64,000 nucleotides of DNA from the IMG/VR virus record IMGVR_UViG_3300001567_000262, positions 69,336 to 133,335 of that record. One strand, given 5' to 3'. This DNA comes from a virus. Made by a program: the position numbers and the translations under genes. This document shows, one piece after another, positions 1 to 64,000 of this stretch (position 1 is the first letter of the stretch; each line of letters starts with the position of its first letter). The notes beneath the pieces are model-generated. The model did no database searches. It was not told the origin of the DNA and was given only the letters and a program-made list of their open reading frames with translations.

Positions 1-22
1 AGGGAGCCATATCGGACAGGGA

Positions 23-757
23 TCAAGTTGGTTTCTTCTTTTCCTTCTCCCGTATGTCCCACCTATGAAGGGTATTGAAATACCCGGAGACGTTTTCAAT
101 CATTTGCCGGGCATCCTCCCTTGTGAATTTCTTGCCCGTTTTTTTCTCCCAGAAATCAATGGTCTCCTGGATAAAATCATTGTCCACATTCACATTAGAT
201 GCCGTCGGCACTTTTTTTGTTTTTGACACAGGCTTCGCCTGATTGGTAACAGGCGCCTTCTTCTTTTCATCCCCATTTTGAGGAACCACCACGGCATTTT
301 CGGCCGCTTCCTGCTCTTTGAGCTTTTTCATCGCCTCGCGATCCAAGTCCCTAAGGATGCATTCAGCCATGATGTCGATAACCCGCTTCTTGCGCTCTTC
401 GTAATCTTCCGTGGGCACGTAGACGATTTCCACTTTCAAATCACCCGGCCTGTATTTGTTCCTGTGGCGGTGGGGTTTGGTCGTGGCGGTTTCTGGCGAA
501 GCTTCTGATCCAGTGTCCGAGGGCCGGACATCTTGCGTCACATCGGAAACCGTGGAATCAGATGTTGAATCATCTTTTTTTTTATTTTTCGGGGCTGCGA
601 CGGTTGAGTCTGATGGCAATTTTTCAGGGATTTTTGCTTTACAGTCCGAGAGGACATCGCGAGAGTTGTTAACTGCTGATTTTTCACTAATGAAATCGGT
701 TTGGTTCGAGTCCGGCCCGGGGAGTTCTTCGAACGAGTCAAACTCTAAAACAGACAA
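23..757 (-). CDS. Hypothetical protein divergent from the serine recombinase module (low-complexity N-terminus, conserved-looking C-terminal helix IDFWEKKTGKKFTREDARQMIEN)
   Basis: 244-aa ORF with TTG start; no catalytic motif recognised. Confidence 0.5.
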   Translation of the reverse strand: MSVLEFDSFEELPGPDSNQTDFISEKSAVNNSRDVLSDCKAKIPEKLPSDSTVAAPKNKKKDDSTSDSTVSDVTQDVRPSDTGSEASPETATTKPHRHRNKYRPGDLKVEIVYVPTEDYEERKKRVIDIMAECILRDLDREAMKKLKEQEAAENAVVVPQNGDEKKKAPVTNQAKPVSKTKKVPTASNVNVDNDFIQETIDFWEKKTGKKFTREDARQMIENVSGYFNTLHRWDIREKEKKKPT

Positions 758-1210
758 TTAGGGTGGCTCGGTTGAAAACGAAAGTTTAACGCGTGCACGA
801 TTGCAAAATGCTAAAAAACCTTTTGTTAATCGGCTTCATTGCAAACTGCGTTATTGTTATTGCGCAACCGCCTTCTTTTCAAAACTCCTATTTAGCTCGC
901 TCTTGTCAGTTCGTGAATTTCTGTTTTTCAACGACCAAGCACTCTCAAACTCTAAAAATCTGAAAGAGAAAAATACCCGCTGGTTAACAGCCCGTGTTAA
1001 CAGAAACGAGACTTTCTCATCTTTCACATTAAATCAAAACAGTCCATCCTCTGAGCCAACGGGCGAAAATTATTGTTTTTCCGATTTCTTACAGAATGTG
1101 ACGAAAACATTTTACTCAAGGTTTTCTCCTGTCGCACCCAGAGGCTTATCATAATAAACGACAACGATAAAAAGCCAGAAGAGAAATCTTCCTCACAAAA
1201 ACAATATTAC

Positions 1211-2776
1211 ATGAGAACACAAGAGGAAACTGTTTCACCGTCTCTTTCTATGCCGCCCATTCGCGCGGCGATTTACGCACGCATGTCCACTGAACATCAG
1301 CAATACTCCATAGATAATCAAGTGGATGAAATCCGCAAGTATGCCTCCAATCAAAACATGGAGATAGTGCGTATCTTTAAGGATGAAGGAAAGAGCGGTC
1401 TTACTCTCAATGGTCGTCCGGCAATGAAACAGCTTATAGATATAGCGAGAAGCGGCACTGCGGATTTTAGTATAATTCTGGTTTACGATGTCAGCCGATG
1501 GGGCAGATTCCAGAATCCAGAAGAAGGGGGATACTACGAATTCATTTGTTTCAAGGCCGGAATCGGAGTAATTTATTGCGCAGAGGACTTCAAAAATGAC
1601 GGCACAATGGCTTCCGGGTTGCAAAAATTTCTTAAAAGATACATAGCAGGCAATCAAAGCGACATACTTTCAATGAAGGTTTTTATAGGTCAATGCAGGC
1701 TGATTAACCTTGGTTACCGCCAAGGCGGCCATGCGGGTTTTGGATTGCGCCGGATGCTAATCGATCATAATGGTGCCCCGAAAGGGGTTCTCAAGTATGG
1801 TGAGATGAAAAGCATCCAGACTGACCGTGTGATTCTTATTCCTGGCCCGGACGAGGAAGTGAAACTCGTTCGCTGGATATACGAGCAATTCGTTGATCAT
1901 GGAAAACACGAACGCGATATTGCCGAGATGCTAAATGTAAAGGGAGTAATAACTGATCTTGGCCGTCCCTGGAACAACAGTACTGTTCGTCAAGTTCTCA
2001 TAAATGAGAAATACATTGGCAACAACGTATTCAACAGGGTAAGTTTCAAACTCAAAAAGATGCGTGTGAAAAATCCCAGCGACCTGTGGGTTCGCGCTGA
2101 TGGCGTTTTCGAGGCGATTGTCGATCCGGATAAATTTATCAGGGCACAGGAAATTTTCAATGAACGCACAAAAAAGTATTCCAACGATGAGATGATTGAT
2201 ATGCTCAAAGCCCTTTATAAAAAGAAGGGCTGGCTTTCCGCTATTATTATTGACGAATGCGAAGACATGCCTTCCAGTGCTGTGTACAGAAATCGTTTCG
2301 GTGGTTTAATCAGGGCATATCGACTGGTGGGATATGTTCCCGACGCTGATTACTCCTATCTTGAGATCAACGCTCGTATAAGAGAGATGTATCCACAGAT
2401 CGTAGAAGAAGTGATCGCTAAACTTCAGGAGCAAGGTGGAACCATTGAGTACGCTGAGGAAACCGGTCTGATCAAAGTGAACGGCGAATTCACCGCACTT
2501 GTAATAATTTCCCGTTGCCATTTCACAGGCGCCGGGGCTTTGCGATGGAACATACGATTGAATCCGACCCTGACCCCGGACGTCACTATTGCGGTACGGC
2601 TTGATTACTTGAACAAGGCGCCCCTCGATTATTATCTCCTTCCCTCACTTGATATCACGGTGGATAAACTCAGACTGGCCGAACAGAACGGCATATATCT
2701 TGATGTGTACAGGTTTGAAAATCTGGATTTCTTTTACAGCCTGGCTCGCCGTGTGAAGATCGGAGTTGCGATATGA
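1211..2776 (+). CDS. Large serine recombinase (resolvase N-terminal + recombinase domain)
   Basis: AAIYARMSTEHQ catalytic Ser motif, DEGKSG, VYDVSRWGR; start probably ATG 1211 or 1250 rather than 1073. Confidence 0.9.
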   Translation: MRTQEETVSPSLSMPPIRAAIYARMSTEHQQYSIDNQVDEIRKYASNQNMEIVRIFKDEGKSGLTLNGRPAMKQLIDIARSGTADFSIILVYDVSRWGRFQNPEEGGYYEFICFKAGIGVIYCAEDFKNDGTMASGLQKFLKRYIAGNQSDILSMKVFIGQCRLINLGYRQGGHAGFGLRRMLIDHNGAPKGVLKYGEMKSIQTDRVILIPGPDEEVKLVRWIYEQFVDHGKHERDIAEMLNVKGVITDLGRPWNNSTVRQVLINEKYIGNNVFNRVSFKLKKMRVKNPSDLWVRADGVFEAIVDPDKFIRAQEIFNERTKKYSNDEMIDMLKALYKKKGWLSAIIIDECEDMPSSAVYRNRFGGLIRAYRLVGYVPDADYSYLEINARIREMYPQIVEEVIAKLQEQGGTIEYAEETGLIKVNGEFTALVIISRCHFTGAGALRWNIRLNPTLTPDVTIAVRLDYLNKAPLDYYLLPSLDITVDKLRLAEQNGIYLDVYRFENLDFFYSLARRVKIGVAI

Positions 2777-3657
2777 GCAAACAGTTGAAAGTACAGATGA
2801 TCCCCATCAATAAGATCAACATCCTGAGTCCGCGAGTTCGTAACAGGAAGAAGTTCCTTGAGATTATCAACAATATCTCAATCATCGGGTTGAAACGCCC
2901 GATCACCATCAGTCGCCGGATCGAAAACAAAGATGACGACATGTATGATCTCTGTTTTGGCCAGGGCCGGATTGAGGCCTATATTGCCCTGGAACAAGAT
3001 CTAATTCCCGCGATTGTCATCGAGGTTCCCCGAAAACAGCGGCTTACCATGAGCCTCGTTGAAAACCTCGCGCGGCGCAACCCGCAGATGATTGAATTGT
3101 ACAAACACATTGGTTTCTTGAGAGACGAGAGAAAACACTCAAACGCTGAGATCGCGCGGAAGATTGATATGGACCCCTCGCTGGTCGGCGGGATATTACG
3201 ATTGCTGGATCATGGCGAGGAACGGCTTCTCATGGCAGTGGACAAAGGTATCATCCCAATCAGTATCGCCATGGACATCGCTGGACTTTCCGATGCGGAT
3301 GCGCAGAAAGCCCTGACGGAAGCATATGAGAAGGGTTTGCTGAAAGGCCAGTCAATTATCAAAGCGCGAAACATAATCAAACAACGGGAGACCATCGGGA
3401 GAGACCAGAGAGGCCCGCGGAGAAAACCGAAAAAAGGCCCAACGGCTGATTCCGTCGTTCGCGCATACAAAAAGGAAGTGAAGCGACAGAAACAGATGGT
3501 GAAAAAAGCAAAGCTGTGTGAAATGAAATTGTATTTTGTTGTCAACGCGATGAAACAACTCCAGCAGGATGAGAAATTCGTCAGCCTTCTTCGGGCGGAA
3601 CATATTGACACTTTTCCGCAAAACCTGGATGACCTTGCCAGAGGATCGGCTGTATGA
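2773..3657 (+). CDS. ParB/Srx N-terminal domain protein (RepB-like partition protein)
   Basis: GLKRPITI...GQGRIEAY ParB motif, SLVENLARR, following HTH; ATGA overlap with the recombinase. Confidence 0.8.
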   Translation: MSKQLKVQMIPINKINILSPRVRNRKKFLEIINNISIIGLKRPITISRRIENKDDDMYDLCFGQGRIEAYIALEQDLIPAIVIEVPRKQRLTMSLVENLARRNPQMIELYKHIGFLRDERKHSNAEIARKIDMDPSLVGGILRLLDHGEERLLMAVDKGIIPISIAMDIAGLSDADAQKALTEAYEKGLLKGQSIIKARNIIKQRETIGRDQRGPRRKPKKGPTADSVVRAYKKEVKRQKQMVKKAKLCEMKLYFVVNAMKQLQQDEKFVSLLRAEHIDTFPQNLDDLARGSAV

Positions 3658-4550
3658 GCAATGACAAGGTTAAAATCGGTTTCGAGCTCAATGGGATTGA
3701 AATTCCCATTGAAAATATTCTGCCTATCAAGATCATCAGCGATTCTGTAAGGAAAAGCCTGAAATACGCCCGCATAGAAACATCCATAAAGGAAATGGGA
3801 ATAATCGATCCGCCGGTTGTCTTCCCGGAGAAAAGAGAAAAAAAGAAACCGCAACAATACCTGCTGCTCGACGGACATATCAGGGTTGAGATTCTGAAAA
3901 AGCTTGGACACAAAACAGTCTACTGCCTTGTATCAACTGAGGATGAACCTTACACGTATAATCATAAGGTCAATCGGCTCACGTCAATTCAGGAACATAC
4001 CATGCTTTTGAAGTCCATAGAGGGTGGCGTCACCGAGGAAGACCTCGCAAAAGCTCTTGATGTGAATATCGGGGTGATAAGGAAAAAGCGCGACATGCTC
4101 GACGGGATATGCCAGGAGGCCGTCGAGTTACTGAAAGACAAAGAGATTTATCCGGAATCACTGAGGCTCATGAAGAAAGTGAAGCCCATCCGCCAGATCG
4201 AGATGGCGGAATTGATGAACTCCATCCAGAATTATTCGAAGACCTACGTAAAGGCGCTGATCGTCGCCACGCGGAAAGCCTTTTTCATAGACGAAGGAAA
4301 AACGAAACAAATGATGGGAATCACTCCTGAAGCCCTGGCGCAGATGGAAAAAGAGATGGAGTCTGTCGAAAAGGATTTCAAGTTGATCGAAGAATCATTC
4401 GGGAGAAACATGATGCACTTGATGCTCGCCAACGGATATCTCGACAAGTTGCTTGAAAACGGTCGGGTCGTCCGGTTCCTCGCATCCAATTACAACGGCA
4501 TGCTTGTGGAATTACAGAAAATTATCGATACGACGTCACTTGAGACATAG
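3654..4550 (+). CDS. ParB-like / RepB C-terminal domain protein
   Basis: GIIDPPVV...LLDGHIRV ParB-like motif; ATGA overlap with upstream gene; completes the LSR-ParB-RepB trio. Confidence 0.75.
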   Translation: MSNDKVKIGFELNGIEIPIENILPIKIISDSVRKSLKYARIETSIKEMGIIDPPVVFPEKREKKKPQQYLLLDGHIRVEILKKLGHKTVYCLVSTEDEPYTYNHKVNRLTSIQEHTMLLKSIEGGVTEEDLAKALDVNIGVIRKKRDMLDGICQEAVELLKDKEIYPESLRLMKKVKPIRQIEMAELMNSIQNYSKTYVKALIVATRKAFFIDEGKTKQMMGITPEALAQMEKEMESVEKDFKLIEESFGRNMMHLMLANGYLDKLLENGRVVRFLASNYNGMLVELQKIIDTTSLET

Positions 4551-4557
4551 GAACCAT

Positions 4558-4938
4558 TTATTCGTAGGAACTGTTTTCAAGAGGTTCATCACTCGCATCT
4601 ATCACCGATGAACTGAAGTGAATTTTGAAATAGCGGCGGAATGCTTCGTAAGACCTGTCCTCGGGCCAGAACTTTTCATCTTTTACCCATGCATACAGTT
4701 CGTGTTCAAAAAGATCGGGATAGTGCAGTTTGAGCCATTCATCCAGATCGGCGTCCATCTCCGGGATCAGGTATGCTGACACCTCATCTCGGAGCACAGA
4801 CAATACTATGTCATCGCTTTCATCCGGGTTGTGTTTTGCCCATTCGAGAAAAGCATCAGTAGGTTCAAGAAATATTGAACTGCGATTGACGAACGAGAAA
4901 TAGGCGCCGCCTTGCGGTTTTTTCTTTCTGAAAAACAT
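4558..4938 (-). CDS. Conserved hypothetical protein
   Basis: 126-aa ORF with globular composition (FEHELYAW...FWPEDRSYEAFRRYF); last gene of the minus-strand run. Confidence 0.6.
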   Translation of the reverse strand: MFFRKKKPQGGAYFSFVNRSSIFLEPTDAFLEWAKHNPDESDDIVLSVLRDEVSAYLIPEMDADLDEWLKLHYPDLFEHELYAWVKDEKFWPEDRSYEAFRRYFKIHFSSSVIDASDEPLENSSYE

Positions 4939-4981
4939 TTCTCAGTCTCCGATATCAAATTTGTCATTTACCAATCTGCAT

Positions 4982-6028
4982 TCAGATCAGTTCATACCAA
5001 GTGCCGCGTCCTGTGCCGCGCCGGCGCAGGTGTCCTGATTCCACCAGCTTTCGAAGATGCACTTTGATGGTATTCCGGTTTGCACCGATGATTTTCTCGG
5101 CGGCAGCGATTGTGACTCGACCGTGCTCGCGGGCTATCTCGACAAGCTGCTCAGACAGCGGCGGCAGCGCGGCGATAAGTTTTTCCCGTTCCACCTTTTT
5201 CCGAAGCATGTTTTTCTGCGCAATCATGCACTCCAGAAAAAACTCCAGCCATTCGTGAAGTTGCGATTCATCCACATCGAGTGTGGACTGCGCCCGCCGC
5301 AGCGCTCTGTAATATCCGTCTTTGTTGTCTTCAATAACTCGTTCGAAAGAACTGTACGGCACATAAGAATAACCGGCCCGGAGCAGCAGTAACGTTGTGA
5401 GCGCGCGGGAAAGCCGCCCGTTGCCGTCCTGGAACGGATGTATCGCGAGAAAACGGACCACGAAGACAGCTATCACAAGCAGCGGGTGCTGTGCGCTGTC
5501 GTCGAGAGCTTCCCCCGCCCATTTCACAAGGGTTTCCATCAGTCGCGGCGTGTCGAAAGGCGATGCGGTCTGAAAAATCACACCCAGGCTTTTTCCATTT
5601 TCATCGAAAGCTTCCACATGGTTCGGCAGCTTTTTGTAGTTGCCCCGGTGACGTTCGTCTTTCTGGGAATGTTTCAGCAGGATGCCGTGGAACTGCTTGA
5701 TCTGGTTTTGCGTCAGCGGAATCGCCCGCCAGGAATCGAAAATCATTTCCATCAATTCCGCATACCCGGCGACCTCCTGCTCGTCGCGCGAACGGAATGA
5801 AAAAACCTGAATCCCAGCCAGAAGCCGTTCGATTTCCGCATCCGTGAGCCTGACGCCCTCTATTCTCGTTGATGATCCGATGGATTCGATAGTGGCGATC
5901 TTTTTAAGCGCCGTCAGCCGGTCGGGCGCAATATTACCCAACGCCTGCCAGCGTCCCTTGAACTCGTCGATCTCGGCAATAAGGCGCAGAATTTTCTGTG
6001 TAATTTTCAGTTTTGCCATGAAATCCAT
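4982..6028 (-). CDS. Fic family protein with internal inhibitory helix and C-terminal winged HTH
   Basis: HPFQDGNGRLSR Fic motif; SSTRIEG autoinhibitory motif; C-terminal NTIKVHLRKLVESG...GRGTWY wHTH. Confidence 0.9.
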   Translation of the reverse strand: MDFMAKLKITQKILRLIAEIDEFKGRWQALGNIAPDRLTALKKIATIESIGSSTRIEGVRLTDAEIERLLAGIQVFSFRSRDEQEVAGYAELMEMIFDSWRAIPLTQNQIKQFHGILLKHSQKDERHRGNYKKLPNHVEAFDENGKSLGVIFQTASPFDTPRLMETLVKWAGEALDDSAQHPLLVIAVFVVRFLAIHPFQDGNGRLSRALTTLLLLRAGYSYVPYSSFERVIEDNKDGYYRALRRAQSTLDVDESQLHEWLEFFLECMIAQKNMLRKKVEREKLIAALPPLSEQLVEIAREHGRVTIAAAEKIIGANRNTIKVHLRKLVESGHLRRRGTGRGTWYELI

Positions 6029-6114
6029 TTTTGCAGCACCCGCTTTATGGCCTGAATATACCCTATATATGGTAATACGTCAATGATATTGGATAATTGT
6101 GGGTGTCGGAGCGG

Positions 6115-6798
6115 TTAATCCGTCAATGGTCCGCTGTAACCGCAGACGCCGGTGCGGGGTGAATTCACGATGGGAAGGAACATATCTTCATCGCATTCAT
6201 GCTTTTCGGCGCAGGTGGCGCACAGACAGCCTTTTCCCTCATAAACACACTCGCTGCAAATCCGCACTGCCGGTTTGCCGCAGACATCGCATGGAATTAC
6301 AGGCGGTTCGTTACGGGCGAGCAGGTGGACACCTTTTCCGGGTGAGGCGCCTGCATAAGCGGAGATGACTTTCAAGACAAGCTGGGTTGTTGTACCAAAG
6401 TCGTAATCGTGAGAAAATTTCATTCCGGGTTCCAGAACTTTGCCGATGGCAACGGCCATGCTGTGGTCGCCCATGGACTTGTCAGGCTGGGAATAATACT
6501 CCATTCCATCGATCTTAAAAACACTCAAATGCCCGCAACACTCGAGCCAGATATCCCGGAGAAATCCGTCGAACGCTTTGAGCGTCGTGGAGGCTGGCAC
6601 GTCAACATGGAGCCAGTACATTGGGCCGCCGTGGGCTTCTACGAGAATGTGGTATATCTCAGACCGTGGCGCCCCCGCGCCGCCGGATTCCGCTGCGCAC
6701 TTTTCACGGACGCATTTTTCAATATGCCTGGTCATCGCGTTTTTCTCGACAACCTCGCCGCACTTTTCACATTTCCCCTGAGACGTTTTTCTTGCCAT
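6115..6798 (-). CDS. pRiA4b ORF-3-like (IS1096 passenger TnpR family) protein with zinc-finger segments
   Basis: DIWLECCGHLSVF and HDYDFGTTT motifs; CxxC pairs at both termini; ends NSPRTGVCGY. Confidence 0.75.
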   Translation of the reverse strand: MARKTSQGKCEKCGEVVEKNAMTRHIEKCVREKCAAESGGAGAPRSEIYHILVEAHGGPMYWLHVDVPASTTLKAFDGFLRDIWLECCGHLSVFKIDGMEYYSQPDKSMGDHSMAVAIGKVLEPGMKFSHDYDFGTTTQLVLKVISAYAGASPGKGVHLLARNEPPVIPCDVCGKPAVRICSECVYEGKGCLCATCAEKHECDEDMFLPIVNSPRTGVCGYSGPLTD

Positions 6799-6839
6799 GA
6801 GCGCCTCCTGATGAGAATTCTTCTTTCTCAGTTACTGAT

Positions 6840-7616
6840 TTAAAAACCCGATATTTCCCACTGTACGGTATCCAGCAATGCCAGTGAATTTTCGTATTCA
6901 ATCCTATTCAGAAATACAAATCTGGTCATGCTTTCATCTATATTGGCCGAGAACATCAGAAAACTGTGAATATGACCTGCAAAAACAAATCGCGGCTTCA
7001 TTCTGCGCACGAGCTGATACAACGGCTCACATCCGAGATTTCTCTTGATTTGGCGATCCAAAACGGAGGGATCGGGCAAAACACTATCCCTTTCAATAAA
7101 GGGAGCCAGGTTTTCGACCGAAGGCCATTCATGGAAAAAGAGCATGTCTATCTCTTTCTCCGATTCAAACGCTTTCAAATCGTTCGAGGTTAAGTGGTTG
7201 TACTTTGCCTTGCCGATCCTGTCGTAATCTTTGGGCGAGTAGTTTCCTGACACCCATCCCATTCGCATGCCGTTCTCTTCGCAAACCCCTGATCTGCCGA
7301 GGTAGTAGAGGTTTCTTATGATCTCACTTTTTCCTTCGTACTCCGACAGCCAACTGTTGTTCTCGTGATTTCCACCAATGAAGTATGTCTTTCTGGGCAC
7401 TTTCTGGTCTGTATAATACTTACAGAAGTCACCCGTCTTCCGATGCCTTGCGGGCACATGTATATTTTTCAAATCTCGTTCGTCTCTTACTGCTTGAAAA
7501 TCGCCAAGTTGAACGACCAGATCGACATTGATGCCTTTTTCCTTCTCAATAAACGACACCCGGTCAAACATACAGTCAAGGCTTCCGTGAATGTCTCCCG
7601 CGATTGCTATGATCAT
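6840..7616 (-). CDS. Calcineurin-like metallophosphoesterase resembling RNA lariat debranching enzyme Dbr1
   Basis: GDIHG, GDFQAVRDERDL..VPARHR..GDF..YY, GGNHE, YYLGRSGV, HEWP, FAGHIH follow the Dbr1 motif order; likely start ATG 7616 (ORF open from 7769). Confidence 0.8.
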   Translation of the reverse strand: MIIAIAGDIHGSLDCMFDRVSFIEKEKGINVDLVVQLGDFQAVRDERDLKNIHVPARHRKTGDFCKYYTDQKVPRKTYFIGGNHENNSWLSEYEGKSEIIRNLYYLGRSGVCEENGMRMGWVSGNYSPKDYDRIGKAKYNHLTSNDLKAFESEKEIDMLFFHEWPSVENLAPFIERDSVLPDPSVLDRQIKRNLGCEPLYQLVRRMKPRFVFAGHIHSFLMFSANIDESMTRFVFLNRIEYENSLALLDTVQWEISGF

Positions 7617-7792
7617 GTGATTTATTCCACGGCAATTATCGCATCGAGGTTGCAGTATCTGGTCTTGTAGCTTTTGCCGGCGGCAGTTGTTTCCAAAATG
7701 GAAATAACTGAATCCTTTAAATGAAAGGTTGAACCCCTGTGGCCAATAAAACAGCTTTTCCAACACCACGCATTAGTTCCCCTACACGTTCC

Positions 7793-9847
7793 TTACCCCA
7801 TGCCCATCGCCATGATGGCAGCCTTGGTGGGGCTGTCGTAGAACTGCCATTGGATGGCGGTGAGGACTGAATCGGGGACTTCCGCGAGGTCCCGCTTATT
7901 CTCGCTCGGAATGAGAATGCGTTTCGCTCCGGATTCCACGGCCAACTGCATGCGCTCAGGCATGGCATTCACCTTTAGTAGCATGCCCTGAACACTCATC
8001 TCACCGAGCACTACGGTTCTATCCTGAACCGGTTTCGCAAGAATCGCGGAAACTATCGAAACGAAAAAAGCCACCGCCGTTTCAGCGCCTTCCTTGGCTT
8101 GGTTCAGGTTGATGGCCTGGATGGAAAAATCATATCCTTTCAAATCACGGTCAATCCCCAGATTCTTTATATTCGCCTTCAGGTATGCGTCAGCGGTTTT
8201 GATGGCCTCTTTCATTTTACTGGAGAGATTTCCGAGCGGAATTATTCGCCCCGAACCAGGATTCATCTGTGCCTGTAATAAAAACAAAGCGAGCCGATTA
8301 TCACTCATGTCTGTACCTATCGTATAAACGCTGCCCGGCGCGAGATTCCCTTCAGTGATCAGAGTGCCGCCGCCCATTTCCGGGAGCGTCACAAATGTCT
8401 CCTGTCCGGTCTCCTTGTGAGTGTATGAGAAGTTTGTATCCCAATACTCGATCCCGCCCATTTTCTTAAGCTGCTCTTTTACCCGCCTGCGCATCTCCAT
8501 CGCAATTGCGATGTATTCTTCCATTTCTTCGTCCGTAACTTCACCATCCGGATGGAGCAACTTTATCAGTCCGGATACGATCTTTCTTACGGCTTTCTGG
8601 TCGCGGCCACCGAGATGATTCCCGAATCTGAAATGCCGCTCCGCATAATCTGCATAGCTGTTTTTTCTTATTTCTCGGAACACTTCGGCAATGTAGTCTG
8701 TGACGACGCCGAAATGATTAGTGTACATTTCATCGCGGGTTTTCTGGAACTCCCAGCCGGGAACATAAGAATGAATGCGGTCGTAGAAAGCCGTGTCCAT
8801 TTCTTTCGGCATGGGATAGAAAAGGTTCGATGTGCGCACAATGGTCTCAATATCCCCATCAATGTTACCCACAAAGACAATCGAACCTTCCGCGGTTATG
8901 ATGTCCTTGCCGCGGCTGAATGTGCCGTCCTCCATGTATCCTTTCATGATGTTGATGCCGCTTTTATCAGAAAAACCGATGCCCGCCGCTTCGTCGAAAG
9001 CGACAACATCCCAAAGACAAACCAAGCCCCTTTGCCCGGAAGACAAATTCACGAACATCTGGGCAGTTGTTGTCTGCCCTCCGGAAACCAAATGGCAGTA
9101 TGGACTCATCTGCTGGTACACAAAGCTTTTCCCCGTCCCGCGCGGGCCTAGTTCCACCATGTTGAAGTTTTTCTCGACAAAAGGAATCAGTCTTAACATG
9201 CAGTGCAGTTTGCGGCGTTTTGTGTAATAGGGATGGTTCGGTTCGTATCCCATCGAGCGCATCATAAGGTCCAGCCACTGGTCTCGGGTGAACTTTTTTC
9301 TTCCTTCAATGAACTTCTCAATATTCCGGCTCGAAAGTTGAATCGGCCTGATGCTTTCGACAAAAAACGGACGGTTCTGTCCTTTGAAAATAAATGTCTC
9401 GTCATATTTCAGAACGACTTCCGCCCAAATCCCACCCATCAGCAGGCGGTCATGATTCTTTATTTCGCTTTCGTCTATGTTAATATAATCGAGATTCAGA
9501 TTGGACAGATTCGCCCAGTATTTATCATGCGTTTCGACGAGCTTCACGGATATTTTATCTATGATTTCATAAGTAGTATGCTGCTTGATTGCCGACTTGA
9601 TTGCCTCTCGCTCATCGGGTTTCACATATTTGCTCGCCAGCGTCTCCCTAACGAACTCCAGCCCCTCGTTGATCGTGTCGTCATCGGTCGAGGCGCAATA
9701 TTTCCCCAACAGAAATTCAATCACGAACGCCGGGACTCCGAAAGAGCTCCGCATCCTTCGCAGAAGGTCTTTCCGAACGACGAGGCCGGGAAAAACCTCA
9801 GTCGCAAGATGGTCCAAGTCGTCCAGAACTATTGGTTGATCTGTCAT
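7793..9847 (-). CDS. brxL: BREX BrxL (MCM-like AAA+ ATPase with Lon-like C-terminal domain)
   Basis: VELGPRGTGKS Walker A, VAFDE Walker B, TAFYDRIH, Lon-like GEMSV...ILIPSENKRDL; position after pglZ. Confidence 0.92.
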   Translation of the reverse strand: MTDQPIVLDDLDHLATEVFPGLVVRKDLLRRMRSSFGVPAFVIEFLLGKYCASTDDDTINEGLEFVRETLASKYVKPDEREAIKSAIKQHTTYEIIDKISVKLVETHDKYWANLSNLNLDYINIDESEIKNHDRLLMGGIWAEVVLKYDETFIFKGQNRPFFVESIRPIQLSSRNIEKFIEGRKKFTRDQWLDLMMRSMGYEPNHPYYTKRRKLHCMLRLIPFVEKNFNMVELGPRGTGKSFVYQQMSPYCHLVSGGQTTTAQMFVNLSSGQRGLVCLWDVVAFDEAAGIGFSDKSGINIMKGYMEDGTFSRGKDIITAEGSIVFVGNIDGDIETIVRTSNLFYPMPKEMDTAFYDRIHSYVPGWEFQKTRDEMYTNHFGVVTDYIAEVFREIRKNSYADYAERHFRFGNHLGGRDQKAVRKIVSGLIKLLHPDGEVTDEEMEEYIAIAMEMRRRVKEQLKKMGGIEYWDTNFSYTHKETGQETFVTLPEMGGGTLITEGNLAPGSVYTIGTDMSDNRLALFLLQAQMNPGSGRIIPLGNLSSKMKEAIKTADAYLKANIKNLGIDRDLKGYDFSIQAINLNQAKEGAETAVAFFVSIVSAILAKPVQDRTVVLGEMSVQGMLLKVNAMPERMQLAVESGAKRILIPSENKRDLAEVPDSVLTAIQWQFYDSPTKAAIMAMGMG

Positions 9848-9862
9848 ATAATCGCCTCCCGG

Positions 9863-12436
9863 TTACATTTCTCTTCCAACCGTTAATTTAATACCACCGG
9901 GTGGAAACTGCTCCGATGTTTCAATATCACGTATCTCCAATTCCAGCAGTTCGCCCTTTTTGAATGATAAAGCTGTATGAAAGAAAAGAGTCACGTTTAT
10001 TTCATTATCCTGAGCTTCGAGGCGCGCCTCTTTCGGCCCGCTGGCAAGTACAGATGATTTTTCTCCCGATTCGCCGGTGCGCAATATGTCAATTGCCAGC
10101 ATCCGTCCGGTCTCCACAAAAAGTGCCATCTGCCCCGCGCCGACTGACGATTTCGGCCTGAGCGTAACCTTTGCGGATGTCCGCATCAGTTCGAATGCCG
10201 GCAGCACCACTTCCACTCCGATGCGTTTTTCAAAAGTCTGTATTTTTGAAATCAGATGCGGGATGATAATCTCCTGAAGCGCGGCGCCACCGTGAGAGAA
10301 CGACTTTTCCGTTTTGAAAAACGACAGGCCCGGGGGAACCGCAATCCACACTTTCTCGTCCCACCGGCACGGGAAGGAAACAAGCGGCACATCCGCCCCG
10401 GCGGGAATCAGCGCGAACCTTTCCTTCAGAACATGACACCATTCCTTTTTACACTCGACTTCGGGAGGCAGCTTTTCCTCGTCCAGAAGAATGAACCCAT
10501 GGTCCGTTATCAAATGAACTTCCGGGTAACCCCACTGGTGCAATTTGTGAATCAGTAGAACCAGTCGTTTCACCTCAAGGCCGACATGGCGAACCAGATT
10601 GTCCGCGCTGCCGTGCCCGATATTGTCCAGTTCCTCATGCCCGAACACTACGAGAAGGTCTTTTATACCAGATGGTTTCGCAGCCGTGTTCTCTAGGTCT
10701 TCAATATCCCGGCAGTCCGCTCCAAATTCAGTCAATAATGATTTTCTGTTTTCAACTGCTGATGTGTCTTTTCCCTTCAACTTCGGATGAATGCTGTTGT
10801 TTTTTATTTCCAAGGACACGGCTGCTCCCTTCTGCGGGAGTAGCGCCGTCATCCCAACGGGCGTAACCGTAGGCAACGCGGCTTGCAATGCTTCGATCTC
10901 GACATCCTGTCCGAGCAGCATTTCCTTTATTGCATGAGCGCAGTCGTAACGGAGAGCGTCTACGATAACGACGGCCCGCTTCCCTCCAGCCGTCCAGATT
11001 TTCTCCTCAAGCCGGTCGGTGACATAAGGAATGCCCTCGATATCAGGAGTAGCCTGTCCAGAAAATCTTTCAAAGAATCGCTGGTTCAGCAGATTCACAT
11101 AAGACGCATAAGCGCGGTCGGCGACCTTGCTTATCGTCGGCATCGAACGCTCCATGGCTTCGAATCGCAATTTAAGATGCTGCTTGTCCACGAGGGGAGC
11201 CTGTTGTATATACAATAAGGCAAACTCAGCGGCGGTATTTCTTTTTTCGATTTCACTCTCTGCTTTTCCGCAAACCTCAATAAAGCAATCCAGCGCGCCA
11301 AGGAGCGACCAAGCGCCAATGGGCGCATTGCTCGCTTTGCTGAATTCCGCTTCCCGGGCTATCCGTTCCCGATTACGCGCAAAAAATTCCTTCAGAGCGG
11401 ATATCTTGTCGGCGGCTTCATTGAACGCATCCAGCGTTTTTTGCCAGCGGAGCGATACCAGATGCGGCAGCCCGAAAGAAACGCCATGTTTATCCGCCGC
11501 CCATGCCGAAAGATTGATGTTCGGCTCAACCTCTCTTATCCATCTGTCCCAAGCGGGCCTGCTGTTTGAATCCCTTAGCCACCGCTGGAGCAGTTGGATG
11601 TGATGATCGCGCAGTGCCTGCGCTGGGAGCCGGTTGAGAAATGGGTAATCGGCGGGTTCTCCATATCCGATGTAAGTTTCTGTAAGCGCCATAATTTCCA
11701 CGATGCCGCGAATCCATGCCGCTGGGTCGCCGCCCGCCGCGCCATATCCGTATCGTTCCCGTACCATATCGAGGAATTCACCAGACAGGGCTTTTTCATC
11801 AAGTGATTGCCACGTCATCTCCGGTGAAACTGCCATGTCCAGAATCGTCTGATCCATGTCACCGACGAGACGCGACTGCGCCAGTTCTGGCGTCAGTACG
11901 GCGCTCCAGAAATCTTGCGGTCTTTCAATAAACTTTGCCGTATATTTTGCCAGAATGGCATCCGCGCCGCCGTCGGCGAGTTTTCGTTGGTCCGATTGAT
12001 TTTCCGGCAGGTTCACACCGGCGAGGCGCAGGAATTTGAAAAGCGTCGGCTTCTTGCCGTCTATGCGCCACGTCGTGCCGCAGTATTTGTATTCCTCGAG
12101 CAGTTCCAGATGATGTGCGCCGTTCTCATCAGGCGAGTCGAGACGTTCTTCGGAGAGCGGCATATAAAAAACATAGCGGCGTTTTTTTCGTTGTTTTTCA
12201 GAAAGCTGTGCAAGATCGGCAAACACAGAGTGCTTGAGCCAAATCTGGCCCCGCTGTTGTTCCGGGTCGTATTCAAGGAGAATGAAAGGAGGCGACTTCA
12301 TCTCGAAAAGGCATTTTCTCAATGCAGGCAAAAGCCGCGCGAATTCTTTTTTCTCATCAAACCACAGGCACACTTGCGCTCGTTTCTCATATTGGAATCG
12401 CTGGGTGAATTGGCCGATGAGCGCTTCGAGAATCAT
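9863..12436 (-). CDS. pglZ: BREX PglZ alkaline-phosphatase-fold protein
   Basis: VIVDALRYD, LPTVTPVGMTALLP, ITDHGF, FSHGG..LQEIIIP motifs. Confidence 0.92.
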   Translation of the reverse strand: MILEALIGQFTQRFQYEKRAQVCLWFDEKKEFARLLPALRKCLFEMKSPPFILLEYDPEQQRGQIWLKHSVFADLAQLSEKQRKKRRYVFYMPLSEERLDSPDENGAHHLELLEEYKYCGTTWRIDGKKPTLFKFLRLAGVNLPENQSDQRKLADGGADAILAKYTAKFIERPQDFWSAVLTPELAQSRLVGDMDQTILDMAVSPEMTWQSLDEKALSGEFLDMVRERYGYGAAGGDPAAWIRGIVEIMALTETYIGYGEPADYPFLNRLPAQALRDHHIQLLQRWLRDSNSRPAWDRWIREVEPNINLSAWAADKHGVSFGLPHLVSLRWQKTLDAFNEAADKISALKEFFARNRERIAREAEFSKASNAPIGAWSLLGALDCFIEVCGKAESEIEKRNTAAEFALLYIQQAPLVDKQHLKLRFEAMERSMPTISKVADRAYASYVNLLNQRFFERFSGQATPDIEGIPYVTDRLEEKIWTAGGKRAVVIVDALRYDCAHAIKEMLLGQDVEIEALQAALPTVTPVGMTALLPQKGAAVSLEIKNNSIHPKLKGKDTSAVENRKSLLTEFGADCRDIEDLENTAAKPSGIKDLLVVFGHEELDNIGHGSADNLVRHVGLEVKRLVLLIHKLHQWGYPEVHLITDHGFILLDEEKLPPEVECKKEWCHVLKERFALIPAGADVPLVSFPCRWDEKVWIAVPPGLSFFKTEKSFSHGGAALQEIIIPHLISKIQTFEKRIGVEVVLPAFELMRTSAKVTLRPKSSVGAGQMALFVETGRMLAIDILRTGESGEKSSVLASGPKEARLEAQDNEINVTLFFHTALSFKKGELLELEIRDIETSEQFPPGGIKLTVGREM

Positions 12437-14329
12437 TCATACCACCTTTGCGATGCGAAGCACTCCGGCCTTCTGGAGAGGTTCGATGTTCACTTTGACG
12501 CCGTCGTTGATGTCGGGGTCCCAGCCTTTGGGTCGTTCCTTCGGCGATTTCCAAGGCGTCAGGATGCGGAAATCTTTGTCCCCGCCTTCCTTGCCCTCGC
12601 GGCGGCCTTCCTGTACCGCTTCGAGCAATCGGTCGAGTTCTTGTGTCTCTTCGAGCCTTGCCTGCCAATCAATGCGGTCCGCCTCCCTGTTTTCTTTTGC
12701 CGCCATCGCGGCCTCGCGCCGCATCAAATCAATCGCGTCCCGCAGATAGCTGCCCCGCAACTTCGCGAGTCGGTTTGCATCGAACTTGTGATAGTGAACC
12801 AGCGCCCCGAACGCCGCTTCGCCTTTGTTCTGCCTGCTCGCGATGTGCCATATTATCGGGCGATTCTTGTATAAAGAAGCGTGATATTCGAAATACACTT
12901 CTTCCAGCCATTGCCGGATGCTCTCCACGGATTTGTATCCCTTTACCCTGTTCTTGAGTTCATTGACGATCTCGATTTCAACCTGATTTATGTCGCGTCC
13001 GAGAAACAGTAACGCAAGTTCTTTATGAACTCGGTCTATCAGTGCGGTTTCGCCGGATACTGCCATGAACGGCACGATGCCGTCTTCGTCTTCATCTACC
13101 ACGCGCTTGACGATATACGATAACAGCCGCCACACGTGTTCCATGCGTTTCTGTTCCGCACTCTTTCCTTCCATCTGCGGCCAGATCAGTTCCGGCGGCT
13201 GCGTTCCCATGATCTCTTCGATCTCTGCTCGCTTTTTGTCCGGGATGCCATACAGATGATACGCATCATCGTTCAGTTCAGCATAAAGTTTCTGAATTCT
13301 TAAATCCTCGGCGCTCTCTAACTCTAAGAGCTTATCGAGTCTTTCCGGTATACACATTCCACTTTCAATAATGCTCTCTCTCAGTATCCAAGTCTTATCA
13401 AAATGTGTCGAGATTTCGTTTCCGTTATCCCAAGCGGATTTTGCGTCGAAGATAAGTTTTGCTCTATTCTCAATACTCTCTCGTTTGTTTGCTGAGGGTT
13501 TCGGAATAGGAACTTTTTTTATCATTCCAACTTCGTATTTACCAAATGTTGAAAAGAAGCCCAGCATGAAAAGAAAAATATGGCTCGAAAAAATCCCGAG
13601 CAAAAAGAATTGATCTGATTCGTTCAATGGGAAAAATGAGTGCCCTACATGTCCATGAATCCCGGTTCCGGGCAGTATTCTTGGGCTAAAACCTCGTTGT
13701 GAGCGGTATGACCAAGTCAGTCCAGGTTTGAAATAATGTTCAAGACTTGGCAAAGCATTTCCTGAAGCTTTTAGAGCATCTCTATTCTCTGGTCGCCAAT
13801 CAATTACCAAATCAATATCTGAGTAAAACCTACAAAACTCTCCACCTTTTGCGAATGAAACCCAACCTGTATTTTGCACAACTTCCCAATACTGTCTTAC
13901 CCATTTCGGATCGTCTCCTGTCGCTTTTCCCTGTCTCGCAAAACCCCAAGTTGGATCAGAAGCGGGATGTTCTCTAAAAATGTGTGATACAAGTGCAATA
14001 CGACGATAAGAGAGTGGCGATCCTTCTATTGATAAGAAGTCGCGGCGTGCTACATCGAAACGTACTTTTTCTGCGTCATTTCTTATAGCTTGTACAAACA
14101 TATTATTACGACGATCAGATTGTTTTTTTGCTGGTTTATAGCGTTCCACATCGAAGAAAGCAGCCTTCTCGCCCTCCGTAACAACATAATATGCCCGCTC
14201 GGCCTGTTCCGGTGTTGTTTCGATGCCCTCTCGTGCCTGTGTAGCCTGAATGGTGGAAACCATAAGTTTCCGTCGCAGGTCAGGATCGGCAAGGATAGCT
14301 TTTATGTTGACTCTTTTATTCTTCGCCAA
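12437..14329 (-). CDS. pglX: PglX C-terminal half (target recognition and C-terminal domains) with N-terminal VbhA/FicA-like antitoxin helix
   Basis: FLSIEGSPLSY, FAKGGEFCRFY...VIDW, YFKPGLTWS, LYKNRPIIW, DINDGVKVNI are PglX C-half signatures; first ~50 aa contain TQAREG; TTG start 1 nt after the Fic stop. Confidence 0.8.
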   Translation of the reverse strand: MAKNKRVNIKAILADPDLRRKLMVSTIQATQAREGIETTPEQAERAYYVVTEGEKAAFFDVERYKPAKKQSDRRNNMFVQAIRNDAEKVRFDVARRDFLSIEGSPLSYRRIALVSHIFREHPASDPTWGFARQGKATGDDPKWVRQYWEVVQNTGWVSFAKGGEFCRFYSDIDLVIDWRPENRDALKASGNALPSLEHYFKPGLTWSYRSQRGFSPRILPGTGIHGHVGHSFFPLNESDQFFLLGIFSSHIFLFMLGFFSTFGKYEVGMIKKVPIPKPSANKRESIENRAKLIFDAKSAWDNGNEISTHFDKTWILRESIIESGMCIPERLDKLLELESAEDLRIQKLYAELNDDAYHLYGIPDKKRAEIEEIMGTQPPELIWPQMEGKSAEQKRMEHVWRLLSYIVKRVVDEDEDGIVPFMAVSGETALIDRVHKELALLFLGRDINQVEIEIVNELKNRVKGYKSVESIRQWLEEVYFEYHASLYKNRPIIWHIASRQNKGEAAFGALVHYHKFDANRLAKLRGSYLRDAIDLMRREAAMAAKENREADRIDWQARLEETQELDRLLEAVQEGRREGKEGGDKDFRILTPWKSPKERPKGWDPDINDGVKVNIEPLQKAGVLRIAKVV

Positions 14330-14330
14330 G

Positions 14331-15185
14331 TTAAGATGTCTCCCAGCTTTCGATAGCTTCTTCTTCCCATGTTCTGATGAACGCGGCGAGCGGCGCGTAG
14401 TCTTTGTGGATGCGTCCTCTTTCGCAAGCTTCGTAATACGCCTCTTCGTCTCGTCGGCGATTGTACTGATTCAGCGGCAACAGATCATTCTGCATGAGCA
14501 GCAGATTGCAGATAATGAACGCCGCCCGGCCATTGCCCTCGCGGAACGGATGGATGGCTATGAATTCGTTCATTGCCTCGCTCACATAGTCATACAGTGC
14601 GCCATCATCATCTGAAATAAAAGGTGAGCGCGAAAGAACATTCGCTTCGTATTCCTCCATCAACGGTTGGATGCCACAGGAAGGAAGCGGCCATTTTGTC
14701 GGACCGTCGCCTTTATGCAGGTCCACCGTGCGCCATCCTCCGGCAAATGGATAAATGAACCCCATTAGTTCGTGGTGTATCTGTCGGATGAGTTCTAATG
14801 TCAGTGGAGCCGGATCGGGTTTGTCGAGCAGATTTTCAACAAACTCCATCGCACGACGGACGCCCTCATCCTCTCGGCGATTTATCTCCTCGCGGTCGAG
14901 ACACCCGGCATAATTGAGGCACAAGCCATCTCCGGTCTGAATCCATTCCCAGCTTCTTGCGTAGTTGTTCCACGGATTAACGACGATGGCGGGCGATTTC
15001 TGCTCGGGGAACAGACCACACAGTTCATCGAGACGCTTTTTTTCAAGTTTGCGCTGGGCAGGCGGGACCACATAGAACGATCCGGGTGCGGCGGCCTGAT
15101 AGAACTCCTGCGCGTTGCGTCCCTTTCCGCTCTGGAAGCGGAAACCGTAGTCCTTTTCCTCCCACCGCCAGCGAATGCCGCTCAT
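14331..15185 (-). CDS. Fic/Doc family toxin inserted within pglX
   Basis: HPFREGNGRAAF motif, IRQIHHELM..IYPFAGGWR; no internal S/GxxxEG inhibitory motif seen; GGAGG SD and ATGA overlap with upstream pglX-N stop. Confidence 0.85.
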   Translation of the reverse strand: MSGIRWRWEEKDYGFRFQSGKGRNAQEFYQAAAPGSFYVVPPAQRKLEKKRLDELCGLFPEQKSPAIVVNPWNNYARSWEWIQTGDGLCLNYAGCLDREEINRREDEGVRRAMEFVENLLDKPDPAPLTLELIRQIHHELMGFIYPFAGGWRTVDLHKGDGPTKWPLPSCGIQPLMEEYEANVLSRSPFISDDDGALYDYVSEAMNEFIAIHPFREGNGRAAFIICNLLLMQNDLLPLNQYNRRRDEEAYYEACERGRIHKDYAPLAAFIRTWEEEAIESWETS

Positions 15186-17269
15186 ATCGTGCCTCCCTTG
15201 AGGACGATTGCGGCTGTTTCAACGGTTGCGCCGTCCAATATGCCGAAACCGAGATCGAGCATGACCAGAAGCGGGTTGCGCTTGAGCAGTATTTCAGTTC
15301 GAAGCTTCTCGAACGTGGTTAGCGTGACGAAAGTTGATGACACCAGAGCTCCGACATAACCGTATGGTTCTATAAGTTGTGTGGCGCGATCTATGAAGGC
15401 GGCATAAATGTCGTTATATGAAAGCGGATATAATTTCCTGATCAGTTCTCTTATCTTCGGCACGAAGCTGCCGTAAGGAGGATTCATGACGATTGCGTCG
15501 AAGCGATGAGAGAGGATGTCGAGGAGTTTGAGACCACGAGCGGTGTCTTCGTAAAAAAGGCGACTCGCCGGGTCTTTGCCGTTCGTGGTCGCGGCATTTT
15601 CCACGGCTGCTAACAATTCATTCTTCAATTCCTCTGCTTCCTGTTGCATCAGCCTGCGCTCGAGGACAAGCTGCTCGGCGACGGCGCGGTCGCCCTCTGC
15701 GACGATGGATTCAAGGTCAAGCTGTTTCAGTTTTCTTTCATCGAACAGCTTTGTCATTCCCTTTGCGCGGCCTCGCTCCTCGATCCAGTCGTCGAGTACA
15801 CGGGACACGCTCTCCGAGACTTGGACGAGTGCGCCGAGTTCTCCAGTGTACTGAAGGTTTTCCCAGAGCGTTTTAATGAGTCGTTCCTGAAGCTTCGAAT
15901 CGCCGAATTTTTTATTGAGATTTTCGATTAGGTGCGTGAGTTGTTCCTGCCCGAGGTCAACTGTATTCGCAACAACGAGGTTAGTGCGACGAACATGGAC
16001 ATCTTCAGGTGAAAAGCCGTGCTGGCGGGCCGATTCCTTTGCCGTCAGCAGCAGAGACAGAGTGGCGATTTGGATAGCACGGGGGTCTATGTCTATTCCA
16101 AATATATTGTTTTCGATAATTGCGGCCGGGATATCCTTTTTATTTTTCACGGACGGCTCGCTGGGCCAGCCTTCTTTTCCGGCGTTCTCGATTTCATCGA
16201 GGTACATTTGGTAAAACAATCCGAACGCGTATTGCCCGAAGTGCATAGTTCCGCATGCGGGATCAAGGAGAGCTATATCTCGCGCGAGTTTGAATGTTTC
16301 GATCCGGCCTTCCTCGGTGACACGCTGGTATCGGATTTTCTCGCCGGTACGCGGAACAAGATAGTCGGCAACGGGCTCGTCCGATACGCGTTCATCCGGT
16401 AGCGGTGGTGGACCTTGCGGCTTCAGAGATGAATCAGGATGCATCTGGAGCCAGAGACGGCCGAGAGTATTGTCCACCAGCGTTTTCACGACCCAAGACG
16501 GAGTATAGAACTGGTTGATAACGGAAAGCTCATAGGAACTCCGAGGGGTACCCTTGTTTTCATCGCGCACTTTCTTTTTCTCGTCGCGATTGAAAAACTG
16601 ATAGACCCAGCCAAGAAAATCAACAGCCTTGAAAGCGTCTTCCGGCAACTCGCTGTTGAGCAAGCCGATGACTTTCACAAGGCAGGCATGGGTCGGCCAG
16701 ACGCAGGCATATTCATGTTCGGGGTCGAAAAGGATGCGAATTTCCGTTGTGATATGGCGGAATGCGGCGGTGAGCGCATCTCGCAGGAGCGATTCTTCGG
16801 CGTCCTGTTCGTACTTGTATCGTTCGCCACCGGCTTCCCTGAAATCGCGCAGATATCGGGAACGCGCCTGATCTGATATCGGAGTGATTATTTCCGTCAG
16901 TTCACTTTCCGCGCCCGATTTCCCCGGCGTTGGGAGAAAAAGCAATTTGCGCGCTTCCATGCTTTTGAGTCCTACGAGGCGATTCAGCAGAGTGTATGTG
17001 AGTTCGCGGATAACATTGTCCCACCCGCGCTGTGGGGTGCCTTCCGCGAGAGTGTCGCGGTTAAGCAGAGCTTCCACGCGCTCCCGCACGGCTTTGTCTG
17101 CATCGGACAGAGGCATTTTATCGAGCGGCTGATGTTTCCCGTCCGGTCGCAGACCAAGGCGCCTTAGCTGCGCGGTGAAATCCGTCTCAAGTTCCTTGCG
17201 GAGCTTGGGAACCCAGGACTTGACCGCTTCCTTGTGAGTATCTGAAAGTGATTTACGTTCGATATTCAC
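15182..17269 (-). CDS. pglX: PglX N-terminal half (N6-adenine methyltransferase catalytic domain)
   Basis: QFYTPSWVV, LDPACGTMHF (motif I), FGIDID, VMNPPYG (motif IV), DIYAAFIDR; ends ETAAIVLK. Confidence 0.9.
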   Translation of the reverse strand: MNIERKSLSDTHKEAVKSWVPKLRKELETDFTAQLRRLGLRPDGKHQPLDKMPLSDADKAVRERVEALLNRDTLAEGTPQRGWDNVIRELTYTLLNRLVGLKSMEARKLLFLPTPGKSGAESELTEIITPISDQARSRYLRDFREAGGERYKYEQDAEESLLRDALTAAFRHITTEIRILFDPEHEYACVWPTHACLVKVIGLLNSELPEDAFKAVDFLGWVYQFFNRDEKKKVRDENKGTPRSSYELSVINQFYTPSWVVKTLVDNTLGRLWLQMHPDSSLKPQGPPPLPDERVSDEPVADYLVPRTGEKIRYQRVTEEGRIETFKLARDIALLDPACGTMHFGQYAFGLFYQMYLDEIENAGKEGWPSEPSVKNKKDIPAAIIENNIFGIDIDPRAIQIATLSLLLTAKESARQHGFSPEDVHVRRTNLVVANTVDLGQEQLTHLIENLNKKFGDSKLQERLIKTLWENLQYTGELGALVQVSESVSRVLDDWIEERGRAKGMTKLFDERKLKQLDLESIVAEGDRAVAEQLVLERRLMQQEAEELKNELLAAVENAATTNGKDPASRLFYEDTARGLKLLDILSHRFDAIVMNPPYGSFVPKIRELIRKLYPLSYNDIYAAFIDRATQLIEPYGYVGALVSSTFVTLTTFEKLRTEILLKRNPLLVMLDLGFGILDGATVETAAIVLKGGTI

Positions 17270-20200
17270 TTAATTACCACCGTGAATCCTTTTCGAATTC
17301 TCGTTTTGAGCTGCTCGCCGATGACGGAGAGTGTCTGATCCACATCGGCTTCGGTTTTCAGCCGTTTTCCCGCAAGTTCCTGAGACGGCTGCCAGTCGCA
17401 AACTTTTTCTGCTTCACCTGTCTTCGTGGGAGCGGCAAGGCCGATCAGTTCGGTTTCGACCTGGCCGCGATAACCGGGCAAAGCCATCAGAGTCTGGGCA
17501 AGAGAAGTCAGGCTACTCTTTGCGGCGGCAGCGAGAAGCGTTTCCGCTGAACTTAGAGGAATTTCCGGATAGTTGCACGGCCCGCCGGGACCGAAGACCT
17601 TTTCAAGGACGGCATCGCGGCTTTCAGCGGGGGCATTTTTGTAGGCACTCCCACCTTTTATCGTATTTATAAGATTTTCAATCTCGGTCTGCACCTTTTT
17701 GTATGCATCTTTGTAAGCGCCCCGGTAAGCGCCAAGCGCAGTTTCGTACGCGGCCCTGTAATCCGGCCAGCGATCAACAACCGATTTGTCACCGATGATC
17801 GCATCCATATCCTTCAGCGCCTGTCCGAGTCTCGTGCTTTCGGGATTGTCGGCGGGAATCGGATGATTTGCGGCAAGATTTGCGAGTTTGCGGGATGCGA
17901 AATAAGCCTGATGCCGGTTGTCGTCAAGGAAGGCGCGAATCGCGGACATGGCCTTCTGGAAGCTCTTCCATTCCGCGGCTCTCGACAGGAAGGCCGTCAC
18001 CGCTTTTGTCGGGTCTTTGATCGTTACAGGTTCATCGAGCGCGGCGCCTGCATCCAATACGATGTCAGAAATGGGAATTCCCATTTCCGCTCTGCTTTTT
18101 GCATCCTGTAGGTCAGATTTTAGTTTTTCACCGAGTTTTCTTACGGCGGATGCGATTGCATTGCCGGACTCCGGGATGCCGTTCATTCCCAAGGCGATGA
18201 GTTCCTTGCTTGCCAGCTTAATCTGCTCCACGGAGAGACTGATTTCGGCCAGTCGGAACGTGACTTTCTTGAAAGTGTTTATTTTCTGGAAGTTGTCGTT
18301 CGTGCCTTTGTAATCGTAAACAGGGGTCGGCCCACCCGGAGATTGCTGCTCCATATAAACCGCACCGGCCCTGAAACAGGCAGCGAGCACAATACGAAGA
18401 ATTTCATCCGGCCAGCCGAACGGCGCGCGGGAAAAACCTTTGAATCCCTTACGGTCATTTGCATCCATGAGCGCGACGCCGGTGGGATCAATGTCTTCGT
18501 CTTCGAGGTCTTTCAGAACTTCGAGCACCTGAGCTACCAAATCTGACTGCTGCTGTAGATTTCCCTGAGAATCAAACAATCCCAGATCTGGCGCGACCTT
18601 ATCGAGCGCGGTTGTCGCAGGGTTGAGAATGGCTTTGATGCTTTTATCAAAGTCATAAGATTTATCGGCAATGCTGAACCGAGGATAAACATTTGGAATA
18701 ACCGAAGTTAGCGCGGTTTGAACAGGCTCCTTGAAATCGGTGGCTCTTTCTAATTCATTTTCCAAGCCGCCGTAGTAAACCGTTCCTTTAAGAAATGCCT
18801 GTTCCAAATCCTTAACAAGCGATGTTTTCAGATCATCCCGTTCCTTGCGTTTTTCAGCAAGCGCATCCTGCGTGGATTTCGAAGTATCCTCTGTGAATCG
18901 CTTATCTCCACACACTTTCACGAGGGCTTCATATCGTTTGAATCTCAGTTCGAGATTATCGGGGACATCGGCAACCCACCATACCTTGCGCCCCTTAGCG
19001 CTGTCGGCCTGATTGCGCCGTTTGATTTCTTCGATCTCCTGTTTTCTGCCGGACATGAGCGGGCTGACGAAACAAACTTCGATTTCAGACCCGGTTTCAA
19101 TTGCCTCGCCATCGAGATAAACACCATAGGAAAATGGAACTTTCGTTATGCCGTATGGAACCGTGAAATTCAGAAGTTTTTTCTTCGTTGTCAGTTCCAT
19201 CTTGGTGATTTCCTGAGATGTTCTGCGGACGGCAGCGATACTGATGCTCTTCGAACCACCGGAACGAACCATTTCCTGAATATACTGCTCGATAGTGCGC
19301 TCCTGTTCGTCCAGGTATTTCCATTCTCCGGTTGCTTCGTCGCGAGCTACATAACCCGCTTCCTGAAGCTTGCCCAATGTCTTTTCCACATTCTCTCGTA
19401 ATTGCGGGATATCCGTTTTGAAATCGGTCACAAGCAACTTTGCAATCGTTTCGGAGATTCTTGGGACCCATGGAACCCGCTGTAACAACCATAGCACTTT
19501 CAGCACTTTCGCCGGGTCAATCGGAGTTCCGGTCACGCGCTCATCAGATTCCCGAATAGACCGTACACCCGCGGCGCCGAGATATTCTTGGGACAAAAGA
19601 TCATTTTCAACAGCGTCGAATATCATGTCGAAGCTCACAACGGCGCCCACTTCGGAGTCTGCGATTTCCTGCAAGGATGTCATGACGACGGAAATCATGG
19701 AGCGCACACCGCCGGACAGCCGGAAGCCGGACAATGCTTCGAAGATATCCTGAGAAAGCCGTATCTGGTGCGGCAGAAGCGGATAGCAATCGATGAACGC
19801 CCGTTCATCCACAGTGCCGAGAAATCTGCTTGCTTTCAGATCAGCAAGCTGTGAAATATATCCTTCATTGTCCAGATACAACTTTTTTAATTGCGGCTCT
19901 TGCGCCGGATATTTTTTTAGAATCCTCTCCGATACAACTTTATTGATTTCATCCGAAATGAGATGAGGCTTTAGTTCGAATCTCGCATTAAGGCGTCCGA
20001 TAAGAGCCGGTTGGAAGTTTGTCCTGTCGACGACTTTTTCCAAGTCCTGCTGGCTGGTTACAAATAGCCAGACTTTACCTTTCCCTTTGTTTCCTATCAT
20101 TTCCGCGATACTGTTTAGCTCGCTGATTTTCTCGTTCGAGTCGCCGATAAATGTTCCCATTTCGTCGATTACGAAAATCAAGTGCTGAACTTTTCCGCCG

Positions 20201-21000
20201 GTTGTTTTTTGTGCATCAACCCATGAAACGAGTTCATCCGCGAGGCTCTCGGCTGTGAGCTTTGCGTGCCGGAACATGTCGTCTATCGCTTTTTTGGCGT
20301 CATTTCGGTCTTTATATTCAACCGGGTCCACATCAGGCATGATCTCGGCAAGACGACGGCGGACAGACATCAAATCATCGCGCCCCTCGGCGCTTTTCCA
20401 TGGCACTCCATGCTTTGACTCATAGACTTTTTCGAGGGTTTCCAATAATCCCTTCTGGGCCATCTTTCTTTCAATACGAGCGACCACAAAATTTTCTGAC
20501 AGTCCGATGCTTCTATAAAACTCGCCCAGTATTATTTCTCCGACAGAGTTCGGATTTGTCAGTGATTGTCTGCTTCTTATTTCGAACGCAATGGTCTTTA
20601 TCTGTGTGTTCTGTTTTATTTCGCCCAAACGCGCACGAATATTTTTACCTCGAGCTGTATCGGATATGTGTTTTGAAAAAAGATCAATGCACTTTTCGCC
20701 AGATGTGTCACCGATCTCGTCGTTTTGAAGCAAATATCCCAATACTTTTGAAAAATGGGATTTCCCTGAACCGAAAAAACCTGAAATCCAGATACCCATG
20801 ACATCTCTGGACGTTCCTCCCAAACGAAGGGTTTCGCTGACCTGGGTAAATGTATCGACTATTCGTTTAAGCTCATCCTCAATTTTGTCGGTGACGACAA
20901 ACTCCCGCATTTCAGTGGCCAAGGCCGCATCGTCATAGACCTTTACGACACCTTCCACCTTGACCCCGATATCCCTTTTGATTATTTCACGAATGGTCAT
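17266..21000 (-). CDS. brxC: BREX BrxC P-loop ATPase
   Basis: WISGFFGSGKSHF Walker A, FVIDEMG Walker B, FVTSQQ, CYPLLPHQ; 1244 aa. Confidence 0.92.
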   Translation of the reverse strand: MTIREIIKRDIGVKVEGVVKVYDDAALATEMREFVVTDKIEDELKRIVDTFTQVSETLRLGGTSRDVMGIWISGFFGSGKSHFSKVLGYLLQNDEIGDTSGEKCIDLFSKHISDTARGKNIRARLGEIKQNTQIKTIAFEIRSRQSLTNPNSVGEIILGEFYRSIGLSENFVVARIERKMAQKGLLETLEKVYESKHGVPWKSAEGRDDLMSVRRRLAEIMPDVDPVEYKDRNDAKKAIDDMFRHAKLTAESLADELVSWVDAQKTTGGKVQHLIFVIDEMGTFIGDSNEKISELNSIAEMIGNKGKGKVWLFVTSQQDLEKVVDRTNFQPALIGRLNARFELKPHLISDEINKVVSERILKKYPAQEPQLKKLYLDNEGYISQLADLKASRFLGTVDERAFIDCYPLLPHQIRLSQDIFEALSGFRLSGGVRSMISVVMTSLQEIADSEVGAVVSFDMIFDAVENDLLSQEYLGAAGVRSIRESDERVTGTPIDPAKVLKVLWLLQRVPWVPRISETIAKLLVTDFKTDIPQLRENVEKTLGKLQEAGYVARDEATGEWKYLDEQERTIEQYIQEMVRSGGSKSISIAAVRRTSQEITKMELTTKKKLLNFTVPYGITKVPFSYGVYLDGEAIETGSEIEVCFVSPLMSGRKQEIEEIKRRNQADSAKGRKVWWVADVPDNLELRFKRYEALVKVCGDKRFTEDTSKSTQDALAEKRKERDDLKTSLVKDLEQAFLKGTVYYGGLENELERATDFKEPVQTALTSVIPNVYPRFSIADKSYDFDKSIKAILNPATTALDKVAPDLGLFDSQGNLQQQSDLVAQVLEVLKDLEDEDIDPTGVALMDANDRKGFKGFSRAPFGWPDEILRIVLAACFRAGAVYMEQQSPGGPTPVYDYKGTNDNFQKINTFKKVTFRLAEISLSVEQIKLASKELIALGMNGIPESGNAIASAVRKLGEKLKSDLQDAKSRAEMGIPISDIVLDAGAALDEPVTIKDPTKAVTAFLSRAAEWKSFQKAMSAIRAFLDDNRHQAYFASRKLANLAANHPIPADNPESTRLGQALKDMDAIIGDKSVVDRWPDYRAAYETALGAYRGAYKDAYKKVQTEIENLINTIKGGSAYKNAPAESRDAVLEKVFGPGGPCNYPEIPLSSAETLLAAAAKSSLTSLAQTLMALPGYRGQVETELIGLAAPTKTGEAEKVCDWQPSQELAGKRLKTEADVDQTLSVIGEQLKTRIRKGFTVVIK

Positions 21001-21035
21001 TTATAGACCCTCCTGACAGCTTGTAATACGAGAGT

Positions 21036-21575
21036 TTATCTCCAGAACAATTTCACGGAAAGGTAGTTCCCTCCATCGGCCTGCTTCATGAAATGGAGTT
21101 TCCCACCACGTTCTTCTCCAGGAAAAGATAAAGCGATTCTGCAATTCAGGTCTCGAAGTCCGCGCAAAACCTCACCAAATCGGACGAGTGGATACAACGA
21201 TGAAGTTGAATACAGAATGATTGCGCATCGCGGTTTCTCCGATGCGATTTCTTCGATTCTTGATATAAGAGCAGCTTCTATTCGCTTGGAAAGACCTTGT
21301 TTCATCCATACGTAGTCGTCGAATTCATAATCCTTTACATCTTCGAGTCCGTCTTCACCCACTGTCTCAAACAGGAAAGATGAAAGATCGAGAACGAAAA
21401 ATGGAATGTCGCGCGTTTTGAGAGTAGGCAGGAAGGTATCATTTAAATATTCTCGGTAATCCAGTTCCTTGTCGGGCGGATATATCAGAATAATGGAATT
21501 ATCAGTCTTAACGCCGCCGTTCTGCTTCAGAGGCTCGCTCAGAATTTGAAGAAGTTCGTCGAACATTATCGGCAT
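21036..21575 (-). CDS. brxB: BREX BrxB (DUF1788-like)
   Basis: IYPPDKELDY...SFPGEERGGKLHFM...NYL pattern; position between brxA and brxC. Confidence 0.8.
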   Translation of the reverse strand: MPIMFDELLQILSEPLKQNGGVKTDNSIILIYPPDKELDYREYLNDTFLPTLKTRDIPFFVLDLSSFLFETVGEDGLEDVKDYEFDDYVWMKQGLSKRIEAALISRIEEIASEKPRCAIILYSTSSLYPLVRFGEVLRGLRDLNCRIALSFPGEERGGKLHFMKQADGGNYLSVKLFWR

Positions 21576-21577
21576 GA

Positions 21578-22360
21578 TTATCTCTTGTCCCAGTCCATTT
21601 CTACGATGTCGCCTTGTATTCGGAATCTGAGTTCGCCCATACGGTTGAGTTCGCCCAGCGCGTCTATTACTTCAATACCATCCAATGCCAGAAGTCGGAA
21701 TGCTGTGGAGCGCAACATATCAAGCGGCGATGTCTGTAGGAGATTTAAAGCGCGCAAAATAAGTCTGATGGGAGCGCCATATAATGCCGGTCGAACGCTG
21801 ACCTTCTTAAGTTTCCCGGTTGCGAGACCAAAATCTCTGATACTTGCCATATAATGCTGGACAACTCTCAAAAAAGTCTCATGCGACCATTTTTCAATCT
21901 CAGGATGCTTCTTCAAAGACGCTTTAAGAAATGTTTTAACATCCTCAGTTCTTAGTTCGGAAGGAGATTGTTTCAGACGTGGGTAAAGCCATTCAGTGCC
22001 TAAATCGAATACCATACGGTCATTCAATGAAAAAAGGATGTATGCAGTCAGCCCTCGTTCTGGTTCTGATTTACAGAGTTGCCATTCATTCCAGAACATG
22101 GAAAATAATGGTTGATTGCAATCAAGAACGTATCGTGGCCTTAGTTCCTTCCATTGTTTTTCTCTGGCCGACGATGACGACCGCGAAAGCACATTTTTTT
22201 CGACTACCAATGCTCTGAAACCATCTGTTGAGAGGGGCGTCTCGGTTGATTCCAGAAGAATTCTCAAATCCGTGTACATGGCTGAACGCGCCGATAATCG
22301 TGATTGGTAAGGCCTTCTGCCGTCCAACGCCGGTATCGTTATTTGTACTGCGTTATTCAT
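21578..22360 (-). CDS. brxA: BREX BrxA (DUF1819-like DNA-binding protein)
   Basis: YQSRLSAR, KNVLSRSSSSAR, WS.ET..RVVQHY...RDFGL; first gene of the operon; start ATG 22360 or GTG 22486. Confidence 0.78.
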   Translation of the reverse strand: MNNAVQITIPALDGRRPYQSRLSARSAMYTDLRILLESTETPLSTDGFRALVVEKNVLSRSSSSAREKQWKELRPRYVLDCNQPLFSMFWNEWQLCKSEPERGLTAYILFSLNDRMVFDLGTEWLYPRLKQSPSELRTEDVKTFLKASLKKHPEIEKWSHETFLRVVQHYMASIRDFGLATGKLKKVSVRPALYGAPIRLILRALNLLQTSPLDMLRSTAFRLLALDGIEVIDALGELNRMGELRFRIQGDIVEMDWDKR

Positions 22361-22507
22361 TTCTTTTTCTATTCCCATTGGCCCCAATGGGGATGTCGTT
22401 GAAAGGATTTTATTACAGTCAAAGGCGGTTAACCCCATATCGTTTTTGACATCCCCGTCATGTTTTCCTTTTCGAACTCTTTTCACTGCTCAAACAACAG
22501 TTGTCGA

Positions 22508-22516
22508 ATTATACCA
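22508..22516 (-). promoter_or_regulatory. Extended -10 promoter (TGGTATAAT) upstream of brxA
   Basis: Perfect TGnTATAAT on the minus strand, 21 nt before the GTG at 22486. Confidence 0.55.
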
Positions 22517-22556
22517 TTCTTTGCCTATAATGTTGATCTTGATGGGCAATCTTGGC

Positions 22557-22581
22557 AGTTGTTGCAGATTTTGCAACAACT
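22557..22581. repeat. Perfect 10-bp inverted repeat AGTTGTTGCA-N5-TGCAACAACT
   Basis: Read directly; ~40 nt upstream of the brxA -10 box and just downstream of the AbrB-like gene. Confidence 0.75.
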
Positions 22582-22619
22582 TGAACGATGATAATCCCTC
22601 ATTTCAACAATGGTTTCCA

Positions 22620-22844
22620 TCATTTCGCAAGCTTCCGAAGTGTTTTCTTATGGGTTTCCATTGCCTTTTCCGTCGCTTCTACAACCCGCTCTTTGTGCCC
22701 CTTACGTACTGGCTTGATGATGAGGCAGTCACCATCTGTCTTGATCTCAAGTTCGGTGTCCCGATTGATTCCCAGCAGATCGAGAATCGGGCGGTCGATT
22801 ATGAGCGCCAGGCTGTTTCCGAGCAGTGAAAGCTTCTTTTTCAT
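22620..22844 (-). CDS. AbrB/MazE/SpoVT-family antitoxin-like protein (orphan)
   Basis: LLGNSLALIIDRPILDLLGI..DTELEI..DGDCLIIKP swapped-hairpin signature; no toxin gene follows. Confidence 0.85.
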   Translation of the reverse strand: MKKKLSLLGNSLALIIDRPILDLLGINRDTELEIKTDGDCLIIKPVRKGHKERVVEATEKAMETHKKTLRKLAK

Positions 22845-22910
22845 GAGTAGCTCACTTCCGTTATACCGTTGTTAGTACCACAGCATATCACAAAAGGGAT
22901 TTCATGAGAA

Positions 22911-23330
22911 TCATTTCACTGAATATTCCGCCCATTTTTCTCTCTGCTGCGACCAGTCAGGCTCCCCAGCGATTTTGCGAACGTTTCTTTCAGTGATTCT
23001 GTCGTGACCGCTTTCGATTCGGGGCATGAACAGTATTTCTTCCTGGATTTCGGGCGCAAGAAGCGTCAGGTTCATGATTTGTGTGATACGGGCGCGGGTG
23101 AGTCCTGTCAGGTTAGCAATGTCGGCGTAATCTTTCATGATCCTCAGGGCTATGAGCTTTTTCAGGTAGATTGCAAGCGCCATAAGTCGGGTAATTCGAG
23201 GCAGGCGCCCCGGTTTCCAGGGCGGTGGCGTGGGTGCCTTGCCGGGGATTATCTTTTTACAACCGTCCTGAAATGCTACATGGATCGGAAAGGTAACTGT
23301 CAGCGCTCCGTTTTCTTCTTTAATTTCCAT
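22911..23330 (-). CDS. Recombinase-associated HTH-like protein
   Basis: RLMALA...DYADIA..TGLTRARITQIMNLTLLAPEIQE motif of the kind found downstream of DUF2924-LSR modules. Confidence 0.7.
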   Translation of the reverse strand: MEIKEENGALTVTFPIHVAFQDGCKKIIPGKAPTPPPWKPGRLPRITRLMALAIYLKKLIALRIMKDYADIANLTGLTRARITQIMNLTLLAPEIQEEILFMPRIESGHDRITERNVRKIAGEPDWSQQREKWAEYSVK

Positions 23331-23342
23331 GTCGGCGCCCCT

Positions 23343-24920
23343 TCATAATTCCGCCTTCAATTCCTGCGACAGGTCTTTGATCCCCATCGGATGGAAGGAA
23401 ATGGAAACCTGGCCATTGGGAACATCGTATTCCACCTTTTCGATGAGCATGGATGCAACACGCGCCTGTTCCTGCGGGTACAAAACATCCCAGACCGGGT
23501 CAAAAGCCTCCAGAACCCTCTTTGCGTCATCTTCATCAAAAGCCGATTTCTTTGTCATTACGAGTTCCGCGATCTTTTCTTCGAGCCGTTTCCTCTTTTC
23601 CGCCACCACACCCCCTATCTCGGCAACACGCTTTTTCATTTCGTTCTTTTTCTCATCTTCGGCATCCGGCAGCTTCTCCCGCAAGCGCTTTGCCTCAGAT
23701 TCCATTACGTCGATTTCCTTTTGAAGCCGCCGCGACTCGACTTCCAGCATCTTCTGCTGTTTCTGGTTCACTTCCCTCATTTTCGATATCGTCTGCTCGA
23801 TTACCTCCGGTTTTCTGCTCACTTCCTTTATGCGCTCGAAAACAAACTGCTCGATTTCTTCGGCGGCAATGTTTTTTGTCGGACACGCATGCCTGCCGTT
23901 TTTGTGGGCCGTCTGGCAGATGTAATATCGGTAGCTCTTGTTCTTCCTTTTTGTGAATGAATGAATCATCGGTGCGCCGCATACCCCGCATACGAGAATA
24001 TCGCTGAGCAAGGCGCCGTGTTTTTTTCTTGCGCTCCTTCCGCCGGTACTCCTGTTATCGGCAAGCGTTTCCTTAACCCTGTTCCATGTGTCTTCGGAAA
24101 TAATCGCCTGGTGTTCACCCTCGTAGATTTCATCGTGGTGCTTGACCTTCCCTGTGTAAGCGATATTGGTCAGAAGCCTGTGCAAGCTCGGCTTGTCGAA
24201 AATCTTTCCTTCAACGACATCATCGTTTTTCGTGATCCAGCTTTTTGTCATCCATCTTCGTTCCTGGAGTTCCTTTGCGGTTTTGCCCATGGATTTATGC
24301 TGAAGATAGAGATCGTAAATCTCGCGCACCTGCGTCGCCTCGTGTTCATTCACTTCAATGGTGTGCGTTTCACGGTTGATGTCGTAGCCGAGAATGGGAT
24401 AGCCACCGGCCCATTTACCCTTTTTACGTGCCGCCGCAATTTTGTCGCGGGTGCGTTCGGAAACCAGCTCTCGCTCAAACTGCGCAAATGAGAAAAGAAT
24501 GTTCAAAATCAGGCGGCCAAGCGACGTGCCGGTGTCGAATGCCTGGGTGACGGAAACGAAGCTGACATCATACTGTTCAAACAACTGGATGATTTTTACG
24601 AAATCAGGTATCGACCGGCTCAGGCGATCTACCTTGTAGACCAAGACGCAGTCGATTTTCCCATCCGCGATGTCCGCCATTAACTGCTGGAATGCGGGGC
24701 GCTGCATGTTACCGCCGGAAAACCCGCCGTCATCATAATGGTCCGGCACAAGAGTCCAACCCTCGTGTTTCTGGCTTTCTATGTAGGATTCGCACGATTC
24801 GCGCTGGGCATCCAGCGAACTGAAATTGGAATCGAGGTTTTCCGTGGTGGATTTTCTGGTGTAAACGGCACACCGTCTTTTTGTCACCTGGGTTTCGTTT
24901 TTCTTTTCATTTTTCATCAT
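23343..24920 (-). CDS. Large serine recombinase with zinc ribbon and coiled coil
   Basis: CAVYTRKST, SLDAQRE, YDDGGFSGG...RPAF, VYKVDRLSRS, CGVCG...YYICQ zinc ribbon; likely start ATG 24920. Confidence 0.92.
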   Translation of the reverse strand: MMKNEKKNETQVTKRRCAVYTRKSTTENLDSNFSSLDAQRESCESYIESQKHEGWTLVPDHYDDGGFSGGNMQRPAFQQLMADIADGKIDCVLVYKVDRLSRSIPDFVKIIQLFEQYDVSFVSVTQAFDTGTSLGRLILNILFSFAQFERELVSERTRDKIAAARKKGKWAGGYPILGYDINRETHTIEVNEHEATQVREIYDLYLQHKSMGKTAKELQERRWMTKSWITKNDDVVEGKIFDKPSLHRLLTNIAYTGKVKHHDEIYEGEHQAIISEDTWNRVKETLADNRSTGGRSARKKHGALLSDILVCGVCGAPMIHSFTKRKNKSYRYYICQTAHKNGRHACPTKNIAAEEIEQFVFERIKEVSRKPEVIEQTISKMREVNQKQQKMLEVESRRLQKEIDVMESEAKRLREKLPDAEDEKKNEMKKRVAEIGGVVAEKRKRLEEKIAELVMTKKSAFDEDDAKRVLEAFDPVWDVLYPQEQARVASMLIEKVEYDVPNGQVSISFHPMGIKDLSQELKAEL

Positions 24921-24937
24921 GTTCACCATTCCCTTTC

Positions 24938-25429
24938 TTATAGATTGAAAAACAAGTTGCCGTTCCAGTGGGAACCGGTTATTTCCCACGCCACACCCGA
25001 AAGCGATCTAAAAATGCGGCCATCGTATTCAAAACCTTTGTTCAGGACTTTCACGGTATGGTTTTCACCCTTATAATCTCGGCTCAGAAGCGTACCTGGC
25101 GCTGGCCCCTTTTTCTTTTTTGCCTTTGCTGTTTTGCTGTTTTTACCATTACCGTTTTTGATGTCATCCATCAGGTTATCAAATGCGTTTTTCGGGACAA
25201 CCTTTCTGATATCGGCAACATCCGCTATCTCCGCTGCCCGTTGCTTCGCTCTCTCCGGGAGCCCTCCATATTCGATTTCTTGGATTCGCCATGCAATCCG
25301 CCGCCACAGCCAATCCCGGTTACCGGAACGTGTTTCCTCCCCGAAAACTTCGCGGTACATCTTTCGCAATTCTCCAACAGTCATTCCCCGCAGTATGTTG
25401 ATGCGGGCTATCATGCTTTTCTCCGCCAT
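24938..25429 (-). CDS. DUF2924 domain protein
   Basis: IAWRIQEIEYGGL...PGTLLSRDYKG..H.V.V...GFEYDGRIFRSLSGVAWEITGSHWNG..FF. Confidence 0.85.
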   Translation of the reverse strand: MAEKSMIARINILRGMTVGELRKMYREVFGEETRSGNRDWLWRRIAWRIQEIEYGGLPERAKQRAAEIADVADIRKVVPKNAFDNLMDDIKNGNGKNSKTAKAKKKKGPAPGTLLSRDYKGENHTVKVLNKGFEYDGRIFRSLSGVAWEITGSHWNGNLFFNL

Positions 25430-25596
25430 GTCTTTTTCCTCCTGCTTTTTTTCACTGCATTATCGCAGCAGGGTGACAGTTTGCATGACATGCCGCACAT
25501 ATCAAGCTCTCTTTATTTGAGAGTTGATACCGCTATGAAACATCATAACATCGGGGTGTGACACTTTCGGGCATTTTGAGCCGGGTGTGAGAAATT

Positions 25597-26047
25597 TCAT
25601 TGTTCGTTGCCGGCCAGCCCGAAAAAAGCGTATCCATTCGAGTGCGAACCCGTGATTTCATTCGCAACAGCGGAAAGAGTTCTGTAGCAGGCGCCCTCAT
25701 ATTCAAATCCAGTCTCCAAGACTTTCACAGAGTATTCATTCCCCTTATATTTCTTCGAAATCACAGTTCCGGGCGGCGGTATTCTCGCATCCCTGATCCT
25801 TTCCTTCTTTTTCCTTGTTCGGACTCTCAACCCGAGCTGTCCGGTAAAGGCTCTCAACGGGAGACTTATTTCCCCCTCAGCATCGCCAGCAATTTCCGCC
25901 ATCCATCGTTTCGCCTTCGGCGCGAGCCCCGCGAAGTCCACCTCCTGCATTCTCGCATTCAGAATTTGCCATAATTGCCGGTTCTCATATCCCATAGCAG
26001 TGTAAAGGTTCCATCGGCATCTTTATTTCATCAAGTCATTTGCTCAT
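25597..26047 (-). pseudogene. Second DUF2924 copy with damaged 5' end
   Basis: C-terminal DUF2924 motif intact (25597-25995: PPPGTVISKKYKG...YRTLSAVANEITGSH.NGYAFF); SD GGAAGGAG + ATG at 26047 is followed by AGC AAA TGA (stop) and a frame change before YTAMGYENRQLW. Confidence 0.55.
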
Positions 26048-26442
26048 GCTCCTTCCTGTGATATTTCCATTTCTCGGCCTCCAATAGGTTACTTACTGGA
26101 AAAGTTCGATTTTGGTCGGGATTTTTGAAAATATTTATCCGGGACTGTTTTCATGCCTGAGTTCATTGCCCAATCCGAATGTCTCCGTCGTAAAAACACC
26201 TTCTACTTGGTAAAAGGGATATTTCGGGGCGTCGGGGGGACAAATAATATCAGATAATCAGAAAAGAAGACTTTCACAGCCATCCATCTCCCTACCTCTT
26301 ATTTACGAGCATCAAGGCCACAGTGTCGGGATTTCTGAAAAAAAAGAATGGAGATATTCACGGCTGGTTATGTGGGGATTACAGATCGAGCATTGATTCG
26401 GAGGAATTGGACGCTCAGTGCGTGGTGAAGCGCGAGGAATAG

Positions 26443-28947
26443 TTATATTTCCAGATTCAACTCGTTTTCACTGTCATTTTTATTGCTTTCACAAATGCTG
26501 TATCCGATTGCGCCGTATCCATGCAACCGCTTCTCATGCATTCTGGCAAGAGTCGGCACCTTCAGGTCGGCATAATCATATATTTGCACTTCTCCCTTAT
26601 TGTGATGCTGCCTGTGCAGGCGCCCCGCGTATTGCGCCAGCGTTCCACGCCATGAAATCGGCATGGCAAGAAAGAGCGTATCAAGGCGGGCGTCGTCGAA
26701 ACCCTCACCCAAATACCCGCCAGTCGCTACAAGTATCCTCGGCTCGGAATCTGGAATATTTGCCATTTTCTCCATGATTTCACGCCTCTGTTTTGTACCC
26801 ATACCTCCTTTGAGAACAATCACATTGCCGTAAACCTCACGAAGCCGTTCCGCGAAAAAGTCCAAATGTTTCTTCCGCTCGGTCAGAAGAACAGGTGACC
26901 TATCTGACTTAACCGCCGCGAGAACATCATCAAGTATCATTTCGTTGCGGTCTTTATTCTCTACAATTGCGGCATAGATGGCATGTATCGGAGGGTCTTT
27001 TCCCTCATCCGTGATTGTCTCCATTTTGAAATCTGTCTTTCGCACAATCACTTTGTGGTCAAATGGTCGTAGCTCCGCCTGCTTTTTCGCATCAACGCTG
27101 TGCAGAATTGGCCCGCATTGCATGAATATGATTGGATGATGTCCATCCTTCCGAATTGCGGTGGCTGACAGGCCGGTAACAAAACGCGCCTTGCATTGCC
27201 GAGCCACTCTTTCAAAACTGACCGCCGATATATGATGACATTCATCCACAATCAGATAACCGTATTGTCCGACAATATCGTCCACCACATCTTTTCTCAC
27301 CAAGCTCTGGATAAGAGCAACATCTATGAACCCGGTCGGTCGTCGCTTGCCTGCACCGATCTGTCCGATCTTTTTCGAATCGAGATTGAGAAAACTGCCA
27401 AGACGTTCAATCCACTGGTCCATTAATTGCCTTCGGTGGACAAGCACTAAAGTATTCACGCCGCGCTTTGCGATCATGTAAGTTGCGACGACTGTTTTTC
27501 CAAAAGCTGTTGTGGCCGCAAGCACACCTGCATCTTGTCCGAGCATCTTTTTTGCCGCTATTTTCTGTTCTTCGCTGAGTTGTCCATTAAACCGCAAATG
27601 AATCTTTTCTCCGGCGACCCGTTCGTCAATTATTTCGTGGCGGATTCCGAGAGAATCAAGCAGCTCGATTATTTCCACGAGGCAGCCCCGAGGCAATCCT
27701 ATGTGCCCAGAAAATTCCTCGGCACAGCTTATGATGCGGGGCTTGCCGAATGTTGACAGCCGCATGGCTTGTGCGCTGTAAAATTCCGGATTCTGAAAAG
27801 CGGCCAGCCGCACAAGGCGATTGATCAGAGCGGGAGGAAGTCCGTCACGACCAATATAAATCTGATTTCCAAGCACTATCCGAATACTATTTGGTAAGGG
27901 AGCTTTCAGACGAAGCTCCTGCGAGCGGCGTGAAGGGGGCGCCGTCCACGGTTGATCGTCATATTCATCTGTAATAACCATCCGCACACCAAGAATCCGA
28001 CCGCGCCGCTGTCCTTCATCCACTATCGTTTCGACTTCTTCCCGGCGCATTCGCCTCAATGACGATAAAAAAGCCCACTGATCCGCATAGGGAATAAATG
28101 TCTTGTCAATGAAAACACTATTGCCTTGCTCGCGTGGTTTCTTTTGAAGAGGCAATGCTATGAGATTGCCGAAGCCGCCCTGCGGCATCGTATCCTGGTT
28201 GGGAAAAAACCGGTCATAAGAATCAAGTCCGATTTCCGGGCGGCGTTCCATGGTCTCTGTCAGAAAAAACGACCCCAACTTACGGGCCAGAATTGCTGGA
28301 ATCGCCTCAGAAAAGAATATCCATACATGGCCGCCTTTACCTGACCGCGAACGTTCCAGCGCTGCAGGCACGTTATATGTCTCACATGTTTCCCCAAATG
28401 CCGACACATCTTCCCGCCAAGTGGCTTTGTCGAAATCGGCGGCAAGGAACCAACATGCTTCGTTCTCTAAAAGCGGATAAACCCCGATTGTGAAATCGCG
28501 CCGTGCGCCTTGGAACGGTTTCTCATCCGGGTTCTCTCCCAAGAGATGGTTGCGTATCACTTCTCCGGTCACCGGAAGAAGCTCTCGATGCAGGCAATCG
28601 CCGCACTTGGTTTTTCGTTTATCGCATTTCCCTCGCGCCCATTCGTTGGCGCATGCAGGCTGATAACCAGATTGTCCGGTTTTCAGGTTTTCCCATCTGC
28701 GCGGATATACATTTGCTCTGCCTCGAAAAAGCCCCATGAAAAGATCAAGCTTTTCCTTGGGAGAGGAATCTTGCCTTACCGGTGCGGCAGGAAATTCGTG
28801 ATTGGATGAAGCGCCAACCAACGACTCTCTTTCACGATGGAGTTTCTTTATGCGCAGTAAAATGTCGGCGCGTTCGGCATCCAGTTCCTTCAGGCGATGC
28901 TCCGCTTCATTTATGAGTTGGTCAATTTTAGTTGGGTTGCCGCTCAT
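26443..28947 (-). CDS. AEP primase-like (TOTE-associated type) domain fused to SF2 DEAD/DEAH helicase
   Basis: LFRGRANVY, FLAADFDK, ERSRSGKGGHVW, YDRFFPNQD..PQGGFGNLIALPLQ (AEP); AATTAFGKT, IVDECHH, GLSAT, GEGFDDARLD (SF2). Confidence 0.85.
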   Translation of the reverse strand: MSGNPTKIDQLINEAEHRLKELDAERADILLRIKKLHRERESLVGASSNHEFPAAPVRQDSSPKEKLDLFMGLFRGRANVYPRRWENLKTGQSGYQPACANEWARGKCDKRKTKCGDCLHRELLPVTGEVIRNHLLGENPDEKPFQGARRDFTIGVYPLLENEACWFLAADFDKATWREDVSAFGETCETYNVPAALERSRSGKGGHVWIFFSEAIPAILARKLGSFFLTETMERRPEIGLDSYDRFFPNQDTMPQGGFGNLIALPLQKKPREQGNSVFIDKTFIPYADQWAFLSSLRRMRREEVETIVDEGQRRGRILGVRMVITDEYDDQPWTAPPSRRSQELRLKAPLPNSIRIVLGNQIYIGRDGLPPALINRLVRLAAFQNPEFYSAQAMRLSTFGKPRIISCAEEFSGHIGLPRGCLVEIIELLDSLGIRHEIIDERVAGEKIHLRFNGQLSEEQKIAAKKMLGQDAGVLAATTAFGKTVVATYMIAKRGVNTLVLVHRRQLMDQWIERLGSFLNLDSKKIGQIGAGKRRPTGFIDVALIQSLVRKDVVDDIVGQYGYLIVDECHHISAVSFERVARQCKARFVTGLSATAIRKDGHHPIIFMQCGPILHSVDAKKQAELRPFDHKVIVRKTDFKMETITDEGKDPPIHAIYAAIVENKDRNEMILDDVLAAVKSDRSPVLLTERKKHLDFFAERLREVYGNVIVLKGGMGTKQRREIMEKMANIPDSEPRILVATGGYLGEGFDDARLDTLFLAMPISWRGTLAQYAGRLHRQHHNKGEVQIYDYADLKVPTLARMHEKRLHGYGAIGYSICESNKNDSENELNLEI

Positions 28948-28989
28948 TTTATGCCCAATTATTTCAGTATATTGTCTATATCGGGTTTT

Positions 28990-30081
28990 TCATCCCTCCG
29001 GAAAACCGCCGATAAACTGCCGGTATTCCGCCGATAAACCGTAGCGCCTTGCTTTGTTGGATGAATCCGCGACGATCAGCCATCCTTCCACCACCCACCG
29101 AGACAAAAGATCTCTGGTCTGCCTATCGCTTAAACCAAGGGAGCTGGCCACTTGGCGCGTTGCAACAGTTGTGCTCTCGGAAAAAAGGCCAAGAACAATT
29201 CGGGCTCTGCGATCAAGATTTCTTAAAAGTGGAGCGTCTATCGGCTTTTCCTTTGCCTTTGCCATGACTTCAGCTGAAACACGCTGAAACACCTCGGCCA
29301 TCGAGTGTGCGAAATATTCCAGCCAGGATGTAATATCTGCCTTGTCGCGTCCGTCGTAATAATTGTGTTTTGGATGTGTTTGCAGCGCCCTGTAATAACC
29401 ATCAAGATCATCGGCATAGAATTCTTCAAGACTGAAGTATTTTCCGAGATCGTACCCGCCTCGATAAAGAATCCATGTCGCAAGCATCCTGGCCGTGCGC
29501 CCGTTGCCGTCATAAAAGGGATGTATTGTTACGAACTGATAATGCAAAACTCCGGCGATAACAGGAACGGGAATCTCTTCTTTTTCGGATTTTGCCAGCC
29601 ATTTGAACAATTCCTTCATCAGGGGTGCCACGTCTTTCGCTTCCGGGGGAAGATATACAATCGCACCGGTGGCGGCATCTCGAATAACGTTCTGATCCTT
29701 TCGATATATTGTCGCCTTGGCTCTGGGGCCTTTGTGGATAATGGCGTGAAGTATTCTGACGCGCTCTTCCGTTATTTCAATTCCGGTTTCCGCCCATTCT
29801 TCCACCTTCTGAAGCGAGTTGTAATAATTTTTCACTTCAACAACGTCCCGTTCTTTTCCTTTTAACTTCTTTTCTCCCTCCAATACTTCCTTTGCTTCTT
29901 TAAGCGTTAGTCGATTTCCCTCAATTCGCGTTGAATAATGAGTGGATCGAACGCGCGCCCGCTTACGCAGTGATTCAGAAGTCGAAGGATGCAAGACCGC
30001 GACGCCGACAGCTTTCCGCGCAGCTTCAATCGTCATTAAATCCCGTACTATCTTGTTCGTGAATTTGTATTTATAAGACAT
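28990..30081 (-). CDS. Fic family protein with internal inhibitory helix and C-terminal HTH
   Basis: STHYSTRIEGN, HPFYDGNGRTAR; C-terminal VASSLGLSDRQTRDLL HTH; likely start ATG 30081 with GAGGGG SD. Confidence 0.9.
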   Translation of the reverse strand: MSYKYKFTNKIVRDLMTIEAARKAVGVAVLHPSTSESLRKRARVRSTHYSTRIEGNRLTLKEAKEVLEGEKKLKGKERDVVEVKNYYNSLQKVEEWAETGIEITEERVRILHAIIHKGPRAKATIYRKDQNVIRDAATGAIVYLPPEAKDVAPLMKELFKWLAKSEKEEIPVPVIAGVLHYQFVTIHPFYDGNGRTARMLATWILYRGGYDLGKYFSLEEFYADDLDGYYRALQTHPKHNYYDGRDKADITSWLEYFAHSMAEVFQRVSAEVMAKAKEKPIDAPLLRNLDRRARIVLGLFSESTTVATRQVASSLGLSDRQTRDLLSRWVVEGWLIVADSSNKARRYGLSAEYRQFIGGFPEG

Positions 30082-30143
30082 CAGCAGCCCCCTCAAAACC
30101 TGACGTTCTTATTATACAACAGAAAAAGCAGTTTGTGAACAGA

Positions 30144-30176
30144 CCGCCGATAAACCGCCATTAAACCGCCGATAAA
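30144..30176. repeat. Three tandem 11-bp repeats CCGCC(GA/AT)TAAA upstream of the Fic gene; same unit twice at 29006 and 29028
   Basis: ccgccgataaa ccgccattaaa ccgccgataaa read directly. Confidence 0.8.
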
Positions 30177-30709
30177 TCAAGGCTGATATTTTGATTTATG
30201 CCATACACCTCTCGGAAATAAACAAAACGAAAAACTTCCGTCGCATTTTATTGTAGGCGAGAGATAAATGTCGCGATAAACCCAATTCACTCATCAGCAA
30301 CACCGTCGCATTTGACGAAAAATACGACGGTGCCGGAGACCTCCGGCCCTCGCGGACAGAGCCTCAGACATCGCCGGAGAAACACACATAACAAGTAGTC
30401 CAGGATAGCCAGCGCGGGAAAGACCTTCCCCCGCTGGCAATGAACCTTGATAACTGAATCGAAGCAACCGCACCGTTTGCGCACGGTCGCGCACCGTTTC
30501 GCGCCTGTCGCGTTTTGTTGACCGGATCGAGGCATTGATCGGCATCGCGGCAAAAACGAAATTTCAAAGCTCGCAAGGGGTCTCCGAGCAATTTCGAGCG
30601 CCCTGTTTTTCCCGACGGCAGGGTTCCCCATTTTCGGCCTTTGCCCCAGAGAGAAAAGAGACCGGCAAGCGGCCTCTTTGAATCTCGAATGTCGGCGCGG
30701 AACATAGTT

Positions 30710-31027
30710 CTACCCCGGTTCCAGATGGAAGTCATCGACGGCTTCGGCGCTCTTTATCTCGCCCTCTACCTCTCGGAATATGTCGCGGAGCTTGAAGGCA
30801 ATGTTGGCAGTCTGTCCGCCGACACACGAAACGAGGATGAAGTCCGTATTGTAAGACTTCCCGTCCATCCAGCCGCCGATGCAAACCGATTCCCCGGAAC
30901 AAAACATTCCCATGTGGGACGCTTTCAGGTTCTCGAACGAGTCACCGCGCTTCACATAAGGACGGAGGAGCCGCTTTGCGAGTTCACGCGCCGCCTGTTC
31001 TGTTTCGTAGGAAATATGTGATTCCAT
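30710..31027 (-). CDS. Hypothetical protein downstream of the tyrosine recombinase
   Basis: 105-aa ORF 12 nt after the recombinase stop, GGAG SD. Confidence 0.55.
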   Translation of the reverse strand: MESHISYETEQAARELAKRLLRPYVKRGDSFENLKASHMGMFCSGESVCIGGWMDGKSYNTDFILVSCVGGQTANIAFKLRDIFREVEGEIKSAEAVDDFHLEPG

Positions 31028-31039
31028 GCGGCGCTCCCT

Positions 31040-31948
31040 TCAGATGGTTTCCAACGCCTGTTGCAAAGCTTCAGACGGCACATGGGCGTAGATGGTCGTC
31101 GTTGAGATGTGCCGGTGTCCGAGACCCTGCTGCACCAGAGCGAGGTTCCCGGTCCGCTCGAGCAGACTGGTGGCGAACGTGTGGCGCAGACCGTGGACGG
31201 AGATGTTCTTCTCGATCCCCGCGTCGGCAAGCCACTCATCGAACGAGCGTTGCACCTGCCGGACAGACAGGCGTCGTCCCTGATTGCTTACGAACAGCGC
31301 GCGGGTTTCAACCGGCATTTTCCGGCGCTGTTTCAGATACACATCGAGATTTCTCCGGCTTTGGGCGTTCAGAAAACGAATCCCCTTGTGTCCTCCCTTG
31401 GCAAAGACAGTGATTTTCTTCTCCGCAAGATTCACGTCATCGACGCTGAGATGGACAAGTTCGGAGACACGGATGCCGGTGTTGAGAAAGAGGCTCACAA
31501 TGGCAAAGTCACGGAAGGCTTTCTTCCCCCTCGTATTCGAGATGGCCTTGAGGAGCCTCTTTTTCTCGACATCGGTAAGCACGTCCGGCGCGGGTCGTTC
31601 CACGTGCCGGATGCGTATGGAGGCTGTGGGATTGGACGGGATGTGGCCGGACGCGGCGAGCCAGTTAAAGAAGGACTTCAACGAGGTCTTCACCTTGTTT
31701 ACGGAGCCTTCGCTTTTAAGGCCGCCGTCCGCCATGCGGGTCACCGATGGGGACACGAGGAACTCGTTCAATATATCCGCTGTAACTCCGGAGACCACCG
31801 GGCATTGGAGACGGTCCGCAAGGAACCGCTCCAATTGCCCGAGGTCACGGAGGTACGATGCGACCGTATGCGGTGAACGCCCGTCAGCCCGCAGTTTCGT
31901 CTCGAAGAGTTCAATCGCCCTGCGGGGCGTCAGCGGCGTTTCCGGCAT
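31040..31948 (-). CDS. Tyrosine recombinase (XerC/XerD-like integrase)
   Basis: SAM-like N-domain; TGIRVSEL (R), KGG (K), HGLRHTFAT (HxxR), LGHRHISTTTIY (H,Y). Confidence 0.92.
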   Translation of the reverse strand: MPETPLTPRRAIELFETKLRADGRSPHTVASYLRDLGQLERFLADRLQCPVVSGVTADILNEFLVSPSVTRMADGGLKSEGSVNKVKTSLKSFFNWLAASGHIPSNPTASIRIRHVERPAPDVLTDVEKKRLLKAISNTRGKKAFRDFAIVSLFLNTGIRVSELVHLSVDDVNLAEKKITVFAKGGHKGIRFLNAQSRRNLDVYLKQRRKMPVETRALFVSNQGRRLSVRQVQRSFDEWLADAGIEKNISVHGLRHTFATSLLERTGNLALVQQGLGHRHISTTTIYAHVPSEALQQALETI

Positions 31949-32321
31949 CGGCGTCTGTTCCCTCCTGTGCGCGTCCTTTCTTCATCTCGGATTTCGGAAG
32001 CGGGACTTCCGTGAGGTATCCATGCTCCTGCGCCCAGACGAGCATCATGCGGAACACGCGCTTGTTCTGGGTCACCGTTATTTCGCTCTTCGCCTTGCCG
32101 TTCGGCTTCTTGAGAAGCGCGTCGGACTTGAAGAATGTTCCGATGGTCGCCGGGGTGAGTTTGCCGAGCGGCTTGTCCGCGCCGAAGTGGGTGGCGACGT
32201 TCTCGAGGCACCGTCCGTACACCGCGACCGTGCGCTCGTTCTTGCCCTCGTCCGTCAGATACTTCAGGAATGCGGGGATTGCTTTCTCAAACGTGATTTC
32301 CTTCGCTTTTTTCGTAGCCAT
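31911..32321 (-). CDS. Stand-alone integrase N-terminal SAM-like domain protein
   Basis: AIPAFLKYL..EGKNERTVAVYGRCL...RVFRMMLVWA; AGGAGG SD before ATG 32321; no catalytic domain. Confidence 0.7.
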   Translation of the reverse strand: MATKKAKEITFEKAIPAFLKYLTDEGKNERTVAVYGRCLENVATHFGADKPLGKLTPATIGTFFKSDALLKKPNGKAKSEITVTQNKRVFRMMLVWAQEHGYLTEVPLPKSEMKKGRAQEGTDADAGNAADAPQGD

Positions 32322-32417
32322 TGTGTATGGCCTCCTTTTGTTTTTGTTCTTTCTCTTTCGCCGGGTCTTGACCCGTTTGTAAAACCGCGTTTCGCCTCCT
32401 TTCGTTGTAATCGCGGT

Positions 32418-32455
32418 CACATGTTGGAGCCGGGGCGCGGATAAGCCAAGCCAAT
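32418..32455 (-). promoter_or_regulatory. Putative sigma70-type promoter (TTGGCT-N17-CAACAT) for the recombinase operon
   Basis: Near-identical to the element at 62501-62537. Confidence 0.45.
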
Positions 32456-32530
32456 TTCAAAAAAAAGATTTGGGGCAATCCGGGGGCGCAATTTTCAAAG
32501 CGCAAAAGGACATCTGAAGGTGATTCGCGG

Positions 32531-34111
32531 GTGGACTTTTTCCCGCGGCGGGGTTGCCCGATTCCAGGAGACAGTTTGAACAACATCGAAATGCCAAAAG
32601 ACCATCGCGCCATCGGACGCATTCTGCGCAACCCGCGGCTCTGGGGAGAACACTACCTCAAGGACCGCGACGGCGGCGCGCGCCGCTATTGGGCGCATCA
32701 GAATGAAGACTTGGAATGCCCGGCGACAAACATCATCCATCTCGACGGGCGCGATTCCGGGAAGACGGTCGACATCGCCACGCTTGCTCTCCATCACGCG
32801 TTCGTAAAGCAAGGCGGCTCCGTTCTGGTTGCCGCGCCGCATCAGGGCCCGGTGGAAACCATCGTCGAGGAAGTCGAGTTCCAGATCGAGAACAACTCCG
32901 ACTTGCAGTCGAGCATCGCGGTCAATGCGCAGGGACGCCCGAAGATCACCCGGAAGCCTTATTTCAAAATCGAGTTCACGACCGGCGCGGTGATTTACTT
33001 CCGACCGGCTGGCGCTTACGGCGATCCGTTCCGGTCATTGCACGTCGATCTGGTTCTTGTCGACGAGGGCGCCTGGCTCACTGAGAAAGCATGGAAGGCG
33101 CTGAGGCAATGCCTGAAGGCAGGCGGTCGGATGCGGATTTATTCGACGCCGAACGGTCTGCGCGACACGACCTATTACCGGCTCACGCATTCAAAGAAGT
33201 GGAAAGTTTTCAGATGGCCGTCATGGCTGAATCCGAACTGGACGCCCGAGCGCGAGGATGAACTCGTCGAGTTCTACGGCGGCAGGGACACGGCGGGATG
33301 GCAGCACGAGGTCGTGGGCGAACATGGCCGTCCCAGCTACGGCGCGTTCAATCTCGAACATCTCACCATCTGCCGACAGAACATTCCGGAGTATGAGTGC
33401 GTCGAGATCACCGGCGAGGAACTGAAAGATTGCGAGAACGAGGAAGCGGTCGCCGAACGGCTGGACATGCTTCTCAACCTCGCGCCTGCGGAAGGGCTGT
33501 TCTATGTCGGGGGCGATTTGGGGTATACCAACGACCCGACGGAAATCGTCATCTTCAGAGAGGTGTCGGAAAATGAAAAACCTGTTCTTCGTCTTGTGCG
33601 CCGCATTCACATGGAGCATGTGGCCTATCCTCATATTGCCCTTGCAATCGCTTTGATAGACAGATATTTCAATGCCGCCGGGATTGGCGTGGATGCGGGC
33701 GGCAACGGACTCTCCGTGGTTCAGGAATTGACCGCGCTGGATAAATATAAGGAACAGAATCTCGCGCCGCGGCTTCGCGGATACAACTTCGGAAGCTCCG
33801 TGGTCATCGGCGAGAACGACGGGCAGGAAATCAAAAAGAGATGCAAGGAATACATGACGGCCCTGATCAACAAGGGATTCCAGGCGCGTCAGATCATACT
33901 TCCCGATTCGGATGTCGAGATCGAAAGCCAGTTCACCACACACACGTATTCAATGAAAACGGGGAACGTCATTTATTCGAAAGGTAATGATCACATAATC
34001 GACGCCGTGCGATGCGCCGTGATCGTTCGGGAACAGGAACGGCTGGACGGGATAGGCGGCGTCCTGGGCGACCTGCCTCTGCCCGTCATGACCAATCCGA
34101 TATTCATTTAA
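32531..34111 (+). CDS. terL: Phage terminase large subunit
   Basis: HLDGRDSGKT Walker A, LVLVDEG Walker B, YSTPNG, GGDLGYTND and NDHIIDAVR RNase H-fold nuclease motifs; start may be ATG 32590. Confidence 0.88.
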   Translation: MDFFPRRGCPIPGDSLNNIEMPKDHRAIGRILRNPRLWGEHYLKDRDGGARRYWAHQNEDLECPATNIIHLDGRDSGKTVDIATLALHHAFVKQGGSVLVAAPHQGPVETIVEEVEFQIENNSDLQSSIAVNAQGRPKITRKPYFKIEFTTGAVIYFRPAGAYGDPFRSLHVDLVLVDEGAWLTEKAWKALRQCLKAGGRMRIYSTPNGLRDTTYYRLTHSKKWKVFRWPSWLNPNWTPEREDELVEFYGGRDTAGWQHEVVGEHGRPSYGAFNLEHLTICRQNIPEYECVEITGEELKDCENEEAVAERLDMLLNLAPAEGLFYVGGDLGYTNDPTEIVIFREVSENEKPVLRLVRRIHMEHVAYPHIALAIALIDRYFNAAGIGVDAGGNGLSVVQELTALDKYKEQNLAPRLRGYNFGSSVVIGENDGQEIKKRCKEYMTALINKGFQARQIILPDSDVEIESQFTTHTYSMKTGNVIYSKGNDHIIDAVRCAVIVREQERLDGIGGVLGDLPLPVMTNPIFI

Positions 34112-34124
34112 AAGGAAGCACGGA

Positions 34125-34484
34125 ATGACCGATCAGGAACTCATAAAAGAAAAAATGGAGAGCGTCACGGACCTGCTGTTACGGAAAAACCGCGACTATG
34201 GCAGCAGCTTCCGAAAGCCCGGCATTCTCTCCGGAGCTCTCGACGCGAAATCAAAACTGCTCGTCCGCATCGACGACAAACTCGAGAGGTTAGGAAACCT
34301 GCTCGACAAAGGAACGGACGGAGACGTGCCGAATGAAAGCATGTCCGACACCGTGACCGATCTCATCGGCTATTTCGTTCTCGTCGGAATTCTGCTCGAT
34401 GAACAGAGACAGGCCGGACGCCCCATGAGCGTTGCCGAAGCGCAGGGGCGACAGGACAACACGCAAACCGGAGCAACCGAGTGA
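34125..34484 (+). CDS. DUF1599 / nucleotide-modification-associated domain 1 (Nmad1)-like protein
   Basis: LLRKNRDYGSSF...LLVRIDDKLERL..L...ESMSDTVTDLIGY signature. Confidence 0.8.
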   Translation: MTDQELIKEKMESVTDLLLRKNRDYGSSFRKPGILSGALDAKSKLLVRIDDKLERLGNLLDKGTDGDVPNESMSDTVTDLIGYFVLVGILLDEQRQAGRPMSVAEAQGRQDNTQTGATE

Positions 34485-36019
34485 AAAAAAACAACGGGAA
34501 CAACAACCGGCATCGAAGCGGCAACAATACCACGGGTCTGACCATGATCGGCTCGAATATGGGAACAGCCGCCGAACTGAACTCCTCCGCGTTCAGTGCT
34601 CAGTCCGTGAGCGACGCCATCCCGAAAACGTTTGAGGAGCGCGCGGCCAAGGCATGGCAGTTCTACACCGAGGAGCCCATCGTCCAGAACGCGATCAACT
34701 CATGGCGCACGTTCGCCATCGGAGATGAAATCCAGTTCAACTGCGACGACGAGGACGTGAAATGGGAAGCCCGCGAGTTCGCCGCCCGCGTGCAGTTGAA
34801 CAAACTCATCAAGGACAGCGTCCTCCAATGCCTCGTTAAGGGCGAGACCGTCTGTTTCAAACGCCCCACAAAAGACGGCAAGGACATCGAGGAAGTGGTC
34901 TGCGTAAATCCGATCAGCGTGAAGGTGAAATACGAGAACGGCAAACTCGTCGAAGCGAAGCAGACGCCTGAAACCGGAAGCGGCGAGCCGATTGATCTGC
35001 CGCTCGAGCAGACCCTGCACATCAAGTGGAACGCGCCGTCCTATTCTCCCCGGGGCAATTCGATGGTTGTTACGGCGTTCGAGTCAATCGAACTGCTGAG
35101 GGACTACCGCAGTGCCGAGCGCGCCGTCGCCAAGCGATGGACGACTCCGCTCCGGTTCATACAGGTTGGCGGGCAGTTCGGACAGAAGACCATCGTACCC
35201 GATCAGCGGAGTCTGAATAGTGTTCGGGACATGCTTAACCGGATGGATATGAAGGCGGGACTCGTCGTTCCGTTCTATGTGAAGGCAGAGACTTACGGTA
35301 CCGAGGGACAGGTGCTGGATACCGAAAAGAAAATCAAGGAAATAAAGGAAGACATCATCATCGCGCTCGGGCTGGCAAAATCTCTGATCACCGGCGACGG
35401 CCCTAACTTCGCAACCGCGTCCATCGGCATGCAGAAGATGATCGTCATGCTGAAAGAAATCAAACAGGTCGCACGCGACATCCTGAACTGGATTTTCGCG
35501 GACTGGCAGAAGCTCAAAGGATACGAGGAAAAAAACATCAATTACATCTTCAACGATCTCGATCTGACGAACGAGGTGGACTTGAAAAAGCTGTACATCG
35601 AACTCTTCGACCGCAAACTCATCTCGAAGAACAGCCTTCAGATCAAGATGGACCTGAATCCGGAAGTGGAAGATTCACAAACACAGGCCGAGTCAAAGAA
35701 ACCGTATGATCTTTCGGACAATAAAACGGCGGAAACGGTTATGAAGTTCTTGGAATCCGGTGTCATTTCAATTGGAAAGGCGCAGGAATTGTTCGGCTTC
35801 GATAAAGAAAAAGACCGCCCGGCTACCGCCGACTGGAATTACAGGCCGCCCATGGTTACCGGCGCGGTGGAGTTCGACACGATCTGTGACGAGTGTGAGT
35901 TTTTCGACGATGAAAATAACTGGTGCGACGCGAACAACCGGGACACCCGGTTCGATTCCCGCGCCTGCACCTCGTTCGAAAGAAAACGCGCAAAGGAAGG
36001 ATGCGGATGCAAGCAGTAG
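34481..36019 (+). CDS. Phage portal protein
   Basis: 512 aa after terL; CLVKGET, VCVNPISV, NFATASI, helical stem; Cys-rich C-terminal tail. Confidence 0.75.
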   Translation: MKKNNGNNNRHRSGNNTTGLTMIGSNMGTAAELNSSAFSAQSVSDAIPKTFEERAAKAWQFYTEEPIVQNAINSWRTFAIGDEIQFNCDDEDVKWEAREFAARVQLNKLIKDSVLQCLVKGETVCFKRPTKDGKDIEEVVCVNPISVKVKYENGKLVEAKQTPETGSGEPIDLPLEQTLHIKWNAPSYSPRGNSMVVTAFESIELLRDYRSAERAVAKRWTTPLRFIQVGGQFGQKTIVPDQRSLNSVRDMLNRMDMKAGLVVPFYVKAETYGTEGQVLDTEKKIKEIKEDIIIALGLAKSLITGDGPNFATASIGMQKMIVMLKEIKQVARDILNWIFADWQKLKGYEEKNINYIFNDLDLTNEVDLKKLYIELFDRKLISKNSLQIKMDLNPEVEDSQTQAESKKPYDLSDNKTAETVMKFLESGVISIGKAQELFGFDKEKDRPATADWNYRPPMVTGAVEFDTICDECEFFDDENNWCDANNRDTRFDSRACTSFERKRAKEGCGCKQ

Positions 36020-39000
36020 CTGTTGAAAAAACACTGCGCGACCGGATTGTCGAGGCGACGCTCGTGTCTTTGCACGAACGCGACCTCTATTCCGAACAGA
36101 CGGTGTCCCGCGTCCTGGATTCGCTTCAACGCTCCGAAAAGGACGTTAAGGCGAGCCTTCTTTATTACGCAAACCTCGGTTCACTTCCCGAGGGCAAAGC
36201 AATAAATCAGGTGTCGCTCCGGAAACTCCAACAGCAGATCAGGGAACACATCCGCACCGTCCGCGATGAACATTCACTCATCATGAAGACCGCCGTCAAG
36301 GAGAGTTACAGGTCGGGCATTCACAGCGGCATCGGCGATCTCGTCCGGGCACAGATGCCGTTTTACCGCGACCTCACGCCGGATGGCATAAAACAATGCG
36401 GCAGCAACATCTTCACGCTCATCGACAAAGACGCGCTGGACTTCATGGCGAACTACAACGTGCAGCTCGCCGGGGACGTGTCCCGCGAATTGACTGACGG
36501 GATCAACCGCGCGATCCAGACAGGCATCGCCTCCGGCCGCAGTGTCCCGGAAATCGCGAAAGACATCGGGCGCGTGGTCAAAGACCCAGAAGAATTCAGA
36601 AAAGCAGGAAAGACCGTTTTCAAGACGGCGCAGTACCGGATGGAAATGATCGCCCGAACGGAAACTCTACGGGCGCACAATCAGGGCCGCATGAAGTTTT
36701 ACAACACGGTCGGCGTGACGAAAGTCGAATGGATGGCTGTCGGTGACGAGCGTGAATGCCCCGTGTGCCGGGAACTGGACGGGAAAATATTCCCGATAGA
36801 CAAAGTGCCGAATATTCCCGCTCATCCACATTGCCGGTGCCAGATTCTGAACGCCTATCCATCCGACATCTGCGGCGCTAAACATCTCGGCGCAACCGCC
36901 GCGCCCGCGGAAGCCGCCTGCATCCTGTCGCCGCAGACCATCGAGGATATGGCGAAGGAAAAACAGTCCGAGGCAATCAAGATCGGGCAGTACATGTCAA
37001 AAGGCGAATGGGAGAAACTCACAATCAAGCAGCTTCAGGATCAGGCCAAGGCGAACGGCATCTCCATCGCCCGAACCAAGGCCGACTTCCTCGATATTCT
37101 CAAACAGAAAACCGGAACCGATTTCTCGCACCTGTCCGGCAAAGACCTGCAGGCGCTCATAAAAGAAAACAAAATCGCCGCCCTGCGAAACAAAGACGAC
37201 CTGATCAATCTGTTGAAGGCGAAAGCAAAACAGGAACAAGCGCCGGATTTCGCTTCCATGCCGGTGTCGAAATTGAAGGAACTCGCGCAGGAAAAAGGAA
37301 TCTCCCTCAACCTTACCAAACAGGAAGTCATCGACATCCTCGATGTGCTGGAACCCGGCGTGGACCACAGCGGTCTGTCCGGGCAGGCGCTCATCGAGGC
37401 GAAAACGAAATTCAATCTCCCGATCCTCAAAACCAAGGAACACCTCGTCAAGGCGCTGGAGAAAAACTTTAAAGAGGAAATCGGAAAGAAGGTCACGAAG
37501 GAAGCCGTCGTTCAGGTCGCAGAGGAAACAATCAAAAAGGAAAAGGACCAGATCGTCTCCCTGCTGGACGCCGTGAAGGTGTCCGCCGACCCGAAGGATT
37601 ACCAGTCGGTTCTCTCCGCGATCAAGGACGCAGAATCATACCTCGGTAAAGGCGGGTTCTCCGTCGACGACGCTTACCTGAAAGAGAAAGCGTCTGAAAT
37701 CGTAAAAAAGAAAGCAGAGTTCAAGGCAAAGATTCAGGCGATGAATTCGAAGGAATTGAAAGACCTCGCCAAGCAGAGCAAGATCACGCACTGGCAATGG
37801 GGATCGAAAGACGATTTCATCGCGCTTTTCACCGAGACGGACGACGCGGCAATTCAGGCCGCGAAGGACGGCATCGAAACCAAGTGGGCGAAGTGGGCCG
37901 AGAAATATGGAAAGAAGCCCGCCGCTGGAGTCCAGGCGCCGCCGCCCAAAGCGCCGCCGAAACACACGCCGCAACCGGCCCCGGAGCCGGTCGCGCCGAC
38001 AGTCCTTCAAAAACCGCACGCGGACCTGTCCTCCGGTTTCGCAAAAGTCGATTCCGACTGGGACACGCTGGACAAGGCAAAGGCTTTCAAATATTCGAAG
38101 GACGCGAAATCGCTCGGCGGCGCGCACGAGAAATATACCTATATTGACGAACACGGTGACGAGTGGCTTTTCAAACCAACGGATAAATTCATCGCGCACG
38201 GCGAAGAGATGGGCTACCGAATCGCCCGGCTTATTGATCCCGATGCCGTCGAGGTGCGTTTCATCGAAATTGACGGGCGCTCCGGCTCCATCCAGCGACT
38301 GGTTAAGAACGTCAAATCAGAGGCGTCGTTCCGGGACATCCCCATCGGCAAGCTGTCTCCTTCAGAGATCGAGGCCGTCCAGCGCGAACATATTCTCGAC
38401 TGGCTCATCTCGAACCACGACGCGCACGCCAAGCAATTTGTCCGCGCCGCGGACGACAAAGTTTATGGAATCGACAAAGGCCAGACGTTCAAGTTTCTCG
38501 GCAAGGATAAACTCGGCATTTCTTACCATCCGAATTCGATGGAGGCCGAGCCGATCTACAACACGCTGTTCCGGGCATATCAGAACGGCGAGATCGACAT
38601 TGACCTGCAGGCGGCGCTCAAAACCATCCAGCGCATCGAGAAAATTCCGGACTCTGAATATACAGAAATCATCCGGCCCTACATCGAGGGACGTTTCGGG
38701 GCAAAGGCAAGCGCCGCGAAAGACGAGTTCTACCGGCTGGCGCTGGAGCGCAAAAACAACATCCGCCGTGACTTCGAGAAGTTTTATAACGACCTGCACA
38801 AGGCGCGCTTCAAAGCCGAGTTCCGGTTCCAGGACGACGTTAAAACGATGCGGAAGCTGTCCGGGGAAGACGAGACGATTCTGCGCGACGCGCAGGCGAT
38901 GAAGGGTCAGGGAAAAGCCATGCGCCTCGACGTTGACGACATCGAGGATCAGAACGCGCTCGTTTTCACACAAAAAAACATGCAGGGCAAAGAAGAAACG

Positions 39001-40557
39001 GTTATCCAATTCAAACTGCGCCCCGATTCGGAAAAGAAACTGCTCGACGCGCTCGGTGAAAAAGGCAGCGCCATGAAAGGCCTCGCCACCGGAGACACGC
39101 TGCCCGAAGACACCTTCTACGACAAAATCCTGTCCGGCGCGAAAACCGTTAACCACCACGTGGACAGCGGCGATTTTAAATATAACGCGGACACGCTGGA
39201 TGAAATAAGGAAGATCATACCTGACCTTGAGAAGCTGGCGAAGTCGGGAAAAACGGCGTCCATCCGTGACATGGCCGAGGAATACAGAAAGGCATGCGAA
39301 GCCGTTCTGGATGCCGCAAAAAACAATACAAAGTTCCCCGGCAAGATCGAGCAGTACACCGCGAAAAAACATCTCATCGCACAAGAGGCGAAGCCGGAAC
39401 CGAAAAAAGCAGGCTTCCGCTTCCAGAAAACAAATATCAAACTGGACCAGCACCAGTGCCGCAACGGTGAAATCCACGTCGTCAAATCCGATGCGGATTT
39501 GAATGTGATCTTCGGACGGAGTTCTGGGTTCAGCCGGGGTGTGCAGTACCGGATCGAACTCGACGACGGCGTGGTCATGGACTACCGCCCATGGGACTCA
39601 TCCAATCCTTATGCCGTTCAGGGACAGGTGGAAATCCGCGTCACCGGCAAAGTCGCGGCCCCGGAACGGTTTGAGGCCATCCTCGACCGGCTCGATCAAC
39701 TCGGAATCAACTCCGTGCCCGCGAGCGCCGAGGACGCCGAGATCATGTACCTTCAGAAACAGGCATATCTTCTGAAGAAAGACACGTCCGCCGCGTGGAA
39801 AAAGATGGGACAGAAGATGGACTCATCGAACGCGACCAAGGCCGAGCGTATCCAGGCGATGCGGAAGTTCTGGTCGGATGAACTCGGCGTGGACGATGTG
39901 ACGAAAATACCCGGTTACGATCCGGTCGGAAATTATGAACTCGGATTCAGTGACCCTTCCCGGCGCGCGGGATACCGGCACCAGATGCGTTTTGATCTTA
40001 CGGACGAGATGCTGGATCGGGAACTGAAGGGATACGGGCTATATCACAACGTCACGGACAGCGGGAATGTCGAAGACCTCGTGAAGACGGTGCTCGATAA
40101 CAACGGCAACATGGTCTCGACCGTCGAGAAAATCCGCATCGGCGTGAAGCCGGGCGGCATGTCCCCGGTAAGCGACATGGGAACGGGCGGCGCGTCGTAC
40201 TTCTTCACCCGCGTTCGCAAGTTGCCTGTATCCGGTCGGGGAAGCACGGGCCTCTATTTCAAAAAGCGGCTCCTTCGCCGGATGGACGCTATCACTTACG
40301 ACCACGACGCGTTCGGCAAGGTTGTTGACGATTACGTTCGCCGCAAGCGTCTGGCGGGCATCGAGGATTACAAGCGGCTCGCTTCCGGAGGCCGCAGCGA
40401 CGAGACGATTTTCAAATACACTGTGTCGCTCGTGGATGAAATCGACGTCATCAAAACAAGCGGCGCGGCGCAACGCGCAAAGGTCATCGAACTGTTCAAG
40501 AAGAAAGGCTTCTCAAAACTGCCGGATGGCCGGAAGATAGAGGAAGTGGTGCTCTGA
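36007..40557 (+). CDS. MuF/SPP1-gp7-like minor head protein with HeH/SAP-like repeats, kinase-like domain and putative ADP-ribosyltransferase-like C-terminal domain
   Basis: RMEMIARTETLRAHNQG...VEWMAVGDERECPVCRELDG..F...PAHPHCRC (MuF); LGGAHEK, WLFKP, DWLISNHDAH..QF, GIDKG (kinase); SD GGAAGG before ATG 36007. Confidence 0.85.
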   Translation: MQAVAVEKTLRDRIVEATLVSLHERDLYSEQTVSRVLDSLQRSEKDVKASLLYYANLGSLPEGKAINQVSLRKLQQQIREHIRTVRDEHSLIMKTAVKESYRSGIHSGIGDLVRAQMPFYRDLTPDGIKQCGSNIFTLIDKDALDFMANYNVQLAGDVSRELTDGINRAIQTGIASGRSVPEIAKDIGRVVKDPEEFRKAGKTVFKTAQYRMEMIARTETLRAHNQGRMKFYNTVGVTKVEWMAVGDERECPVCRELDGKIFPIDKVPNIPAHPHCRCQILNAYPSDICGAKHLGATAAPAEAACILSPQTIEDMAKEKQSEAIKIGQYMSKGEWEKLTIKQLQDQAKANGISIARTKADFLDILKQKTGTDFSHLSGKDLQALIKENKIAALRNKDDLINLLKAKAKQEQAPDFASMPVSKLKELAQEKGISLNLTKQEVIDILDVLEPGVDHSGLSGQALIEAKTKFNLPILKTKEHLVKALEKNFKEEIGKKVTKEAVVQVAEETIKKEKDQIVSLLDAVKVSADPKDYQSVLSAIKDAESYLGKGGFSVDDAYLKEKASEIVKKKAEFKAKIQAMNSKELKDLAKQSKITHWQWGSKDDFIALFTETDDAAIQAAKDGIETKWAKWAEKYGKKPAAGVQAPPPKAPPKHTPQPAPEPVAPTVLQKPHADLSSGFAKVDSDWDTLDKAKAFKYSKDAKSLGGAHEKYTYIDEHGDEWLFKPTDKFIAHGEEMGYRIARLIDPDAVEVRFIEIDGRSGSIQRLVKNVKSEASFRDIPIGKLSPSEIEAVQREHILDWLISNHDAHAKQFVRAADDKVYGIDKGQTFKFLGKDKLGISYHPNSMEAEPIYNTLFRAYQNGEIDIDLQAALKTIQRIEKIPDSEYTEIIRPYIEGRFGAKASAAKDEFYRLALERKNNIRRDFEKFYNDLHKARFKAEFRFQDDVKTMRKLSGEDETILRDAQAMKGQGKAMRLDVDDIEDQNALVFTQKNMQGKEETVIQFKLRPDSEKKLLDALGEKGSAMKGLATGDTLPEDTFYDKILSGAKTVNHHVDSGDFKYNADTLDEIRKIIPDLEKLAKSGKTASIRDMAEEYRKACEAVLDAAKNNTKFPGKIEQYTAKKHLIAQEAKPEPKKAGFRFQKTNIKLDQHQCRNGEIHVVKSDADLNVIFGRSSGFSRGVQYRIELDDGVVMDYRPWDSSNPYAVQGQVEIRVTGKVAAPERFEAILDRLDQLGINSVPASAEDAEIMYLQKQAYLLKKDTSAAWKKMGQKMDSSNATKAERIQAMRKFWSDELGVDDVTKIPGYDPVGNYELGFSDPSRRAGYRHQMRFDLTDEMLDRELKGYGLYHNVTDSGNVEDLVKTVLDNNGNMVSTVEKIRIGVKPGGMSPVSDMGTGGASYFFTRVRKLPVSGRGSTGLYFKKRLLRRMDAITYDHDAFGKVVDDYVRRKRLAGIEDYKRLASGGRSDETIFKYTVSLVDEIDVIKTSGAAQRAKVIELFKKKGFSKLPDGRKIEEVVL

Positions 40558-41033
40558 TGCAGCAGGAACTCGAAGCCGTGAAACAAAAGATGCAGGAGAA
40601 GATCGACGGGATAACCGCGCCCGGGTCCGTTGTGGTTGTGGACATAGGAGGCTCTGATTCCGTCCGCATCCTCGTGGATCGGTTCGACATCCTGTTCGCC
40701 CGCCCCGTCATCGGCGCGGACGGCTCCGTTTCCGGCCATTACTACTGGGCCGTGTGTTTTGAAATGGGCTTCGATCAGGGCGGACCACAGAACGTCCGGC
40801 TGTTCAAGATGGAGAACGTCAAAGAGGAACGCTCCGACCTGTTTCGGTTCCGGGATCACCGCGGGTATTCTTGTTTCATCGAGACCATCGACGAGATCGA
40901 CGACGCCAAGAAAGCCGATTTCAAAAAGTGGCGGGAATACCGGAAACAGAATCAGAAGGCATTCGACAGGTTGTATCAGAATTTCACCGACGAGGCGATG
41001 GAAATGGCGCTCAACTGGGAGAAACCACTCTGA
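40557..41033 (+). CDS. Hypothetical protein, candidate immunity protein 1 for the MuF toxin
   Basis: TGATG overlap with the MuF stop; 158 aa, no motif recognised. Confidence 0.6.
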   Translation: MQQELEAVKQKMQEKIDGITAPGSVVVVDIGGSDSVRILVDRFDILFARPVIGADGSVSGHYYWAVCFEMGFDQGGPQNVRLFKMENVKEERSDLFRFRDHRGYSCFIETIDEIDDAKKADFKKWREYRKQNQKAFDRLYQNFTDEAMEMALNWEKPL

Positions 41034-41380
41034 TGAACATTTGCTATTTCATCGAATACAAACGTCCCGACCCGAATAAATGGGAGTTGATTCCTATCGG
41101 TGTCTGGGCGCACGGCGTGGATGACCGTTCAGCGTTTGAAGTCGGGTATGTGCCGGGCTTCGGTGCTGAGGAATGGGACGCCCAGTGTGTGGTGAACCGG
41201 ATCGTGGAACAGGGAATCAAGGAACTGCCGGAGGATTTCCTCGAACGTCACCGTGACGCCGTCCCCGTTTATCTCGGCTCGCGCACAAAGGCAATCGAAA
41301 CAGATAAGTATGGAAGCGTGACGGAACTCGTAAACGATCTGCTTGAGCAGATAAGGAAAGGAAAAATCAAAAATGCATAA
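41033..41380 (+). CDS. Hypothetical protein, candidate immunity protein 2
   Basis: TGATG overlap with previous gene; 115 aa from MNICYFIEY. Confidence 0.6.
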   Translation: MNICYFIEYKRPDPNKWELIPIGVWAHGVDDRSAFEVGYVPGFGAEEWDAQCVVNRIVEQGIKELPEDFLERHRDAVPVYLGSRTKAIETDKYGSVTELVNDLLEQIRKGKIKNA

Positions 41381-41519
41381 AATCATCGCTTTCCTTCAGA
41401 AGCTGCTCACGGAGCGTTTTTACGGACAGGTCGTGTTCCGGTTTGAGAACGGAAAAATCACGCATGTGGAAAAAATAAAAACGGAAGCGAAATGGGAGTT
41501 TAAGAACTTGCCGGAATAA
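41373..41519 (+). CDS. Small DUF2292/YezD-like protein
   Basis: 48 aa, MHKIIAFLQKLLTERFYGQVVFRFENGKITHVEK; not in the supplied ORF track; the YG.V...F.NGKI..VE pattern is typical of the family. Confidence 0.65.
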   Translation: MHKIIAFLQKLLTERFYGQVVFRFENGKITHVEKIKTEAKWEFKNLPE

Positions 41520-41533
41520 CTTAACGAAAAATT

Positions 41534-41635
41534 CAGTCCGGAAGTATTGAAAGCCGAGCCCGGTAAGTAAGTCCGGAAGCGTCGGCCCAAGCCCGGTAAC
41601 AAGCGAGAGATCGCATGTTGCCGGGCTTTTTATTT
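41534..41635 (+). promoter_or_regulatory. Structured repeated cis-element copy 1, ending in a terminator-like hairpin
   Basis: CAGTCCGGxAGTATTGA...CGAGCCCGGTAA...AAGCCCGGTAA(41589-99)...TTGCCGGGCTT(41618-28)TTTATTT; second copy at 52313. Confidence 0.7.
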
Positions 41636-41652
41636 TCCCGCGAGGTGTACGA

Positions 41653-44600
41653 ATGGAAATCGAATTCAAAACAGACCTTGAGAGAATCAGCTTCCTTCTC
41701 GAAGCAGACGCCGAACTGCGTCTCGGACTTCTCGCCGCCGAGGGCAAGCTGGAACTCGTCACCGAGGAACTGCCCGCTGATGAGCGCCCGAAGTATATCA
41801 CCAACTTCATCGGCTCGAAGCAGAAACTCGTCGACTGGATATGGAGCAACACTCCCGAAGACGCGGAATCCGTCCTCGACGCGTTTTCCGGCTCGTCCGT
41901 CGTCGGCTACATGTACAAAACCAAGGGGCTGCAGGTCTTTTCCAACGACCGGCTGTCCTACTGCTATCATGCCGCCCGCGCCATAGTCGAGAACAACAAC
42001 ACCCGCCTTTCTGAAAAGGACATCGAGGGGCTTCTCAAAGATCACAACTCCGACGCCGGGACATTCATCCAGAAAAACTTTCACGGCATTTTCTTCAAGA
42101 ATGACGTCCTCGCGCTCCTGGACGTGCTTCGCGCCAACATCGACGCGTTGTCCGGCACCCAAAAAAGCATGGCGCTTTTCGCGCTGGGCAAGACGTGCAT
42201 GTCCGGCGGCGGGTTCGGGCATTTCTCGTCCAGCACAAAAGGCGGACAGCGGCACTACACCGTCGAGAGTTTTATTGAGCATTACCGGGACAACCTGCTC
42301 CGCATCAACGCGCTCGTTTTCGACAACGGCAAGGAGAACAAAGCGTTCAACGGCGACATCCTCGACACCGCCCCGAAAGTCAAAGCCGATCTTGTCTATT
42401 TCGATCCCCCGTATGCCACGCAGTTCAGTTCCACGAACTACGAGAAGTATTACCACTTCGTGGAAGGCTTGATGGATTACTGGAAGGACAAGGAAATAGA
42501 CCACACAAAAAAAATCCGCAATTACAAAATCGAAGACCCCGGCGTAACACCCGTGACCGCGAAACAGTTCTTCACGGATTTCCTCGCCGCGTCGAAACAC
42601 ATCCCGAACTGGCTTATCTCCTACCGCGACAACGCATATCCGACCGAGTCCGAGATCAAGGGGATCGTCGCCGACCTCGGCAAAGAGTCCCGCATGAAAT
42701 CGAAAGATCACAAATATCAGCTCGCGGGCAACAACCGCGGGGGCGAGCCCTCGAACGCGAAAGAGCGGCTCTTTGTGTGCGCCGATGAAAGTGAAGACGC
42801 CGCGCAACTGTCCGCCGCCGCCAACATGGAGGACATCGCCGACCTGTCTCTCGACGCCGACTTTGATCCCGATCTTCTGAGCGCCATCGCGGGCAAGACG
42901 GACAACGTACTCGTGACCGGATATATCGGGAACAAACACTTCGTAATGAACTGGATAGACAAGAACTTCCCGAAGGACGCCAAGTCTCTTTTTGATGCTT
43001 TTTCCGGCGGCGCTAACGTCGCCTACTTCTACAAGCGCAAGGGGCTGCGGGTAACGACCAACGACATCATGTCCTACCCGTACCACATCGCCCGCGCCGT
43101 CATCGAGAACAACAACGAGACCCTCTCCGACGAGGAATTCGCCGCTCTGCTAGAGAAAAACCCCGACGCCGGAACTTTCATAACCGATACCTTCTACGGC
43201 TATTACTACACGAAGCCGATCCTCCAGCTTCTCGACAACGTCTGGGCAAACGCCCAGAAACTGAAGGGATACAAAAAAGACATCGCGCTCGCCGCGCTCG
43301 GACACACCTGCAAGGCAAAGGCCGTGTTCGGGATGTTCAACCGCAGCAAGATGAACCGGACGCGGAAGATCAACGATCTTGACGAGGGCTATCACTCTTC
43401 GAGCATCGGCAACATCCCGCTTTCGGAATTTGTCTCGTCCTTCAAAAAATACGTTCGTCAAATCAACGGTCTCATCTATGACAACGGGCAGGAGAACAAG
43501 GCGCACAACGGGGACATTCTGAAAATCCTGCCGGAAGTGAAAGCCGACGTCATTTACTGCGACCCGCCTTATATCACTGAATTTGGCAGCAACGATTACG
43601 AGACCTACTACCACTTCGTGGAAGGTCTCATGACGTGCTGGAAGGACAAGGAACTTTTCGACTCTCCCCGACGCAACTTCGCGTCACGCACCAAGTACAA
43701 CAAGGAGAGCATTGCTGAACTGATCGGCAATGTCGTAACAGCGGCGGCAAAGAGGTTTCCGCACATTCTCATCAGTTACCGGGACAAGGCGTTCCCGAAC
43801 GAGAAGGAACTCAAGGGCATGGTCGCAGAGTCCTTCGGCGACGTCAGAGTGAAACGCATCGCCACGGAATACGGCCTCGTCAGACGCGAATCCAACGCGG
43901 GCGGCAAATATACGAACGAGCTTCTGTTCATCGGGAAAAAGACCGCCTCAGGCGCTGTCGCTGGCGCGGCCAAGGCCGAGCGCGAAGATGACGACATCCT
44001 CGAGGCTGTTGCCGCTTCCGTCCCGAACGGAAACCACACGACCGTCATCGGCGACATCCGGCTCTCCGAAGTGAACCTGCTCGCAGCCGAAGGAATCAGC
44101 CTGTCCGACAACAACGTCCAGGGCGACAAGGAATTCAGTTTCATCCTCACGCACGCGGGTCCGAACAAGAACGGCGATTTCTTCACGGTAGAGGAACTCT
44201 CCGCACGTCATCAAACAGCGATCAATAAAAAGATTGACCTCAAGCACTCGCAGGACTTCACGGACATCGTGGGCGGCGTCACAGCGAGTGACTTCGTGCA
44301 GGAGCCGGACAAAGCGTGGGTGGAATGCGTCGGGGAACTCTACATCAACGACAACATCAATTCGCGCCTCGCTTACAAGCTGATCAAGAAAGGCATCATC
44401 ACGCAGGTCTCGATGGAGTGCGATTACGAGGAAGGCGAATGCTCGATCTGCGGCAAGCGCGTGCGCAGCAAGGCGGACTACTGTCTGCATCTGAAGAAAT
44501 TCAAGGGAGGTGAGTTCAAAGGACAGCCGGTTTACGAAATTCTCCACGGCATCACTTTCACCGGTCTGGGACTTCTGGACCGCAAGGGCGCCGACGAGAA

Positions 44601-45222
44601 CGCAAAAATAAAGCAGGTTGCGGAAAAACATACCAATGAAGGAGGTAACGACAGAATGGACGGAGAAAACAAGAATCCCGAAACCGATGAAACCGAGGCG
44701 GCGAAGAAAAACGCGCCCGGTGGCGGCGGTGGCAATGACGCCCGCGTCAAGGAACTCGAGAAGGAGAACAAAGACCTGAAGGATCAGCTCGATCTGCTCC
44801 AGAAGGAACTGGACAAGATCAACGCGGAACAGGCGGCTGCCGCGCGCCGGACCCGCGCCGAAAAACTTGTCCTCGAGATGGAGAACCGGGGCGTCGATTT
44901 CGCGGACGAGGAAGACCGCGAAAGTGAGAGGAAACGGATCGCCGGGCTCGGCGATGATGCGTTCGAAGCGACCGAAGCCGCGGTCAAGCGCGTCAAGAAG
45001 AAAGACCCGAAAGCCGATCCGAACGCCGACATGAAACCGGAAGACAAGGAGAAGGACAAGAAGCTCCCGGCCAACAAAGGCAAGGCGGACTGCGGCTGCG
45101 GCATGAGCGCGGACGCGAGCGTGAGGCCCGCCGATGTGCAGGACGGAAAAGTGCCTCTCGAAGACCAACTGAAAGACGGCTTCATGGCGGCGTACAACGA
45201 GCGCGTCGGCGCTGCCAACTGA
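41653..45222 (+). CDS. Polyprotein: two tandem D12-class N6-adenine DNA methyltransferases + prohead protease + scaffold
   Basis: MTase 1: NFIGSKQKL, VLDAFSG, VYFDPPY; MTase 2: GYIGNKH, LFDAFSG, IYCDPPY; protease-like: FILTHAG.NKNGDFF...IDLKH...VSMEC....CSICG...YC.HL...FTGLGLL...GAD..A.I; acidic/basic coiled-coil tail; located directly before decoration and capsid genes. Confidence 0.85.
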   Translation: MEIEFKTDLERISFLLEADAELRLGLLAAEGKLELVTEELPADERPKYITNFIGSKQKLVDWIWSNTPEDAESVLDAFSGSSVVGYMYKTKGLQVFSNDRLSYCYHAARAIVENNNTRLSEKDIEGLLKDHNSDAGTFIQKNFHGIFFKNDVLALLDVLRANIDALSGTQKSMALFALGKTCMSGGGFGHFSSSTKGGQRHYTVESFIEHYRDNLLRINALVFDNGKENKAFNGDILDTAPKVKADLVYFDPPYATQFSSTNYEKYYHFVEGLMDYWKDKEIDHTKKIRNYKIEDPGVTPVTAKQFFTDFLAASKHIPNWLISYRDNAYPTESEIKGIVADLGKESRMKSKDHKYQLAGNNRGGEPSNAKERLFVCADESEDAAQLSAAANMEDIADLSLDADFDPDLLSAIAGKTDNVLVTGYIGNKHFVMNWIDKNFPKDAKSLFDAFSGGANVAYFYKRKGLRVTTNDIMSYPYHIARAVIENNNETLSDEEFAALLEKNPDAGTFITDTFYGYYYTKPILQLLDNVWANAQKLKGYKKDIALAALGHTCKAKAVFGMFNRSKMNRTRKINDLDEGYHSSSIGNIPLSEFVSSFKKYVRQINGLIYDNGQENKAHNGDILKILPEVKADVIYCDPPYITEFGSNDYETYYHFVEGLMTCWKDKELFDSPRRNFASRTKYNKESIAELIGNVVTAAAKRFPHILISYRDKAFPNEKELKGMVAESFGDVRVKRIATEYGLVRRESNAGGKYTNELLFIGKKTASGAVAGAAKAEREDDDILEAVAASVPNGNHTTVIGDIRLSEVNLLAAEGISLSDNNVQGDKEFSFILTHAGPNKNGDFFTVEELSARHQTAINKKIDLKHSQDFTDIVGGVTASDFVQEPDKAWVECVGELYINDNINSRLAYKLIKKGIITQVSMECDYEEGECSICGKRVRSKADYCLHLKKFKGGEFKGQPVYEILHGITFTGLGLLDRKGADENAKIKQVAEKHTNEGGNDRMDGENKNPETDETEAAKKNAPGGGGGNDARVKELEKENKDLKDQLDLLQKELDKINAEQAAAARRTRAEKLVLEMENRGVDFADEEDRESERKRIAGLGDDAFEATEAAVKRVKKKDPKADPNADMKPEDKEKDKKLPANKGKADCGCGMSADASVRPADVQDGKVPLEDQLKDGFMAAYNERVGAAN

Positions 45223-45254
45223 AAAAAAAGAAAGGAAAACGGAGGTAACCCATC

Positions 45255-45614
45255 ATGGCATATCTCAATGCAAACCATCCCGGCCTCGCCTACGGCGACG
45301 GATACATCCAGGGCGCGGGCGGCATGGGGCAGTTCGTGAAGGCGGTCGGCAACGACACCTTCGCGGTGAACACCGATCCGGCGGTCCCGTCCGCGGGCGT
45401 CCTGATGAAGGACTACGTCGACGGCGAAATGCCCACATTCTGGTGCAACGGCGGCGTGTACGAGACCGACGTGTTCAGCGGCACGATCAACCCGAACGAG
45501 CTTCTGAAGATCGACGGAACCGGCAAACTCGTCGGCGGCGGCACGAGCGCCAACGCGGTCGCCCAGGCGATCAGCGTGGCCGGCGGACTTCTGAAATTCA
45601 AACTGCTCGTTTAA
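45255..45614 (+). CDS. Head decoration/cement protein
   Basis: 119 aa, Gly-rich beta protein between scaffold and capsid genes; GGAGGT SD. Confidence 0.6.
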   Translation: MAYLNANHPGLAYGDGYIQGAGGMGQFVKAVGNDTFAVNTDPAVPSAGVLMKDYVDGEMPTFWCNGGVYETDVFSGTINPNELLKIDGTGKLVGGGTSANAVAQAISVAGGLLKFKLLV

Positions 45615-45641
45615 CCCAAAAGGAAGGAGGAACAACCCAGC

Positions 45642-46505
45642 ATGGAAACGAAAAAGGTCAACACGAACTCGCAGGAGTTCATGGAAGCGATGGGCAAGCT
45701 GATGCGCGAGGCGCTGGAATCGCCCGAGGGCATGAGGGCGCTCGCGGCCGCCATCGCCGCGCCCATCGCGGCTGACATCGCACGCAAGGAAATCACCTCG
45801 CTTCTGCTCACGAAGCACAACCTGCCCAAAGGCGAGCGCGCCGTCTATCAGAAGAAACCGGCTCTGAAGGCGTACTGGATTTCGAAGGAAGGCGAAGCGC
45901 GGGAGCAGGAAATCGGCAAGGACGAGATCGAAATCCCGACGCACCGCGTCCACAGCGCCCCGATGGTCGACATTTCAATCCTCAAGCATGGCAACATCGG
46001 CACGCTCACGGACATCCAGACGGCGTCCTCGGATGAAATCCGCAAGGAGATCGACAAGCGCACGATCACGGTCATCTCCACCGCCGTGCCCGCCGAGAAC
46101 GTTGTCACTATCTCCGGCGGTGTTCTGACCGAGGACAGCCTCAACGACGCCATCAGCATCCTCGAAGACAAGGAACTGACCGTGAAGTACATCGTGCTTC
46201 GCGGGAAACGCTTCAATGAGATGCGGGCGTGGGATCTCGACCCGGTCACCCAGCTCGAACTGCGCCAGAAAGGCATCATCAAGGTGTACGGCGGCGCGAA
46301 CGTGCTGCTTACCTCGGCGGCGGACGTGAATGAAATCCTTCTCATCCCCGACGAGGAAATCGGCAAGATGCCCATCCGCGAGCCGCTCACGGCGGAAGCC
46401 ATCGACAAGAAACTCAAATTCAAAACCGGCTGGCTCATCTGGAGCGAACTCGGCATGGGCGTCACCCGCCCGGACATCGTCTCCAAGGTCGTCATACAGC
46501 CGTAA
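45642..46505 (+). CDS. Major capsid protein (HK97 fold)
   Basis: 287 aa after protease/decoration genes; EIRKEIDKRTITVI (backbone helix), KTGWLIWSELGMGVTRPD C-terminal strand; AGGAGG SD. Confidence 0.75.
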   Translation: METKKVNTNSQEFMEAMGKLMREALESPEGMRALAAAIAAPIAADIARKEITSLLLTKHNLPKGERAVYQKKPALKAYWISKEGEAREQEIGKDEIEIPTHRVHSAPMVDISILKHGNIGTLTDIQTASSDEIRKEIDKRTITVISTAVPAENVVTISGGVLTEDSLNDAISILEDKELTVKYIVLRGKRFNEMRAWDLDPVTQLELRQKGIIKVYGGANVLLTSAADVNEILLIPDEEIGKMPIREPLTAEAIDKKLKFKTGWLIWSELGMGVTRPDIVSKVVIQP

Positions 46506-46520
46506 GCGGAGGAGGAACGC

Positions 46521-46874
46521 ATGGTCAAGATCAGAAATCTCACACCGGGCATCCTGCACATCCCCGCCGCGAAACTGCGCCTGCAGGGGCACGCGGTCAC
46601 GGATGCGCCGGAGATCACGCCCGACATTCAGAAGCAGATCGACGCGGGCCGCATCGCGGTCGTCACGGACGGGGAAGATGTGAAAGCGCCCGCGCCAAAG
46701 CTGCCTGAGCAGCCCGCGGATTTCGACAAGCTGGACGAGCAGGACGCCATCGAGTACGTCGAGGACGAGACCGACCCGAAGGTGATCCAGTCCATTCTTC
46801 AAACCGAACAGCGCGGCGGCGTCATCGACGCGCTCAAGGGACGCCTGAAGGAGATCGGTGATGCTCGCAAGTGA
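46521..46874 (+). CDS. Hypothetical virion protein with C-terminal helical (Rho-N/HeH-like) segment
   Basis: 117 aa after MCP, GGAGGAGG SD. Confidence 0.55.
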   Translation: MVKIRNLTPGILHIPAAKLRLQGHAVTDAPEITPDIQKQIDAGRIAVVTDGEDVKAPAPKLPEQPADFDKLDEQDAIEYVEDETDPKVIQSILQTEQRGGVIDALKGRLKEIGDARK

Positions 46875-47352
46875 CCTCGTCGCATTACTGCGGCTCGACA
46901 TAGGGGACACCGCTGGGGAGATGCTCGGAGACGAGTATCTCACCCGGTGCGTGACCCGGGCCGTGTACGCGGTGAACAAGGACTTCGGCAAATCGTTCGC
47001 CGTGAGCGCCGGGGACATCGCGCCCGACCCGTCCGGGGAGGAGCAGGAATACCTTCTTCTGAAGGCGCACATCAACGTCTGCTCGCTCATGCGCTCTATC
47101 ACCGCGAACAACTTCTCGTTCCAGAGTGGCGACAAGCAGGTGGACAAGACCAAGCAGCCGTCGTTCTGGGCGGACCTTCAGGGCGATCTGGAGAAGGATT
47201 ACAAAGAGCGCGCGAAGAGCGCCGCTTCCGGCAACGACGGCGGCGGTGTCGTGGACGACCCGGACAACGGGATCATGGCCGCGCCCGCGGTAACGCGACA
47301 AGCCAGAGAATGCACCAGATGCGACGTCAAAATCTCGGAAGGTAAACGATGA
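46861..47352 (+). CDS. Head-tail adaptor-like protein, possibly a deletion-generated chimera at its 3' end
   Basis: LVALLRLDIGD...SFQSGDKQVDKTKQ...LEKDY pattern of head-tail connectors; abrupt C-terminus. Confidence 0.5.
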   Translation: MLASDLVALLRLDIGDTAGEMLGDEYLTRCVTRAVYAVNKDFGKSFAVSAGDIAPDPSGEEQEYLLLKAHINVCSLMRSITANNFSFQSGDKQVDKTKQPSFWADLQGDLEKDYKERAKSAASGNDGGGVVDDPDNGIMAAPAVTRQARECTRCDVKISEGKR

Positions 47353-47636
47353 GCGTTTTTGAAGATTCGAGATACGAGAAGGTGTTCGTTTACACGAGGC
47401 GGTTCCGTGACTTCGTGCGGAACACGCTCACTTTCCGTGAGATCGACCGCGAGATACCGGATGGGAGCATTCTGCACACCGTGACTGAGACTGACCGGAT
47501 AGACAACATCAGCTATCAGTATTACGGCACGCCGGATTACTGGTGGTACATCCTCGACCGGAACCCCGGCGTGGATGCCCTCGATCTTCCGGTCGGAAAA
47601 CAGTTATGGATACCGCCGCTTCCGCAGGAGATATGA
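47349..47636 (+). CDS. Baseplate LysM/gpX-like protein
   Basis: HTVTETDRIDNISYQYYGTPDYWWYILDRNP..DALDLPVGKQLWIP LysM-like signature. Confidence 0.8.
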   Translation: MSVFEDSRYEKVFVYTRRFRDFVRNTLTFREIDREIPDGSILHTVTETDRIDNISYQYYGTPDYWWYILDRNPGVDALDLPVGKQLWIPPLPQEI

Positions 47637-47637
47637 A

Positions 47638-48471
47638 ATGGCTGTCGTAAACGTCACATCCGCATCCTTCGCGTCGCCGTACTTCGAGATCACGCTCGGC
47701 TCGCACGCGCTCTCGCCGGAGGAGTTGTCGCTTGTCATGGATGTTGAGATCAAGGACGAGATCGAGGAAAAGGATACAGCGACGGTTACGGTTAATGACC
47801 CATTCTTTCAGTTCCAGAAGATCGCTTCGAAAGGAATGTCGGTTCGCATTGTCGCGGGCTATTTCATGGGAAAGACCAAAGAGTTCATCGGAGAGATTTC
47901 CGGACTCACGCCACAGTTCCCGGAATCGGGACTGCCATCTCTTTCCATCGAGTGTTCGGCGAAATCGAAAAAGGGACACGAGGGACAGGTGAACAAAGCG
48001 TGGAAAAAAATGAAACGCTCCGAGATTGCAAAAAAGATCGCCGGGAAACACGGCTGGACGCCGGACGTGGATGAAACAAAGGAAATTGTCGAACAGGAAT
48101 CACAGGCCGGGGAATCCGACGTGGACTTCCTTCGAAAGATGGCGCGGAAGGAAAACTTCACTTTTCGGGTCAAGGGAAACACGATGCAGTTCAAAAAAGC
48201 GCCCGACCTCGATGATCAATCGCCGGTCGCGGTGTTCGATTACCGCATCGGGAACCACACGGTGAAGAGTTTCTCGCCCCGGTACGCAAGCGATGAAACC
48301 GGCAAGGACGTCGAGGGTGCGACGATAAACAACAAATCGAAAGAGACGGTCAAAACGAAAAATAAATCGAGCGTTGCCAAGCCGCAGGGAACCAAGGACA
48401 GCGGCACGGTGAACCGGGGCAAGGCCGAAACGCTCTATCCGTCCGAAAAAGCAAACGCGAGGAAATCCTGA
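47638..48471 (+). CDS. Baseplate hub / phage late control D protein, N-terminal part
   Basis: VEIKDEIEEKDTATVTVND, RIVAGY...FIGEISG, SEIAKKIAGKHG, QAGESDVDFLRKMARKE. Confidence 0.8.
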   Translation: MAVVNVTSASFASPYFEITLGSHALSPEELSLVMDVEIKDEIEEKDTATVTVNDPFFQFQKIASKGMSVRIVAGYFMGKTKEFIGEISGLTPQFPESGLPSLSIECSAKSKKGHEGQVNKAWKKMKRSEIAKKIAGKHGWTPDVDETKEIVEQESQAGESDVDFLRKMARKENFTFRVKGNTMQFKKAPDLDDQSPVAVFDYRIGNHTVKSFSPRYASDETGKDVEGATINNKSKETVKTKNKSSVAKPQGTKDSGTVNRGKAETLYPSEKANARKS

Positions 48472-48472
48472 A

Positions 48473-48964
48473 ATGCTGCCCGTCGAACCACATGGCGTTT
48501 CAAACAAAGACGCTATTCCGAAAGCCCCCAAGGGTGGCGCTATTTCCGGCGTGGGCACGGGCGGCGGCAATAGCGAAGTCGAGACTACGCATTATTTAAA
48601 GGATAACGAGATCGGCGGCGCGCTGCCGGATACGCAGGAAGGACTCGACTCCGCTTCGGGCGCAAAACATTACAAAAATGAAAAAGCAATGGAAGGCTCG
48701 CTCACGCTCGTTCGGGGATTTCCGCAGATCAATGCCGGGGACAAAATAACGATCCTCGGCGTGGGGCCGGTATTTTCCGGCGCGTGGATAGTGAAAACAC
48801 ATACGCTGAAGGTGTCGCAGGACGGATGCCAGAGTACGCTCGAACTCACGCGCAACGCGGTCGGGAATTCAGGCGGCGGGTCTGAAACGAGCGGCGGGTT
48901 CGAGACTGACAAGATGAAGACAAATAACACGCCTCTCAATGGCGATAACTTTTCGGAGATGTGA
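48473..48964 (+). CDS. Baseplate hub (gpD), C-terminal part in the +1 frame
   Basis: GSLTLVRGFPQINAGDKITILGVGPVFSGAWIVKTHTL...TLELTRN matches the gpD C-terminus. Confidence 0.65.
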   Translation: MLPVEPHGVSNKDAIPKAPKGGAISGVGTGGGNSEVETTHYLKDNEIGGALPDTQEGLDSASGAKHYKNEKAMEGSLTLVRGFPQINAGDKITILGVGPVFSGAWIVKTHTLKVSQDGCQSTLELTRNAVGNSGGGSETSGGFETDKMKTNNTPLNGDNFSEM

Positions 48965-48965
48965 C

Positions 48966-49898
48966 ATGCCGTCGTTTGTCGGGAAATATCGCGGGATCGT
49001 CGAGGACAACAAAGACCCGGAACACCGGGGACGCCTGAAGTGCAAGTGCCCTCAGGTATTCGGCGATGAAGTCCTGGACTGGGCGCTCCCGTGCATGCCT
49101 TACGGCGGGGATTCCGGCACGGGCTTCTTTTCCATCCCCAAGAAGGGATCGTCCGTCTGGCTCGAGTTCGAGCAAGGTGACGCGAACCGGCCCATCTGGG
49201 TCGGAATATGGTGGGCAGCGCCGGAGGATAAGACAGAAGCGGCGGACGTGACGCACAAAAAGGAAAAGCAATCGTCGGGTCCGTGGGACGAGGCCGAAAC
49301 CGGCGACGCGAAGCGGGATGTTCCCGACAACCACGCATGGCAAACGAAATCCGGCCACCGCATCGAACTCGACGACACGGACGGCCAGACGAAAATCAAA
49401 ATCACCGACCGCAAGGGCCAGCACATCATGATCCGGTCGGAGGACGGGAAAGAAAAAATCTATCTGAAGGACGCCGCGGACAACAGGTTTCTACTCGACG
49501 CCACATCCGGCAAGCGCCGCATCCTCATGCAGGATGGCGCGGGAAGTGTGGTTCTGCTGGATGCTGAAAAAGGAGATGTCTGCATCGCGTCCGCGAAAGA
49601 CCTGTCCCTTCTCGCCGGAGAGAACCTTTATGTCGGTTGCAAGAACAACCGAGAGGAAACGGTCGGCGGCAACCACAACGTCTCGGTCATGGGAAGCGGC
49701 GATTGGGATGTCGCCGGCGCGTTGAAGTTGGCGAAGTCTTCCGGCGATGTGAACATTGCAAGCGGAAGCAAAGCGGCGGCGCGCACGGATGACCCGCTCG
49801 CGGCCGCGACGGAAACCGCTGGCGGGTCCGCGCCCCATTCGCACGGCCTGTCTTCCGGCAAAGTCGGACAGGGTTCATCGAAAGTAAAAATCGGGTGA
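48966..49898 (+). CDS. Baseplate spike (gpV/gp5/VgrG-like OB-fold + beta-helix) with PAAR-like C-terminal tip
   Basis: GKYRGIVEDNKDPEHRGRLK..P...DWA.PC.PYGG...FFSIPKKGSSVWLEFEQGDANRPIW.G; TKSGHRIELDD. Confidence 0.88.
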   Translation: MPSFVGKYRGIVEDNKDPEHRGRLKCKCPQVFGDEVLDWALPCMPYGGDSGTGFFSIPKKGSSVWLEFEQGDANRPIWVGIWWAAPEDKTEAADVTHKKEKQSSGPWDEAETGDAKRDVPDNHAWQTKSGHRIELDDTDGQTKIKITDRKGQHIMIRSEDGKEKIYLKDAADNRFLLDATSGKRRILMQDGAGSVVLLDAEKGDVCIASAKDLSLLAGENLYVGCKNNREETVGGNHNVSVMGSGDWDVAGALKLAKSSGDVNIASGSKAAARTDDPLAAATETAGGSAPHSHGLSSGKVGQGSSKVKIG

Positions 49899-49902
49899 TC
49901 AC

Positions 49903-50424
49903 ATGAGTTCATGCACCGACAACTTGAAAGATTTCCTCGGCGACGAGTTGAAATCAAAACTCGGCGACGTCCTTAAAGATGCGACCGACAGTTCTCCGCT
50001 TGGACTCGCGCAGAAAGCCCTCGGACAGGCGCAGAAACTCCAGGACACAAAATCCGTCGTGTCTCAGGGCATACAGTCATTCAAGCAACGAGTAGGATTG
50101 CCCGCGGGCCGGATGGACGGACTCGGCGGTCTCAATCTCGGTGAAATAAAACAAAAGGCCGACGCGCTGAAAGCAAAGGCACAGGAAGTGCAAAATAAGA
50201 TCGCGGACTTTCAGTCGCAGTTTCCAGGATGCGCACTCGACCCGGATATCATGCAGACGATCAACACGGTCGCATCCATCGACACGAACCTTGATCCCAT
50301 GAGTATGATCGACACGTCGAAACTGGACGGGGAAATCGCCGAGGCGCAGTCGAAGATCGAGGAAGCGACGGACATGCAGGCGCAGTCGGCGCGGCTTCAG
50401 GATATGTTCGGGGTGTCGTTATGA
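49903..50424 (+). CDS. Hypothetical helical protein in the baseplate module
   Basis: 173-aa ORF coupled to neighbours; no motif recognised. Confidence 0.55.
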   Translation: MSSCTDNLKDFLGDELKSKLGDVLKDATDSSPLGLAQKALGQAQKLQDTKSVVSQGIQSFKQRVGLPAGRMDGLGGLNLGEIKQKADALKAKAQEVQNKIADFQSQFPGCALDPDIMQTINTVASIDTNLDPMSMIDTSKLDGEIAEAQSKIEEATDMQAQSARLQDMFGVSL

Positions 50425-50810
50425 ATCTTGGCTATCGGGGCATTTCGTTTCCGTTCCGTTTCAACGGCCTTGGGTCGGTAGCTTCCAGCACCGTTGAGAC
50501 GGGCAACCCGGCGCACATCCTTGAAAGCATCCGGCAGATCATCGGCACGCGCCGGGGCGAGCGGGTCATGCGACCGGAGTTCGGAGCCGACGCGGACAAT
50601 CTGGTTTTTTCTCCGCAGTCCAATTCCGGCATCCGCATCGCCACGCACAATATCGGCCAGCAGATACTCCGTTGGGAAAAGCGCGTCGATCTTCAGAAGG
50701 TTGAAATTACCCGCCTCGAAGACCTCGAAGCCGAGATCAATCTCGATGTCAGAATCAAAGTCACACGTGAAACCGAAGAAATGAAAATACCGATGAAGAA
50801 GGAAGATTAA
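50421..50810 (+). CDS. Baseplate wedge gp25/gpW-like protein
   Basis: GISFPFRF...ESIRQIIGTRRGERVMRPEFG...LRWEKRV signature. Confidence 0.88.
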   Translation: MNLGYRGISFPFRFNGLGSVASSTVETGNPAHILESIRQIIGTRRGERVMRPEFGADADNLVFSPQSNSGIRIATHNIGQQILRWEKRVDLQKVEITRLEDLEAEINLDVRIKVTRETEEMKIPMKKED

Positions 50811-50812
50811 TC

Positions 50813-52297
50813 ATGCCGGAACTCGATGTCAGCCGTCTCGTCAACTTTTCGAAGCAGATCGACTACACCAGCCTGGACTGGCTTTCCTTCCTGTCCGACA
50901 TGGTGGATAAGATTCCGCAGCTCACGCCGGAATGGACGGATTACACTCCGTCTGATCAAGGCATGGTTGTTCTCGAACTGGTGTCTTTCATCCTCGACGC
51001 TCTTTCTTATCGGTGCGACGTGATCGCAAACGAAGCGTACATCCAGACAGCCGTTCTCCGGAAGTCCGTTCTGAACCTTGCGAAGATGATCGATTACACC
51101 CCGGCGCCTGCGGTATCGGCTGTCACAGATTTAATGTTTACGATAATGCCACAGACGATTGATTTTGTGATTCCTGCGGGAACACAGGTTTCCACCCAGC
51201 CGACCGGCGTCGAGGAAAGTTATGTGTTCGAGACAATGGACGACCTCATGATTCCGGCTGGGCAGACAACCGGTTCGGTCGCCGCAATCGAGGGGGAAAC
51301 CAAGCGAGAAACACTCGGCAGCAGCACGGGACTTCCCGCGCAGTTTTTTGAACTGAGCTTCAAACCTCTCTCCTACGCGCCGGACGGCGCATGCTCGCTT
51401 GAAGTCTATGTCACGGAAAACGGCATCGAGGAACGCTGGACGCTCGTGCCGTCGCTTCTCGACAGCAAGCCGTCTGAAAAACACTGCGAAATCGAGATTG
51501 ACGAGAACGATATTGGGACTGTGAATTTCGGGGACAACCAGAACGGCAGAATCCCCGCTCCGGGAACGAACAACGTCCGCGCTGTTTATCGTGTCGGTGG
51601 CGGCGCTCACGGCAACGTCGGCGCGAACAAGATAAACCGGATGGTGTCGAACATCTCCGAAGTGTCGTCCGTGGCGAACCCGCTCCCGGCTGTCGGCGGT
51701 GTGGATCGAGAGACTGTCGAAGGCATCAAGCGAATGGCTCCAAGGATGCTCCGGACTCTCTGGCGCGCCGTAACCGCAGAGGATTACAAGACGCTTGCGG
51801 AAGTCCTGCAGGGAGTTGCGAAAGCAACGGTTCTGTGCGCCCCGCCCGGACAGGCGGCGTACTGGGGACAGGTGAATCTTTACATCGCACCGGAAGGCGG
51901 CGGTCTTCCAACGGCGGAACTCAAAAACATGGTTGAGGTTTACTTTGCCGACCGGGAAATGTTGAACGCGACAACGGTCGTGTTCGATCCGGTCTACGTG
52001 CCGGTGAATGTCTCTCTTGAAGTCGCGGTTAAAGAGAATTACATGCGCCTCGATATCGAGAACCTCGTGCGGAAAGCCATGCAGGACTTCTTCAATTTTC
52101 CGAATGTGGATTTCAGTCAGTGTGTTTTTACGAGCGACCTTATCTCATCAATTGATTCCATCGAGGGTGTGCGGTATATGAATCTGACACTTCTTACCCG
52201 CGATGTAACCGGTGTTGGCAACGTCATCATCGCGGCGAATGAAATACCGCAACTCGGAACACTTACTATTGATTCCTTTGGTGGCATTGAAGAGTAG
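50813..52297 (+). CDS. Baseplate J-like protein
   Basis: DYTSLD...PEWTDYTPSDQGMVVLEL...ANEAYIQTA...GGVDRET...RAVTAEDY signature. Confidence 0.88.
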   Translation: MPELDVSRLVNFSKQIDYTSLDWLSFLSDMVDKIPQLTPEWTDYTPSDQGMVVLELVSFILDALSYRCDVIANEAYIQTAVLRKSVLNLAKMIDYTPAPAVSAVTDLMFTIMPQTIDFVIPAGTQVSTQPTGVEESYVFETMDDLMIPAGQTTGSVAAIEGETKRETLGSSTGLPAQFFELSFKPLSYAPDGACSLEVYVTENGIEERWTLVPSLLDSKPSEKHCEIEIDENDIGTVNFGDNQNGRIPAPGTNNVRAVYRVGGGAHGNVGANKINRMVSNISEVSSVANPLPAVGGVDRETVEGIKRMAPRMLRTLWRAVTAEDYKTLAEVLQGVAKATVLCAPPGQAAYWGQVNLYIAPEGGGLPTAELKNMVEVYFADREMLNATTVVFDPVYVPVNVSLEVAVKENYMRLDIENLVRKAMQDFFNFPNVDFSQCVFTSDLISSIDSIEGVRYMNLTLLTRDVTGVGNVIIAANEIPQLGTLTIDSFGGIEE

Positions 52298-52312
52298 TAA
52301 AAGGACAAACAA

Positions 52313-52425
52313 CAGTCCGGCAGTATTGACGCTTCGAGCCCGGTAACCAGCCCGGTCGCATCGAACCCAAGCCCGGTGATTGAACGGAACTTTTCGGTTT
52401 CGTTGAATTGCCGGGCTTTTTATTT
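52313..52425 (+). promoter_or_regulatory. Structured repeated cis-element copy 2, ending in a terminator-like hairpin
   Basis: Same conserved blocks as 41534-41635, with a different internal hairpin. Confidence 0.7.
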
Positions 52426-52452
52426 GCCCAAAAACGACGGAGGTGACACTCA

Positions 52453-52602
52453 ATGGACGACATCGGATGGGGACTCGACCCGTGGGGATTCGATTCCTGG
52501 GGATCGAATGAAGATGAATCCGGCGGCGGAACGGACACGGCTGGCTACGAGCCGATGGACGGCGTGGTTCTGAGCCCAGGCATTTTTGTATTCGAACAAT
52601 AG
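52453..52602 (+). CDS. Small acidic protein with GWGLDPWGFDSWG motif
   Basis: 49 aa with GGAGGTG SD; not in the supplied ORF track. Confidence 0.55.
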   Translation: MDDIGWGLDPWGFDSWGSNEDESGGGTDTAGYEPMDGVVLSPGIFVFEQ

Positions 52603-52636
52603 CAACTGAAAACAACTTCAAAGGAGGCAAGCATTC

Positions 52637-55357
52637 ATGGCATTCTCATTCACAGATCTTCTGCATCTGGCCATGCCCGCGAGGGGCGACAAGAACTGGG
52701 ACGCGGACGTGAACCGCGCTCTTCGCACCATCGACAAGGCGCTCGAAGACCTCGGTGCGAGGCCGCGATTTTACGACAAACGCACAGTGGCTTCCGGCAC
52801 GGCAACTGTGAACGGCAGGCAGGTCACGCTTTCCGGCATCGAGGCTGTTGTCGGCCAGACAAACACCATTCTTGAAGGAGGGACGGTAACTGTTCCCACA
52901 AACGGGACAATCAGACCGCGCGTGGACACTCTTTCCATCAATCCCGAACAACCCGCCATTCTCGTTCTCACGCAGGGCGACCCCGCGGGCGATATTGAAG
53001 GCCCGCTTCGCGTCACGAAGATGTATGACCGGAACAACGCTGGGCTTGATGAACTTCTTAACCCGACCGGAAAGACCGGGACGCTTTTCGTAATCCCGAC
53101 GCTTCTGTCTCATTACGACCCCGCAGTCGAAACGCTCATCGCTCCGGCTTATGAAATACCGCTTCAGATGTTCATGCAGGGACCGCCGGACAGCGTCATC
53201 CCGAAAATACTGCGCTTTGATCCTGCGACGGATTCGTTCACGGACACCGGCGTCGACCTTCATTTTACATCGACATTCCGCTCGAACGTCGGCGAACTCA
53301 TCGCAGTGATTCCGCTCGGGTGCATAGCGCCGAATGCGGATGGAACCGGCGACAGCTACTTCTTCGCGTGCATCGTGTCGAACGACGACATTCCCGGCAA
53401 CGTCATCATCGCGGAGTTCGACGCGGAGTCCGGGGCAATCGTGGACACTTTCTGGTTCTCGAATGAGGACAACAACGTCTTCTTCTCCATCCCCGGATTC
53501 TGGAAGTTCACGGGTGTGGAATCCGGCGCTCGGACGTTCCTCGCGTCCATCCTGCCCCTCACGATGCAACTCAAATTCGCAAAGCCGGTCATGGCCAGCG
53601 TCCGCATTCCCAATCCGCCCTCGGCAGTAAAAATGGTCGGCCAGCCGCTCACGTTCGGCTCCGTCACTATCCACGCGATGGAAATTGTTACGGATTCCGT
53701 CAGGTCTCTATCGCCCAAGGGCGACCTCGTCGCGCTGCCGGGCAGCGGCATGGACGGCTCCGGCGTTCTCATCTGCGGCGCAAGCAGCTCGGAGGAAGGT
53801 GCGGTCGGCTCCATCTTCAATCAGAAATTCAACGACAATGTCACGCGCCCCTACAACTCGCTTCAGGGTGATATGAGTTCGAGCGACGACGGCAACGGGT
53901 TTGACCCGCTCCCGATCATTCTCGAACTCGCCGGAAATGCCGCCGCATGGAATCTGAACGCCGCGCCCGTTTTGCCATCCTTTGTTTCCGCCGTGTCTGT
54001 CATGAACGGCGATCAGATCGCAATGGCGAGTCGCATCAGCAACAACCGCACCGAATGGCGCAATCCAACCAATACCCAGATCGAAGTCGTTCTTAACGAC
54101 GGACACACGATGCCGCCCATCGGCAAGGAGATATTCCTCGCAATCGAGGGGGAGCAGAACAACGAGAAGTACGACACGATGTGGTCGGTCGTTGTGCAGT
54201 CGCTCCCCGGCGACGGAAAGATCGGCGTCATCCTCACCAACGCTCACATCTTTCGTGGAGGCTCGATCAGCGATTACTACCGCCTTAGCGGATTTCAGTA
54301 CAACGGCAATATGAAAATCCGCGCCGGTTACCGGATCATGGACGGAAACAACTACACCGAGCGCGTCCTGCATCTGGACGGAGTTGCCGACGCGGATGTC
54401 GGCAAACCGGTGAAGATCACATACGACCACGACGGGCTCGAACTCTCCTGCGTTTCCTTCATCTGCGGGGACGGCGAAGTCCGCGAATGCTACGCGGGTT
54501 CGGACAATCTGCGCGATCACAACAGCAACGAGTTCCCGGACTGGCTTGGTACCGTTTACCGCGAGACGTGCAAGGGCGACATCCACATTGGCTGGAACGT
54601 CCTCAATTCCAACAACTCCAAGTCCATGCCGCTCGCGCAGGAGTTCACGCCGGTCATCAAGTCCCGCTCCGAGAACTATGTCGCGTTCCAGAAAAACAAC
54701 GTCACCGGCGCTCCCGGCTCCTCCAACACCGTGACTTATGACAAAAACGGCGTCACGGCGAGCTGGCAGGACACGAATGACGGCAACGACGTCTTCCTCT
54801 GCGACGACACCACGCTCGTCTCCGGCAGCGGACTTCCGGTTCAGGGCGGCGGCGGGACGGATTATAACGCGCTCGACGCGGACGGCTTCAAGTGCGCGGT
54901 CGGGACAGACGTGCCGCTTCTCACAGCCGACGTCATCGATCCCGATTACGTCACAGTTGAGTTGCTTCCCTATCAGGAGCCTCTCTTCTCCGGGAGACGA
55001 TATGACTTCCCGTCCTCGATAGCCGCCGCGCTCGGCTCGGCATTCCTCAAGGGGAAATACTACGCTCCCGGCATCGCGCTCTCCGGTATTCCGTACTCGG
55101 CAATCTTCGAATTCACGCCTTATGACGAGCCCGTCGCGCAGGATGCGCCGTCCGGCCACATCAAGGTCGGCGAAGTGCTCGTGCCGCCGGACGCGGACGG
55201 TGCGCCGCTCACAGTCCTTACGCAGCCGGATTATTCGATGGCGACGGTATCCCGCGCCGATCAGTTCCGGTCCATGCTCGCGGCGTTCAGCGTCATGAAC
55301 GACCTTCACAATCTCCTGCCAGCGTTTCTCGCCATCGCGCCGTTTCTGAAAAAGTAA
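52637..55357 (+). CDS. Putative tail fibre / receptor-binding protein
   Basis: 906 aa, beta-rich; N-terminal L.MPARGD.NWD...N..L..ID anchor motif typical of tail fibres. Confidence 0.6.
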   Translation: MAFSFTDLLHLAMPARGDKNWDADVNRALRTIDKALEDLGARPRFYDKRTVASGTATVNGRQVTLSGIEAVVGQTNTILEGGTVTVPTNGTIRPRVDTLSINPEQPAILVLTQGDPAGDIEGPLRVTKMYDRNNAGLDELLNPTGKTGTLFVIPTLLSHYDPAVETLIAPAYEIPLQMFMQGPPDSVIPKILRFDPATDSFTDTGVDLHFTSTFRSNVGELIAVIPLGCIAPNADGTGDSYFFACIVSNDDIPGNVIIAEFDAESGAIVDTFWFSNEDNNVFFSIPGFWKFTGVESGARTFLASILPLTMQLKFAKPVMASVRIPNPPSAVKMVGQPLTFGSVTIHAMEIVTDSVRSLSPKGDLVALPGSGMDGSGVLICGASSSEEGAVGSIFNQKFNDNVTRPYNSLQGDMSSSDDGNGFDPLPIILELAGNAAAWNLNAAPVLPSFVSAVSVMNGDQIAMASRISNNRTEWRNPTNTQIEVVLNDGHTMPPIGKEIFLAIEGEQNNEKYDTMWSVVVQSLPGDGKIGVILTNAHIFRGGSISDYYRLSGFQYNGNMKIRAGYRIMDGNNYTERVLHLDGVADADVGKPVKITYDHDGLELSCVSFICGDGEVRECYAGSDNLRDHNSNEFPDWLGTVYRETCKGDIHIGWNVLNSNNSKSMPLAQEFTPVIKSRSENYVAFQKNNVTGAPGSSNTVTYDKNGVTASWQDTNDGNDVFLCDDTTLVSGSGLPVQGGGGTDYNALDADGFKCAVGTDVPLLTADVIDPDYVTVELLPYQEPLFSGRRYDFPSSIAAALGSAFLKGKYYAPGIALSGIPYSAIFEFTPYDEPVAQDAPSGHIKVGEVLVPPDADGAPLTVLTQPDYSMATVSRADQFRSMLAAFSVMNDLHNLLPAFLAIAPFLKK

Positions 55358-55366
55358 GGAGCATCC

Positions 55367-56560
55367 ATGCTGACGTCGCTTGATCGGAACAACAACGTAA
55401 TCGTGTCCTGGACAAACCCGCAGGGCGCGGCGCGGACAATTCTCGTCCGAAAGACGCGGGACTATCCGCGCAACATTCAGGACGGATTCATCGTGTCAGA
55501 CGCCGCCCCTGCGGTGGAGTCCTGCACGGACACGGAACCCGCGAACGGTTATTTCAACTACTACCGCGTGTTCTTTCAGGACACCGACAGCGCGTGGATT
55601 GATGTGCCTGTGGAGGACGACCGCTCGCGTATCCGGTGTGAGGCGTCTTTCGATTACCACGGCAAGCTTTACGGCAATCTCCCCGAACTCTACGAACGCA
55701 ATGACGAGAATGACGAGTTGCGCCGGTTCCTCGGCATCATTGCTTGGGAACTTGAGAAGTTCCGGTCAACACAGTGCGGCCTCAATGACATCTCGAATGT
55801 GAATGAGGCGCGGGACGACCTGCTCGAACATCTCGCGTGGAATGTCGGCTGGCTTCTGAACCGCGAGCTGCCGGTGCTTCGCCAGCGGGCCGAGATAAAA
55901 CGTGCTGTCGCCATCTACCGAAAGAAAGGCACGCGGCGGGGACTGATCGATCTGATTCAAGGGATCATGAACTGGGACATGGAGGTCATCAAATACAACC
56001 GCAACATCCTCATGACCGGGCACCCGGACAGCACGACGCTCAAAGTAAGCGACCCGAATGTCACGATGAACATGGATGCCGCCGCGGACACGGCGGACTA
56101 CATTCTCGGCGGCGACAAATCCCCGGACAGAATCCGCATCAAGATCAAGGCGACCTACGACTTCCACATGTTCGAGAAAGTCCGGAACAAGCTGTTCCGC
56201 ATCCTCCGTTTCTGGGTGCCAGCATGCATGAGCGTGATTCTGGAACTCGCCACATACAACGAGGAGTCCGGCTTCATCGGGGACTGGCGACCGGCGCAGG
56301 CGGACCTTCTTTCGAACAACTGGCTTCTCACGAATGCCTACACCGGAAGCGAATGGCAAATCCTCTCGGAAAGGACAACTAACAATCTCTTATGGAGAAC
56401 TCCGTTACTCACATCCCTGGGAAATCGGCTTTCACAATTGAAGGTCGTTTCATCGACATCGCGCACTTTCTCGATGGCCGCTCTGAAATCATCCGCGAGG
56501 GGCACAACATCGTCACGGATGCGGGACTCGGCCTCGTCGTCGGTGCGCTCGGCAATCTGA
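55367..56560 (+). CDS. Phage tail protein I (P2 gpI-like) with N-terminal FN3-like domain
   Basis: LYGNLPELY...LRRFL..I...LLEHLAWNVGW...RAEIKRAVAIYRKKGTRRGL; last ~55 codons overlap the next gene and look non-native. Confidence 0.75.
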   Translation: MLTSLDRNNNVIVSWTNPQGAARTILVRKTRDYPRNIQDGFIVSDAAPAVESCTDTEPANGYFNYYRVFFQDTDSAWIDVPVEDDRSRIRCEASFDYHGKLYGNLPELYERNDENDELRRFLGIIAWELEKFRSTQCGLNDISNVNEARDDLLEHLAWNVGWLLNRELPVLRQRAEIKRAVAIYRKKGTRRGLIDLIQGIMNWDMEVIKYNRNILMTGHPDSTTLKVSDPNVTMNMDAAADTADYILGGDKSPDRIRIKIKATYDFHMFEKVRNKLFRILRFWVPACMSVILELATYNEESGFIGDWRPAQADLLSNNWLLTNAYTGSEWQILSERTTNNLLWRTPLLTSLGNRLSQLKVVSSTSRTFSMAALKSSARGTTSSRMRDSASSSVRSAI

Positions 56561-56910
56561 CGAACGGGATCGCGCAGTGGCAGGTCGGAAGCGGCGATCC
56601 TGCATGGGACACGGCTCCCGTGGAAGCGGCAGCGGACAGGTCGGCGCTCGTTGCGCCCGTTTTCATGAAACCGGTCACAGCTTCCTACTGGGACGCCGCG
56701 AACAACCGATTCTCACCGTCGCCGACAGACACGATTGATGTTCGGGTCGTCTTTCTCGCCGAGGAAGCGAATGCGCCGCTGCGGGAGTTCGGCCTCGTCG
56801 GACCCGACCCTGAAAATGTTCTCTTCAATTACGTGATCCACGAGCGCATCTCGAAATCCGAGAATTTCAACCTCGAACGCATCATGCGTATCACAGTGCG
56901 TCGAGAATAG
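56392..56910 (+). CDS. Tail collar/fibre-base protein
   Basis: HNIVTDAG...QVGSG...V.FLAEEANAPLREFGL pattern of tail-collar proteins. Confidence 0.6.
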   Translation: MENSVTHIPGKSAFTIEGRFIDIAHFLDGRSEIIREGHNIVTDAGLGLVVGALGNLTNGIAQWQVGSGDPAWDTAPVEAAADRSALVAPVFMKPVTASYWDAANNRFSPSPTDTIDVRVVFLAEEANAPLREFGLVGPDPENVLFNYVIHERISKSENFNLERIMRITVRRE

Positions 56911-56934
56911 AACTGACGAAAGGAAGAACAACTC

Positions 56935-57462
56935 ATGGCAAAAAGAAGAATCCGTTATTTAATCGTTCACCATTCCGTGAGCGCGTGGGGCGACGGCGCT
57001 GTTGTCACCTCATGGCATACCGCTCCCAAGCCTAAAGGAAACGGCTGGGGCGCTCCCGGTTATCACGTTGTAATCTGCAACGGATATCCCAGCTACAACG
57101 CGTGGAGCAAACGAAAACCCATCGCCGCCGCGGACGGGCGCGTCGACAGAATCTGGCCGGAGGACAAAGCCTCGAACGGCTGCAAGTACGCGAACGCCGC
57201 CGCGCTCCACGTTTGTCTCATCGGTGATTTCGACAAGGACAATCCGACCGAGCGCCAGATGGAAAAGCTCACCGACCTTCTCGTGTTCTGGTGCCGCAAG
57301 TACGGCCTCGATCCGCGCACCGCGATTTTCGGCCACGGCGAGATGCAGCGGAAGATCGGCAAGGAAGACTACAGCAAAACGTGTCCCGGCAAAAACGTGA
57401 GCATGAACGCGGTGCGCGCCACAGTCGTGGAGAAACTCGCGCCGCAGGAGGTGAAGAAATGA
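56935..57462 (+). CDS. N-acetylmuramoyl-L-alanine amidase (Amidase_2, T7-lysozyme-like endolysin)
   Basis: IVHHS, GYH.VI, VCLIGDFD...PT..Q...L, IFGHGE, KTCPG zinc ligands. Confidence 0.88.
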   Translation: MAKRRIRYLIVHHSVSAWGDGAVVTSWHTAPKPKGNGWGAPGYHVVICNGYPSYNAWSKRKPIAAADGRVDRIWPEDKASNGCKYANAAALHVCLIGDFDKDNPTERQMEKLTDLLVFWCRKYGLDPRTAIFGHGEMQRKIGKEDYSKTCPGKNVSMNAVRATVVEKLAPQEVKK

Positions 57463-60400
57463 CCGTATCCCGCAATCAGTTTGATGAAGCGAAAAACTGG
57501 ACGGAGCCGGAATGGCAGGAAGGCGTACCCGTCATGGACGCCGATCTAAACCTCGCAATAAAGATCGGCAAGACAGGTCTGCGCCGGGCTGTGTGTGATT
57601 TCCTCGGTAACGGTTCGCCGAACGATGGTTTCAAACTCTCCGGGTTTGTGGCCGACCCGACTATCCATGCCGGAAATATATGGGTCGCCGGACTCAGGAT
57701 CGGACTGCCTGAAAATATCCAGGCAGCAGAGCAGCCGAACGCGCCGGTGGCGTTCCCAATCGGAAACGGAATCTGGTTCCTTGATACCGTTGAGCAACTT
57801 CTGACGAATGCCGACGACCCGGCGATCCGGGACTACCGTCTTCCCGCGAACGTGGAAACGCCGATCAAGGTGTGGAAGACGGACTGGACGCTCCGCAAAG
57901 TCCTCGGCGCGTCGCTCCCGACTCCCGAACCAGACCATTATCACATCGGCATAGCCCTCGAGGCGGGCGGCGTCCTTTCCGACATTCGCAATTCCGGGAT
58001 GATTCTCGCCGGAGCCGACACCGGATATCAGGACAATACCGGTGAAAGGCCAGGGAGCGGCCATCGTCACAGGGATGAGGATGTCGATGTAGACAACCCG
58101 AATTTCACCGGTGACACGCTCGAAGAGGTTCTCGACGAGATTGATTCCCGCATCGAAACCGTAGAGGGCGGTATCGGTGTCGTAACGCCTCACGCGGCAA
58201 CTCACGGCGCTGGCGGTTCGGACCCCGTCAACATCGCAAACCTGCCCGGTCAATGCACACAGGCGCAGGTGTCCCCGGCGCATTCCAGTTTGCATACAGC
58301 CGCTTTTAACGGGCTGCTACCCATTGCGCCGGACGTGAACGGCAACGCATCTATCGGCGCCCATCTCGCGGACACGGCCATTCACAGAAAGAATCACAAC
58401 GATCTTCTTTCCATGCAGGGCGGCACACCGACCGAGCGTTATCATCTCGCGCTCGATCTCTACAACGCCGCATCCGGAGCGGCGGGCGCAAACGCCGCCA
58501 ATCCATTCGCCACGGTCGGCGACCTCTCCGGCGTAGCGGCCAAGTTCGCGTCTCCGGTTCAGACCGCGCAGAATCTCCGCGACGTCGCGGCTGCCGACCG
58601 CTCGGACAAACAGGTGCGCCTTGTCGAAGACAAAGGCTCCCTGTACCGCTTTGACGAGACCGCCACGGGAGCGGACGATGGCGACGGCATTATCGCCCCG
58701 ACGTCCGGCACGGGACGCTGGTTCAAGATGTCCTCGGCTGTTCCCGACCTCTCGACCGTGCTTGCAAAGGGAAACAGCGCGGGGAACAAGCGCATTACGG
58801 GGCTTCTCAATCCGCAGTCGGGGGCCGACGCGGCCACGATGGACTGGGTGCTCGGCAAAATCGGCGCGGGCGGCGGCACGGCGCAGGTGTCATGGATCGT
58901 CATGGACCCGGCTGGCGCGCCCGGCACATATTCGGATTTGCAGCAGGCGATCAACGCGCTCGGAAGCGGCGGCGGGATTATCTGGGTCAAACCCGGCACA
59001 TATACCCTCAACGCGCACGTCACCATGAAACACAACACCATCCTCTACGGCCTCGGCTCGATGGAGGAAGGTGTCCCGGATGTCATGCCGACGTTCGTTC
59101 CCGCCACGGGATTTTCCGATTACTGCATGATCCAGGCGTCTCCCGGAAACAAGTTCCTGAATCTCTGGATCAAGGTTCCGAAAAACAGCATTGGCATCAG
59201 CCCGTACCGTTATTACGGCTCCCGGCTCGACGTCGACGGCTGTTTCATCGAGGCTGAAACCACCGATTTCGGAAGCGATTTCAACGCTACCACCATCGGG
59301 ATCGGCGGCGAGTGGGGTCTCTGGGGACAGGAGATCATGAACGGTAAAATCCGCAACTGCGTGTTCCGGCGGCTGCGGCATGGAATCTACTGCGAGCTGA
59401 ACAACAACACTGTCATCGAATACAACCGGTTCCAGGGCAGCGGCGGTTTCCGGTATGAACTCGATGATGTCATCTACTCGGCTGTCAATCAGGGCAGCAA
59501 CCAGTTCCGGGCGACGAGCGCGGTCGTGAACGCGGGATTGATCGCCGTGGGCATGACGGTTGGATTCAGCGACGGGACAAACAGCGATTACAGAACCGTC
59601 GTGGACATGGTGTACGACAGTGTGTACGGGTTTTATATCTGCACCGTGAACAGCGCGTTCCAGCACGGCTACGACGGCTCCCCCGGCCAGAGTTTCTACA
59701 GCCAGCCGCCGTCGTCCGGGATCACGGCGGGTGACAACACCTACGAGACGTTCATCTGCTTCAACTATTTTGATGGCGGCGGAAACGGATATCTCGACAT
59801 CAACGCCGTTCGCAACGCAGATACAAACATCGGGCTTCTCAACGCGTACATCATTGGAAACACGTCGGAAACGCTGTTCGTGGGAACAGAAAAGCCGACC
59901 GTGAAACTCCAGACCAGCCCGTACTCCTTTTCGGGTGGCGACATCCTGTTCCTCGGCAACACCTTTGCCGGACAGATATTTGTCGACGGCTCGAATACCG
60001 TGGCTTTCATCTGTTGCAACAACAACATCGGCTCGATTGACGCGACGGCCTATGAAGGCCGGGTCATTTTCAACAACAACCTGTGTCGCGGGAATGTGAA
60101 GCTGAAAAACGCGGCCACGACCAACGGCAACTATGTCGCGGGCAACCTTCAGGTCATCAGCGGGACAACGGAGAAGACGCTGGCTGTTGGAAATTTTGTC
60201 GCCAGCGGAATGACGCTCGCCGGGGACTACAGCGTCGCGGCAAATAACGTCATCGAGGACGGCGGTTTGAGCGTCGGCGGAAAAGGCTCGCGGGCTTCCG
60301 GCAATTCCGTGAGAGGCTCCCTGACGCTCGGCTTCTGGGGCTCGGCGACAGGCAATGTTATCCGCACGACAAAACAGGTCGCCATCAGCGCCATTGTGCC

Positions 60401-60983
60401 CCGGGCGCAGATCGCCGGAAATGCCTGCATCGACGAGTTCAACATCAAATCCGAAGACGGAAGCCAGAAGTTTTACGCAACTGGCACGTCATGTTCGTTC
60501 TACACGGCGGGCGACGTGGACAACTTCCAGCCCGGCTACTGCGTCACGTTCCAGAGCAGCAAGGACATCGAGACGCGGATGATCACCGGCGTGTCGGGCA
60601 ACACTATCTCGTGGGCCGACCCGCTCAATTCCTCTTACGGCGGCTCGTCCAACACCGCGTGGGCATATACGAATCTCGCGCACATCGACGGCGTGTCGTC
60701 GCTCTCGGTTGTCACGGGCAACTTCGTGTGCGGCGACATCAACGTCACGGGCGGCGTGAACCTGTCCTGCACGTTTGTAGGCTCGTCGTGTGTTGTGAAC
60801 GGCAACCGCGTCCTCGGCATGATGGTCACCACGGCCGCCGCGAAAAAGAACGCGGTTATCGGAAACATCTTCACAAACTCAAAGGCCGTGCAGCCGGGCT
60901 GGCCGAAGGTTTACCCGTTTTCCGGCACGCCGGACAACTCGAATGAAATTGCGCACAACATCATCAACGGCTCGGTGATTTGA
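57459..60983 (+). CDS. Tail spike with DUF6519-like N-terminus and right-handed beta-helix (putative depolymerase)
   Basis: WQEGVPVMDADLN N-terminus; GGGIIWVKPGTY entry into a pectin-lyase-like fold; repeated V.GN strands. Confidence 0.75.
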   Translation: MTVSRNQFDEAKNWTEPEWQEGVPVMDADLNLAIKIGKTGLRRAVCDFLGNGSPNDGFKLSGFVADPTIHAGNIWVAGLRIGLPENIQAAEQPNAPVAFPIGNGIWFLDTVEQLLTNADDPAIRDYRLPANVETPIKVWKTDWTLRKVLGASLPTPEPDHYHIGIALEAGGVLSDIRNSGMILAGADTGYQDNTGERPGSGHRHRDEDVDVDNPNFTGDTLEEVLDEIDSRIETVEGGIGVVTPHAATHGAGGSDPVNIANLPGQCTQAQVSPAHSSLHTAAFNGLLPIAPDVNGNASIGAHLADTAIHRKNHNDLLSMQGGTPTERYHLALDLYNAASGAAGANAANPFATVGDLSGVAAKFASPVQTAQNLRDVAAADRSDKQVRLVEDKGSLYRFDETATGADDGDGIIAPTSGTGRWFKMSSAVPDLSTVLAKGNSAGNKRITGLLNPQSGADAATMDWVLGKIGAGGGTAQVSWIVMDPAGAPGTYSDLQQAINALGSGGGIIWVKPGTYTLNAHVTMKHNTILYGLGSMEEGVPDVMPTFVPATGFSDYCMIQASPGNKFLNLWIKVPKNSIGISPYRYYGSRLDVDGCFIEAETTDFGSDFNATTIGIGGEWGLWGQEIMNGKIRNCVFRRLRHGIYCELNNNTVIEYNRFQGSGGFRYELDDVIYSAVNQGSNQFRATSAVVNAGLIAVGMTVGFSDGTNSDYRTVVDMVYDSVYGFYICTVNSAFQHGYDGSPGQSFYSQPPSSGITAGDNTYETFICFNYFDGGGNGYLDINAVRNADTNIGLLNAYIIGNTSETLFVGTEKPTVKLQTSPYSFSGGDILFLGNTFAGQIFVDGSNTVAFICCNNNIGSIDATAYEGRVIFNNNLCRGNVKLKNAATTNGNYVAGNLQVISGTTEKTLAVGNFVASGMTLAGDYSVAANNVIEDGGLSVGGKGSRASGNSVRGSLTLGFWGSATGNVIRTTKQVAISAIVPRAQIAGNACIDEFNIKSEDGSQKFYATGTSCSFYTAGDVDNFQPGYCVTFQSSKDIETRMITGVSGNTISWADPLNSSYGGSSNTAWAYTNLAHIDGVSSLSVVTGNFVCGDINVTGGVNLSCTFVGSSCVVNGNRVLGMMVTTAAAKKNAVIGNIFTNSKAVQPGWPKVYPFSGTPDNSNEIAHNIINGSVI

Positions 60984-61003
60984 GCCGGAAAGGAGTGTCA
61001 TAA

Positions 61004-61486
61004 ATGAGAACGATTGAAGGAGATTTCAGAGCGGTGTACAGCGCCGCGGCGGACGACTACGAGGTAGGCATACCGAAAGTCGCCGTGACCGACCCGGAAG
61101 ACGGGCAGGGAAAAACGTTCGGAGAAACCGGGGGGTTGTTCTGTCCGTTCCGCGAACCGGGGTTCCAGTTCCCGCTCCTCGCACCGGACGCGCAGCGCAA
61201 AGTGTCGAAGCCGCCAGCCATGCGAAGCAGGATGATCTCGGGCGAAAAGCCGATCTACGCGCACGCGATGATCCTCGACCGTGGCGGGCCCGTGTGGAAC
61301 GACACCATCGTGTGCCACGACCTGATCGTCACGGAACTCACAGCCGAGGAATGTCTCGGGTTCCTGCACAAAGTCCCAACCCGGCTCATGCAAAGCTACC
61401 GCATTGTGGAATCGGCAATTGTCCTGGAGCCGCCCGCCGCATGGGGGGAAGACTACACGGTTCCGGCATCCGAAGGAGGTGATTGA
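61004..61486 (+). CDS. Hypothetical protein
   Basis: 160 aa with AAGGAG SD, in the late operon. Confidence 0.55.
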   Translation: MRTIEGDFRAVYSAAADDYEVGIPKVAVTDPEDGQGKTFGETGGLFCPFREPGFQFPLLAPDAQRKVSKPPAMRSRMISGEKPIYAHAMILDRGGPVWNDTIVCHDLIVTELTAEECLGFLHKVPTRLMQSYRIVESAIVLEPPAAWGEDYTVPASEGGD

Positions 61487-61490
61487 ACCA

Positions 61491-61892
61491 ATGGAAGCCC
61501 ACAACAACCTGCTGGTGCAACTCGGCGGCATCCTGCTCACGCTCGTCGTGACGCTGATCGGCATCTTCAAGGGTCTTGTTCCGCAGCTTCTCGGCTCGTT
61601 CGAGAAACGGCTCGCCGACAAGGACTTCGTTCTGGCTAAACAGAGCACTGCGCTCGATGAGGTGTGCAAGGAAAGAAAAGAATTAACAGAGCGCTTCGTG
61701 TGTTCTCTGAAAGAAATAGTAGTTCAGAACGCAACTTCCATGTCTGTACTGACATCCACGCTGTCGGAGTTTCAGAAGAAGATGGCGGACGACCACTCCG
61801 TCCAGCACGAGAACCATCGCGATATTCTCGACCTGCTTCATGAGCAGAAAAAACCGAAAGCCCGCGCCGCCGCGGGTTCGCGGAAATCATAA
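61491..61892 (+). CDS. Putative holin-like membrane protein with coiled coil
   Basis: N-terminal TM segment LGGILLTLVVTLIGIF followed by coiled coil; GGAGGT SD. Confidence 0.5.
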   Translation: MEAHNNLLVQLGGILLTLVVTLIGIFKGLVPQLLGSFEKRLADKDFVLAKQSTALDEVCKERKELTERFVCSLKEIVVQNATSMSVLTSTLSEFQKKMADDHSVQHENHRDILDLLHEQKKPKARAAAGSRKS

Positions 61893-61927
61893 ATCCGGGC
61901 GTCGCCCGAAAAAACAGGAGGTATTCC

Positions 61928-62329
61928 ATGCATTTCACTACGGATCAGATTATCCAGATCGCCATCGCTCTGATGCCGGTCATCATCGCTGTTCTCGGCA
62001 TCGTTTTCAAACTCAACCAGAAGGACCGCGAGGAACTGGCGCACGCCGCCTCGAGCGCATTGAAAAGACTCTCCGCCGGAGAAATCGATTCCACACACGC
62101 GAAAGAACTCATTCTCGCCACCGGAGTGGTTTCGGAAAAGAAAGTCGATAAGGTGCTCGACGCGGTTACGATATCGCTCAAGGACAAGAAAGCGCAGATT
62201 TTCACCGACAAACTTATCCCCGGAGTAGGTGTGACCGTGGACACCGGCGGGGCGGTAAAGATCGAGCCGTCCGGGCTTCTGAACAAGCTGTCGCACAAGG
62301 CCGGGAAGTGGATCAAGAAAACGCTGTAA
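61928..62329 (+). CDS. Putative membrane-anchored lysis/accessory protein
   Basis: N-terminal TM IAIALMPVIIAVLGIVF; last gene before the terminator. Confidence 0.5.
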   Translation: MHFTTDQIIQIAIALMPVIIAVLGIVFKLNQKDREELAHAASSALKRLSAGEIDSTHAKELILATGVVSEKKVDKVLDAVTISLKDKKAQIFTDKLIPGVGVTVDTGGAVKIEPSGLLNKLSHKAGKWIKKTL

Positions 62330-62355
62330 ACAGGCCGTAAACACGGACGCATTCC

Positions 62356-62397
62356 AAGCGGGAGTCGGAGCGGGTGTTCCGGCTCCCGCTTTTTGTT
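62356..62397 (+). terminator. Intrinsic terminator closing the late operon
   Basis: AAGCGGGAGTCGGA / TCCGGCTCCCGCTT 14-bp stem (one G-U pair) followed by a T-tract. Confidence 0.8.
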
Positions 62398-62500
62398 GTT
62401 TTGACCCGTTTTAGGCTCCAGACACGCTAAAATAGGTAATAATAGCGATTAAGATTGTTATACTACGATTATCTCATCTTTTTAACATTATTCTTTATTA

Positions 62501-62537
62501 ATTGGCTTGACTTAACCCGCCCCCGGCGTAACATGTG
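62501..62537 (+). promoter_or_regulatory. Putative sigma70-type promoter (TTGACT-N16-TAACAT) for the amidoligase operon
   Basis: Read directly; near copy of the minus-strand element at 32418-32455. Confidence 0.5.
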
Positions 62538-62596
62538 TGTAGAATCAAAAAGCCCTGCAAGCAAAGGCTTTTTTACGGAAACGGAGGCGGAAAAAC

Positions 62597-63496
62597 ATGG
62601 ATTTGAAAGAGATCAGATTCGGGATCGAGATCGAAACGGTAAGACAGACTCGCGAGAAGGTTGCACGGGCCATCCAATCGGTGGTCGGCGGCACGGTGTT
62701 GCACACCGGAATGCCGCAAAATCAAGACCCATGGGAGGTCACCGACGCCCGCGGCCGGAAATGGAAAGTGGTCGCCGACGGGTCGCTCACAAACGTGGAT
62801 GCAAAGTATCGGGCTGAAATCGTAAGCCCGATACTCGTTTACGGGGACATGGACCAACTCCAGGAAGTGGTCCGGGCGGTACGCGCCGCCGGAGCGCACA
62901 CGAGCAGCCAATGCGGGATACACGTCCACCTCGACGCTGATGCTTTCACCGCGAAAGCCCTCGTCAACCTCGCAAAAATTGTCAACAAACAGGAAGACCT
63001 CATTGTAAAAGCTCTCGACGTCAACGAGCGGCGGCTCGCCTCTTACGCGAAAAAGGTAAACGGCGAGTTCATCGAGAAAATTGAAAAGCGGAAACCGAAA
63101 TCAAAAGACGAACTCAACAAACTCTGGTACGGCTACCAGAATCAATGCCCGACACATTACGATTCGACTCGCTACAGAGGAATGAACCTTCACAACGTGT
63201 GGTATCGCGGGACGGTTGAGTTCCGCTATTTCAACGGAACGCTCCACGCCGGAAAAATAAAATCATACATCCAGTTTTGCCTCGCGCTCGGCGCGAAAGC
63301 CATCAACAGCAACGCGGCGAGCAGCCGCAAGCGCGATCTGAACCCCATCAACAGCAAATACGATTTCCGGGTGTTCCTGCTCGGTCTGGGACTCATCGGG
63401 GACGATTTCAAGACGGCGCGGCAGCACCTGCTCGCAAACCTCGAAGGCGACAGCGCATTCAAGAACGGACGCCGACAAACCGAACAGGTGGCGTGA
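62597..63496 (+). CDS. Putative amidoligase (COOH-NH2 ligase-type) family protein
   Basis: [52 protein letters not shown] signature. Confidence 0.88.
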
Positions 63497-63510
63497 CGGA
63501 GGGCATTGGA

Positions 63511-63735
63511 ATGAAAATCAGAGTGAAATTCGGAAAGAACCCGTACAGTAACAAATTCATCTGCGGGTATTGCCGAGAGCCGTTCGAGCGCGGCGGATTC
63601 TTTATTCGACTCGAGCATGACGGACAGGTCGTCGACATACCGGTATGTCCGCGATGCTTTGAATCGGGCGATCTCTTCGAAAGCATGGTCGACCTGAGTA
63701 TCCAAAGTGCGTCACATCCGATTGGGTTGGCGTAA
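63511..63735 (+). CDS. Small zinc-finger-like protein
   Basis: CGYC...VCPRC; 74 aa; GGAGGG SD. Confidence 0.6.
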   Translation: MKIRVKFGKNPYSNKFICGYCREPFERGGFFIRLEHDGQVVDIPVCPRCFESGDLFESMVDLSIQSASHPIGLA

Positions 63736-63757
63736 ATTGCGAAAGGAGGCGGTTGCA

Positions 63758-64000
63758 ATGCGTATAGAACTGCGGGACGGCGAGAAATTCAACGGTTCGC
63801 CAATGAAAATCGTCGCTCAGATGAAAGGCTCGACGATGTTCTCGGACGTAAAGACCATCCGTGAGTACGTGGACATGTTGCTTCGCAACGCGAAGATGGT
63901 GGAAAACGTCGAGCTGACCGTTAAGGGAAACACGGATGAGGAACTGGCGCGGTCGCTCGTTTCCGAGTTGATTGATCGCGGTCTCGCACGGGAGGTGTAA
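63758..64000 (+). CDS. Hypothetical protein
   Basis: 80 aa with AAGGAGG SD; stop falls at the window end. Confidence 0.6.
   Translation: MRIELRDGEKFNGSPMKIVAQMKGSTMFSDVKTIREYVDMLLRNAKMVENVELTVKGNTDEELARSLVSELIDRGLAREV

What the first reader, a model, noticed from the sequence alone, without database searches (positions are those of the whole stretch)
6840..7616. Dbr1 (RNA lariat debranching enzyme)-like phosphoesterase appended to the BREX operon
Seen: GDFQAVRDERDLKNIHVPARHRKTGDFCKYY, then FIGGNHE, NLYYLGRSGV, HEWP and FAGHIH, directly downstream of brxL on the same strand; the gene looks AT-richer than brxL. Established: eukaryotic Dbr1 has the same motif series (GDFQAVRN..DL..M.VP.KYR) and cleaves 2'-5' phosphodiester bonds, including retron msDNA branches. 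Two differences: the first metal ligand is Asp (GDIHG) rather than the Cys of Dbr1, and the segment matching the lariat-recognition loop looks shorter. Inference: it may act on 2'-5' linkages (msDNA, group II intron lariats, 2'-5' or 2'3' cyclic oligonucleotide signals) as a BREX accessory or an independent defence effector.
Basis: partly seen in the sequence, partly recalled or inferred. Interest (0 to 1): 0.74.

Follow-up and report, generated by a model that had tools for sequence, protein, structure and literature searches.

The report
Minimal Dbr1-like phosphodiesterase beside BREX
A small bacterial gene next to a BREX phage-defence operon really is a stripped-down relative of Dbr1, the eukaryotic enzyme that cuts 2'-5' RNA branches, but it looks like a rare, independently mobile single gene rather than a BREX part, and what it cuts is unknown.

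Summary
Window 6840-7616 (-) encodes a 258-aa metallophosphoesterase with every quoted motif, 176 nt after brxL on the same strand, at 44.7% GC against 49.2% for brxL.

The Dbr1 relationship holds. The only solved structures matched by sequence are Dbr1 (E 1e-26) and CWF19L1. The AlphaFold model (pLDDT 94) matches Dbr1 at Z 28.5, against 19 or less for other phosphoesterases.

Three Dbr1 hallmarks are missing:
- Asp replaces the invariant Cys.
- The lariat-recognition loop is about 11 residues shorter.
- The C-terminal domain is absent.

The protein belongs to a small prokaryotic clade, mostly DPANN archaea. Many members carry a fused or adjacent 3-TPR tail that this copy lacks.

The BREX link is not supported. 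BrxL has thousands of ~85%-identical homologues, but this subclade has four proteins. The nearest BREX relative carries an HNH-like gene in the same slot. DNA similarity to the two other bacterial copies is confined to the ORF, which is low-GC in all three hosts.

The best reading is a horizontally acquired single-gene phosphodiesterase sitting as island cargo. 2'-5' specificity is plausible but untested.

This scan has already noted prokaryotic Dbr1-like genes in at least 14 other genomes.

The parts
6840..7616 (-). Dbr1-clade metallophosphoesterase gene, 258 aa. It has the minimal core only, with no Dbr1 C-terminal domain and no TPR tail.
   Evidence: Translation. Pfam Metallophos only. PDB phmmer hits Dbr1 at E 1e-26. 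AF2 model pLDDT 94.4. Foldseek and VIA top hits are Dbr1.
7587..7595 (-). Motif I, GD8-I-H10-G. Asp8 occupies the position of Dbr1's invariant Cys14. His10 corresponds to Dbr1 His16.
   Evidence: Alignment to EhDbr1. Asp in all 22 clade members against Cys in 113 eukaryotic-type relatives.
7365..7370 (-). Motif III, Asn83-His84 of GGNHE. These are the metal ligand and the general acid, equivalent to Dbr1 Asn90 and His91.
   Evidence: Invariant in the clade alignment A1. Aligned to EhDbr1.
7188..7238 (-). Shortened equivalent of the Dbr1 lariat-recognition loop, residues 127-143 (SPKDYDRIGKAKYNHLT). The part that contacts the C-terminal domain in Dbr1 (Eh residues 141-146) is deleted.
   Evidence: The HMMER alignment has gaps of 4 and 7 residues. 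The segment is 35 residues against a eukaryotic median of 46. Loop definition from PMC4176325.
6966..6974 (-). Motif GH215-I-H217, metal ligands equivalent to Dbr1 His230 and His232.
   Evidence: Invariant in A1. Alignment.
7617..7792 (-). 176-nt spacer between the brxL stop and the Dbr1-like start, 44% GC. The scan found no sigma-70-like promoter and no terminator-like site on the minus strand.
   Evidence: Sequence. Scan. GC.
7793..22486 (-). BREX type 1 operon: brxA, brxB, brxC, pglX N-half, Fic, pglX C-half, pglZ, brxL. It is the neighbour, not shown to be a functional partner.
   Evidence: Pfam and NCBIfam.
6115..6798 (-). Downstream 227-aa Cys-rich protein with a weak PRiA4_ORF3-like match. 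It starts 41 nt after the Dbr1-like stop with a strong AGGAGG ribosome-binding site and has 53.8% GC. It is not found next to any homologue.
4982..6028 (-). SoFic-type Fic protein, a known defence-associated gene, on the same strand further downstream.
   Evidence: PADLOC SoFic E 3e-49. Pfam Fic.

Best explanation
The gene encodes an intact two-metal phosphodiesterase of the Dbr1 lineage, reduced to its catalytic core. All seven metal-binding and catalytic residues are present.

It differs from eukaryotic Dbr1 in three ways:
- It has the canonical Asp in place of Dbr1's zinc-binding Cys.
- Its lariat-recognition loop is about 11 residues shorter.
- It has neither the Dbr1 C-terminal domain nor the TPR tail carried by most of its closest relatives.

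It belongs to a small prokaryotic clade centred on DPANN archaea. In bacteria it is a rare, low-GC, single-ORF unit that has landed in different accessory regions. Here it sits in the variable cargo slot just 3' of a BREX-1 operon, inside a recombinase-bounded defence island.

Shown: the family placement, the intact active site, the missing Dbr1-specific parts, the rarity, and the single-gene mobility.

Inferred: it acts on its own, not as a BREX subunit, and hydrolyses a phosphodiester in a nucleic-acid or nucleotide substrate. The likeliest single substrate class, at roughly one in three, is a 2'-5' linkage: retron msDNA, DGR RNA-cDNA branches, group II lariats or 2'-5'-linked signals. The reason is that it keeps the Dbr1-specific GDFQ..R..DL..VP.(K/R)(H/Y)RK.GDF..YY segment, which in Dbr1 forms the branch-point nucleotide pocket. 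The confidence given is for the shown part plus 'independent cargo, not a BREX component'.
For: Family placement:
- The only PDB sequence hits are Dbr1 (E 1e-26, residues 3-250) and CWF19L1.
- The AF2 model has pLDDT 94.4 and pTM 0.92.
- Foldseek ranks nine Dbr1 entries first (E ~1e-20, TMq 0.81), then CWF19L1, then a gap to LpxH, Rv0805, GpdQ and Mre11 at E ~1e-7.
- VIA-align gives Z 28.5 (243 aligned, rmsd 2.5) for Dbr1, 23.6 for CWF19L1 and 19 or less for the rest.

Active site: D8, H10, D39, N83, H84, H162, H215 and H217 are invariant in 21 clade members.

Pocket residues: Dbr1 Gln47 corresponds to Gln41, His16 to His10, and Tyr64 to His58, which is His or Tyr across the clade.

Rarity and clade structure:
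- The exhaustive phmmer search finds about 8 clusters at 50% identity with E <= 1e-57, then a gap to eukaryotic Dbr1 at 1e-34.
- The tree supports the clade at 99* and the four-member bacterial subclade at 100*.

Independence from BREX:
- About 8000 BrxL candidates were scored, and the 120 best listed are all about 85% identical to the window's BrxL, against four proteins in this subclade.
- The closest BREX relative (L088/L089) has the same split-pglX-Fic layout but an HNH_2-like gene after brxL.
- Homologues P0003 and P0004 lie elsewhere.
- blastn similarity of the window to those loci is confined to the ORF.
- The gene's GC is about 45% in all three hosts, against 50-56% in the flanks.

Island context: BREX, SoFic, a TOTE primase-helicase, serine recombinases and an integrase surround it in the window. 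In L001 and L086 it lies 1-1.4 kb from a full-length PDC-S01 candidate-defence ATPase.
Against: No function has been measured.

In E. histolytica Dbr1, removing the C-terminal domain, removing the recognition loop, or changing Cys14 each abolishes debranching in vivo (PMC4176325). A protein lacking all three may therefore not debranch lariats at all.

No terminator or promoter was detected in the 176-nt spacer, so co-transcription with BREX cannot be excluded.

The two non-BREX bacterial loci are related to each other (their AAA_14 genes are 98% identical), so they count as about one independent context.

The DPANN members and the wider bacterial relatives show no defence context. Their neighbours include TruB, TGT and the CCA-adding enzyme, or uvrC.
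Confidence: 0.62

Rival explanations
1. BREX accessory. The enzyme is a functional add-on of this BREX-1 system, co-transcribed with brxL. It would process a nucleic-acid intermediate or a phage product for BREX.
For: It is on the same strand, directly after brxL, with no detectable terminator in the 176-nt spacer. The slot after brxL holds accessory-looking genes in a relative as well (HNH_2-like).
Against: There are thousands of BrxL homologues at about 85% identity but only four proteins in this subclade. The nearest BREX relative lacks it. The nearest homologues are not beside BREX. Homology ends at the ORF borders. The 176-nt gap contrasts with the 0-36-nt gaps or overlaps inside the operon.
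Confidence: 0.08
2. Generic phosphodiesterase or phosphatase. Despite its Dbr1 ancestry, the minimal core has no 2'-5' preference. It would act as an ordinary 3'-5' nuclease, a cyclic-nucleotide phosphodiesterase or a phosphatase, in defence or in housekeeping.
For: It has the canonical Asp of ordinary metallophosphoesterases instead of the Dbr1 Cys. It lacks the two elements, the full recognition loop and the C-terminal domain, that Dbr1 needs for lariat recognition. Relatives in cyanobacteria sit next to uvrC. DPANN copies sit among tRNA-modification genes.
Against: It retains the Dbr1-specific segment that forms the branch-point pocket (Gln41, Arg44, an aromatic residue at 58). Its similarity to Dbr1 is much higher than to any nuclease or cyclic-nucleotide phosphodiesterase of known structure.
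Confidence: 0.3
3. Counter-defence or inter-element weapon. The mobile element or prophage carries it to destroy 2'-5'-linked molecules of rival systems, such as retron msDNA or 2'-5' cyclic-oligonucleotide signals.
For: The source record is classed as a provirus, and the island adjoins phage structural genes. Eukaryotic DBR1 does debranch retron RT-DNA (PMC8989520). There is a weak hit to a phage metallophosphoesterase family, phrog_1649, at E 1.6e-15.
Against: No relative was found in the IMG/VR viral contigs. The gene lies among defence genes, separated from the phage structural module by an integrase and recombinases. The close homologues lie on contigs whose called genes show no phage hallmarks.
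Confidence: 0.1
4. Two-gene module with the downstream Cys-rich PRiA4_ORF3-like gene (6115-6798). That gene would stand in for the TPR partner that accompanies the enzyme in archaea.
For: The gap is 41 nt, the strand is the same, and the downstream gene has a strong ribosome-binding site. Most clade members have a fused or adjacent partner domain.
Against: The downstream gene is unrelated to the TPR partner and to the genes downstream of the other bacterial copies. Its GC is 53.8% against 44.7%. No co-occurrence was seen elsewhere.
Confidence: 0.08

Closest known systems
Dbr1, the eukaryotic RNA lariat debranching enzyme (E. histolytica structures 4PEF-4PEI, 5K71-5K78, 5UKI; Pfam PF00149 + PF05011)
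   Same: It shares the metallophosphoesterase core, with about 30% identity over about 245 residues, Z 28.5 and rmsd 2.5. All metal and catalytic residues match. So does the Dbr1-specific GDFQ..R..DL..VP..(Y/H)(R/K).GDF..YY segment, which includes the equivalents of Gln47, His16 and Tyr64.
   Different: Asp replaces the invariant Cys14. The recognition loop is about 11 residues shorter and lacks the tip that contacts the C-terminal domain. Arg158 is not conserved in the HMMER alignment. There is no C-terminal domain (PF05011). The host is prokaryotic, and the gene is a rare accessory gene rather than a universal one.
CWF19L1 (Drn1) N-terminal metallophosphoesterase domain, the Dbr1 partner in the intron-lariat spliceosome (8RO1, 8RO2)
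   Same: It is the second-best match by sequence (E 5e-7) and by structure (Z 23.6 and 21.9).
   Different: The window protein has no CwfJ C-terminal domains. The match is clearly weaker than to Dbr1.
DPANN-centred 'Dbr1-like + TPR' clade (P0008, P0009, P0014-P0017, P0035-P0037; loci L002, L005-L007, L087)
   Same: The window protein is a member of this clade (41-49% identity, clade support 99*). It has the same Asp-type motif I, the same short loop and the same invariant residues.
   Different: Those proteins carry a fused tail of about 150 aa, or an adjacent gene of 167-168 aa. In the modelled member P0009 the tail folds as a 3-TPR module (Z ~15 to designed TPR proteins). The window copy and its three bacterial sisters (70-78% identical) have lost it.
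Wider bacterial Dbr1-like metallophosphoesterases (Myxococcota, Cyanobacteriota, Acidobacteriota, Planctomycetota; 260-300 aa)
   Same: These are also stand-alone, Asp-type and without a C-terminal domain. They are 27-34% identical to the window protein.
   Different: They form a separate clade. They keep a eukaryote-length loop (median 45 residues). They have no conserved neighbours, apart from uvrC in some cyanobacteria.
PADLOC PDC-S10, an unpublished single-gene phage-defence candidate (a metallophosphoesterase model)
   Same: It is the only PADLOC model hit (E 1.6e-11, 42 bits).
   Different: The match is partial and low-scoring. Eukaryotic Dbr1 and an unrelated Microbacterium phosphoesterase also hit it at 19-24 bits. 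This is superfamily-level similarity, not membership. PDC-x systems are unvalidated candidates (PMC11811056).

Membership tests
Calcineurin-like metallophosphoesterase superfamily (PF00149) | Motifs GDxHG, GDxxDR-like GD, GNH(D/E), H, GHxH, with all metal ligands | tested here: met
   Pfam PF00149 at E 2.3e-11, above the cut-off. D8, H10, D39, N83, H84, H162, H215 and H217 are invariant in A1.
Dbr1 (RNA lariat debranching enzyme) | Closest sequence and fold relative among all metallophosphoesterases | tested here: met
   PDB phmmer returns only Dbr1 (E 1e-26) and CWF19L1. Foldseek E is 1e-20 against 1e-7 for the next family. VIA Z is 28.5 against 19 or less.
Dbr1 (RNA lariat debranching enzyme) | Invariant alpha-pocket cysteine (Eh Cys14) in place of the superfamily Asp | tested here: not met
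   The window protein has Asp8. Of the 237 relatives with a full-length catalytic domain, 114 have Asp at this position, including all 22 clade members and the short prokaryotic forms, and 113 have Cys, the long eukaryotic-type forms. The definition is from PMC4176325 and PMC9202583.
Dbr1 (RNA lariat debranching enzyme) | 28-residue lariat-recognition loop (Eh 130-158) with invariant Arg158 | tested here: not met
   A loop is present, but two gaps remove 11 residues (Eh 138-141 and 143-149), which takes out most of the 141-146 tip that contacts the C-terminal domain. Arg158 aligns to Asn140. The segment is 35 residues against a eukaryotic median of 46.
Dbr1 (RNA lariat debranching enzyme) | Dbr1 C-terminal domain (PF05011), required for activity in vivo | tested here: not met
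   The protein ends 41 residues after GHIH. There is no PF05011 hit in it or in any clade member, whereas a eukaryotic-type relative, P0040, does hit PF05011. Long clade members carry a TPR-like tail instead, modelled as a 3-TPR module in P0009.
Dbr1 (RNA lariat debranching enzyme) | Branch-point adenine pocket (His16/Tyr64 stack, Gln47) | tested here: inconclusive
   The alignment gives His10, His58 and Gln41. Position 58 is His or Tyr, and position 41 is Gln or His, across the clade. The other constraining residues are not conserved: Lys59, Asp205 and Met231 align to His53, Ile190 and Ile216.
Dbr1 (RNA lariat debranching enzyme) | Selective hydrolysis of 2'-5' phosphodiester branches | not testable with these tools
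   This needs enzymology.
BREX type 1 (component or conserved accessory) | Recurrent co-occurrence with BREX genes across genomes | tested here: not met
   Only this locus pairs the two. The closest BREX relative has an HNH_2-like gene instead. The homologues P0003 and P0004 lie elsewhere. The family is rare while BrxL is abundant.
PADLOC PDC-S10 candidate defence gene | Full-length, family-level match to the model | tested here: not met
   The score is 42 bits in two partial stretches. Eukaryotic Dbr1 and a generic metallophosphoesterase also match, at 19-24 bits.

The most novel reading that the evidence does not exclude
This clade, and perhaps the wider Asp-type prokaryotic Dbr1-like family, is a true prokaryotic 2'-5' debranching enzyme. 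Published work treats that activity as eukaryote-only. Its substrates would be the branched products of prokaryotic retroelements: retron msDNA, DGR RNA-cDNA or group II lariats. In mobile islands like this one it would be carried as a single-gene weapon or safeguard that dismantles such molecules, either to defend against retroelement-bearing invaders or to disarm retron-type immunity.
Probability: 0.18. Interest if true: 0.8.

Novelty: new variant of a known kind. Interest (0 to 1): 0.5.

Why it matters
Published work describes Dbr1 as the only enzyme known to hydrolyse the 2'-5' bond of lariats and treats it as eukaryotic (PMC9202583, PMC10470207, PMC12238851).

Prokaryotes make at least three kinds of 2'-5' branched nucleic acid:
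- retron msDNA
- DGR RNA-cDNA (PMC6182149)
- group II intron lariats

As far as I know, no dedicated prokaryotic debranching enzyme has been described; the papers read here name only Dbr1, and only in eukaryotes.

A compact 258-aa Dbr1-type core that moves between genomes and lands in defence islands is a direct, cheap candidate to test. If it is active on 2'-5' bonds, it would show which parts of Dbr1 are dispensable. It would also give a small debranching tool for retron and DGR work, and add an enzyme class to phage-defence or counter-defence biology. If it is not active on them, it marks how the Dbr1 scaffold was used before eukaryotes specialised it.

For BREX itself the finding is of little consequence, because the gene is cargo in a variable slot.

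Tried and rejected
- **Conserved partner.** The genes downstream of the three bacterial copies are unrelated to each other and to the archaeal TPR partner. Clustering about 410 neighbours of 68 relatives found only small synteny groups: uvrC in 5 cyanobacteria and an FGE-sulfatase-like gene in 5 myxobacteria. My ORF calling failed for 19 high-GC loci, so this survey is incomplete.
- **Local source of 2'-5' bonds.** No reverse transcriptase (PF00078) or SMODS cyclase (PF18144) was found in the 133-kb record. The record is a fragment, so this shows little.
- **Link to reverse transcriptases in DPANN.** 4 of 6 carrier genomes have an RT, against 39 of 149 sampled non-carriers. One-sided Fisher p is 0.05, or 0.18 if only core-clade carriers are counted. 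The sample is too small and the carriers are not independent, so this is inconclusive.
- **Phage origin.** No relative was found in IMG/VR contigs. There is only a generic PHROG metallophosphoesterase hit.
- **Plasmid match.** There was no megablast match for 4500-10000 in PLSDB.
- **Expression.** No RNA holder was listed among the public runs.
- **TPR tail as a Dbr1 C-terminal-domain substitute.** In the 411-aa model the tail aligns to TPR proteins, and the Dbr1 alignment stops at residue 264. The model's pTM of 0.64 leaves the domain packing uncertain.
- **Deep phylogeny.** The order of eukaryotic Dbr1, the window clade and the wider bacterial group is unresolved (SH-aLRT 30, quick tree, midpoint root). 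No claim is made about the origin of Dbr1.
- **Host identity.** This was not determined. The source is a hydrocarbon or toluene enrichment metagenome.
- **Literature.** Searches found no paper on a prokaryotic Dbr1 homologue. The library is incomplete, so prior description cannot be excluded.
Full report
**What is there.** Window 6840-7616 (-) is a 258-codon gene. The open frame runs upstream to a GTG at 7769. Three things place the start at the ATG at 7616: all homologues start there, the alignment begins there, and DNA similarity to other copies begins exactly there. The gene lies 176 nt downstream of brxL (7793-9847) on the same strand. brxL closes a BREX type 1 operon, brxA-brxB-brxC-pglX(N)-Fic-pglX(C)-pglZ-brxL, at 7793-22486. 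GC is 44.7% against 49.2% for brxL.

**Family placement.** Pfam sees only the generic Metallophos domain, and NCBIfam sees nothing useful. Against all PDB sequences, the only hits are five forms of Entamoeba histolytica Dbr1 (E 1e-26 to 7e-25, residues 3-250 aligned to the whole catalytic domain) and CWF19L1.

An AlphaFold2 model built on 21 clade sequences is confident (pLDDT 94.4, pTM 0.92).
- Foldseek ranks nine Dbr1 entries first (E ~1e-20, TMq 0.81).
- CWF19L1 follows at 1e-14 and 3e-10.
- There is then a gap to LpxH, Rv0805, GpdQ and Mre11 at about 1e-7.
- VIA-align gives Z 28.5 (243 residues, rmsd 2.5, 30% identity) for Dbr1, 23.6 and 21.9 for CWF19L1, and 19 or less for every other phosphoesterase.

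The Dbr1 relationship is real.

**What it lacks.** Montemayor et al. (PMC4176325) define three Dbr1-specific features. Removing any one abolishes debranching in vivo: the invariant Cys14, the 28-residue lariat-recognition loop (130-158, centred on Arg158), and the C-terminal domain (262-354).

- *Cys14.* The window protein has Asp8 at that position. Among 237 full-length relatives the split is clean. Asp occurs in all 22 clade members and in the short prokaryotic forms. Cys occurs in 113 long eukaryotic-type proteins.
- *Recognition loop.* The segment between the SG.Y strand and the HDWP histidine is 35 residues here. The clade median is 37, the eukaryotic Dbr1 median is 46, and the wider bacterial group median is 45. 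The two gaps in the HMMER alignment remove Eh residues 138-141 and 143-149. That takes out most of the 141-146 tip that touches the C-terminal domain in Dbr1. Arg158 aligns to Asn140.
- *C-terminal domain.* The protein ends 41 residues after GHIH and has no PF05011 domain. A eukaryotic-type relative in the same search does hit PF05011.

What it keeps, beyond the seven metal and catalytic residues, is the Dbr1-specific stretch after motif II. This includes the equivalents of Gln47 (Gln41) and of the His16/Tyr64 pair that sandwiches the branch-point adenine (His10 and His58; position 58 is His or Tyr in the clade).

**Relatives.**
- *Its own clade.* An exhaustive phmmer search of 1.84 billion cluster representatives finds a tight group of about eight 50%-identity clusters (E <= 1e-57). 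After a gap come hundreds of eukaryotic Dbr1 proteins, from E 1e-34.
- *TPR tail.* The tight group has 251-273-aa forms and 409-448-aa forms. The extra 150 or so residues of the long forms give TPR-like Pfam matches, not the Dbr1 C-terminal domain. In Nanoarchaeota and other loci the same module is a separate, overlapping gene of 167-168 aa. In the modelled member P0009 the tail folds as a 3-TPR module, Z about 15 to designed TPR proteins.
- *Distribution.* Among 185,579 GTDB species representatives, the pattern scan found close relatives only in three DPANN archaea. Of 151 sampled genomes of that phylum, two carry a match.
- *Bacterial sisters.* The window protein and three bacterial sisters (70-78% identical; P0003-P0005) form a 100*-supported subclade nested in this group, and they have no tail.
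- *Wider bacterial family.* A separate stand-alone, Asp-type family of 260-300 aa (27-34% identity) occurs in Myxococcota, Cyanobacteriota, Acidobacteriota and other phyla.
- *Deep branching.* The order of the three groups is unresolved.

**Is it part of BREX?** The evidence says no.
1. About 8000 BrxL candidates were scored, and the 120 best listed are all about 85% identical to the window's BrxL. The Dbr1-like subclade has four proteins in 5.8 billion clusters.
2. The closest BREX relative (L088/L089, BrxL 85%) has the same unusual pglX-Fic-pglX layout. There, a 294-aa HNH_2-like gene and a Bro-N gene follow brxL. The slot is therefore variable.
3. P0003 and P0004 lie on contigs without BREX.
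4. blastn of the first 32 kb of the window against those contigs matches only the ORF (79% and 76% identity, ending at the start codon).
5. The gene is about 45% GC in all three hosts, against 50-56% around it. That fits recent acquisition of a single-gene unit from a low-GC donor lineage.
6. The 176-nt spacer contrasts with the 0-36-nt gaps or overlaps inside the operon.

No terminator or promoter was detected in the spacer, so read-through transcription from BREX remains possible.

**Context.** Positions 1-32 kb of the window form a mosaic island:
- two large serine recombinases and a ParB/RepB pair
- a SoFic gene (PADLOC E 3e-49)
- the BREX operon
- a TOTE-type primase-helicase with another Fic gene
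- a tyrosine integrase

Prophage structural genes follow. IMG/VR classes the whole record as a provirus.

In L001 and L086 the homologue sits 1-1.4 kb from a full-length PDC-S01 candidate-defence ATPase (563-565 bits). In L086 it is also near a DUF4062 protein with Argonaute-associated-like matches. Those two loci are related to each other (the ATPases are 98% identical), so they count as about one independent observation.

The bacterial subclade is thus always seen in accessory, defence-flavoured regions. The archaeal members are not: their neighbours include TruB, TGT and the CCA-adding enzyme. Neither are the wider bacterial relatives.

The PADLOC hit to PDC-S10 (42 bits) is superfamily-level only. 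Eukaryotic Dbr1 and an unrelated phosphoesterase hit the same model, and PDC-x models are unvalidated candidates (PMC11811056).

**Mechanism.**
- *Shown:* an intact binuclear phosphoesterase active site on a Dbr1-type scaffold.
- *Inferred:* it hydrolyses a phosphodiester in a nucleic acid or nucleotide, and it works alone.

2'-5' specificity is the most interesting possibility. The retained branch-point pocket residues favour it. So does the fact that eukaryotic DBR1 cleaves retron RT-DNA (PMC8989520). Prokaryotes also make further 2'-5' branches, such as DGR RNA-cDNA (PMC6182149). Against it stands the loss of all three elements that Dbr1 needs for lariat recognition.

I put 2'-5' specificity at about one in three, and a generic phosphodiesterase at about the same. 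Tests for a link to reverse transcriptases were inconclusive.

**Novelty and score.** The reviews and papers I could read treat Dbr1 as eukaryotic and as the only known 2'-5' debranching enzyme. I found no paper on prokaryotic homologues. JGI's pipeline already labels one clade member 'lariat debranching enzyme'. This scan has independently flagged prokaryotic Dbr1-like genes in at least 14 other genomes, with similar verdicts.

I class it as a new variant of a known kind: a minimal, Asp-type Dbr1 core without the C-terminal domain, of unknown substrate. As a BREX finding it is ordinary cargo. As a candidate prokaryotic debranching enzyme it is worth a simple biochemical test. Interest: 0.5.

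Noticed in passing
window 12437-17269; L088 and L089 1-3443: pglX is split into an N-half and a C-half with a Fic gene between them. The same Eco57I-half / Fic / 607-628-aa half / PglZ / BrxL order recurs in a relative whose BrxL is 85% identical, on contigs from two different metagenome sources. The split looks like a conserved BREX variant, not a recent disruption.
   Followed up: partly
L088 8073-8957 and 9170-10153: In the related BREX locus the slot after brxL holds a 294-aa HNH_2-like protein 18 nt after brxL, then a Bro-N protein. The 3' end of this BREX type seems to be a cargo slot for variable accessory genes.
   Followed up: partly
window 6115-6798 (-): A 227-aa Cys-rich protein with Zn-ribbon-like CxxC pairs at both ends and a sub-threshold PRiA4_ORF3 match (25 bits). 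It has a strong ribosome-binding site 41 nt after the Dbr1-like gene and no PADLOC or PHROG hit. Its function is unknown.
   Followed up: partly
window 26443-30096 (-): A TOTE-conflict-system archaeo-eukaryotic primase fused to a superfamily-2 helicase (834 aa, AEP-TOTE E 2e-96) lies directly downstream of a third Fic-domain gene (368 aa). The island carries four Fic genes in all.
   Followed up: no
L002 5238-6540; L087 8652-9915; P0008, P0009, P0014-P0016, P0035-P0037: DPANN-centred relatives pair the Dbr1-like core with a TPR-like module, either fused (409-448 aa) or as an overlapping 167-168-aa gene. In the modelled member P0009 it is a 3-TPR fold. This is a gene-fission or gene-fusion series. 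The TPR module suggests a protein partner, which is unknown.
   Followed up: partly
L008-L084 (for example L037 Myxococcus xanthus, L031 Trichodesmium, L059 Sorangium): A separate stand-alone Asp-type Dbr1-like family in Myxococcota and filamentous cyanobacteria keeps a recognition loop of eukaryotic length (about 45-51 residues) but has no C-terminal domain. As far as I recall, these lineages are rich in retrons and group II introns; that was not checked here, and no co-occurrence test was run.
   Followed up: no
L001 3251-4498; L086 2391-3638: A 98%-identical AAA_14/DUF4143 ATPase (PADLOC PDC-S01, 563-565 bits) flanks a rearranged variable region. That region holds the Dbr1-like gene in two related genomes, so it behaves like a hotspot.
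   Followed up: partly
window 35923-40557 (+) and 41653-45222 (+): The prophage part encodes a 1544-aa Mu-F-like head protein with weak HipA_C and Rho_N matches, and a 1189-aa protein with a D12 adenine methyltransferase domain. Both are unusually large fusions.
   Followed up: no

Follow-up and report, generated by a model that had tools for sequence, protein, structure and literature searches.

In canonical type 1 BREX systems, PglX (BrxX) is a single chain, as in Salmonella (8C45/8Q56) and E. coli HS (9EWZ/8ZEK), whereas in the locus analyzed here it is encoded by two genes, accompanied by a Fic gene and a 55-aa extension. The two forms share the six core genes in the same order and a complete PglX, with motif I/NPPY, the TRD and the C-terminal domain. 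For the Fic enzyme, the closest known systems include the class I Fic pairs Fic-1/AntF (8WT0), VbhT/VbhA (3SHG) and EcFicT/YhfG (5JFF), which, like the BREX Fic, lack an internal inhibitory helix. In these pairs, as predicted for the BREX Fic, a separate polypeptide forms a two-helix hairpin whose first helix ends in the motif A-[S/T]-x-x-x-E-G-[ILV]-E, and the genes are translationally coupled, as fic and pglX-C are here. However, class I antitoxins are free proteins of approximately 50-60 aa, whereas the BREX candidate is the N-terminus of a 630-aa subunit; in VbhA/VbhT, YhfG/Fic and AntF/Fic-1 the antitoxin is encoded upstream of the toxin (yhfG precedes fic in E. coli, and the AntF gene precedes fic-1, PMC13327609), whereas the BREX candidate lies downstream of fic.

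No description of a split PglX with a Fic gene between its halves was found in the searched literature, and this form of BREX is widespread and apparently undescribed. Two of its features are new here, the Phe that replaces the AMPylation Arg in the main-clade Fic and the free-standing homologues of the extension on phage contigs. We propose that it represents a subtype of type 1 BREX with a two-gene PglX, in which a class-I-type Fic would be silenced via the PglX-C extension and released on infection, with antidotes on the phage side, a proposal for and against which we judge the balance to be even.

Organization of the locus and split of PglX

The window is the whole stretch of 64,000 nucleotides that was analyzed, and its BREX locus comprises the following features:

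21578..22486, minus strand: brxA (Pfam BrxA, E 4.3e-21)
21036..21575, minus strand: brxB (Pfam BrxB, E 5.2e-07)
17266..21000, minus strand: brxC, 1244 aa (Pfam BrxC domains and DUF6079); its stop and the start of pglX-N overlap
15182..17269, minus strand: pglX-N, 695 aa, N-terminal domain and most of the methyltransferase domain (NCBIfam BREX-1 PglX, E 1.4e-108; Pfam Eco57I)
15192..15197, minus strand: GGGAGG Shine-Dalgarno of fic within the end of pglX-N, 6 nt 5' of the fic ATG, read from the sequence
14331..15185, minus strand: fic, 284 aa, class-I-like Fic enzyme (Pfam Fic, E 1.5e-13)
14517..14552, minus strand: Fic signature HPFREGNGRAAF, whose last residue is Phe where the canonical motif has its second Arg
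14165..14329, minus strand: N-terminal extension of PglX-C, residues 1-55, TTG start; candidate alpha-inh/antitoxin-like module, residues left uncovered by the PglX profiles
14225..14242, minus strand: TQAREG motif, T30-G35, end of helix 1, in a register shared with SRRLEG of YhfG
12437..14164, minus strand: body of pglX-C, last methyltransferase strands, hinge, TRD and C-terminal domain (NCBIfam PglX positions 608-982 and beyond)
9863..12436, minus strand: pglZ, 857 aa (Pfam PglZ, E 7.3e-18), abutting the pglX-C stop
7793..9847, minus strand: brxL, 684 aa (Pfam BrxL_N, BrxL_ATPase, Lon_C)

The six type 1 BREX core genes (brxA, brxB, brxC, pglX, pglZ and brxL) are all present in canonical order and in one operon according to the Pfam and NCBIfam profiles. 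PglX is not a single chain of approximately 1200 aa; it is encoded by ORFs of 695 and 630 aa, separated by fic, which jointly cover the whole profile. The pglX-N product ends in ...ETAAIVLKGGTI, and the TGA stop of its gene shares an ATGA (15182-15185) with the start codon of fic, while pglX-C (whole gene 12437-14329, minus strand) starts with a TTG at 14329, one base past the TAA stop of fic. The same pglX-N/fic junction is also found in orthologues, and in most of them the ATG of pglX-C is overlapped by 8-14 nt by the fic stop. The locus lies in a prophage or integrative island that has recombinases.

The NCBIfam BREX-1 PglX profile is covered from positions 1 to 614 by pglX-N and from position 608 on by residues 45 and beyond of pglX-C. 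Relative to Salmonella PglX, pglX-N aligns to residues 6-610 and residue 93 of pglX-C corresponds to residue 645, the aligned stretches of this second half being 645-875 and 1014-1156. Motif I (DPACGTMHF) and motif IV (NPPY) are intact and are kept in 37 loci, the unsplit relative L026 included. By these alignments the first 45-55 residues or so of pglX-C are an addition to PglX, since both the profile and the Salmonella alignments begin past them. The hinge between methyltransferase and TRD has been placed at residues 638-675 of E. coli BrxX (PMC11842806), and by comparison with that protein the cut in PglX falls approximately 40 residues ahead of the hinge, so that the end of the methyltransferase domain is contributed by PglX-C as well. 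A preliminary description of this DNA had read the GGAGG Shine-Dalgarno and ATGA overlap before fic, the HPFREGNGR motif of Fic, a TQAREG-bearing frame one nucleotide past the fic stop and a PglX sequence that resumes with almost nothing missing, and all of these readings hold. Its division of PglX into M and S genes is correct as to the two-gene split, but the cut ahead of the hinge is not a clean boundary between the two functions.

The Fic enzyme

In profile and fold comparisons, the core of the BREX Fic resembles VbhT and EcFicT; the PDB profile matches were FICD and VbhT, and the fold matches FICD, VbhT and EcFicT. This core aligns with VbhT from residue 13, and with FICD solely downstream of the FICD alpha-inh. 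A regular-expression search for [ST]xxxE[GN] inside Fic returned no occurrence for the protein of the window or for any of 18 orthologues, as had been stated earlier for the window. These sequence comparisons support a Fic of class-I type, without an internal inhibitory helix. The near-motif RREDEG (Fic residues 103-108) was considered as an inhibitory helix and rejected, as it aligns to a FICD helix located downstream of the FICD alpha-inh.

Compared with class I Fic toxins, the BREX Fic differs in two respects, an additional N-terminal region of approximately 95 aa, which is conserved and unique, and the Phe that the main clade carries in place of the second Arg. The main-clade signature is HPFREGNGRxxF, with the Phe invariant in about 40 loci, and thus departs from HxFx(D/E)GNGRxxR. 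The canonical second Arg (...GNGRxAR) is restricted to a divergent clade of three loci (L127, L128 and L131). In Fic-1, the equivalent Arg146 is needed for AMPylation and pairs with the Ser and Glu of the AntF motif (PMC13327609). Since this Arg is absent, the main-clade Fic may, by analogy, fall outside the classical AMPylating toxins.

The N-terminal extension of PglX-C

No other part of PglX-C is as conserved as the extension, with a pairwise identity of 0.825 over residues 23-55 versus 0.611 elsewhere. Its motif A-T-Q-A-R-E-G-I-E matches the register of E. coli YhfG (ATQAREGI versus ASRRLEGV); the Glu and Gly are near-invariant, and the S/T position varies among T, I, L, M, V, S and A in orthologues. 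In the AF2 model (pLDDT 89) the extension forms a two-helix hairpin, with helices at 16-33 and 40-59 and the Glu-Gly ending helix 1, and AntF has likewise been described as a two-helix hairpin in which Glu-Gly ends helix 1 (PMC13327609). Among the nearest neighbours in ESM-Atlas, which serve as leads only, the sole named families were YhfG (0.83-0.86) and VbhA (0.80). The motif co-varies with the active site of Fic, the main clade combining GNGRxxF with [T/I/L/M/V]QAREG and the divergent clade GNGRxAR with [S/A]QRQEG, a co-variation that amounts to one divergence, with 3 loci on one side and about 40 on the other. At one locus, L015, fic has been cut to a remnant of approximately 35 codons, and the extension there is without the near-invariant Y47, Y48 and V49.

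Searches of the sequence and fold databases gave no family assignment. Pfam returned no match to the extension of either clade at E<=10 (YhfG itself scores 5e-24), which places it outside the YhfG (PF10832) and VbhA (PF18495) families; hhalign gave E 0.35 over 13 columns; a PDB profile search yielded no antitoxin; and Foldseek and VIA-align returned generic helical hairpins only, with Z at most 5.2. The earlier proposal of an antitoxin helix fused to PglX-C thus stands as far as the motif register, the hairpin, the co-variation and the decay at L015 are concerned, but none of these five methods linked the extension, in sequence or in fold, to VbhA, YhfG or AntF with statistical significance. 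Because of the YhfG register, the hairpin model, the YhfG and VbhA neighbours, the co-variation and the decay after loss of Fic, our data support the view that the extension resembles alpha-inh-type Fic partners in its behaviour and would bind Fic.

The Phe of the main clade leads to another view of this pair, in which Fic and the extension would form a constitutive, non-toxic BREX enzyme or regulator. It could, for example, modify a BREX component or target as a de-AMPylase or as a transferase with a different donor, and the extension would be a catalytic cofactor that provides Glu34, and perhaps Arg33, in trans. The absence of the Arg that Fic-1 requires for AMPylation is in agreement with this view, as is the near-invariant Arg33, adjacent to Glu34 and present in precisely those loci whose Fic has lost its Arg, and the joining of the extension to the PglX strand without a linker suggests a permanent complex. 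Nevertheless, the divergent clade has a canonical Fic motif together with an SQRxEG partner, like real toxin-antitoxin pairs, and the free copies in phages (see below) make more sense if unbound Fic is harmful to the phage, so that we consider such a cofactor role rather improbable.

Conservation of the architecture

A survey of pglX loci recovered the order brxA-brxB-brxC, pglX-N, fic, pglX-C, pglZ, brxL in about 40 loci, which span at least six phyla (Acidobacteriota, Myxococcota, Pseudomonadota, Spirochaetota, Thermodesulfobacteriota and Gemmatimonadota). A search with pglX-C gave more than 700 homologues, the best 120 of which agree in length and all carry this N-terminal extension, and the closest unsplit relative, L026, has neither Fic nor the extension. 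The arrangement is far beyond chance and is a selected design rather than damage, since it is kept across phyla, is translationally coupled and retains motifs I and IV; the argument made beforehand from the tidy coupling against a random disruption is thereby borne out.

Selection could also have acted on the cassette for its own sake. In that case Fic would be selfish toxin-antitoxin cargo in a recurrent slot of a naturally split pglX, its antitoxin fused by loss of a stop codon, providing no phage sensing but only addiction, which would stabilize the locus or the mobile element that carries it. The island setting of the locus, with its recombinases, would fit such cargo, as would the further 2.9-3.4 kb tolerated between fic and pglX-C at two loci (L021 and L142). 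However, the fusion is kept across phyla with Fic orthologues 60-67% identical and an extension more conserved than PglX itself, a nonsense or frameshift mutation of pglX-C past residue 55 would free no toxin and would therefore tie the cell only weakly to pglX function, and the carriage of the module by phages argues for a role in phage-host conflict. We consider pure addiction clearly improbable.

Homologues of the extension in phages

In total, 359 homologues of the extension were found, mostly small free-standing proteins, and at least 82 of the best 150 cluster representatives are free-standing proteins of 50-100 aa. Many of the free-standing copies on phage contigs are 55-70 aa long. Such copies are carried by 27 IMG/VR contigs, and the six other contexts looked up all carry free copies, at least four of them being phage or prophage-like; no Fic was detected in the flanks of the free copies on the 27 contigs or in the six other contexts. 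Identity between phage proteins and the host module reaches 77% over 44 residues. The free copies carry AREG, a derived state, and emerge inside the main PglX-C clade, and the module is additionally fused to unrelated domains. The free-standing phage copies are possibly antidotes; as they are never beside Fic, the module might have another partner.

An extension unrelated to Fic, acting as an assembly zipper of the PglX halves or as a DNA- or protein-binding hairpin that phages also use, with Fic as independent cargo, would be in agreement with the lack of significant similarity to known Fic antitoxins, the HU/IHF-type helical hairpins that are its best structural neighbours (Z about 5), phage homologues that never adjoin a Fic gene and the fusions to unrelated domains, but it is very improbable given that the extension accompanies Fic in the examined loci and both are missing from the unsplit L026, that its motif co-varies with that of the Fic active site, that its only named language-model neighbours are Fic antitoxins and that it decays at L015, where the split persists without Fic and a zipper would still be needed. 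With a zipper, phage copies might even block PglX assembly.

Proposed mechanism and comparison with known systems

The computations establish the architecture and its conservation, the motif and its co-variation, the kinship between the extension and the phage proteins and the decay after loss of Fic; from these we infer binding and inhibition of Fic, its toxicity, a trigger and an antidote role in phages as follows. Fic would have no free antitoxin, the first 55 residues or so of PglX-C forming a hairpin that acts in trans and is followed immediately by the strand needed to complete the methyltransferase fold. By coupled translation, PglX-N, Fic and PglX-C would most likely form one complex, within which Fic would be silent, or in a different catalytic mode, beside the methyltransferase/TRD hinge. 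In the case where this contact would be lost during infection, PglX-C being missing, displaced, cleaved or conformationally changed, Fic would modify a cellular target, for which the example of other Fic enzymes suggests GyrB/ParE or EF-Tu, and phage growth would be stopped. The preliminary description had suggested a guard circuit of this kind, in which inhibition of PglX, for example by Ocr-like proteins, could release Fic. Free-standing copies of the module produced by the phage would then act as antidotes. A more specific version, in which Fic would be a conditionally released BREX effector docked on the PglX hinge, and phages would have captured the module from a host pglX-C, either free-standing or embedded in a virion protein, in order to silence it, seems to us unlikely.

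Fic enzymes have been linked to phage defence before. SoFic, a class II enzyme of approximately 360 aa that contains its own alpha-inh as well as a C-terminal domain, takes part in phage defence with a downstream, free-standing antitoxin, AS1 (PMC12249575). The likeness to our locus would lie in the use of a Fic enzyme in phage defence and in a small neutralizing protein encoded downstream. An identification of the BREX Fic as SoFic was rejected, the protein having 284 aa, no internal motif and a PADLOC score of E 2e-12 for SoFic versus 4e-33 for PDC-S04.

EcoprrI, a type Ic restriction-modification enzyme, keeps the PrrC anticodon nuclease masked until the Stp peptide of T4 releases it. On a comparison made from the genes alone, both loci would place a latent toxic enzyme, silenced by contact with the defence system, in a methylation-based defence operon; PrrC is masked by the whole restriction-modification complex, whereas the candidate antitoxin-like module is carried here by the specificity-bearing half of PglX. 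A silencing of this kind would provide a second line of defence in case the first comes under attack. On the phage side, the Dmd protein of T4 substitutes for the antitoxin against RnlA/LsoA but has no sequence relationship to the antitoxins of the host. Similarly, a small phage protein could replace the host antitoxin here and keep an abortive-infection toxin silent, but in contrast to Dmd the phage copies of the module are clear homologues of the host module. In the more specific version with captured modules, they would represent an antitoxin-capture counter-defence against a BREX system.

A fic gene between the two halves of pglX

The window carries a complete type 1 BREX operon, all of it on the minus strand, in which pglX is divided into two genes with a fic gene between them.

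Genes of the type 1 BREX operon
21578-22486, minus strand: brxA
21036-21575, minus strand: brxB
17266-21000, minus strand: brxC
15182-17269, minus strand: pglX-N, matching positions 1-614 of the NCBIfam BREX-1 PglX profile
14331-15185, minus strand: fic, between pglX-N and pglX-C
12437-14329, minus strand: pglX-C, matching the same profile from position 608 on, via its residue 45 onward
9863-12436, minus strand: pglZ
7793-9847, minus strand: brxL

The gene junctions read from the sequence agree with the preliminary description: pglX-N ends in ...ETAAIVLKGGTI, its stop codon (TGA) shares bases with the fic ATG, a Shine-Dalgarno sequence (GGGAGG) sits 6 nt 5' of this ATG and fic contains the Fic signature HPFREGNGRAAF. 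The pglX-C gene starts with TTG, one base past the fic stop, and TQAREG occupies its residues 30-35. The PglX sequence is complete across the two halves (profile positions 1-614 and 608 onward), and pglX-C begins with an addition of ~45-55 residues. In an alignment to the PglX structure solved for Salmonella, pglX-N stops near residue 610 and pglX-C residue 93 corresponds to residue 645; in E. coli BrxX, the hinge comprises residues 638-675 and the TRD begins at 651 (PMC11842806). The cut therefore falls about 40 residues before the hinge, and PglX-C must supply the final part of the methyltransferase fold. The earlier reading of the two genes as M and S is therefore only approximate.

Conservation of the split architecture

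With pglX-C as query, more than 700 homologues were retrieved. The top 120 are all 605-644 aa long and 56-63% identical, and nearly all of these align from query residue 1. Gene tables and tblastn show that the order brxC, pglX-N (~695 aa), fic (~287 aa), pglX-C (~630 aa), pglZ recurs in genomes of Acidobacteriota, Myxococcota, Gammaproteobacteria, Spirochaetota, Thermodesulfobacteriota and Gemmatimonadota and on about 20 metagenome contigs. This recurrence across phyla shows a conserved design and bears out the earlier argument against random disruption. In most orthologues the fic stop and the pglX-C ATG overlap by 8-14 nt, so that translation of PglX-C includes the extension. Methyltransferase motif I (DPACGTMHF) and NPPY are kept clade-wide, including in the nearest unsplit relative (L026), and the Fic proteins are close relatives of one another (60-67% identity) whose catalytic loop is fully conserved. 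Within PglX-C, conservation is highest in the extension itself, with a mean pairwise identity of 82.5% for residues 23-55 versus 61% for residues 56-630; its residues 1-22 are conserved too (72% pairwise identity).

Two loci, L021 and L142, hold an additional 2.9-3.4 kb between fic and pglX-C; in L021 (1843-5000) the insert includes a 912-aa ORF with short repeated peptide-coding elements on its flanks. The slot therefore takes further cargo and keeps the extension. On the IMG/VR contig L103 (1-3986), an intact pglX-C with its extension is present and unrelated proline-rich ORFs replace the upstream pglX-N and fic, a layout that may stem from rearrangement or from chimeric assembly.

The extension resembles a Fic antitoxin

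The AlphaFold2 model of the extension (79-sequence alignment, pLDDT 89) has a short helix at residues 9-14, a long helix from 16 to 33 leading to Arg33-Glu34-Gly35, a loop and a helix at 40-59. The extension is thus predicted to be an antiparallel hairpin in which the Glu closes helix 1, and AntF, the antitoxin of Fic-1, is described likewise as a hairpin with Glu at the end of helix 1 (PMC13327609). The E. coli YhfG sequence, taken from the K-12 record, aligns in register with the extension (ASRRLEGVE and ATQAREGIE, respectively). The nearest neighbours of the window extension in ESM-Atlas include no named families other than YhfG (at 0.84 and 0.83) and, at 0.80, a partly-VbhA cluster, and the same named families are nearest to one phage copy (YhfG at 0.86); according to the calibration of the tool itself, these neighbours are leads and not proof. 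An hhalign comparison of the small-protein profile with YhfG placed the motif in register with an E of 0.35 over 13 columns. No match was found for the extension or its free-standing homologues in Pfam at E ≤ 10, where YhfG itself scores 5e-24, nor in NCBIfam and PHROGs at E ≤ 0.01. Single-sequence and profile searches of PDB sequences returned no VbhA, YhfG or AntF, and Foldseek and VIA-align with the model gave generic helical hairpins only and no antitoxin. The best PDB match was an unrelated serine hydrolase (E 0.0018). Because the Pfam, hhalign, PDB-profile and fold searches failed, membership of the VbhA or YhfG families is not established: what is supported for the proposed antitoxin helix is that the extension would work like one, and not that it belongs to either family.

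The Fic enzyme

No orthologue of the Fic protein has an internal [ST]xxxE[GN] motif, in agreement with the earlier statement that this Fic is devoid of an internal inhibitory motif. The Fic family profile aligns with VbhT from residue 13 and with FICD only from the helix following the inhibitory helix of FICD. A candidate internal inhibitory motif, RREDEG (Fic residues 103-108), was rejected because its counterpart in FICD is the helix that follows alpha-inh. The best fold matches of the Fic model are FICD, Bep proteins, VbhT and EcFicT, and in PADLOC the protein scores best with the candidate system PDC-S04 (E 4e-33, versus 2e-12 for SoFic). The N-terminal ~95 residues are conserved and unique, have no VbhT counterpart and are modelled with a pLDDT below 50; they might form a contact surface for PglX or the substrate.

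N-terminal region of Fic
14901-15185, minus strand: residues 1-95, with the conserved stretches WRWEEKDFGFRF..., EYYQA and NYAGCL

On one point the preliminary description clearly does not fit: the Fic motif reads HPFREGNGRxxF in the window and in every locus of the main clade, Phe replacing the canonical second Arg. In the Fic-1/AntF pair, R146 makes a hydrogen bond to the antitoxin Ser and a salt bridge to the antitoxin Glu, and is specifically needed for AMPylation (PMC13327609). Since Phe stands in place of the Arg required in Fic-1, the main-clade Fic may, by this analogy, not be a classical AMPylating toxin. An enzyme that is permanently non-toxic, for example a de-AMPylase, would be one alternative to a releasable toxin; we consider it unlikely. 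If this were true of the complex, it would represent a new regulatory modification layer in BREX.

Co-variation of Fic and extension, and a natural fic deletion

The same architecture is found in a divergent clade (protein P0368 at L126-L127, and loci L128, L131 and L020), whose extension is ~32% identical to that of the window. There, the canonical Fic motif HPFREGNGRxAR goes with the partner motif [S/A]QRQEG, in which Arg lies two residues ahead of Glu, like in YhfG. This partner motif agrees at 5 of 6 positions with SQRLEG, the VbhA motif. In the main clade, the Fic Phe goes with [T/I/L/M/V]QAREG, the earlier S/T position being largely hydrophobic and the Arg having moved adjacent to Glu. 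The jointly changed positions are exactly those in mutual contact in Fic-1/AntF, as a shared interface between Fic and extension predicts. Being one evolutionary split (three loci versus about 40) and not a statistical result, the co-variation is suggestive of such an interface.

At L015 (4900-5000), fic is cut to a remnant of ~35 codons, in which an HKGDGPTKWP fragment is joined to the C-terminal tail. The split is kept and both PglX halves are intact ORFs, and the extension has lost the near-invariant Y47, Y48 and V49 (Y47S, Y48S, V49A). In this single case, the decay fits a Fic-dependent function of the extension; it argues against a pure role in PglX assembly, the extension having decayed although both halves are intact. 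That the extension has no relation to Fic is, in our view, improbable.

Phage copies of the module

Searching 1.84 billion representative proteins with a profile built from the extension gave 359 matches. The best 150 of these include no fewer than 82 free-standing proteins (50-100 aa), whose consensus is R-V-x-I-x-A-I-L-x-D-P-x-x-R-R-x-L-M-V-x-x-I-x-A-T-Q-A-R-E-G-I-x-T-T-x-E-Q-A-E-x-A-Y-D; in others, the module is attached to one end of an unrelated sequence. A phage example of the free-standing form is the 57-aa protein of L085. Fic was detectable in none of six assembly contexts of module copies. At least four of these are phage or prophage regions with terminases, genes for baseplate and PAAR proteins and runs of small ORFs, and the remaining two are contigs of just ~1 kb. 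Free-standing or extended copies also occur on 27 IMG/VR viral contigs, where tblastn found no Fic within the 4-kb flanks of the module and a search for a conserved neighbour found none; phage helicases, RtcB and ATPases neighbour some of these copies. The nearest ESM-Atlas clusters to the module carry a viral label, and tblastn of GenBank phages with the extension gave no match. On the host side, four genomes hold one copy each, in pglX-C; within the Bryobacterales genome G001, which holds L003, the module occurs in pglX-C alone, and it was absent from 400 further genomes sampled from the phylum of G001.

Like the main clade, the phage copies have the derived AREG state; they reach 77% identity over 44 residues and form one clade (support 98/95) branching from within the main PglX-C extensions in a tree of 62 columns only and without a true root. 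The simplest reading is that phages would carry a stand-in for the PglX-C helix, another partner being possible; a stand-in would make sense if free Fic harms phages.

Several copies are part of larger proteins. The phage ORF at L088 (860-8159) is longer than 2,432 aa, extends past the end of the locus and has the module near its middle; an HExxH-like motif and a SAM-methyltransferase-like glycine motif were noticed by eye. Its product may be a large protein of several domains that acts in the virion or against host defence. Pfam gave no match on this ORF or on most fusion partners of the module. The fusions among proteins P0280, P0372, P0329 (L111) and P0292 (L109) comprise a protein with a zinc-protease-like HELGH motif, two recurrent C-terminal extensions of an unassigned family and an alpha/beta hydrolase (Pfam Hydrolase_4, E 3e-11).

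Genomic surroundings of the operon

The record (133 kb) is classed as a provirus, which places the BREX-Fic operon on a prophage or next to one. Its island contains two SoFic-like genes within 30 kb, a TOTE-type primase-helicase and serine and tyrosine recombinases, and adjoins phage head and tail genes.

Features surrounding the operon
4982-6028, minus strand: SoFic-like Fic-domain gene (PADLOC SoFic, E ~1e-49), with a weak DUF977 match at the C-terminus
6840-7769 and 6115-6798, minus strand: calcineurin-like metallophosphoesterase and PRiA4_ORF3-like gene, directly downstream of brxL
26443-28947, minus strand: fusion of TOTE-conflict-system AEP primase and ResIII/DEAD helicase, 834 aa, directly downstream of the second SoFic-like gene
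28990-30096, minus strand: second SoFic-like Fic-domain gene (PADLOC SoFic, E ~1e-49)
32531-61000, plus strand: prophage structural genes (large terminase, baseplate J, P2 tail protein I), with a 1544-aa protein holding a Mu F-like domain and a 1189-aa protein holding a D12-class Dam methyltransferase domain
1073-2776 (plus), 23343-24989, 24938-25429, 25597-25995 and 31040-31948 (all minus): genes bounding or interrupting the defence island, namely two large serine recombinases, two DUF2924 genes and one tyrosine integrase

In these mobile surroundings, fic and its putative helix could be read as purely selfish toxin-antitoxin cargo, which we regard as quite improbable.

Proposed mechanism

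From the resemblance, the co-variation and the L015 case, it is reasonably probable that the extension binds Fic in the manner of alpha-inh. The fuller proposal, according to which Fic would be held on the two-part PglX and activated when this contact is lost during infection, has in our view an even chance of being correct. Two forms of it can be considered. In the guard model put forward earlier, inhibition or loss of PglX-C would release Fic; this form is doubtful. The PglX hinge moves on DNA recognition, and in a sensor-coupled effector model the hinge movement on unmethylated DNA would free Fic.

Comparison with known systems

A broad survey of BREX (NAR 2026, PMC12839542) mentions neither 'Fic' nor 'split', and the full-text literature searched on BREX, PglX and Fic contained nothing relevant. 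BREX-1 and class I Fic toxin-antitoxin pairs are both known kinds. Their combination, in which fic lies in a split pglX and the specificity-bearing half carries the regulatory helix, is not known from the literature searched. New here are the antitoxin-like character of the extension, its co-variation with Fic at the Phe/Arg position, the locus with a deleted fic and the homologues in phages. A widespread natural subtype with Fic wired into the methyltransferase at its hinge offers a concrete, genetically testable handle on how BREX halts phage replication. The phage-borne homologues of the helix point to an unrecognised candidate anti-defence family, without a Pfam or PHROG family and with hundreds of metagenomic members. 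The arrangement would be, to our knowledge, the first fusion of a Fic antitoxin-type helix with a subunit of a different immune system.

Follow-up and report, generated by a model that had tools for sequence, protein, structure and literature searches.

Phages evade restriction by cytoplasmic self-methylation and, rarely, by means of packaged proteins such as P1 DarB; phage Dam-like methyltransferases (MTases) are mostly soluble, cytoplasmic enzymes. Tandem MTases of the M.FokI type carry two D12 domains in a single polypeptide. Among head-assembly genes, Mu I/Z and herpesvirus UL26/UL26.5 are nested prohead protease/scaffold genes, and prohead proteases of the gp21/assemblin fold are generally activated only after assembly. 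A nested gene of the same kind is lambda C/Nu3 (Shaw and Murialdo 1980, cited in PMC8508860). In SPN3US the gp21-type protease gp245 cleaves after A-x-E and so frees packaged ejection proteins (PMC10052503). In the parts of Iyer et al. 2017 (PMC5512222) that deal with it, DarB is described as a head-packaged anti-restriction adenine MTase that protects injected DNA in cis, an MTase-SF2 helicase protein with LPD36 that is loaded through DarA and Hdf. The same parts describe polyvalent proteins, packaged enzymatic effectors fused to head-assembly domains such as MuF, and propose that peptidase domains autoprocess these effectors.

Here we analyse a locus that shares elements with each of these systems. 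It lies in a stretch of 64,000 nucleotides (the window), positions 69,336 to 133,335 of virus record IMGVR_UViG_3300001567_000262, and centres on an intact, uninterrupted ORF of 1189 aa, a head-assembly gene of a temperate tailed phage or prophage. Our preferred reading, to which we assign a probability of roughly 60%, is that this is a nested protease/scaffold gene that would load two MTases into heads, where they would be freed by the protease and would protect the DNA. The features of the head module are as follows.

34481-36019, + strand: portal
35923-40557, + strand: MuF/SPP1 gp7-domain protein, 1544 aa
41653-45222, + strand: whole fusion ORF (leader, MTase 1, MTase 2, prohead protease, scaffold)
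41653-41784, + strand: N-terminal leader, aa 1-44 (column conservation in 120 homologues; dN/dS 0.06)
41785-42777, + strand: predicted MTase 1, D1 lineage, aa 45-375 (Pfam PF02086; D1 clade; invariant motifs)
41878-41895 and 42403-42414, + strand: MTase 1 motif I DAFSGS (aa 76) and DPPY (aa 251)
42778-42900, + strand: linker 1, aa 376-416, with conserved D-L-L-S-x-x-A-G
42901-43947, + strand: predicted MTase 2, D2 lineage, aa 417-765 (PF02086; D2 clade)
42994-43011 and 43561-43572, + strand: MTase 2 motif I DAFSGG (aa 448) and DPPY (aa 637)
43948-44124, + strand: linker 2, aa 766-824, disordered in the model, with conserved H-T-x-(I/V)
44125-44637, + strand: predicted prohead serine protease domain, aa 825-995 (AF2 model, Foldseek, invariant residues)
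44245-44247, 44410-44412 and 44440-44490, + strand: His865, Ser920 and the CCCH zinc insert
44639-44658, + strand: internal RBS AAGGAGGT (44639-44646), 9-nt spacer and ATG (44656-44658) of Met1002
44656-45222, + strand: nested, co-terminal predicted scaffold ORF, 188 aa
about 44734-44877 and 45103-45210, + strand: scaffold coiled coil, and conserved C-terminal tail ending in a G-F-M-A-A-Y motif
45255-45614, + strand: DUF2190/Phage_cement_2-like protein, 119 aa (feature similarity only)
45642-46505, + strand: HK97-fold major capsid protein, 287 aa, without delta domain (NCBIfam NF042927, E 7e-75; phrog_2522)

An earlier note on this DNA had described a single 1189-aa ORF with the domain order MTase-MTase-protease-scaffold, placed in the protease slot before the decoration and capsid genes. 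Both statements are confirmed, with domain coordinates that were right to within a few codons. The gene order of portal, MuF, fusion ORF, 119-aa cement-like protein and 287-aa capsid protein recurs in 95 related loci, where the fusion and capsid genes are likewise set apart by a gene of about that length and the capsid protein is always of the same kind; the 119-aa protein is a probable head decoration or cement protein. Could the fusion instead be an artefact of assembly, or of a frameshift, by which separate genes were joined? The chance of this is negligible, and we regard it as already refuted as far as sequence data allow. Reads across the domains were the check proposed earlier against a frameshift, and contigs obtained from another, independent run on this sample span linker 1 and the MTase 2/protease and protease/scaffold junctions with zero differences. 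Moreover, indels among relatives are multiples of three, a second copy within the same record is 91% identical and likewise 1189 aa long, and the same ORF layout is present in complete genomes.

Comparing the record's two copies yields dN/dS values of 0.053 (MTase 1), 0.087 (MTase 2) and 0.074 (protease), whereas the scaffold has 0.26 and the linkers have about 0.2; the leader, at 0.06, contains a conserved stretch F14-L-L-E-x-D-A in the column conservation of 120 homologues. These ratios indicate that all three enzymatic domains are under purifying selection. Some relatives carry an extra module of ~100 aa in linker 1 or of ~95 aa in linker 2. A promoter and terminator consensus scan returned fewer matches than in shuffled sequence, Rfam gave nothing upstream of the fusion gene, and a metatranscriptome run yielded only short contigs that, since their identity is only 85-95%, come from relatives and do not count towards expression of this gene.

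Pfam PF02086 (D12 MTase) matches two stretches of the ORF, at 149.7 bits versus a cut-off of 22. Essentially all 120 full-length homologues retain motif I and DPPY in both domains, and in MTase 1 the residues D76, F78, G80, D99 and D251-P-P-Y254 are invariant. By these motifs the ORF carries two complete, predicted D12-class N6-adenine MTases with their catalytic residues intact, and at 42% identity (E 1e-92) the two are paralogous, as had been claimed. One might suppose that the domains are purely structural, serving for example to bind or condense DNA inside the head or simply adding bulk to the scaffold, with catalysis irrelevant; many large phages do package non-enzymatic internal proteins (PMC10052503). 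This we consider very improbable, because neither motif I nor the N-D ribose-binding pair nor DPPY varies in either domain across 30 to 120 homologues, and the MTase dN/dS of 0.05-0.09 is low like that of the protease. The score against NCBIfam TIGR00571 (Dam, GATC methylases) is 48.7 bits, below the curated cut-off of 114.85, and a sequence search of the PDB with the MTase part and a profile search with the full-length protein gave no match. Being below that cut-off and having no PDB sequence match, the ORF is not filed as a Dam orthologue.

The earlier note had likened the pair to M.FokI, and a 89%-identical protein has indeed been auto-annotated by NCBI as 'Modification methylase FokI'; like M.FokI, the ORF holds two D12 domains in one chain. 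An enzyme of this type would consist of obligately paired domains that methylate both strands of one asymmetric site. However, D1 and D2 fall into two deep clades, with 100% support for the branch between them; 34 single-MTase relatives have just the D1 type, directly beside the protease; and a cognate endonuclease was not found in the head module. The ORF thus differs from M.FokI in having no restriction partner there, in domains that occur separately in relatives and in its fusion to capsid proteins. The analogy is weakened to the point that we think it unlikely, and since it touches specificity only it is compatible with our main explanation. D1 and D2 are anciently separate lineages, and their deep split together with the 34 relatives carrying D1 alone suggests that each domain probably works independently.

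For the C-terminal domain, AlphaFold reached a pLDDT of 35 from the single sequence and of 88 with a 46-sequence alignment. The resulting protease model aligns with T4 gp21 (5jbl; Z 11.1, rmsd 3.2, 128 residues) and with the varicella-zoster virus protease (1vzv; Z 11.0, rmsd 2.8, 116 residues), while the next unrelated fold has Z 6.6 and unrelated rows lie at about 6. Foldseek against the PDB likewise ranks gp21 and the assemblins first, and in BFVD the matches extend to phage G gp19 (TM 0.75) and to many entries that bear the name 'prohead protease'. H865 and S920, the predicted catalytic pair, are invariant or nearly so among homologues. According to the model, then, aa ~825-995 are a capsid-maturation serine protease of the T4 gp21/HK97 gp4/herpes assemblin fold. 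The earlier claim of a C-terminal match to prohead proteases stands for the fold and for the His/Ser pair, but at the level of Pfam families it holds for relatives only. These match phrog_18299 'head maturation protease' at 1e-14 to 1e-21 and reach Pfam S78 with 21.9 bits versus a cut-off of 21, whereas the ORF compared directly with Pfam Peptidase_S78/S77 gave no match at E up to 10. Searching the PDB with the protease domain, as sequence and as profile, returned only a C2H2-like zinc-finger similarity to the CCCH insert. The zinc ribbon noticed earlier (CxxC...CxH) is real, with C930, C933, C944 and H946 invariant in homologues. No other S78/S77 protease was found in the 133-kb record.

The domain thus resembles T4 gp21, SPN3US gp245 and herpes assemblin in its common predicted fold (Z 11) and conserved His and Ser, and differs from proteases of the T4 gp21 type in having no direct Pfam S77/S78 match, in its CCCH insert and in being fused to its own cargo and scaffold. 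The nearest protease from an isolated phage is gp19 of Bacillus phage G (29.5% identity, TM 0.75), which also lies between portal and capsid genes; with only 300 aa, however, it is too short for an MTase domain.

The coiled coil that had been noted after the protease is present, and we find a predicted internal start ahead of it, at Met1002, which the earlier note had missed. The sole AGGAGG within the 3570-nt ORF stands 9 nt before ATG 44656, and SD and ATG at this position are kept in 56 of 61 distinct relatives, as against 47 of 778 (6%) control in-frame ATGs. The codon phase of the SD differs among relatives (E-G-G, K-G-D, K-E-D; two phases), which argues that selection acts on the SD nucleotides. 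A second internal start with a good SD before the protease domain was not found in the ORF. The gene is by these features of the lambda C/Nu3 nested type, with a predicted separate short scaffold. As in lambda, though read here from the sequence, one frame would give a long protease product and a short scaffold with a common procapsid-targeting C-terminus, and the gene sits between portal and capsid genes. In contrast to lambda, ~820 extra N-terminal residues here make up two DNA MTases, and the protease falls within a divergent, zinc-carrying clade near phage G gp19 and is not a ClpP/S49-like gpC. A nested short scaffold would also imply that the long, MTase-bearing form is a minor species in the procapsid.

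How could two MTases come to protect phage DNA from such a gene? Translation from ATG 41653 would yield the 1189-aa polyprotein (leader, MTase 1, MTase 2, serine protease, scaffold), and the strong internal RBS with ATG 44656 would yield abundant 188-aa scaffold with the same C-terminus. Because the coiled coil and conserved C-terminal tail are common to both products, one would expect the long form to assemble together with free scaffold and capsid protein in the procapsid, much as lambda gpC joins gpNu3, and it would probably carry both predicted adenine MTases with it; we infer this loading only from the fact that the MTases are covalently joined to a module targeted to the capsid. The protease (His865/Ser920) would then become active, probably cut at L-x-A-(Q/E)-(A/G) motifs and free two ~40-kDa MTases within the shell. 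Such motifs precede each domain, although these putative cleavage sites are no more than short conserved motifs in disordered linkers. The candidates are LAAEG at aa 27-31 (41731-41745) in the leader, LSAIAG at 42877-42894 in linker 1, where the site in this window has no Q/E, and LAAEG at 44080-44094 in linker 2; the LAAEG motifs contain A-A-E, which recalls the specificity of SPN3US gp245. The MTases would methylate the genome during packaging or be ejected with it, and by either route the incoming DNA would be protected from restriction-type defences of the next host. Against this reading, folded ~40-kDa MTases could not exit through capsid pores and would therefore occupy DNA space, and methylation inside the capsid would require entry of S-adenosylmethionine.

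The motifs lie exactly at the domain boundaries, and this would fit a late-expressed polyprotein without packaging, in which the fusion would serve just to tie MTase production to that of the head proteins, and from which the MTases would be cleaved off in the cytoplasm, ahead of assembly or independently of it, and methylate replicating or concatemeric phage DNA. Methylation there would need neither cofactor transport nor ejection and would be in keeping with the cytoplasmic habit of most known phage Dam-like MTases. We nevertheless judge this improbable. Adjacent genes would suffice for co-expression, yet the covalent link is kept in >120 clusters and >15 phyla, in every case the MTases precede the protease while the capsid-targeting scaffold forms the C-terminus, and activation in prohead proteases of this fold generally comes only after assembly. 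Returning to loading into heads, one may go further and picture the procapsid as both methylation chamber and delivery vehicle, in which a few copies of the long form would put two MTases into every head, to modify the genome while it is spooled in or to act after ejection before host restriction does. We offer this tentatively, the odds being somewhat against it. If true, such self-contained epigenetic protection would be part of the reason that near-identical head modules of this phage family (91-98% nucleotide identity) occur in genomes that are assigned to different bacterial phyla.

The ORF may act like DarB, yet it is not a DarB-type member, as it has no helicase domain (none was found in Pfam and PHROG profile searches). 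Compared with DarB as portrayed in the relevant parts of Iyer et al. 2017, its MTases are of the D12 class and its anchor would be the maturation protease/scaffold itself. No protease/scaffold anchor was found in the available part of that survey's text, where 'scaffold' is absent and 'prohead' occurs once. No account of an MTase joined to a prohead protease or scaffold turned up in a full-text literature search, which agrees with the earlier impression that the architecture had not been described. An anchor of this kind would be genetically compact, self-releasing and apparently very successful. If confirmed, it would represent a new route for loading cargo into virions, a new anti-restriction strategy and a natural template for enzyme loading into HK97-fold capsids.

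Homologues with the same architecture and synteny, which the earlier note had proposed to look for, are plentiful. More than 120 protein clusters (46-96% identity) share the architecture, and the fusion is carried by hundreds of prophages of >15 bacterial phyla; most of these prophages belong to organisms of anaerobic sediment, groundwater and digesters, and complete genomes of Desulfosarcina and Syntrophus are among the carriers. Isolated phages seem to be without it, since tblastn against 50,697 phage records, a set that may not include those closest to the window, gave no full-length relative; the matches were an Erysipelothrix phage MTase, an unannotated gut phage fragment and phage G gp19. 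The family phrog_27806 ('DNA methyltransferase', 798 positions) aligns to aa 420-1186 with 1150 bits and already contains the single-MTase version of the design, but its label omits the protease and scaffold parts. This label, like 'DNA adenine methylase' and 'Modification methylase FokI', conceals the protease/scaffold and needs correcting. Both the wide distribution and the phrog_27806 membership had gone unnoticed in the earlier note. Cultured lysogens exist in Desulfosarcina alkanivorans, D. widdelii, Syntrophus buswellii and Desulfatitalea alkaliphila.

Our analysis establishes that a single gene of the window encodes two active-looking methyltransferases, a protease of the gp21/assemblin fold and a nested scaffold, and that this gene lies in the protease slot of the head genes, is widespread and is under purifying selection. 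The most economical reading, to which we would give a probability of about 0.6, is that the methyltransferases are loaded into the capsid, where they could methylate DNA during packaging or, alternatively, be co-ejected.

Features of the head-gene region (window positions) and of the fusion protein (residues)
31040-31948, minus strand: integrase
32531-34111: large terminase
34481-36019: portal
35923-40557, plus strand: MuF-domain protein, 1544 aa
between MuF-domain gene and fusion gene: two small ORFs
41653-45222, plus strand: fusion gene, uninterrupted 1189-aa ORF
residues 27-31: candidate processing site 1, LAAEG
residues ~45-375: methyltransferase 1, motif I DAFSGS and DPPY
residues 409-414: candidate processing site 2, LSAIAG (family consensus L-S-C-Q-A-G)
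residues ~417-765: methyltransferase 2, motif I DAFSGG and DPPY
residues 810-814: candidate processing site 3, LAAEG
next after fusion gene: DUF2190/cement-like protein, 119 aa
after cement-like gene: HK97-fold capsid protein, 287 aa (NF042927, E 7e-75)
after capsid gene: tail genes

The ORF begins with a GAGGTG ribosome-binding site 5 nt ahead of its ATG. Pfam matches the D12 N6-adenine methyltransferase family (PF02086) to it twice, at 149.7 bits; the two domains are 42% identical (E 1e-92), and strand 2 is followed by the N-D pair in both. Among 5.8 billion proteins searched, same-length homologues form more than 120 clusters at 46-96% identity, with motif I and DPPY of both domains kept in essentially all of them, and the order fusion gene, ~120-aa gene, 287-aa capsid protein is repeated in 95 related loci, the complete Desulfosarcina alkanivorans genome among them. 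The analysis confirms what the earlier note had read from the sequence, namely one ORF joining two intact methyltransferases to a protease and scaffold in the protease slot, and the homologues it had asked for, alike in architecture and synteny, are plentiful.

An assembly or frameshift artefact can be ruled out. In a second run of the same sample, contigs match the ORF with zero differences and bridge linker 1 to methyltransferase 2 (42439-43620) and methyltransferase 2 to the protease (43596-44130), while the bridge from protease to scaffold (44315-44782) shows five differences; indels in relatives from other samples sum to multiples of three. Moreover, the 133,335-base provirus record, of which the window is the right-hand part, contains a pair of related prophages that share their orientation and ~87% nucleotide identity (record positions 11495-63469 compared with window 30304-64000, the second starting near 30304), each with a 1189-aa fusion gene, the copies being 91% identical. 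Compared with the prophage in the window, the upstream one has ~8 kb and ~10 kb of extra DNA. Differences between the two gene copies concentrate in the linkers, outside the methyltransferase cores.

dN/dS of the fusion gene, one prophage's copy against the other's
methyltransferase 1: 0.053
methyltransferase 2: 0.087
protease: 0.074
scaffold: 0.26
linkers: ~0.2

In the C-terminal domain, Pfam and PDB sequence searches pick out nothing but a CCCH insert that resembles a zinc finger. HMMER, run exhaustively with residues 790-995, found 1101 relatives, some stand-alone (230-450 aa), some with the domain N-terminal in proteins of up to ~2400 aa, and some with it behind one or two D12 methyltransferases. 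Several match phrog_18299, phrog_8158 and phrog_7015 ('head maturation protease') at 1e-14 to 1e-21, and one reaches Pfam Peptidase_S78 (21.9 bits, cut-off 21). An AlphaFold model built with a 46-sequence alignment (pLDDT 88) has T4 gp21 (5jbl) as its top Foldseek match in the PDB, followed by herpesvirus assemblins; VIA-align gives Z 11.1 for 5jbl (rmsd 3.2 over 128 residues), Z 11.0 for the varicella-zoster virus protease and Z 6.6 for the first unrelated fold. In BFVD the model matches many proteins named prohead protease, and also phage G gp19 (TM 0.75), whose gene lies between the portal and capsid genes of phage G. H865, S920, C930, C933, C944 and H946 are invariant among homologues. The proposed prohead protease is therefore upheld by fold and by relatives, and because Pfam S78 and S77 have no match across the entire 133-kb record, no other candidate for the maturation protease was found. 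Residues ~85-140 of the domain are also matched, between 6 and 15 times per protein, by long repeat proteins (1000-5100 aa; P0173, P0177, P0222, P0229, P0244); either a beta-hairpin motif recurs in these or the matches are an artefact of composition.

New here, and absent from the earlier note, is a nested scaffold start. The sole AGGAGG of the 3570-nt ORF sits within AAGGAGGT (44639-44646), 9 nt ahead of the ATG at 44656 (Met1002), a column that in 120 homologues holds M, V or L after G-G. A Shine-Dalgarno core lies 4-18 nt 5' of the aligned ATG in 56 of 61 distinct related loci, compared with 47 of 778 other in-frame ATGs of the same ORFs. Its codon phase varies (GAA-GGA-GGT, AAA-GGA-GAT, AAG-GAG-GAC), so nucleotides, not amino acids, are conserved. 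The predicted 188-aa product includes a coiled coil, with weak coiled-coil family matches, and a strongly conserved tail (residues 1151-1186). This matches the nested protease/scaffold design of lambda C/Nu3 (Shaw and Murialdo 1980, as listed in PMC8508860). The likeness identifies the last 188 residues as a putative scaffold and capsid-targeting module, and the nested start implies that the methyltransferase-bearing long form would be a minor partner to the short scaffold.

How might the enzymes be freed? Three conserved short motifs (consensus L-x-A-(Q/E)-(A/G)) each stand 10-20 residues ahead of a domain within otherwise variable or disordered regions. Proteases of the gp21/assemblin fold cleave after Glu, and we infer that these motifs are processing sites. 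In phage SPN3US, gp245 cleaves after A-x-E, thereby freeing ejection proteins (PMC10052503).

The earlier note likened the two enzymes to M.FokI. Two D12 domains do share one chain; however, a tree of 141 methyltransferase domains splits with 100% support into a clade of all first domains plus 34 domains of single-methyltransferase relatives, and a clade of all second domains, in which a few 'single' rows appear to be ORFs cut by contig ends. By this split, the ancestral unit is first methyltransferase-protease-scaffold, to which the second enzyme was added, a history that favours two specificities acting on their own over an obligate pair of the FokI kind. The note's interpretation is partly supported: it stands for the architecture and protease-slot position, on domain, fold and synteny evidence, and its M.FokI analogy is weakened. 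Some relatives carry optional modules, ~100 aa in linker 1 (P0035, P0011, P0018) or ~95 aa in linker 2 (P0004, P0011), neither with a Pfam family; a shorter relative with no methyltransferase Pfam match (P0130) has the former as well, immediately before its protease. The region upstream of the protease appears to behave as a modular cargo string.

Our full-text literature search found no description of a prohead protease or scaffold to which a methyltransferase is fused; the single-methyltransferase form is already in PHROGs (phrog_27806), where its label is simply 'DNA methyltransferase'. Closest in concept are the 'polyvalent proteins', head-packaged effectors anchored by MuF or portal domains, in a survey that also takes in the DarB methyltransferase-helicase and autoprocessing peptidases (PMC5512222); we found no maturation protease or scaffold serving as anchor in it, and its text lacks 'scaffold' and has 'prohead' once. 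We read the fusion gene as combining two known things, a nested protease/scaffold gene and, probably, a packaged anti-restriction enzyme.

The genomes that carry relatives have been assigned to Thermodesulfobacteriota, Acidobacteriota, Planctomycetota, Chloroflexota, Nitrospirota, Kiritimatiellota, Pseudomonadota, Spirochaetota, Zixibacteria, Calditrichota and other phyla, with five copies on one Bryobacterales chromosome. The nearest relatives (79-95% identity) belong to the MAG ADurb.Bin236, where, as in the provirus record, related copies recur: four of them, spread over four contigs. A hydrocarbon metagenome contains the window's own DNA; groundwater, freshwater and sediment runs contain partial relatives. 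Across genomes assigned to different phyla, nucleotide identity of the head modules (7-10 kb) reaches 91-98% (locus L079 against L117, L126, L086, L091 and L077, relatives ~52% identical to the window's protein), for example between the complete Syntrophus buswellii genome and Nitrospiraceae, Treponemataceae, Phycisphaerae, Anaerolinea and Zixibacteria MAGs; either phage contigs have been mis-binned or the host range is unusually broad.

In the 1544-aa MuF protein the MuF/SPP1 gp7 domain takes up residues ~193-308, and over 1200 residues lie outside it; the protein matches phrog_6577 and, weakly, HipA_C and Rho_N, its Desulfosarcina relative is only 528 aa, and it resembles the head-packaged effectors called 'polyvalent'. 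About 15 nt 5' of the fusion ATG lies a strong hairpin of 13 + 4 bp followed by UUUUUAUUUU (41589-41638, plus strand; z = -4.0 against shuffles; zero Rfam matches), which resembles an intrinsic terminator or a target of antitermination before the head-assembly genes. Just beyond the integrase end of the prophage (26443-30096, minus strand), a TOTE conflict-system primase-helicase protein (PF22548, 322 bits) and a Fic/DOC protein may belong to a host defence island or to the end of a neighbouring element.
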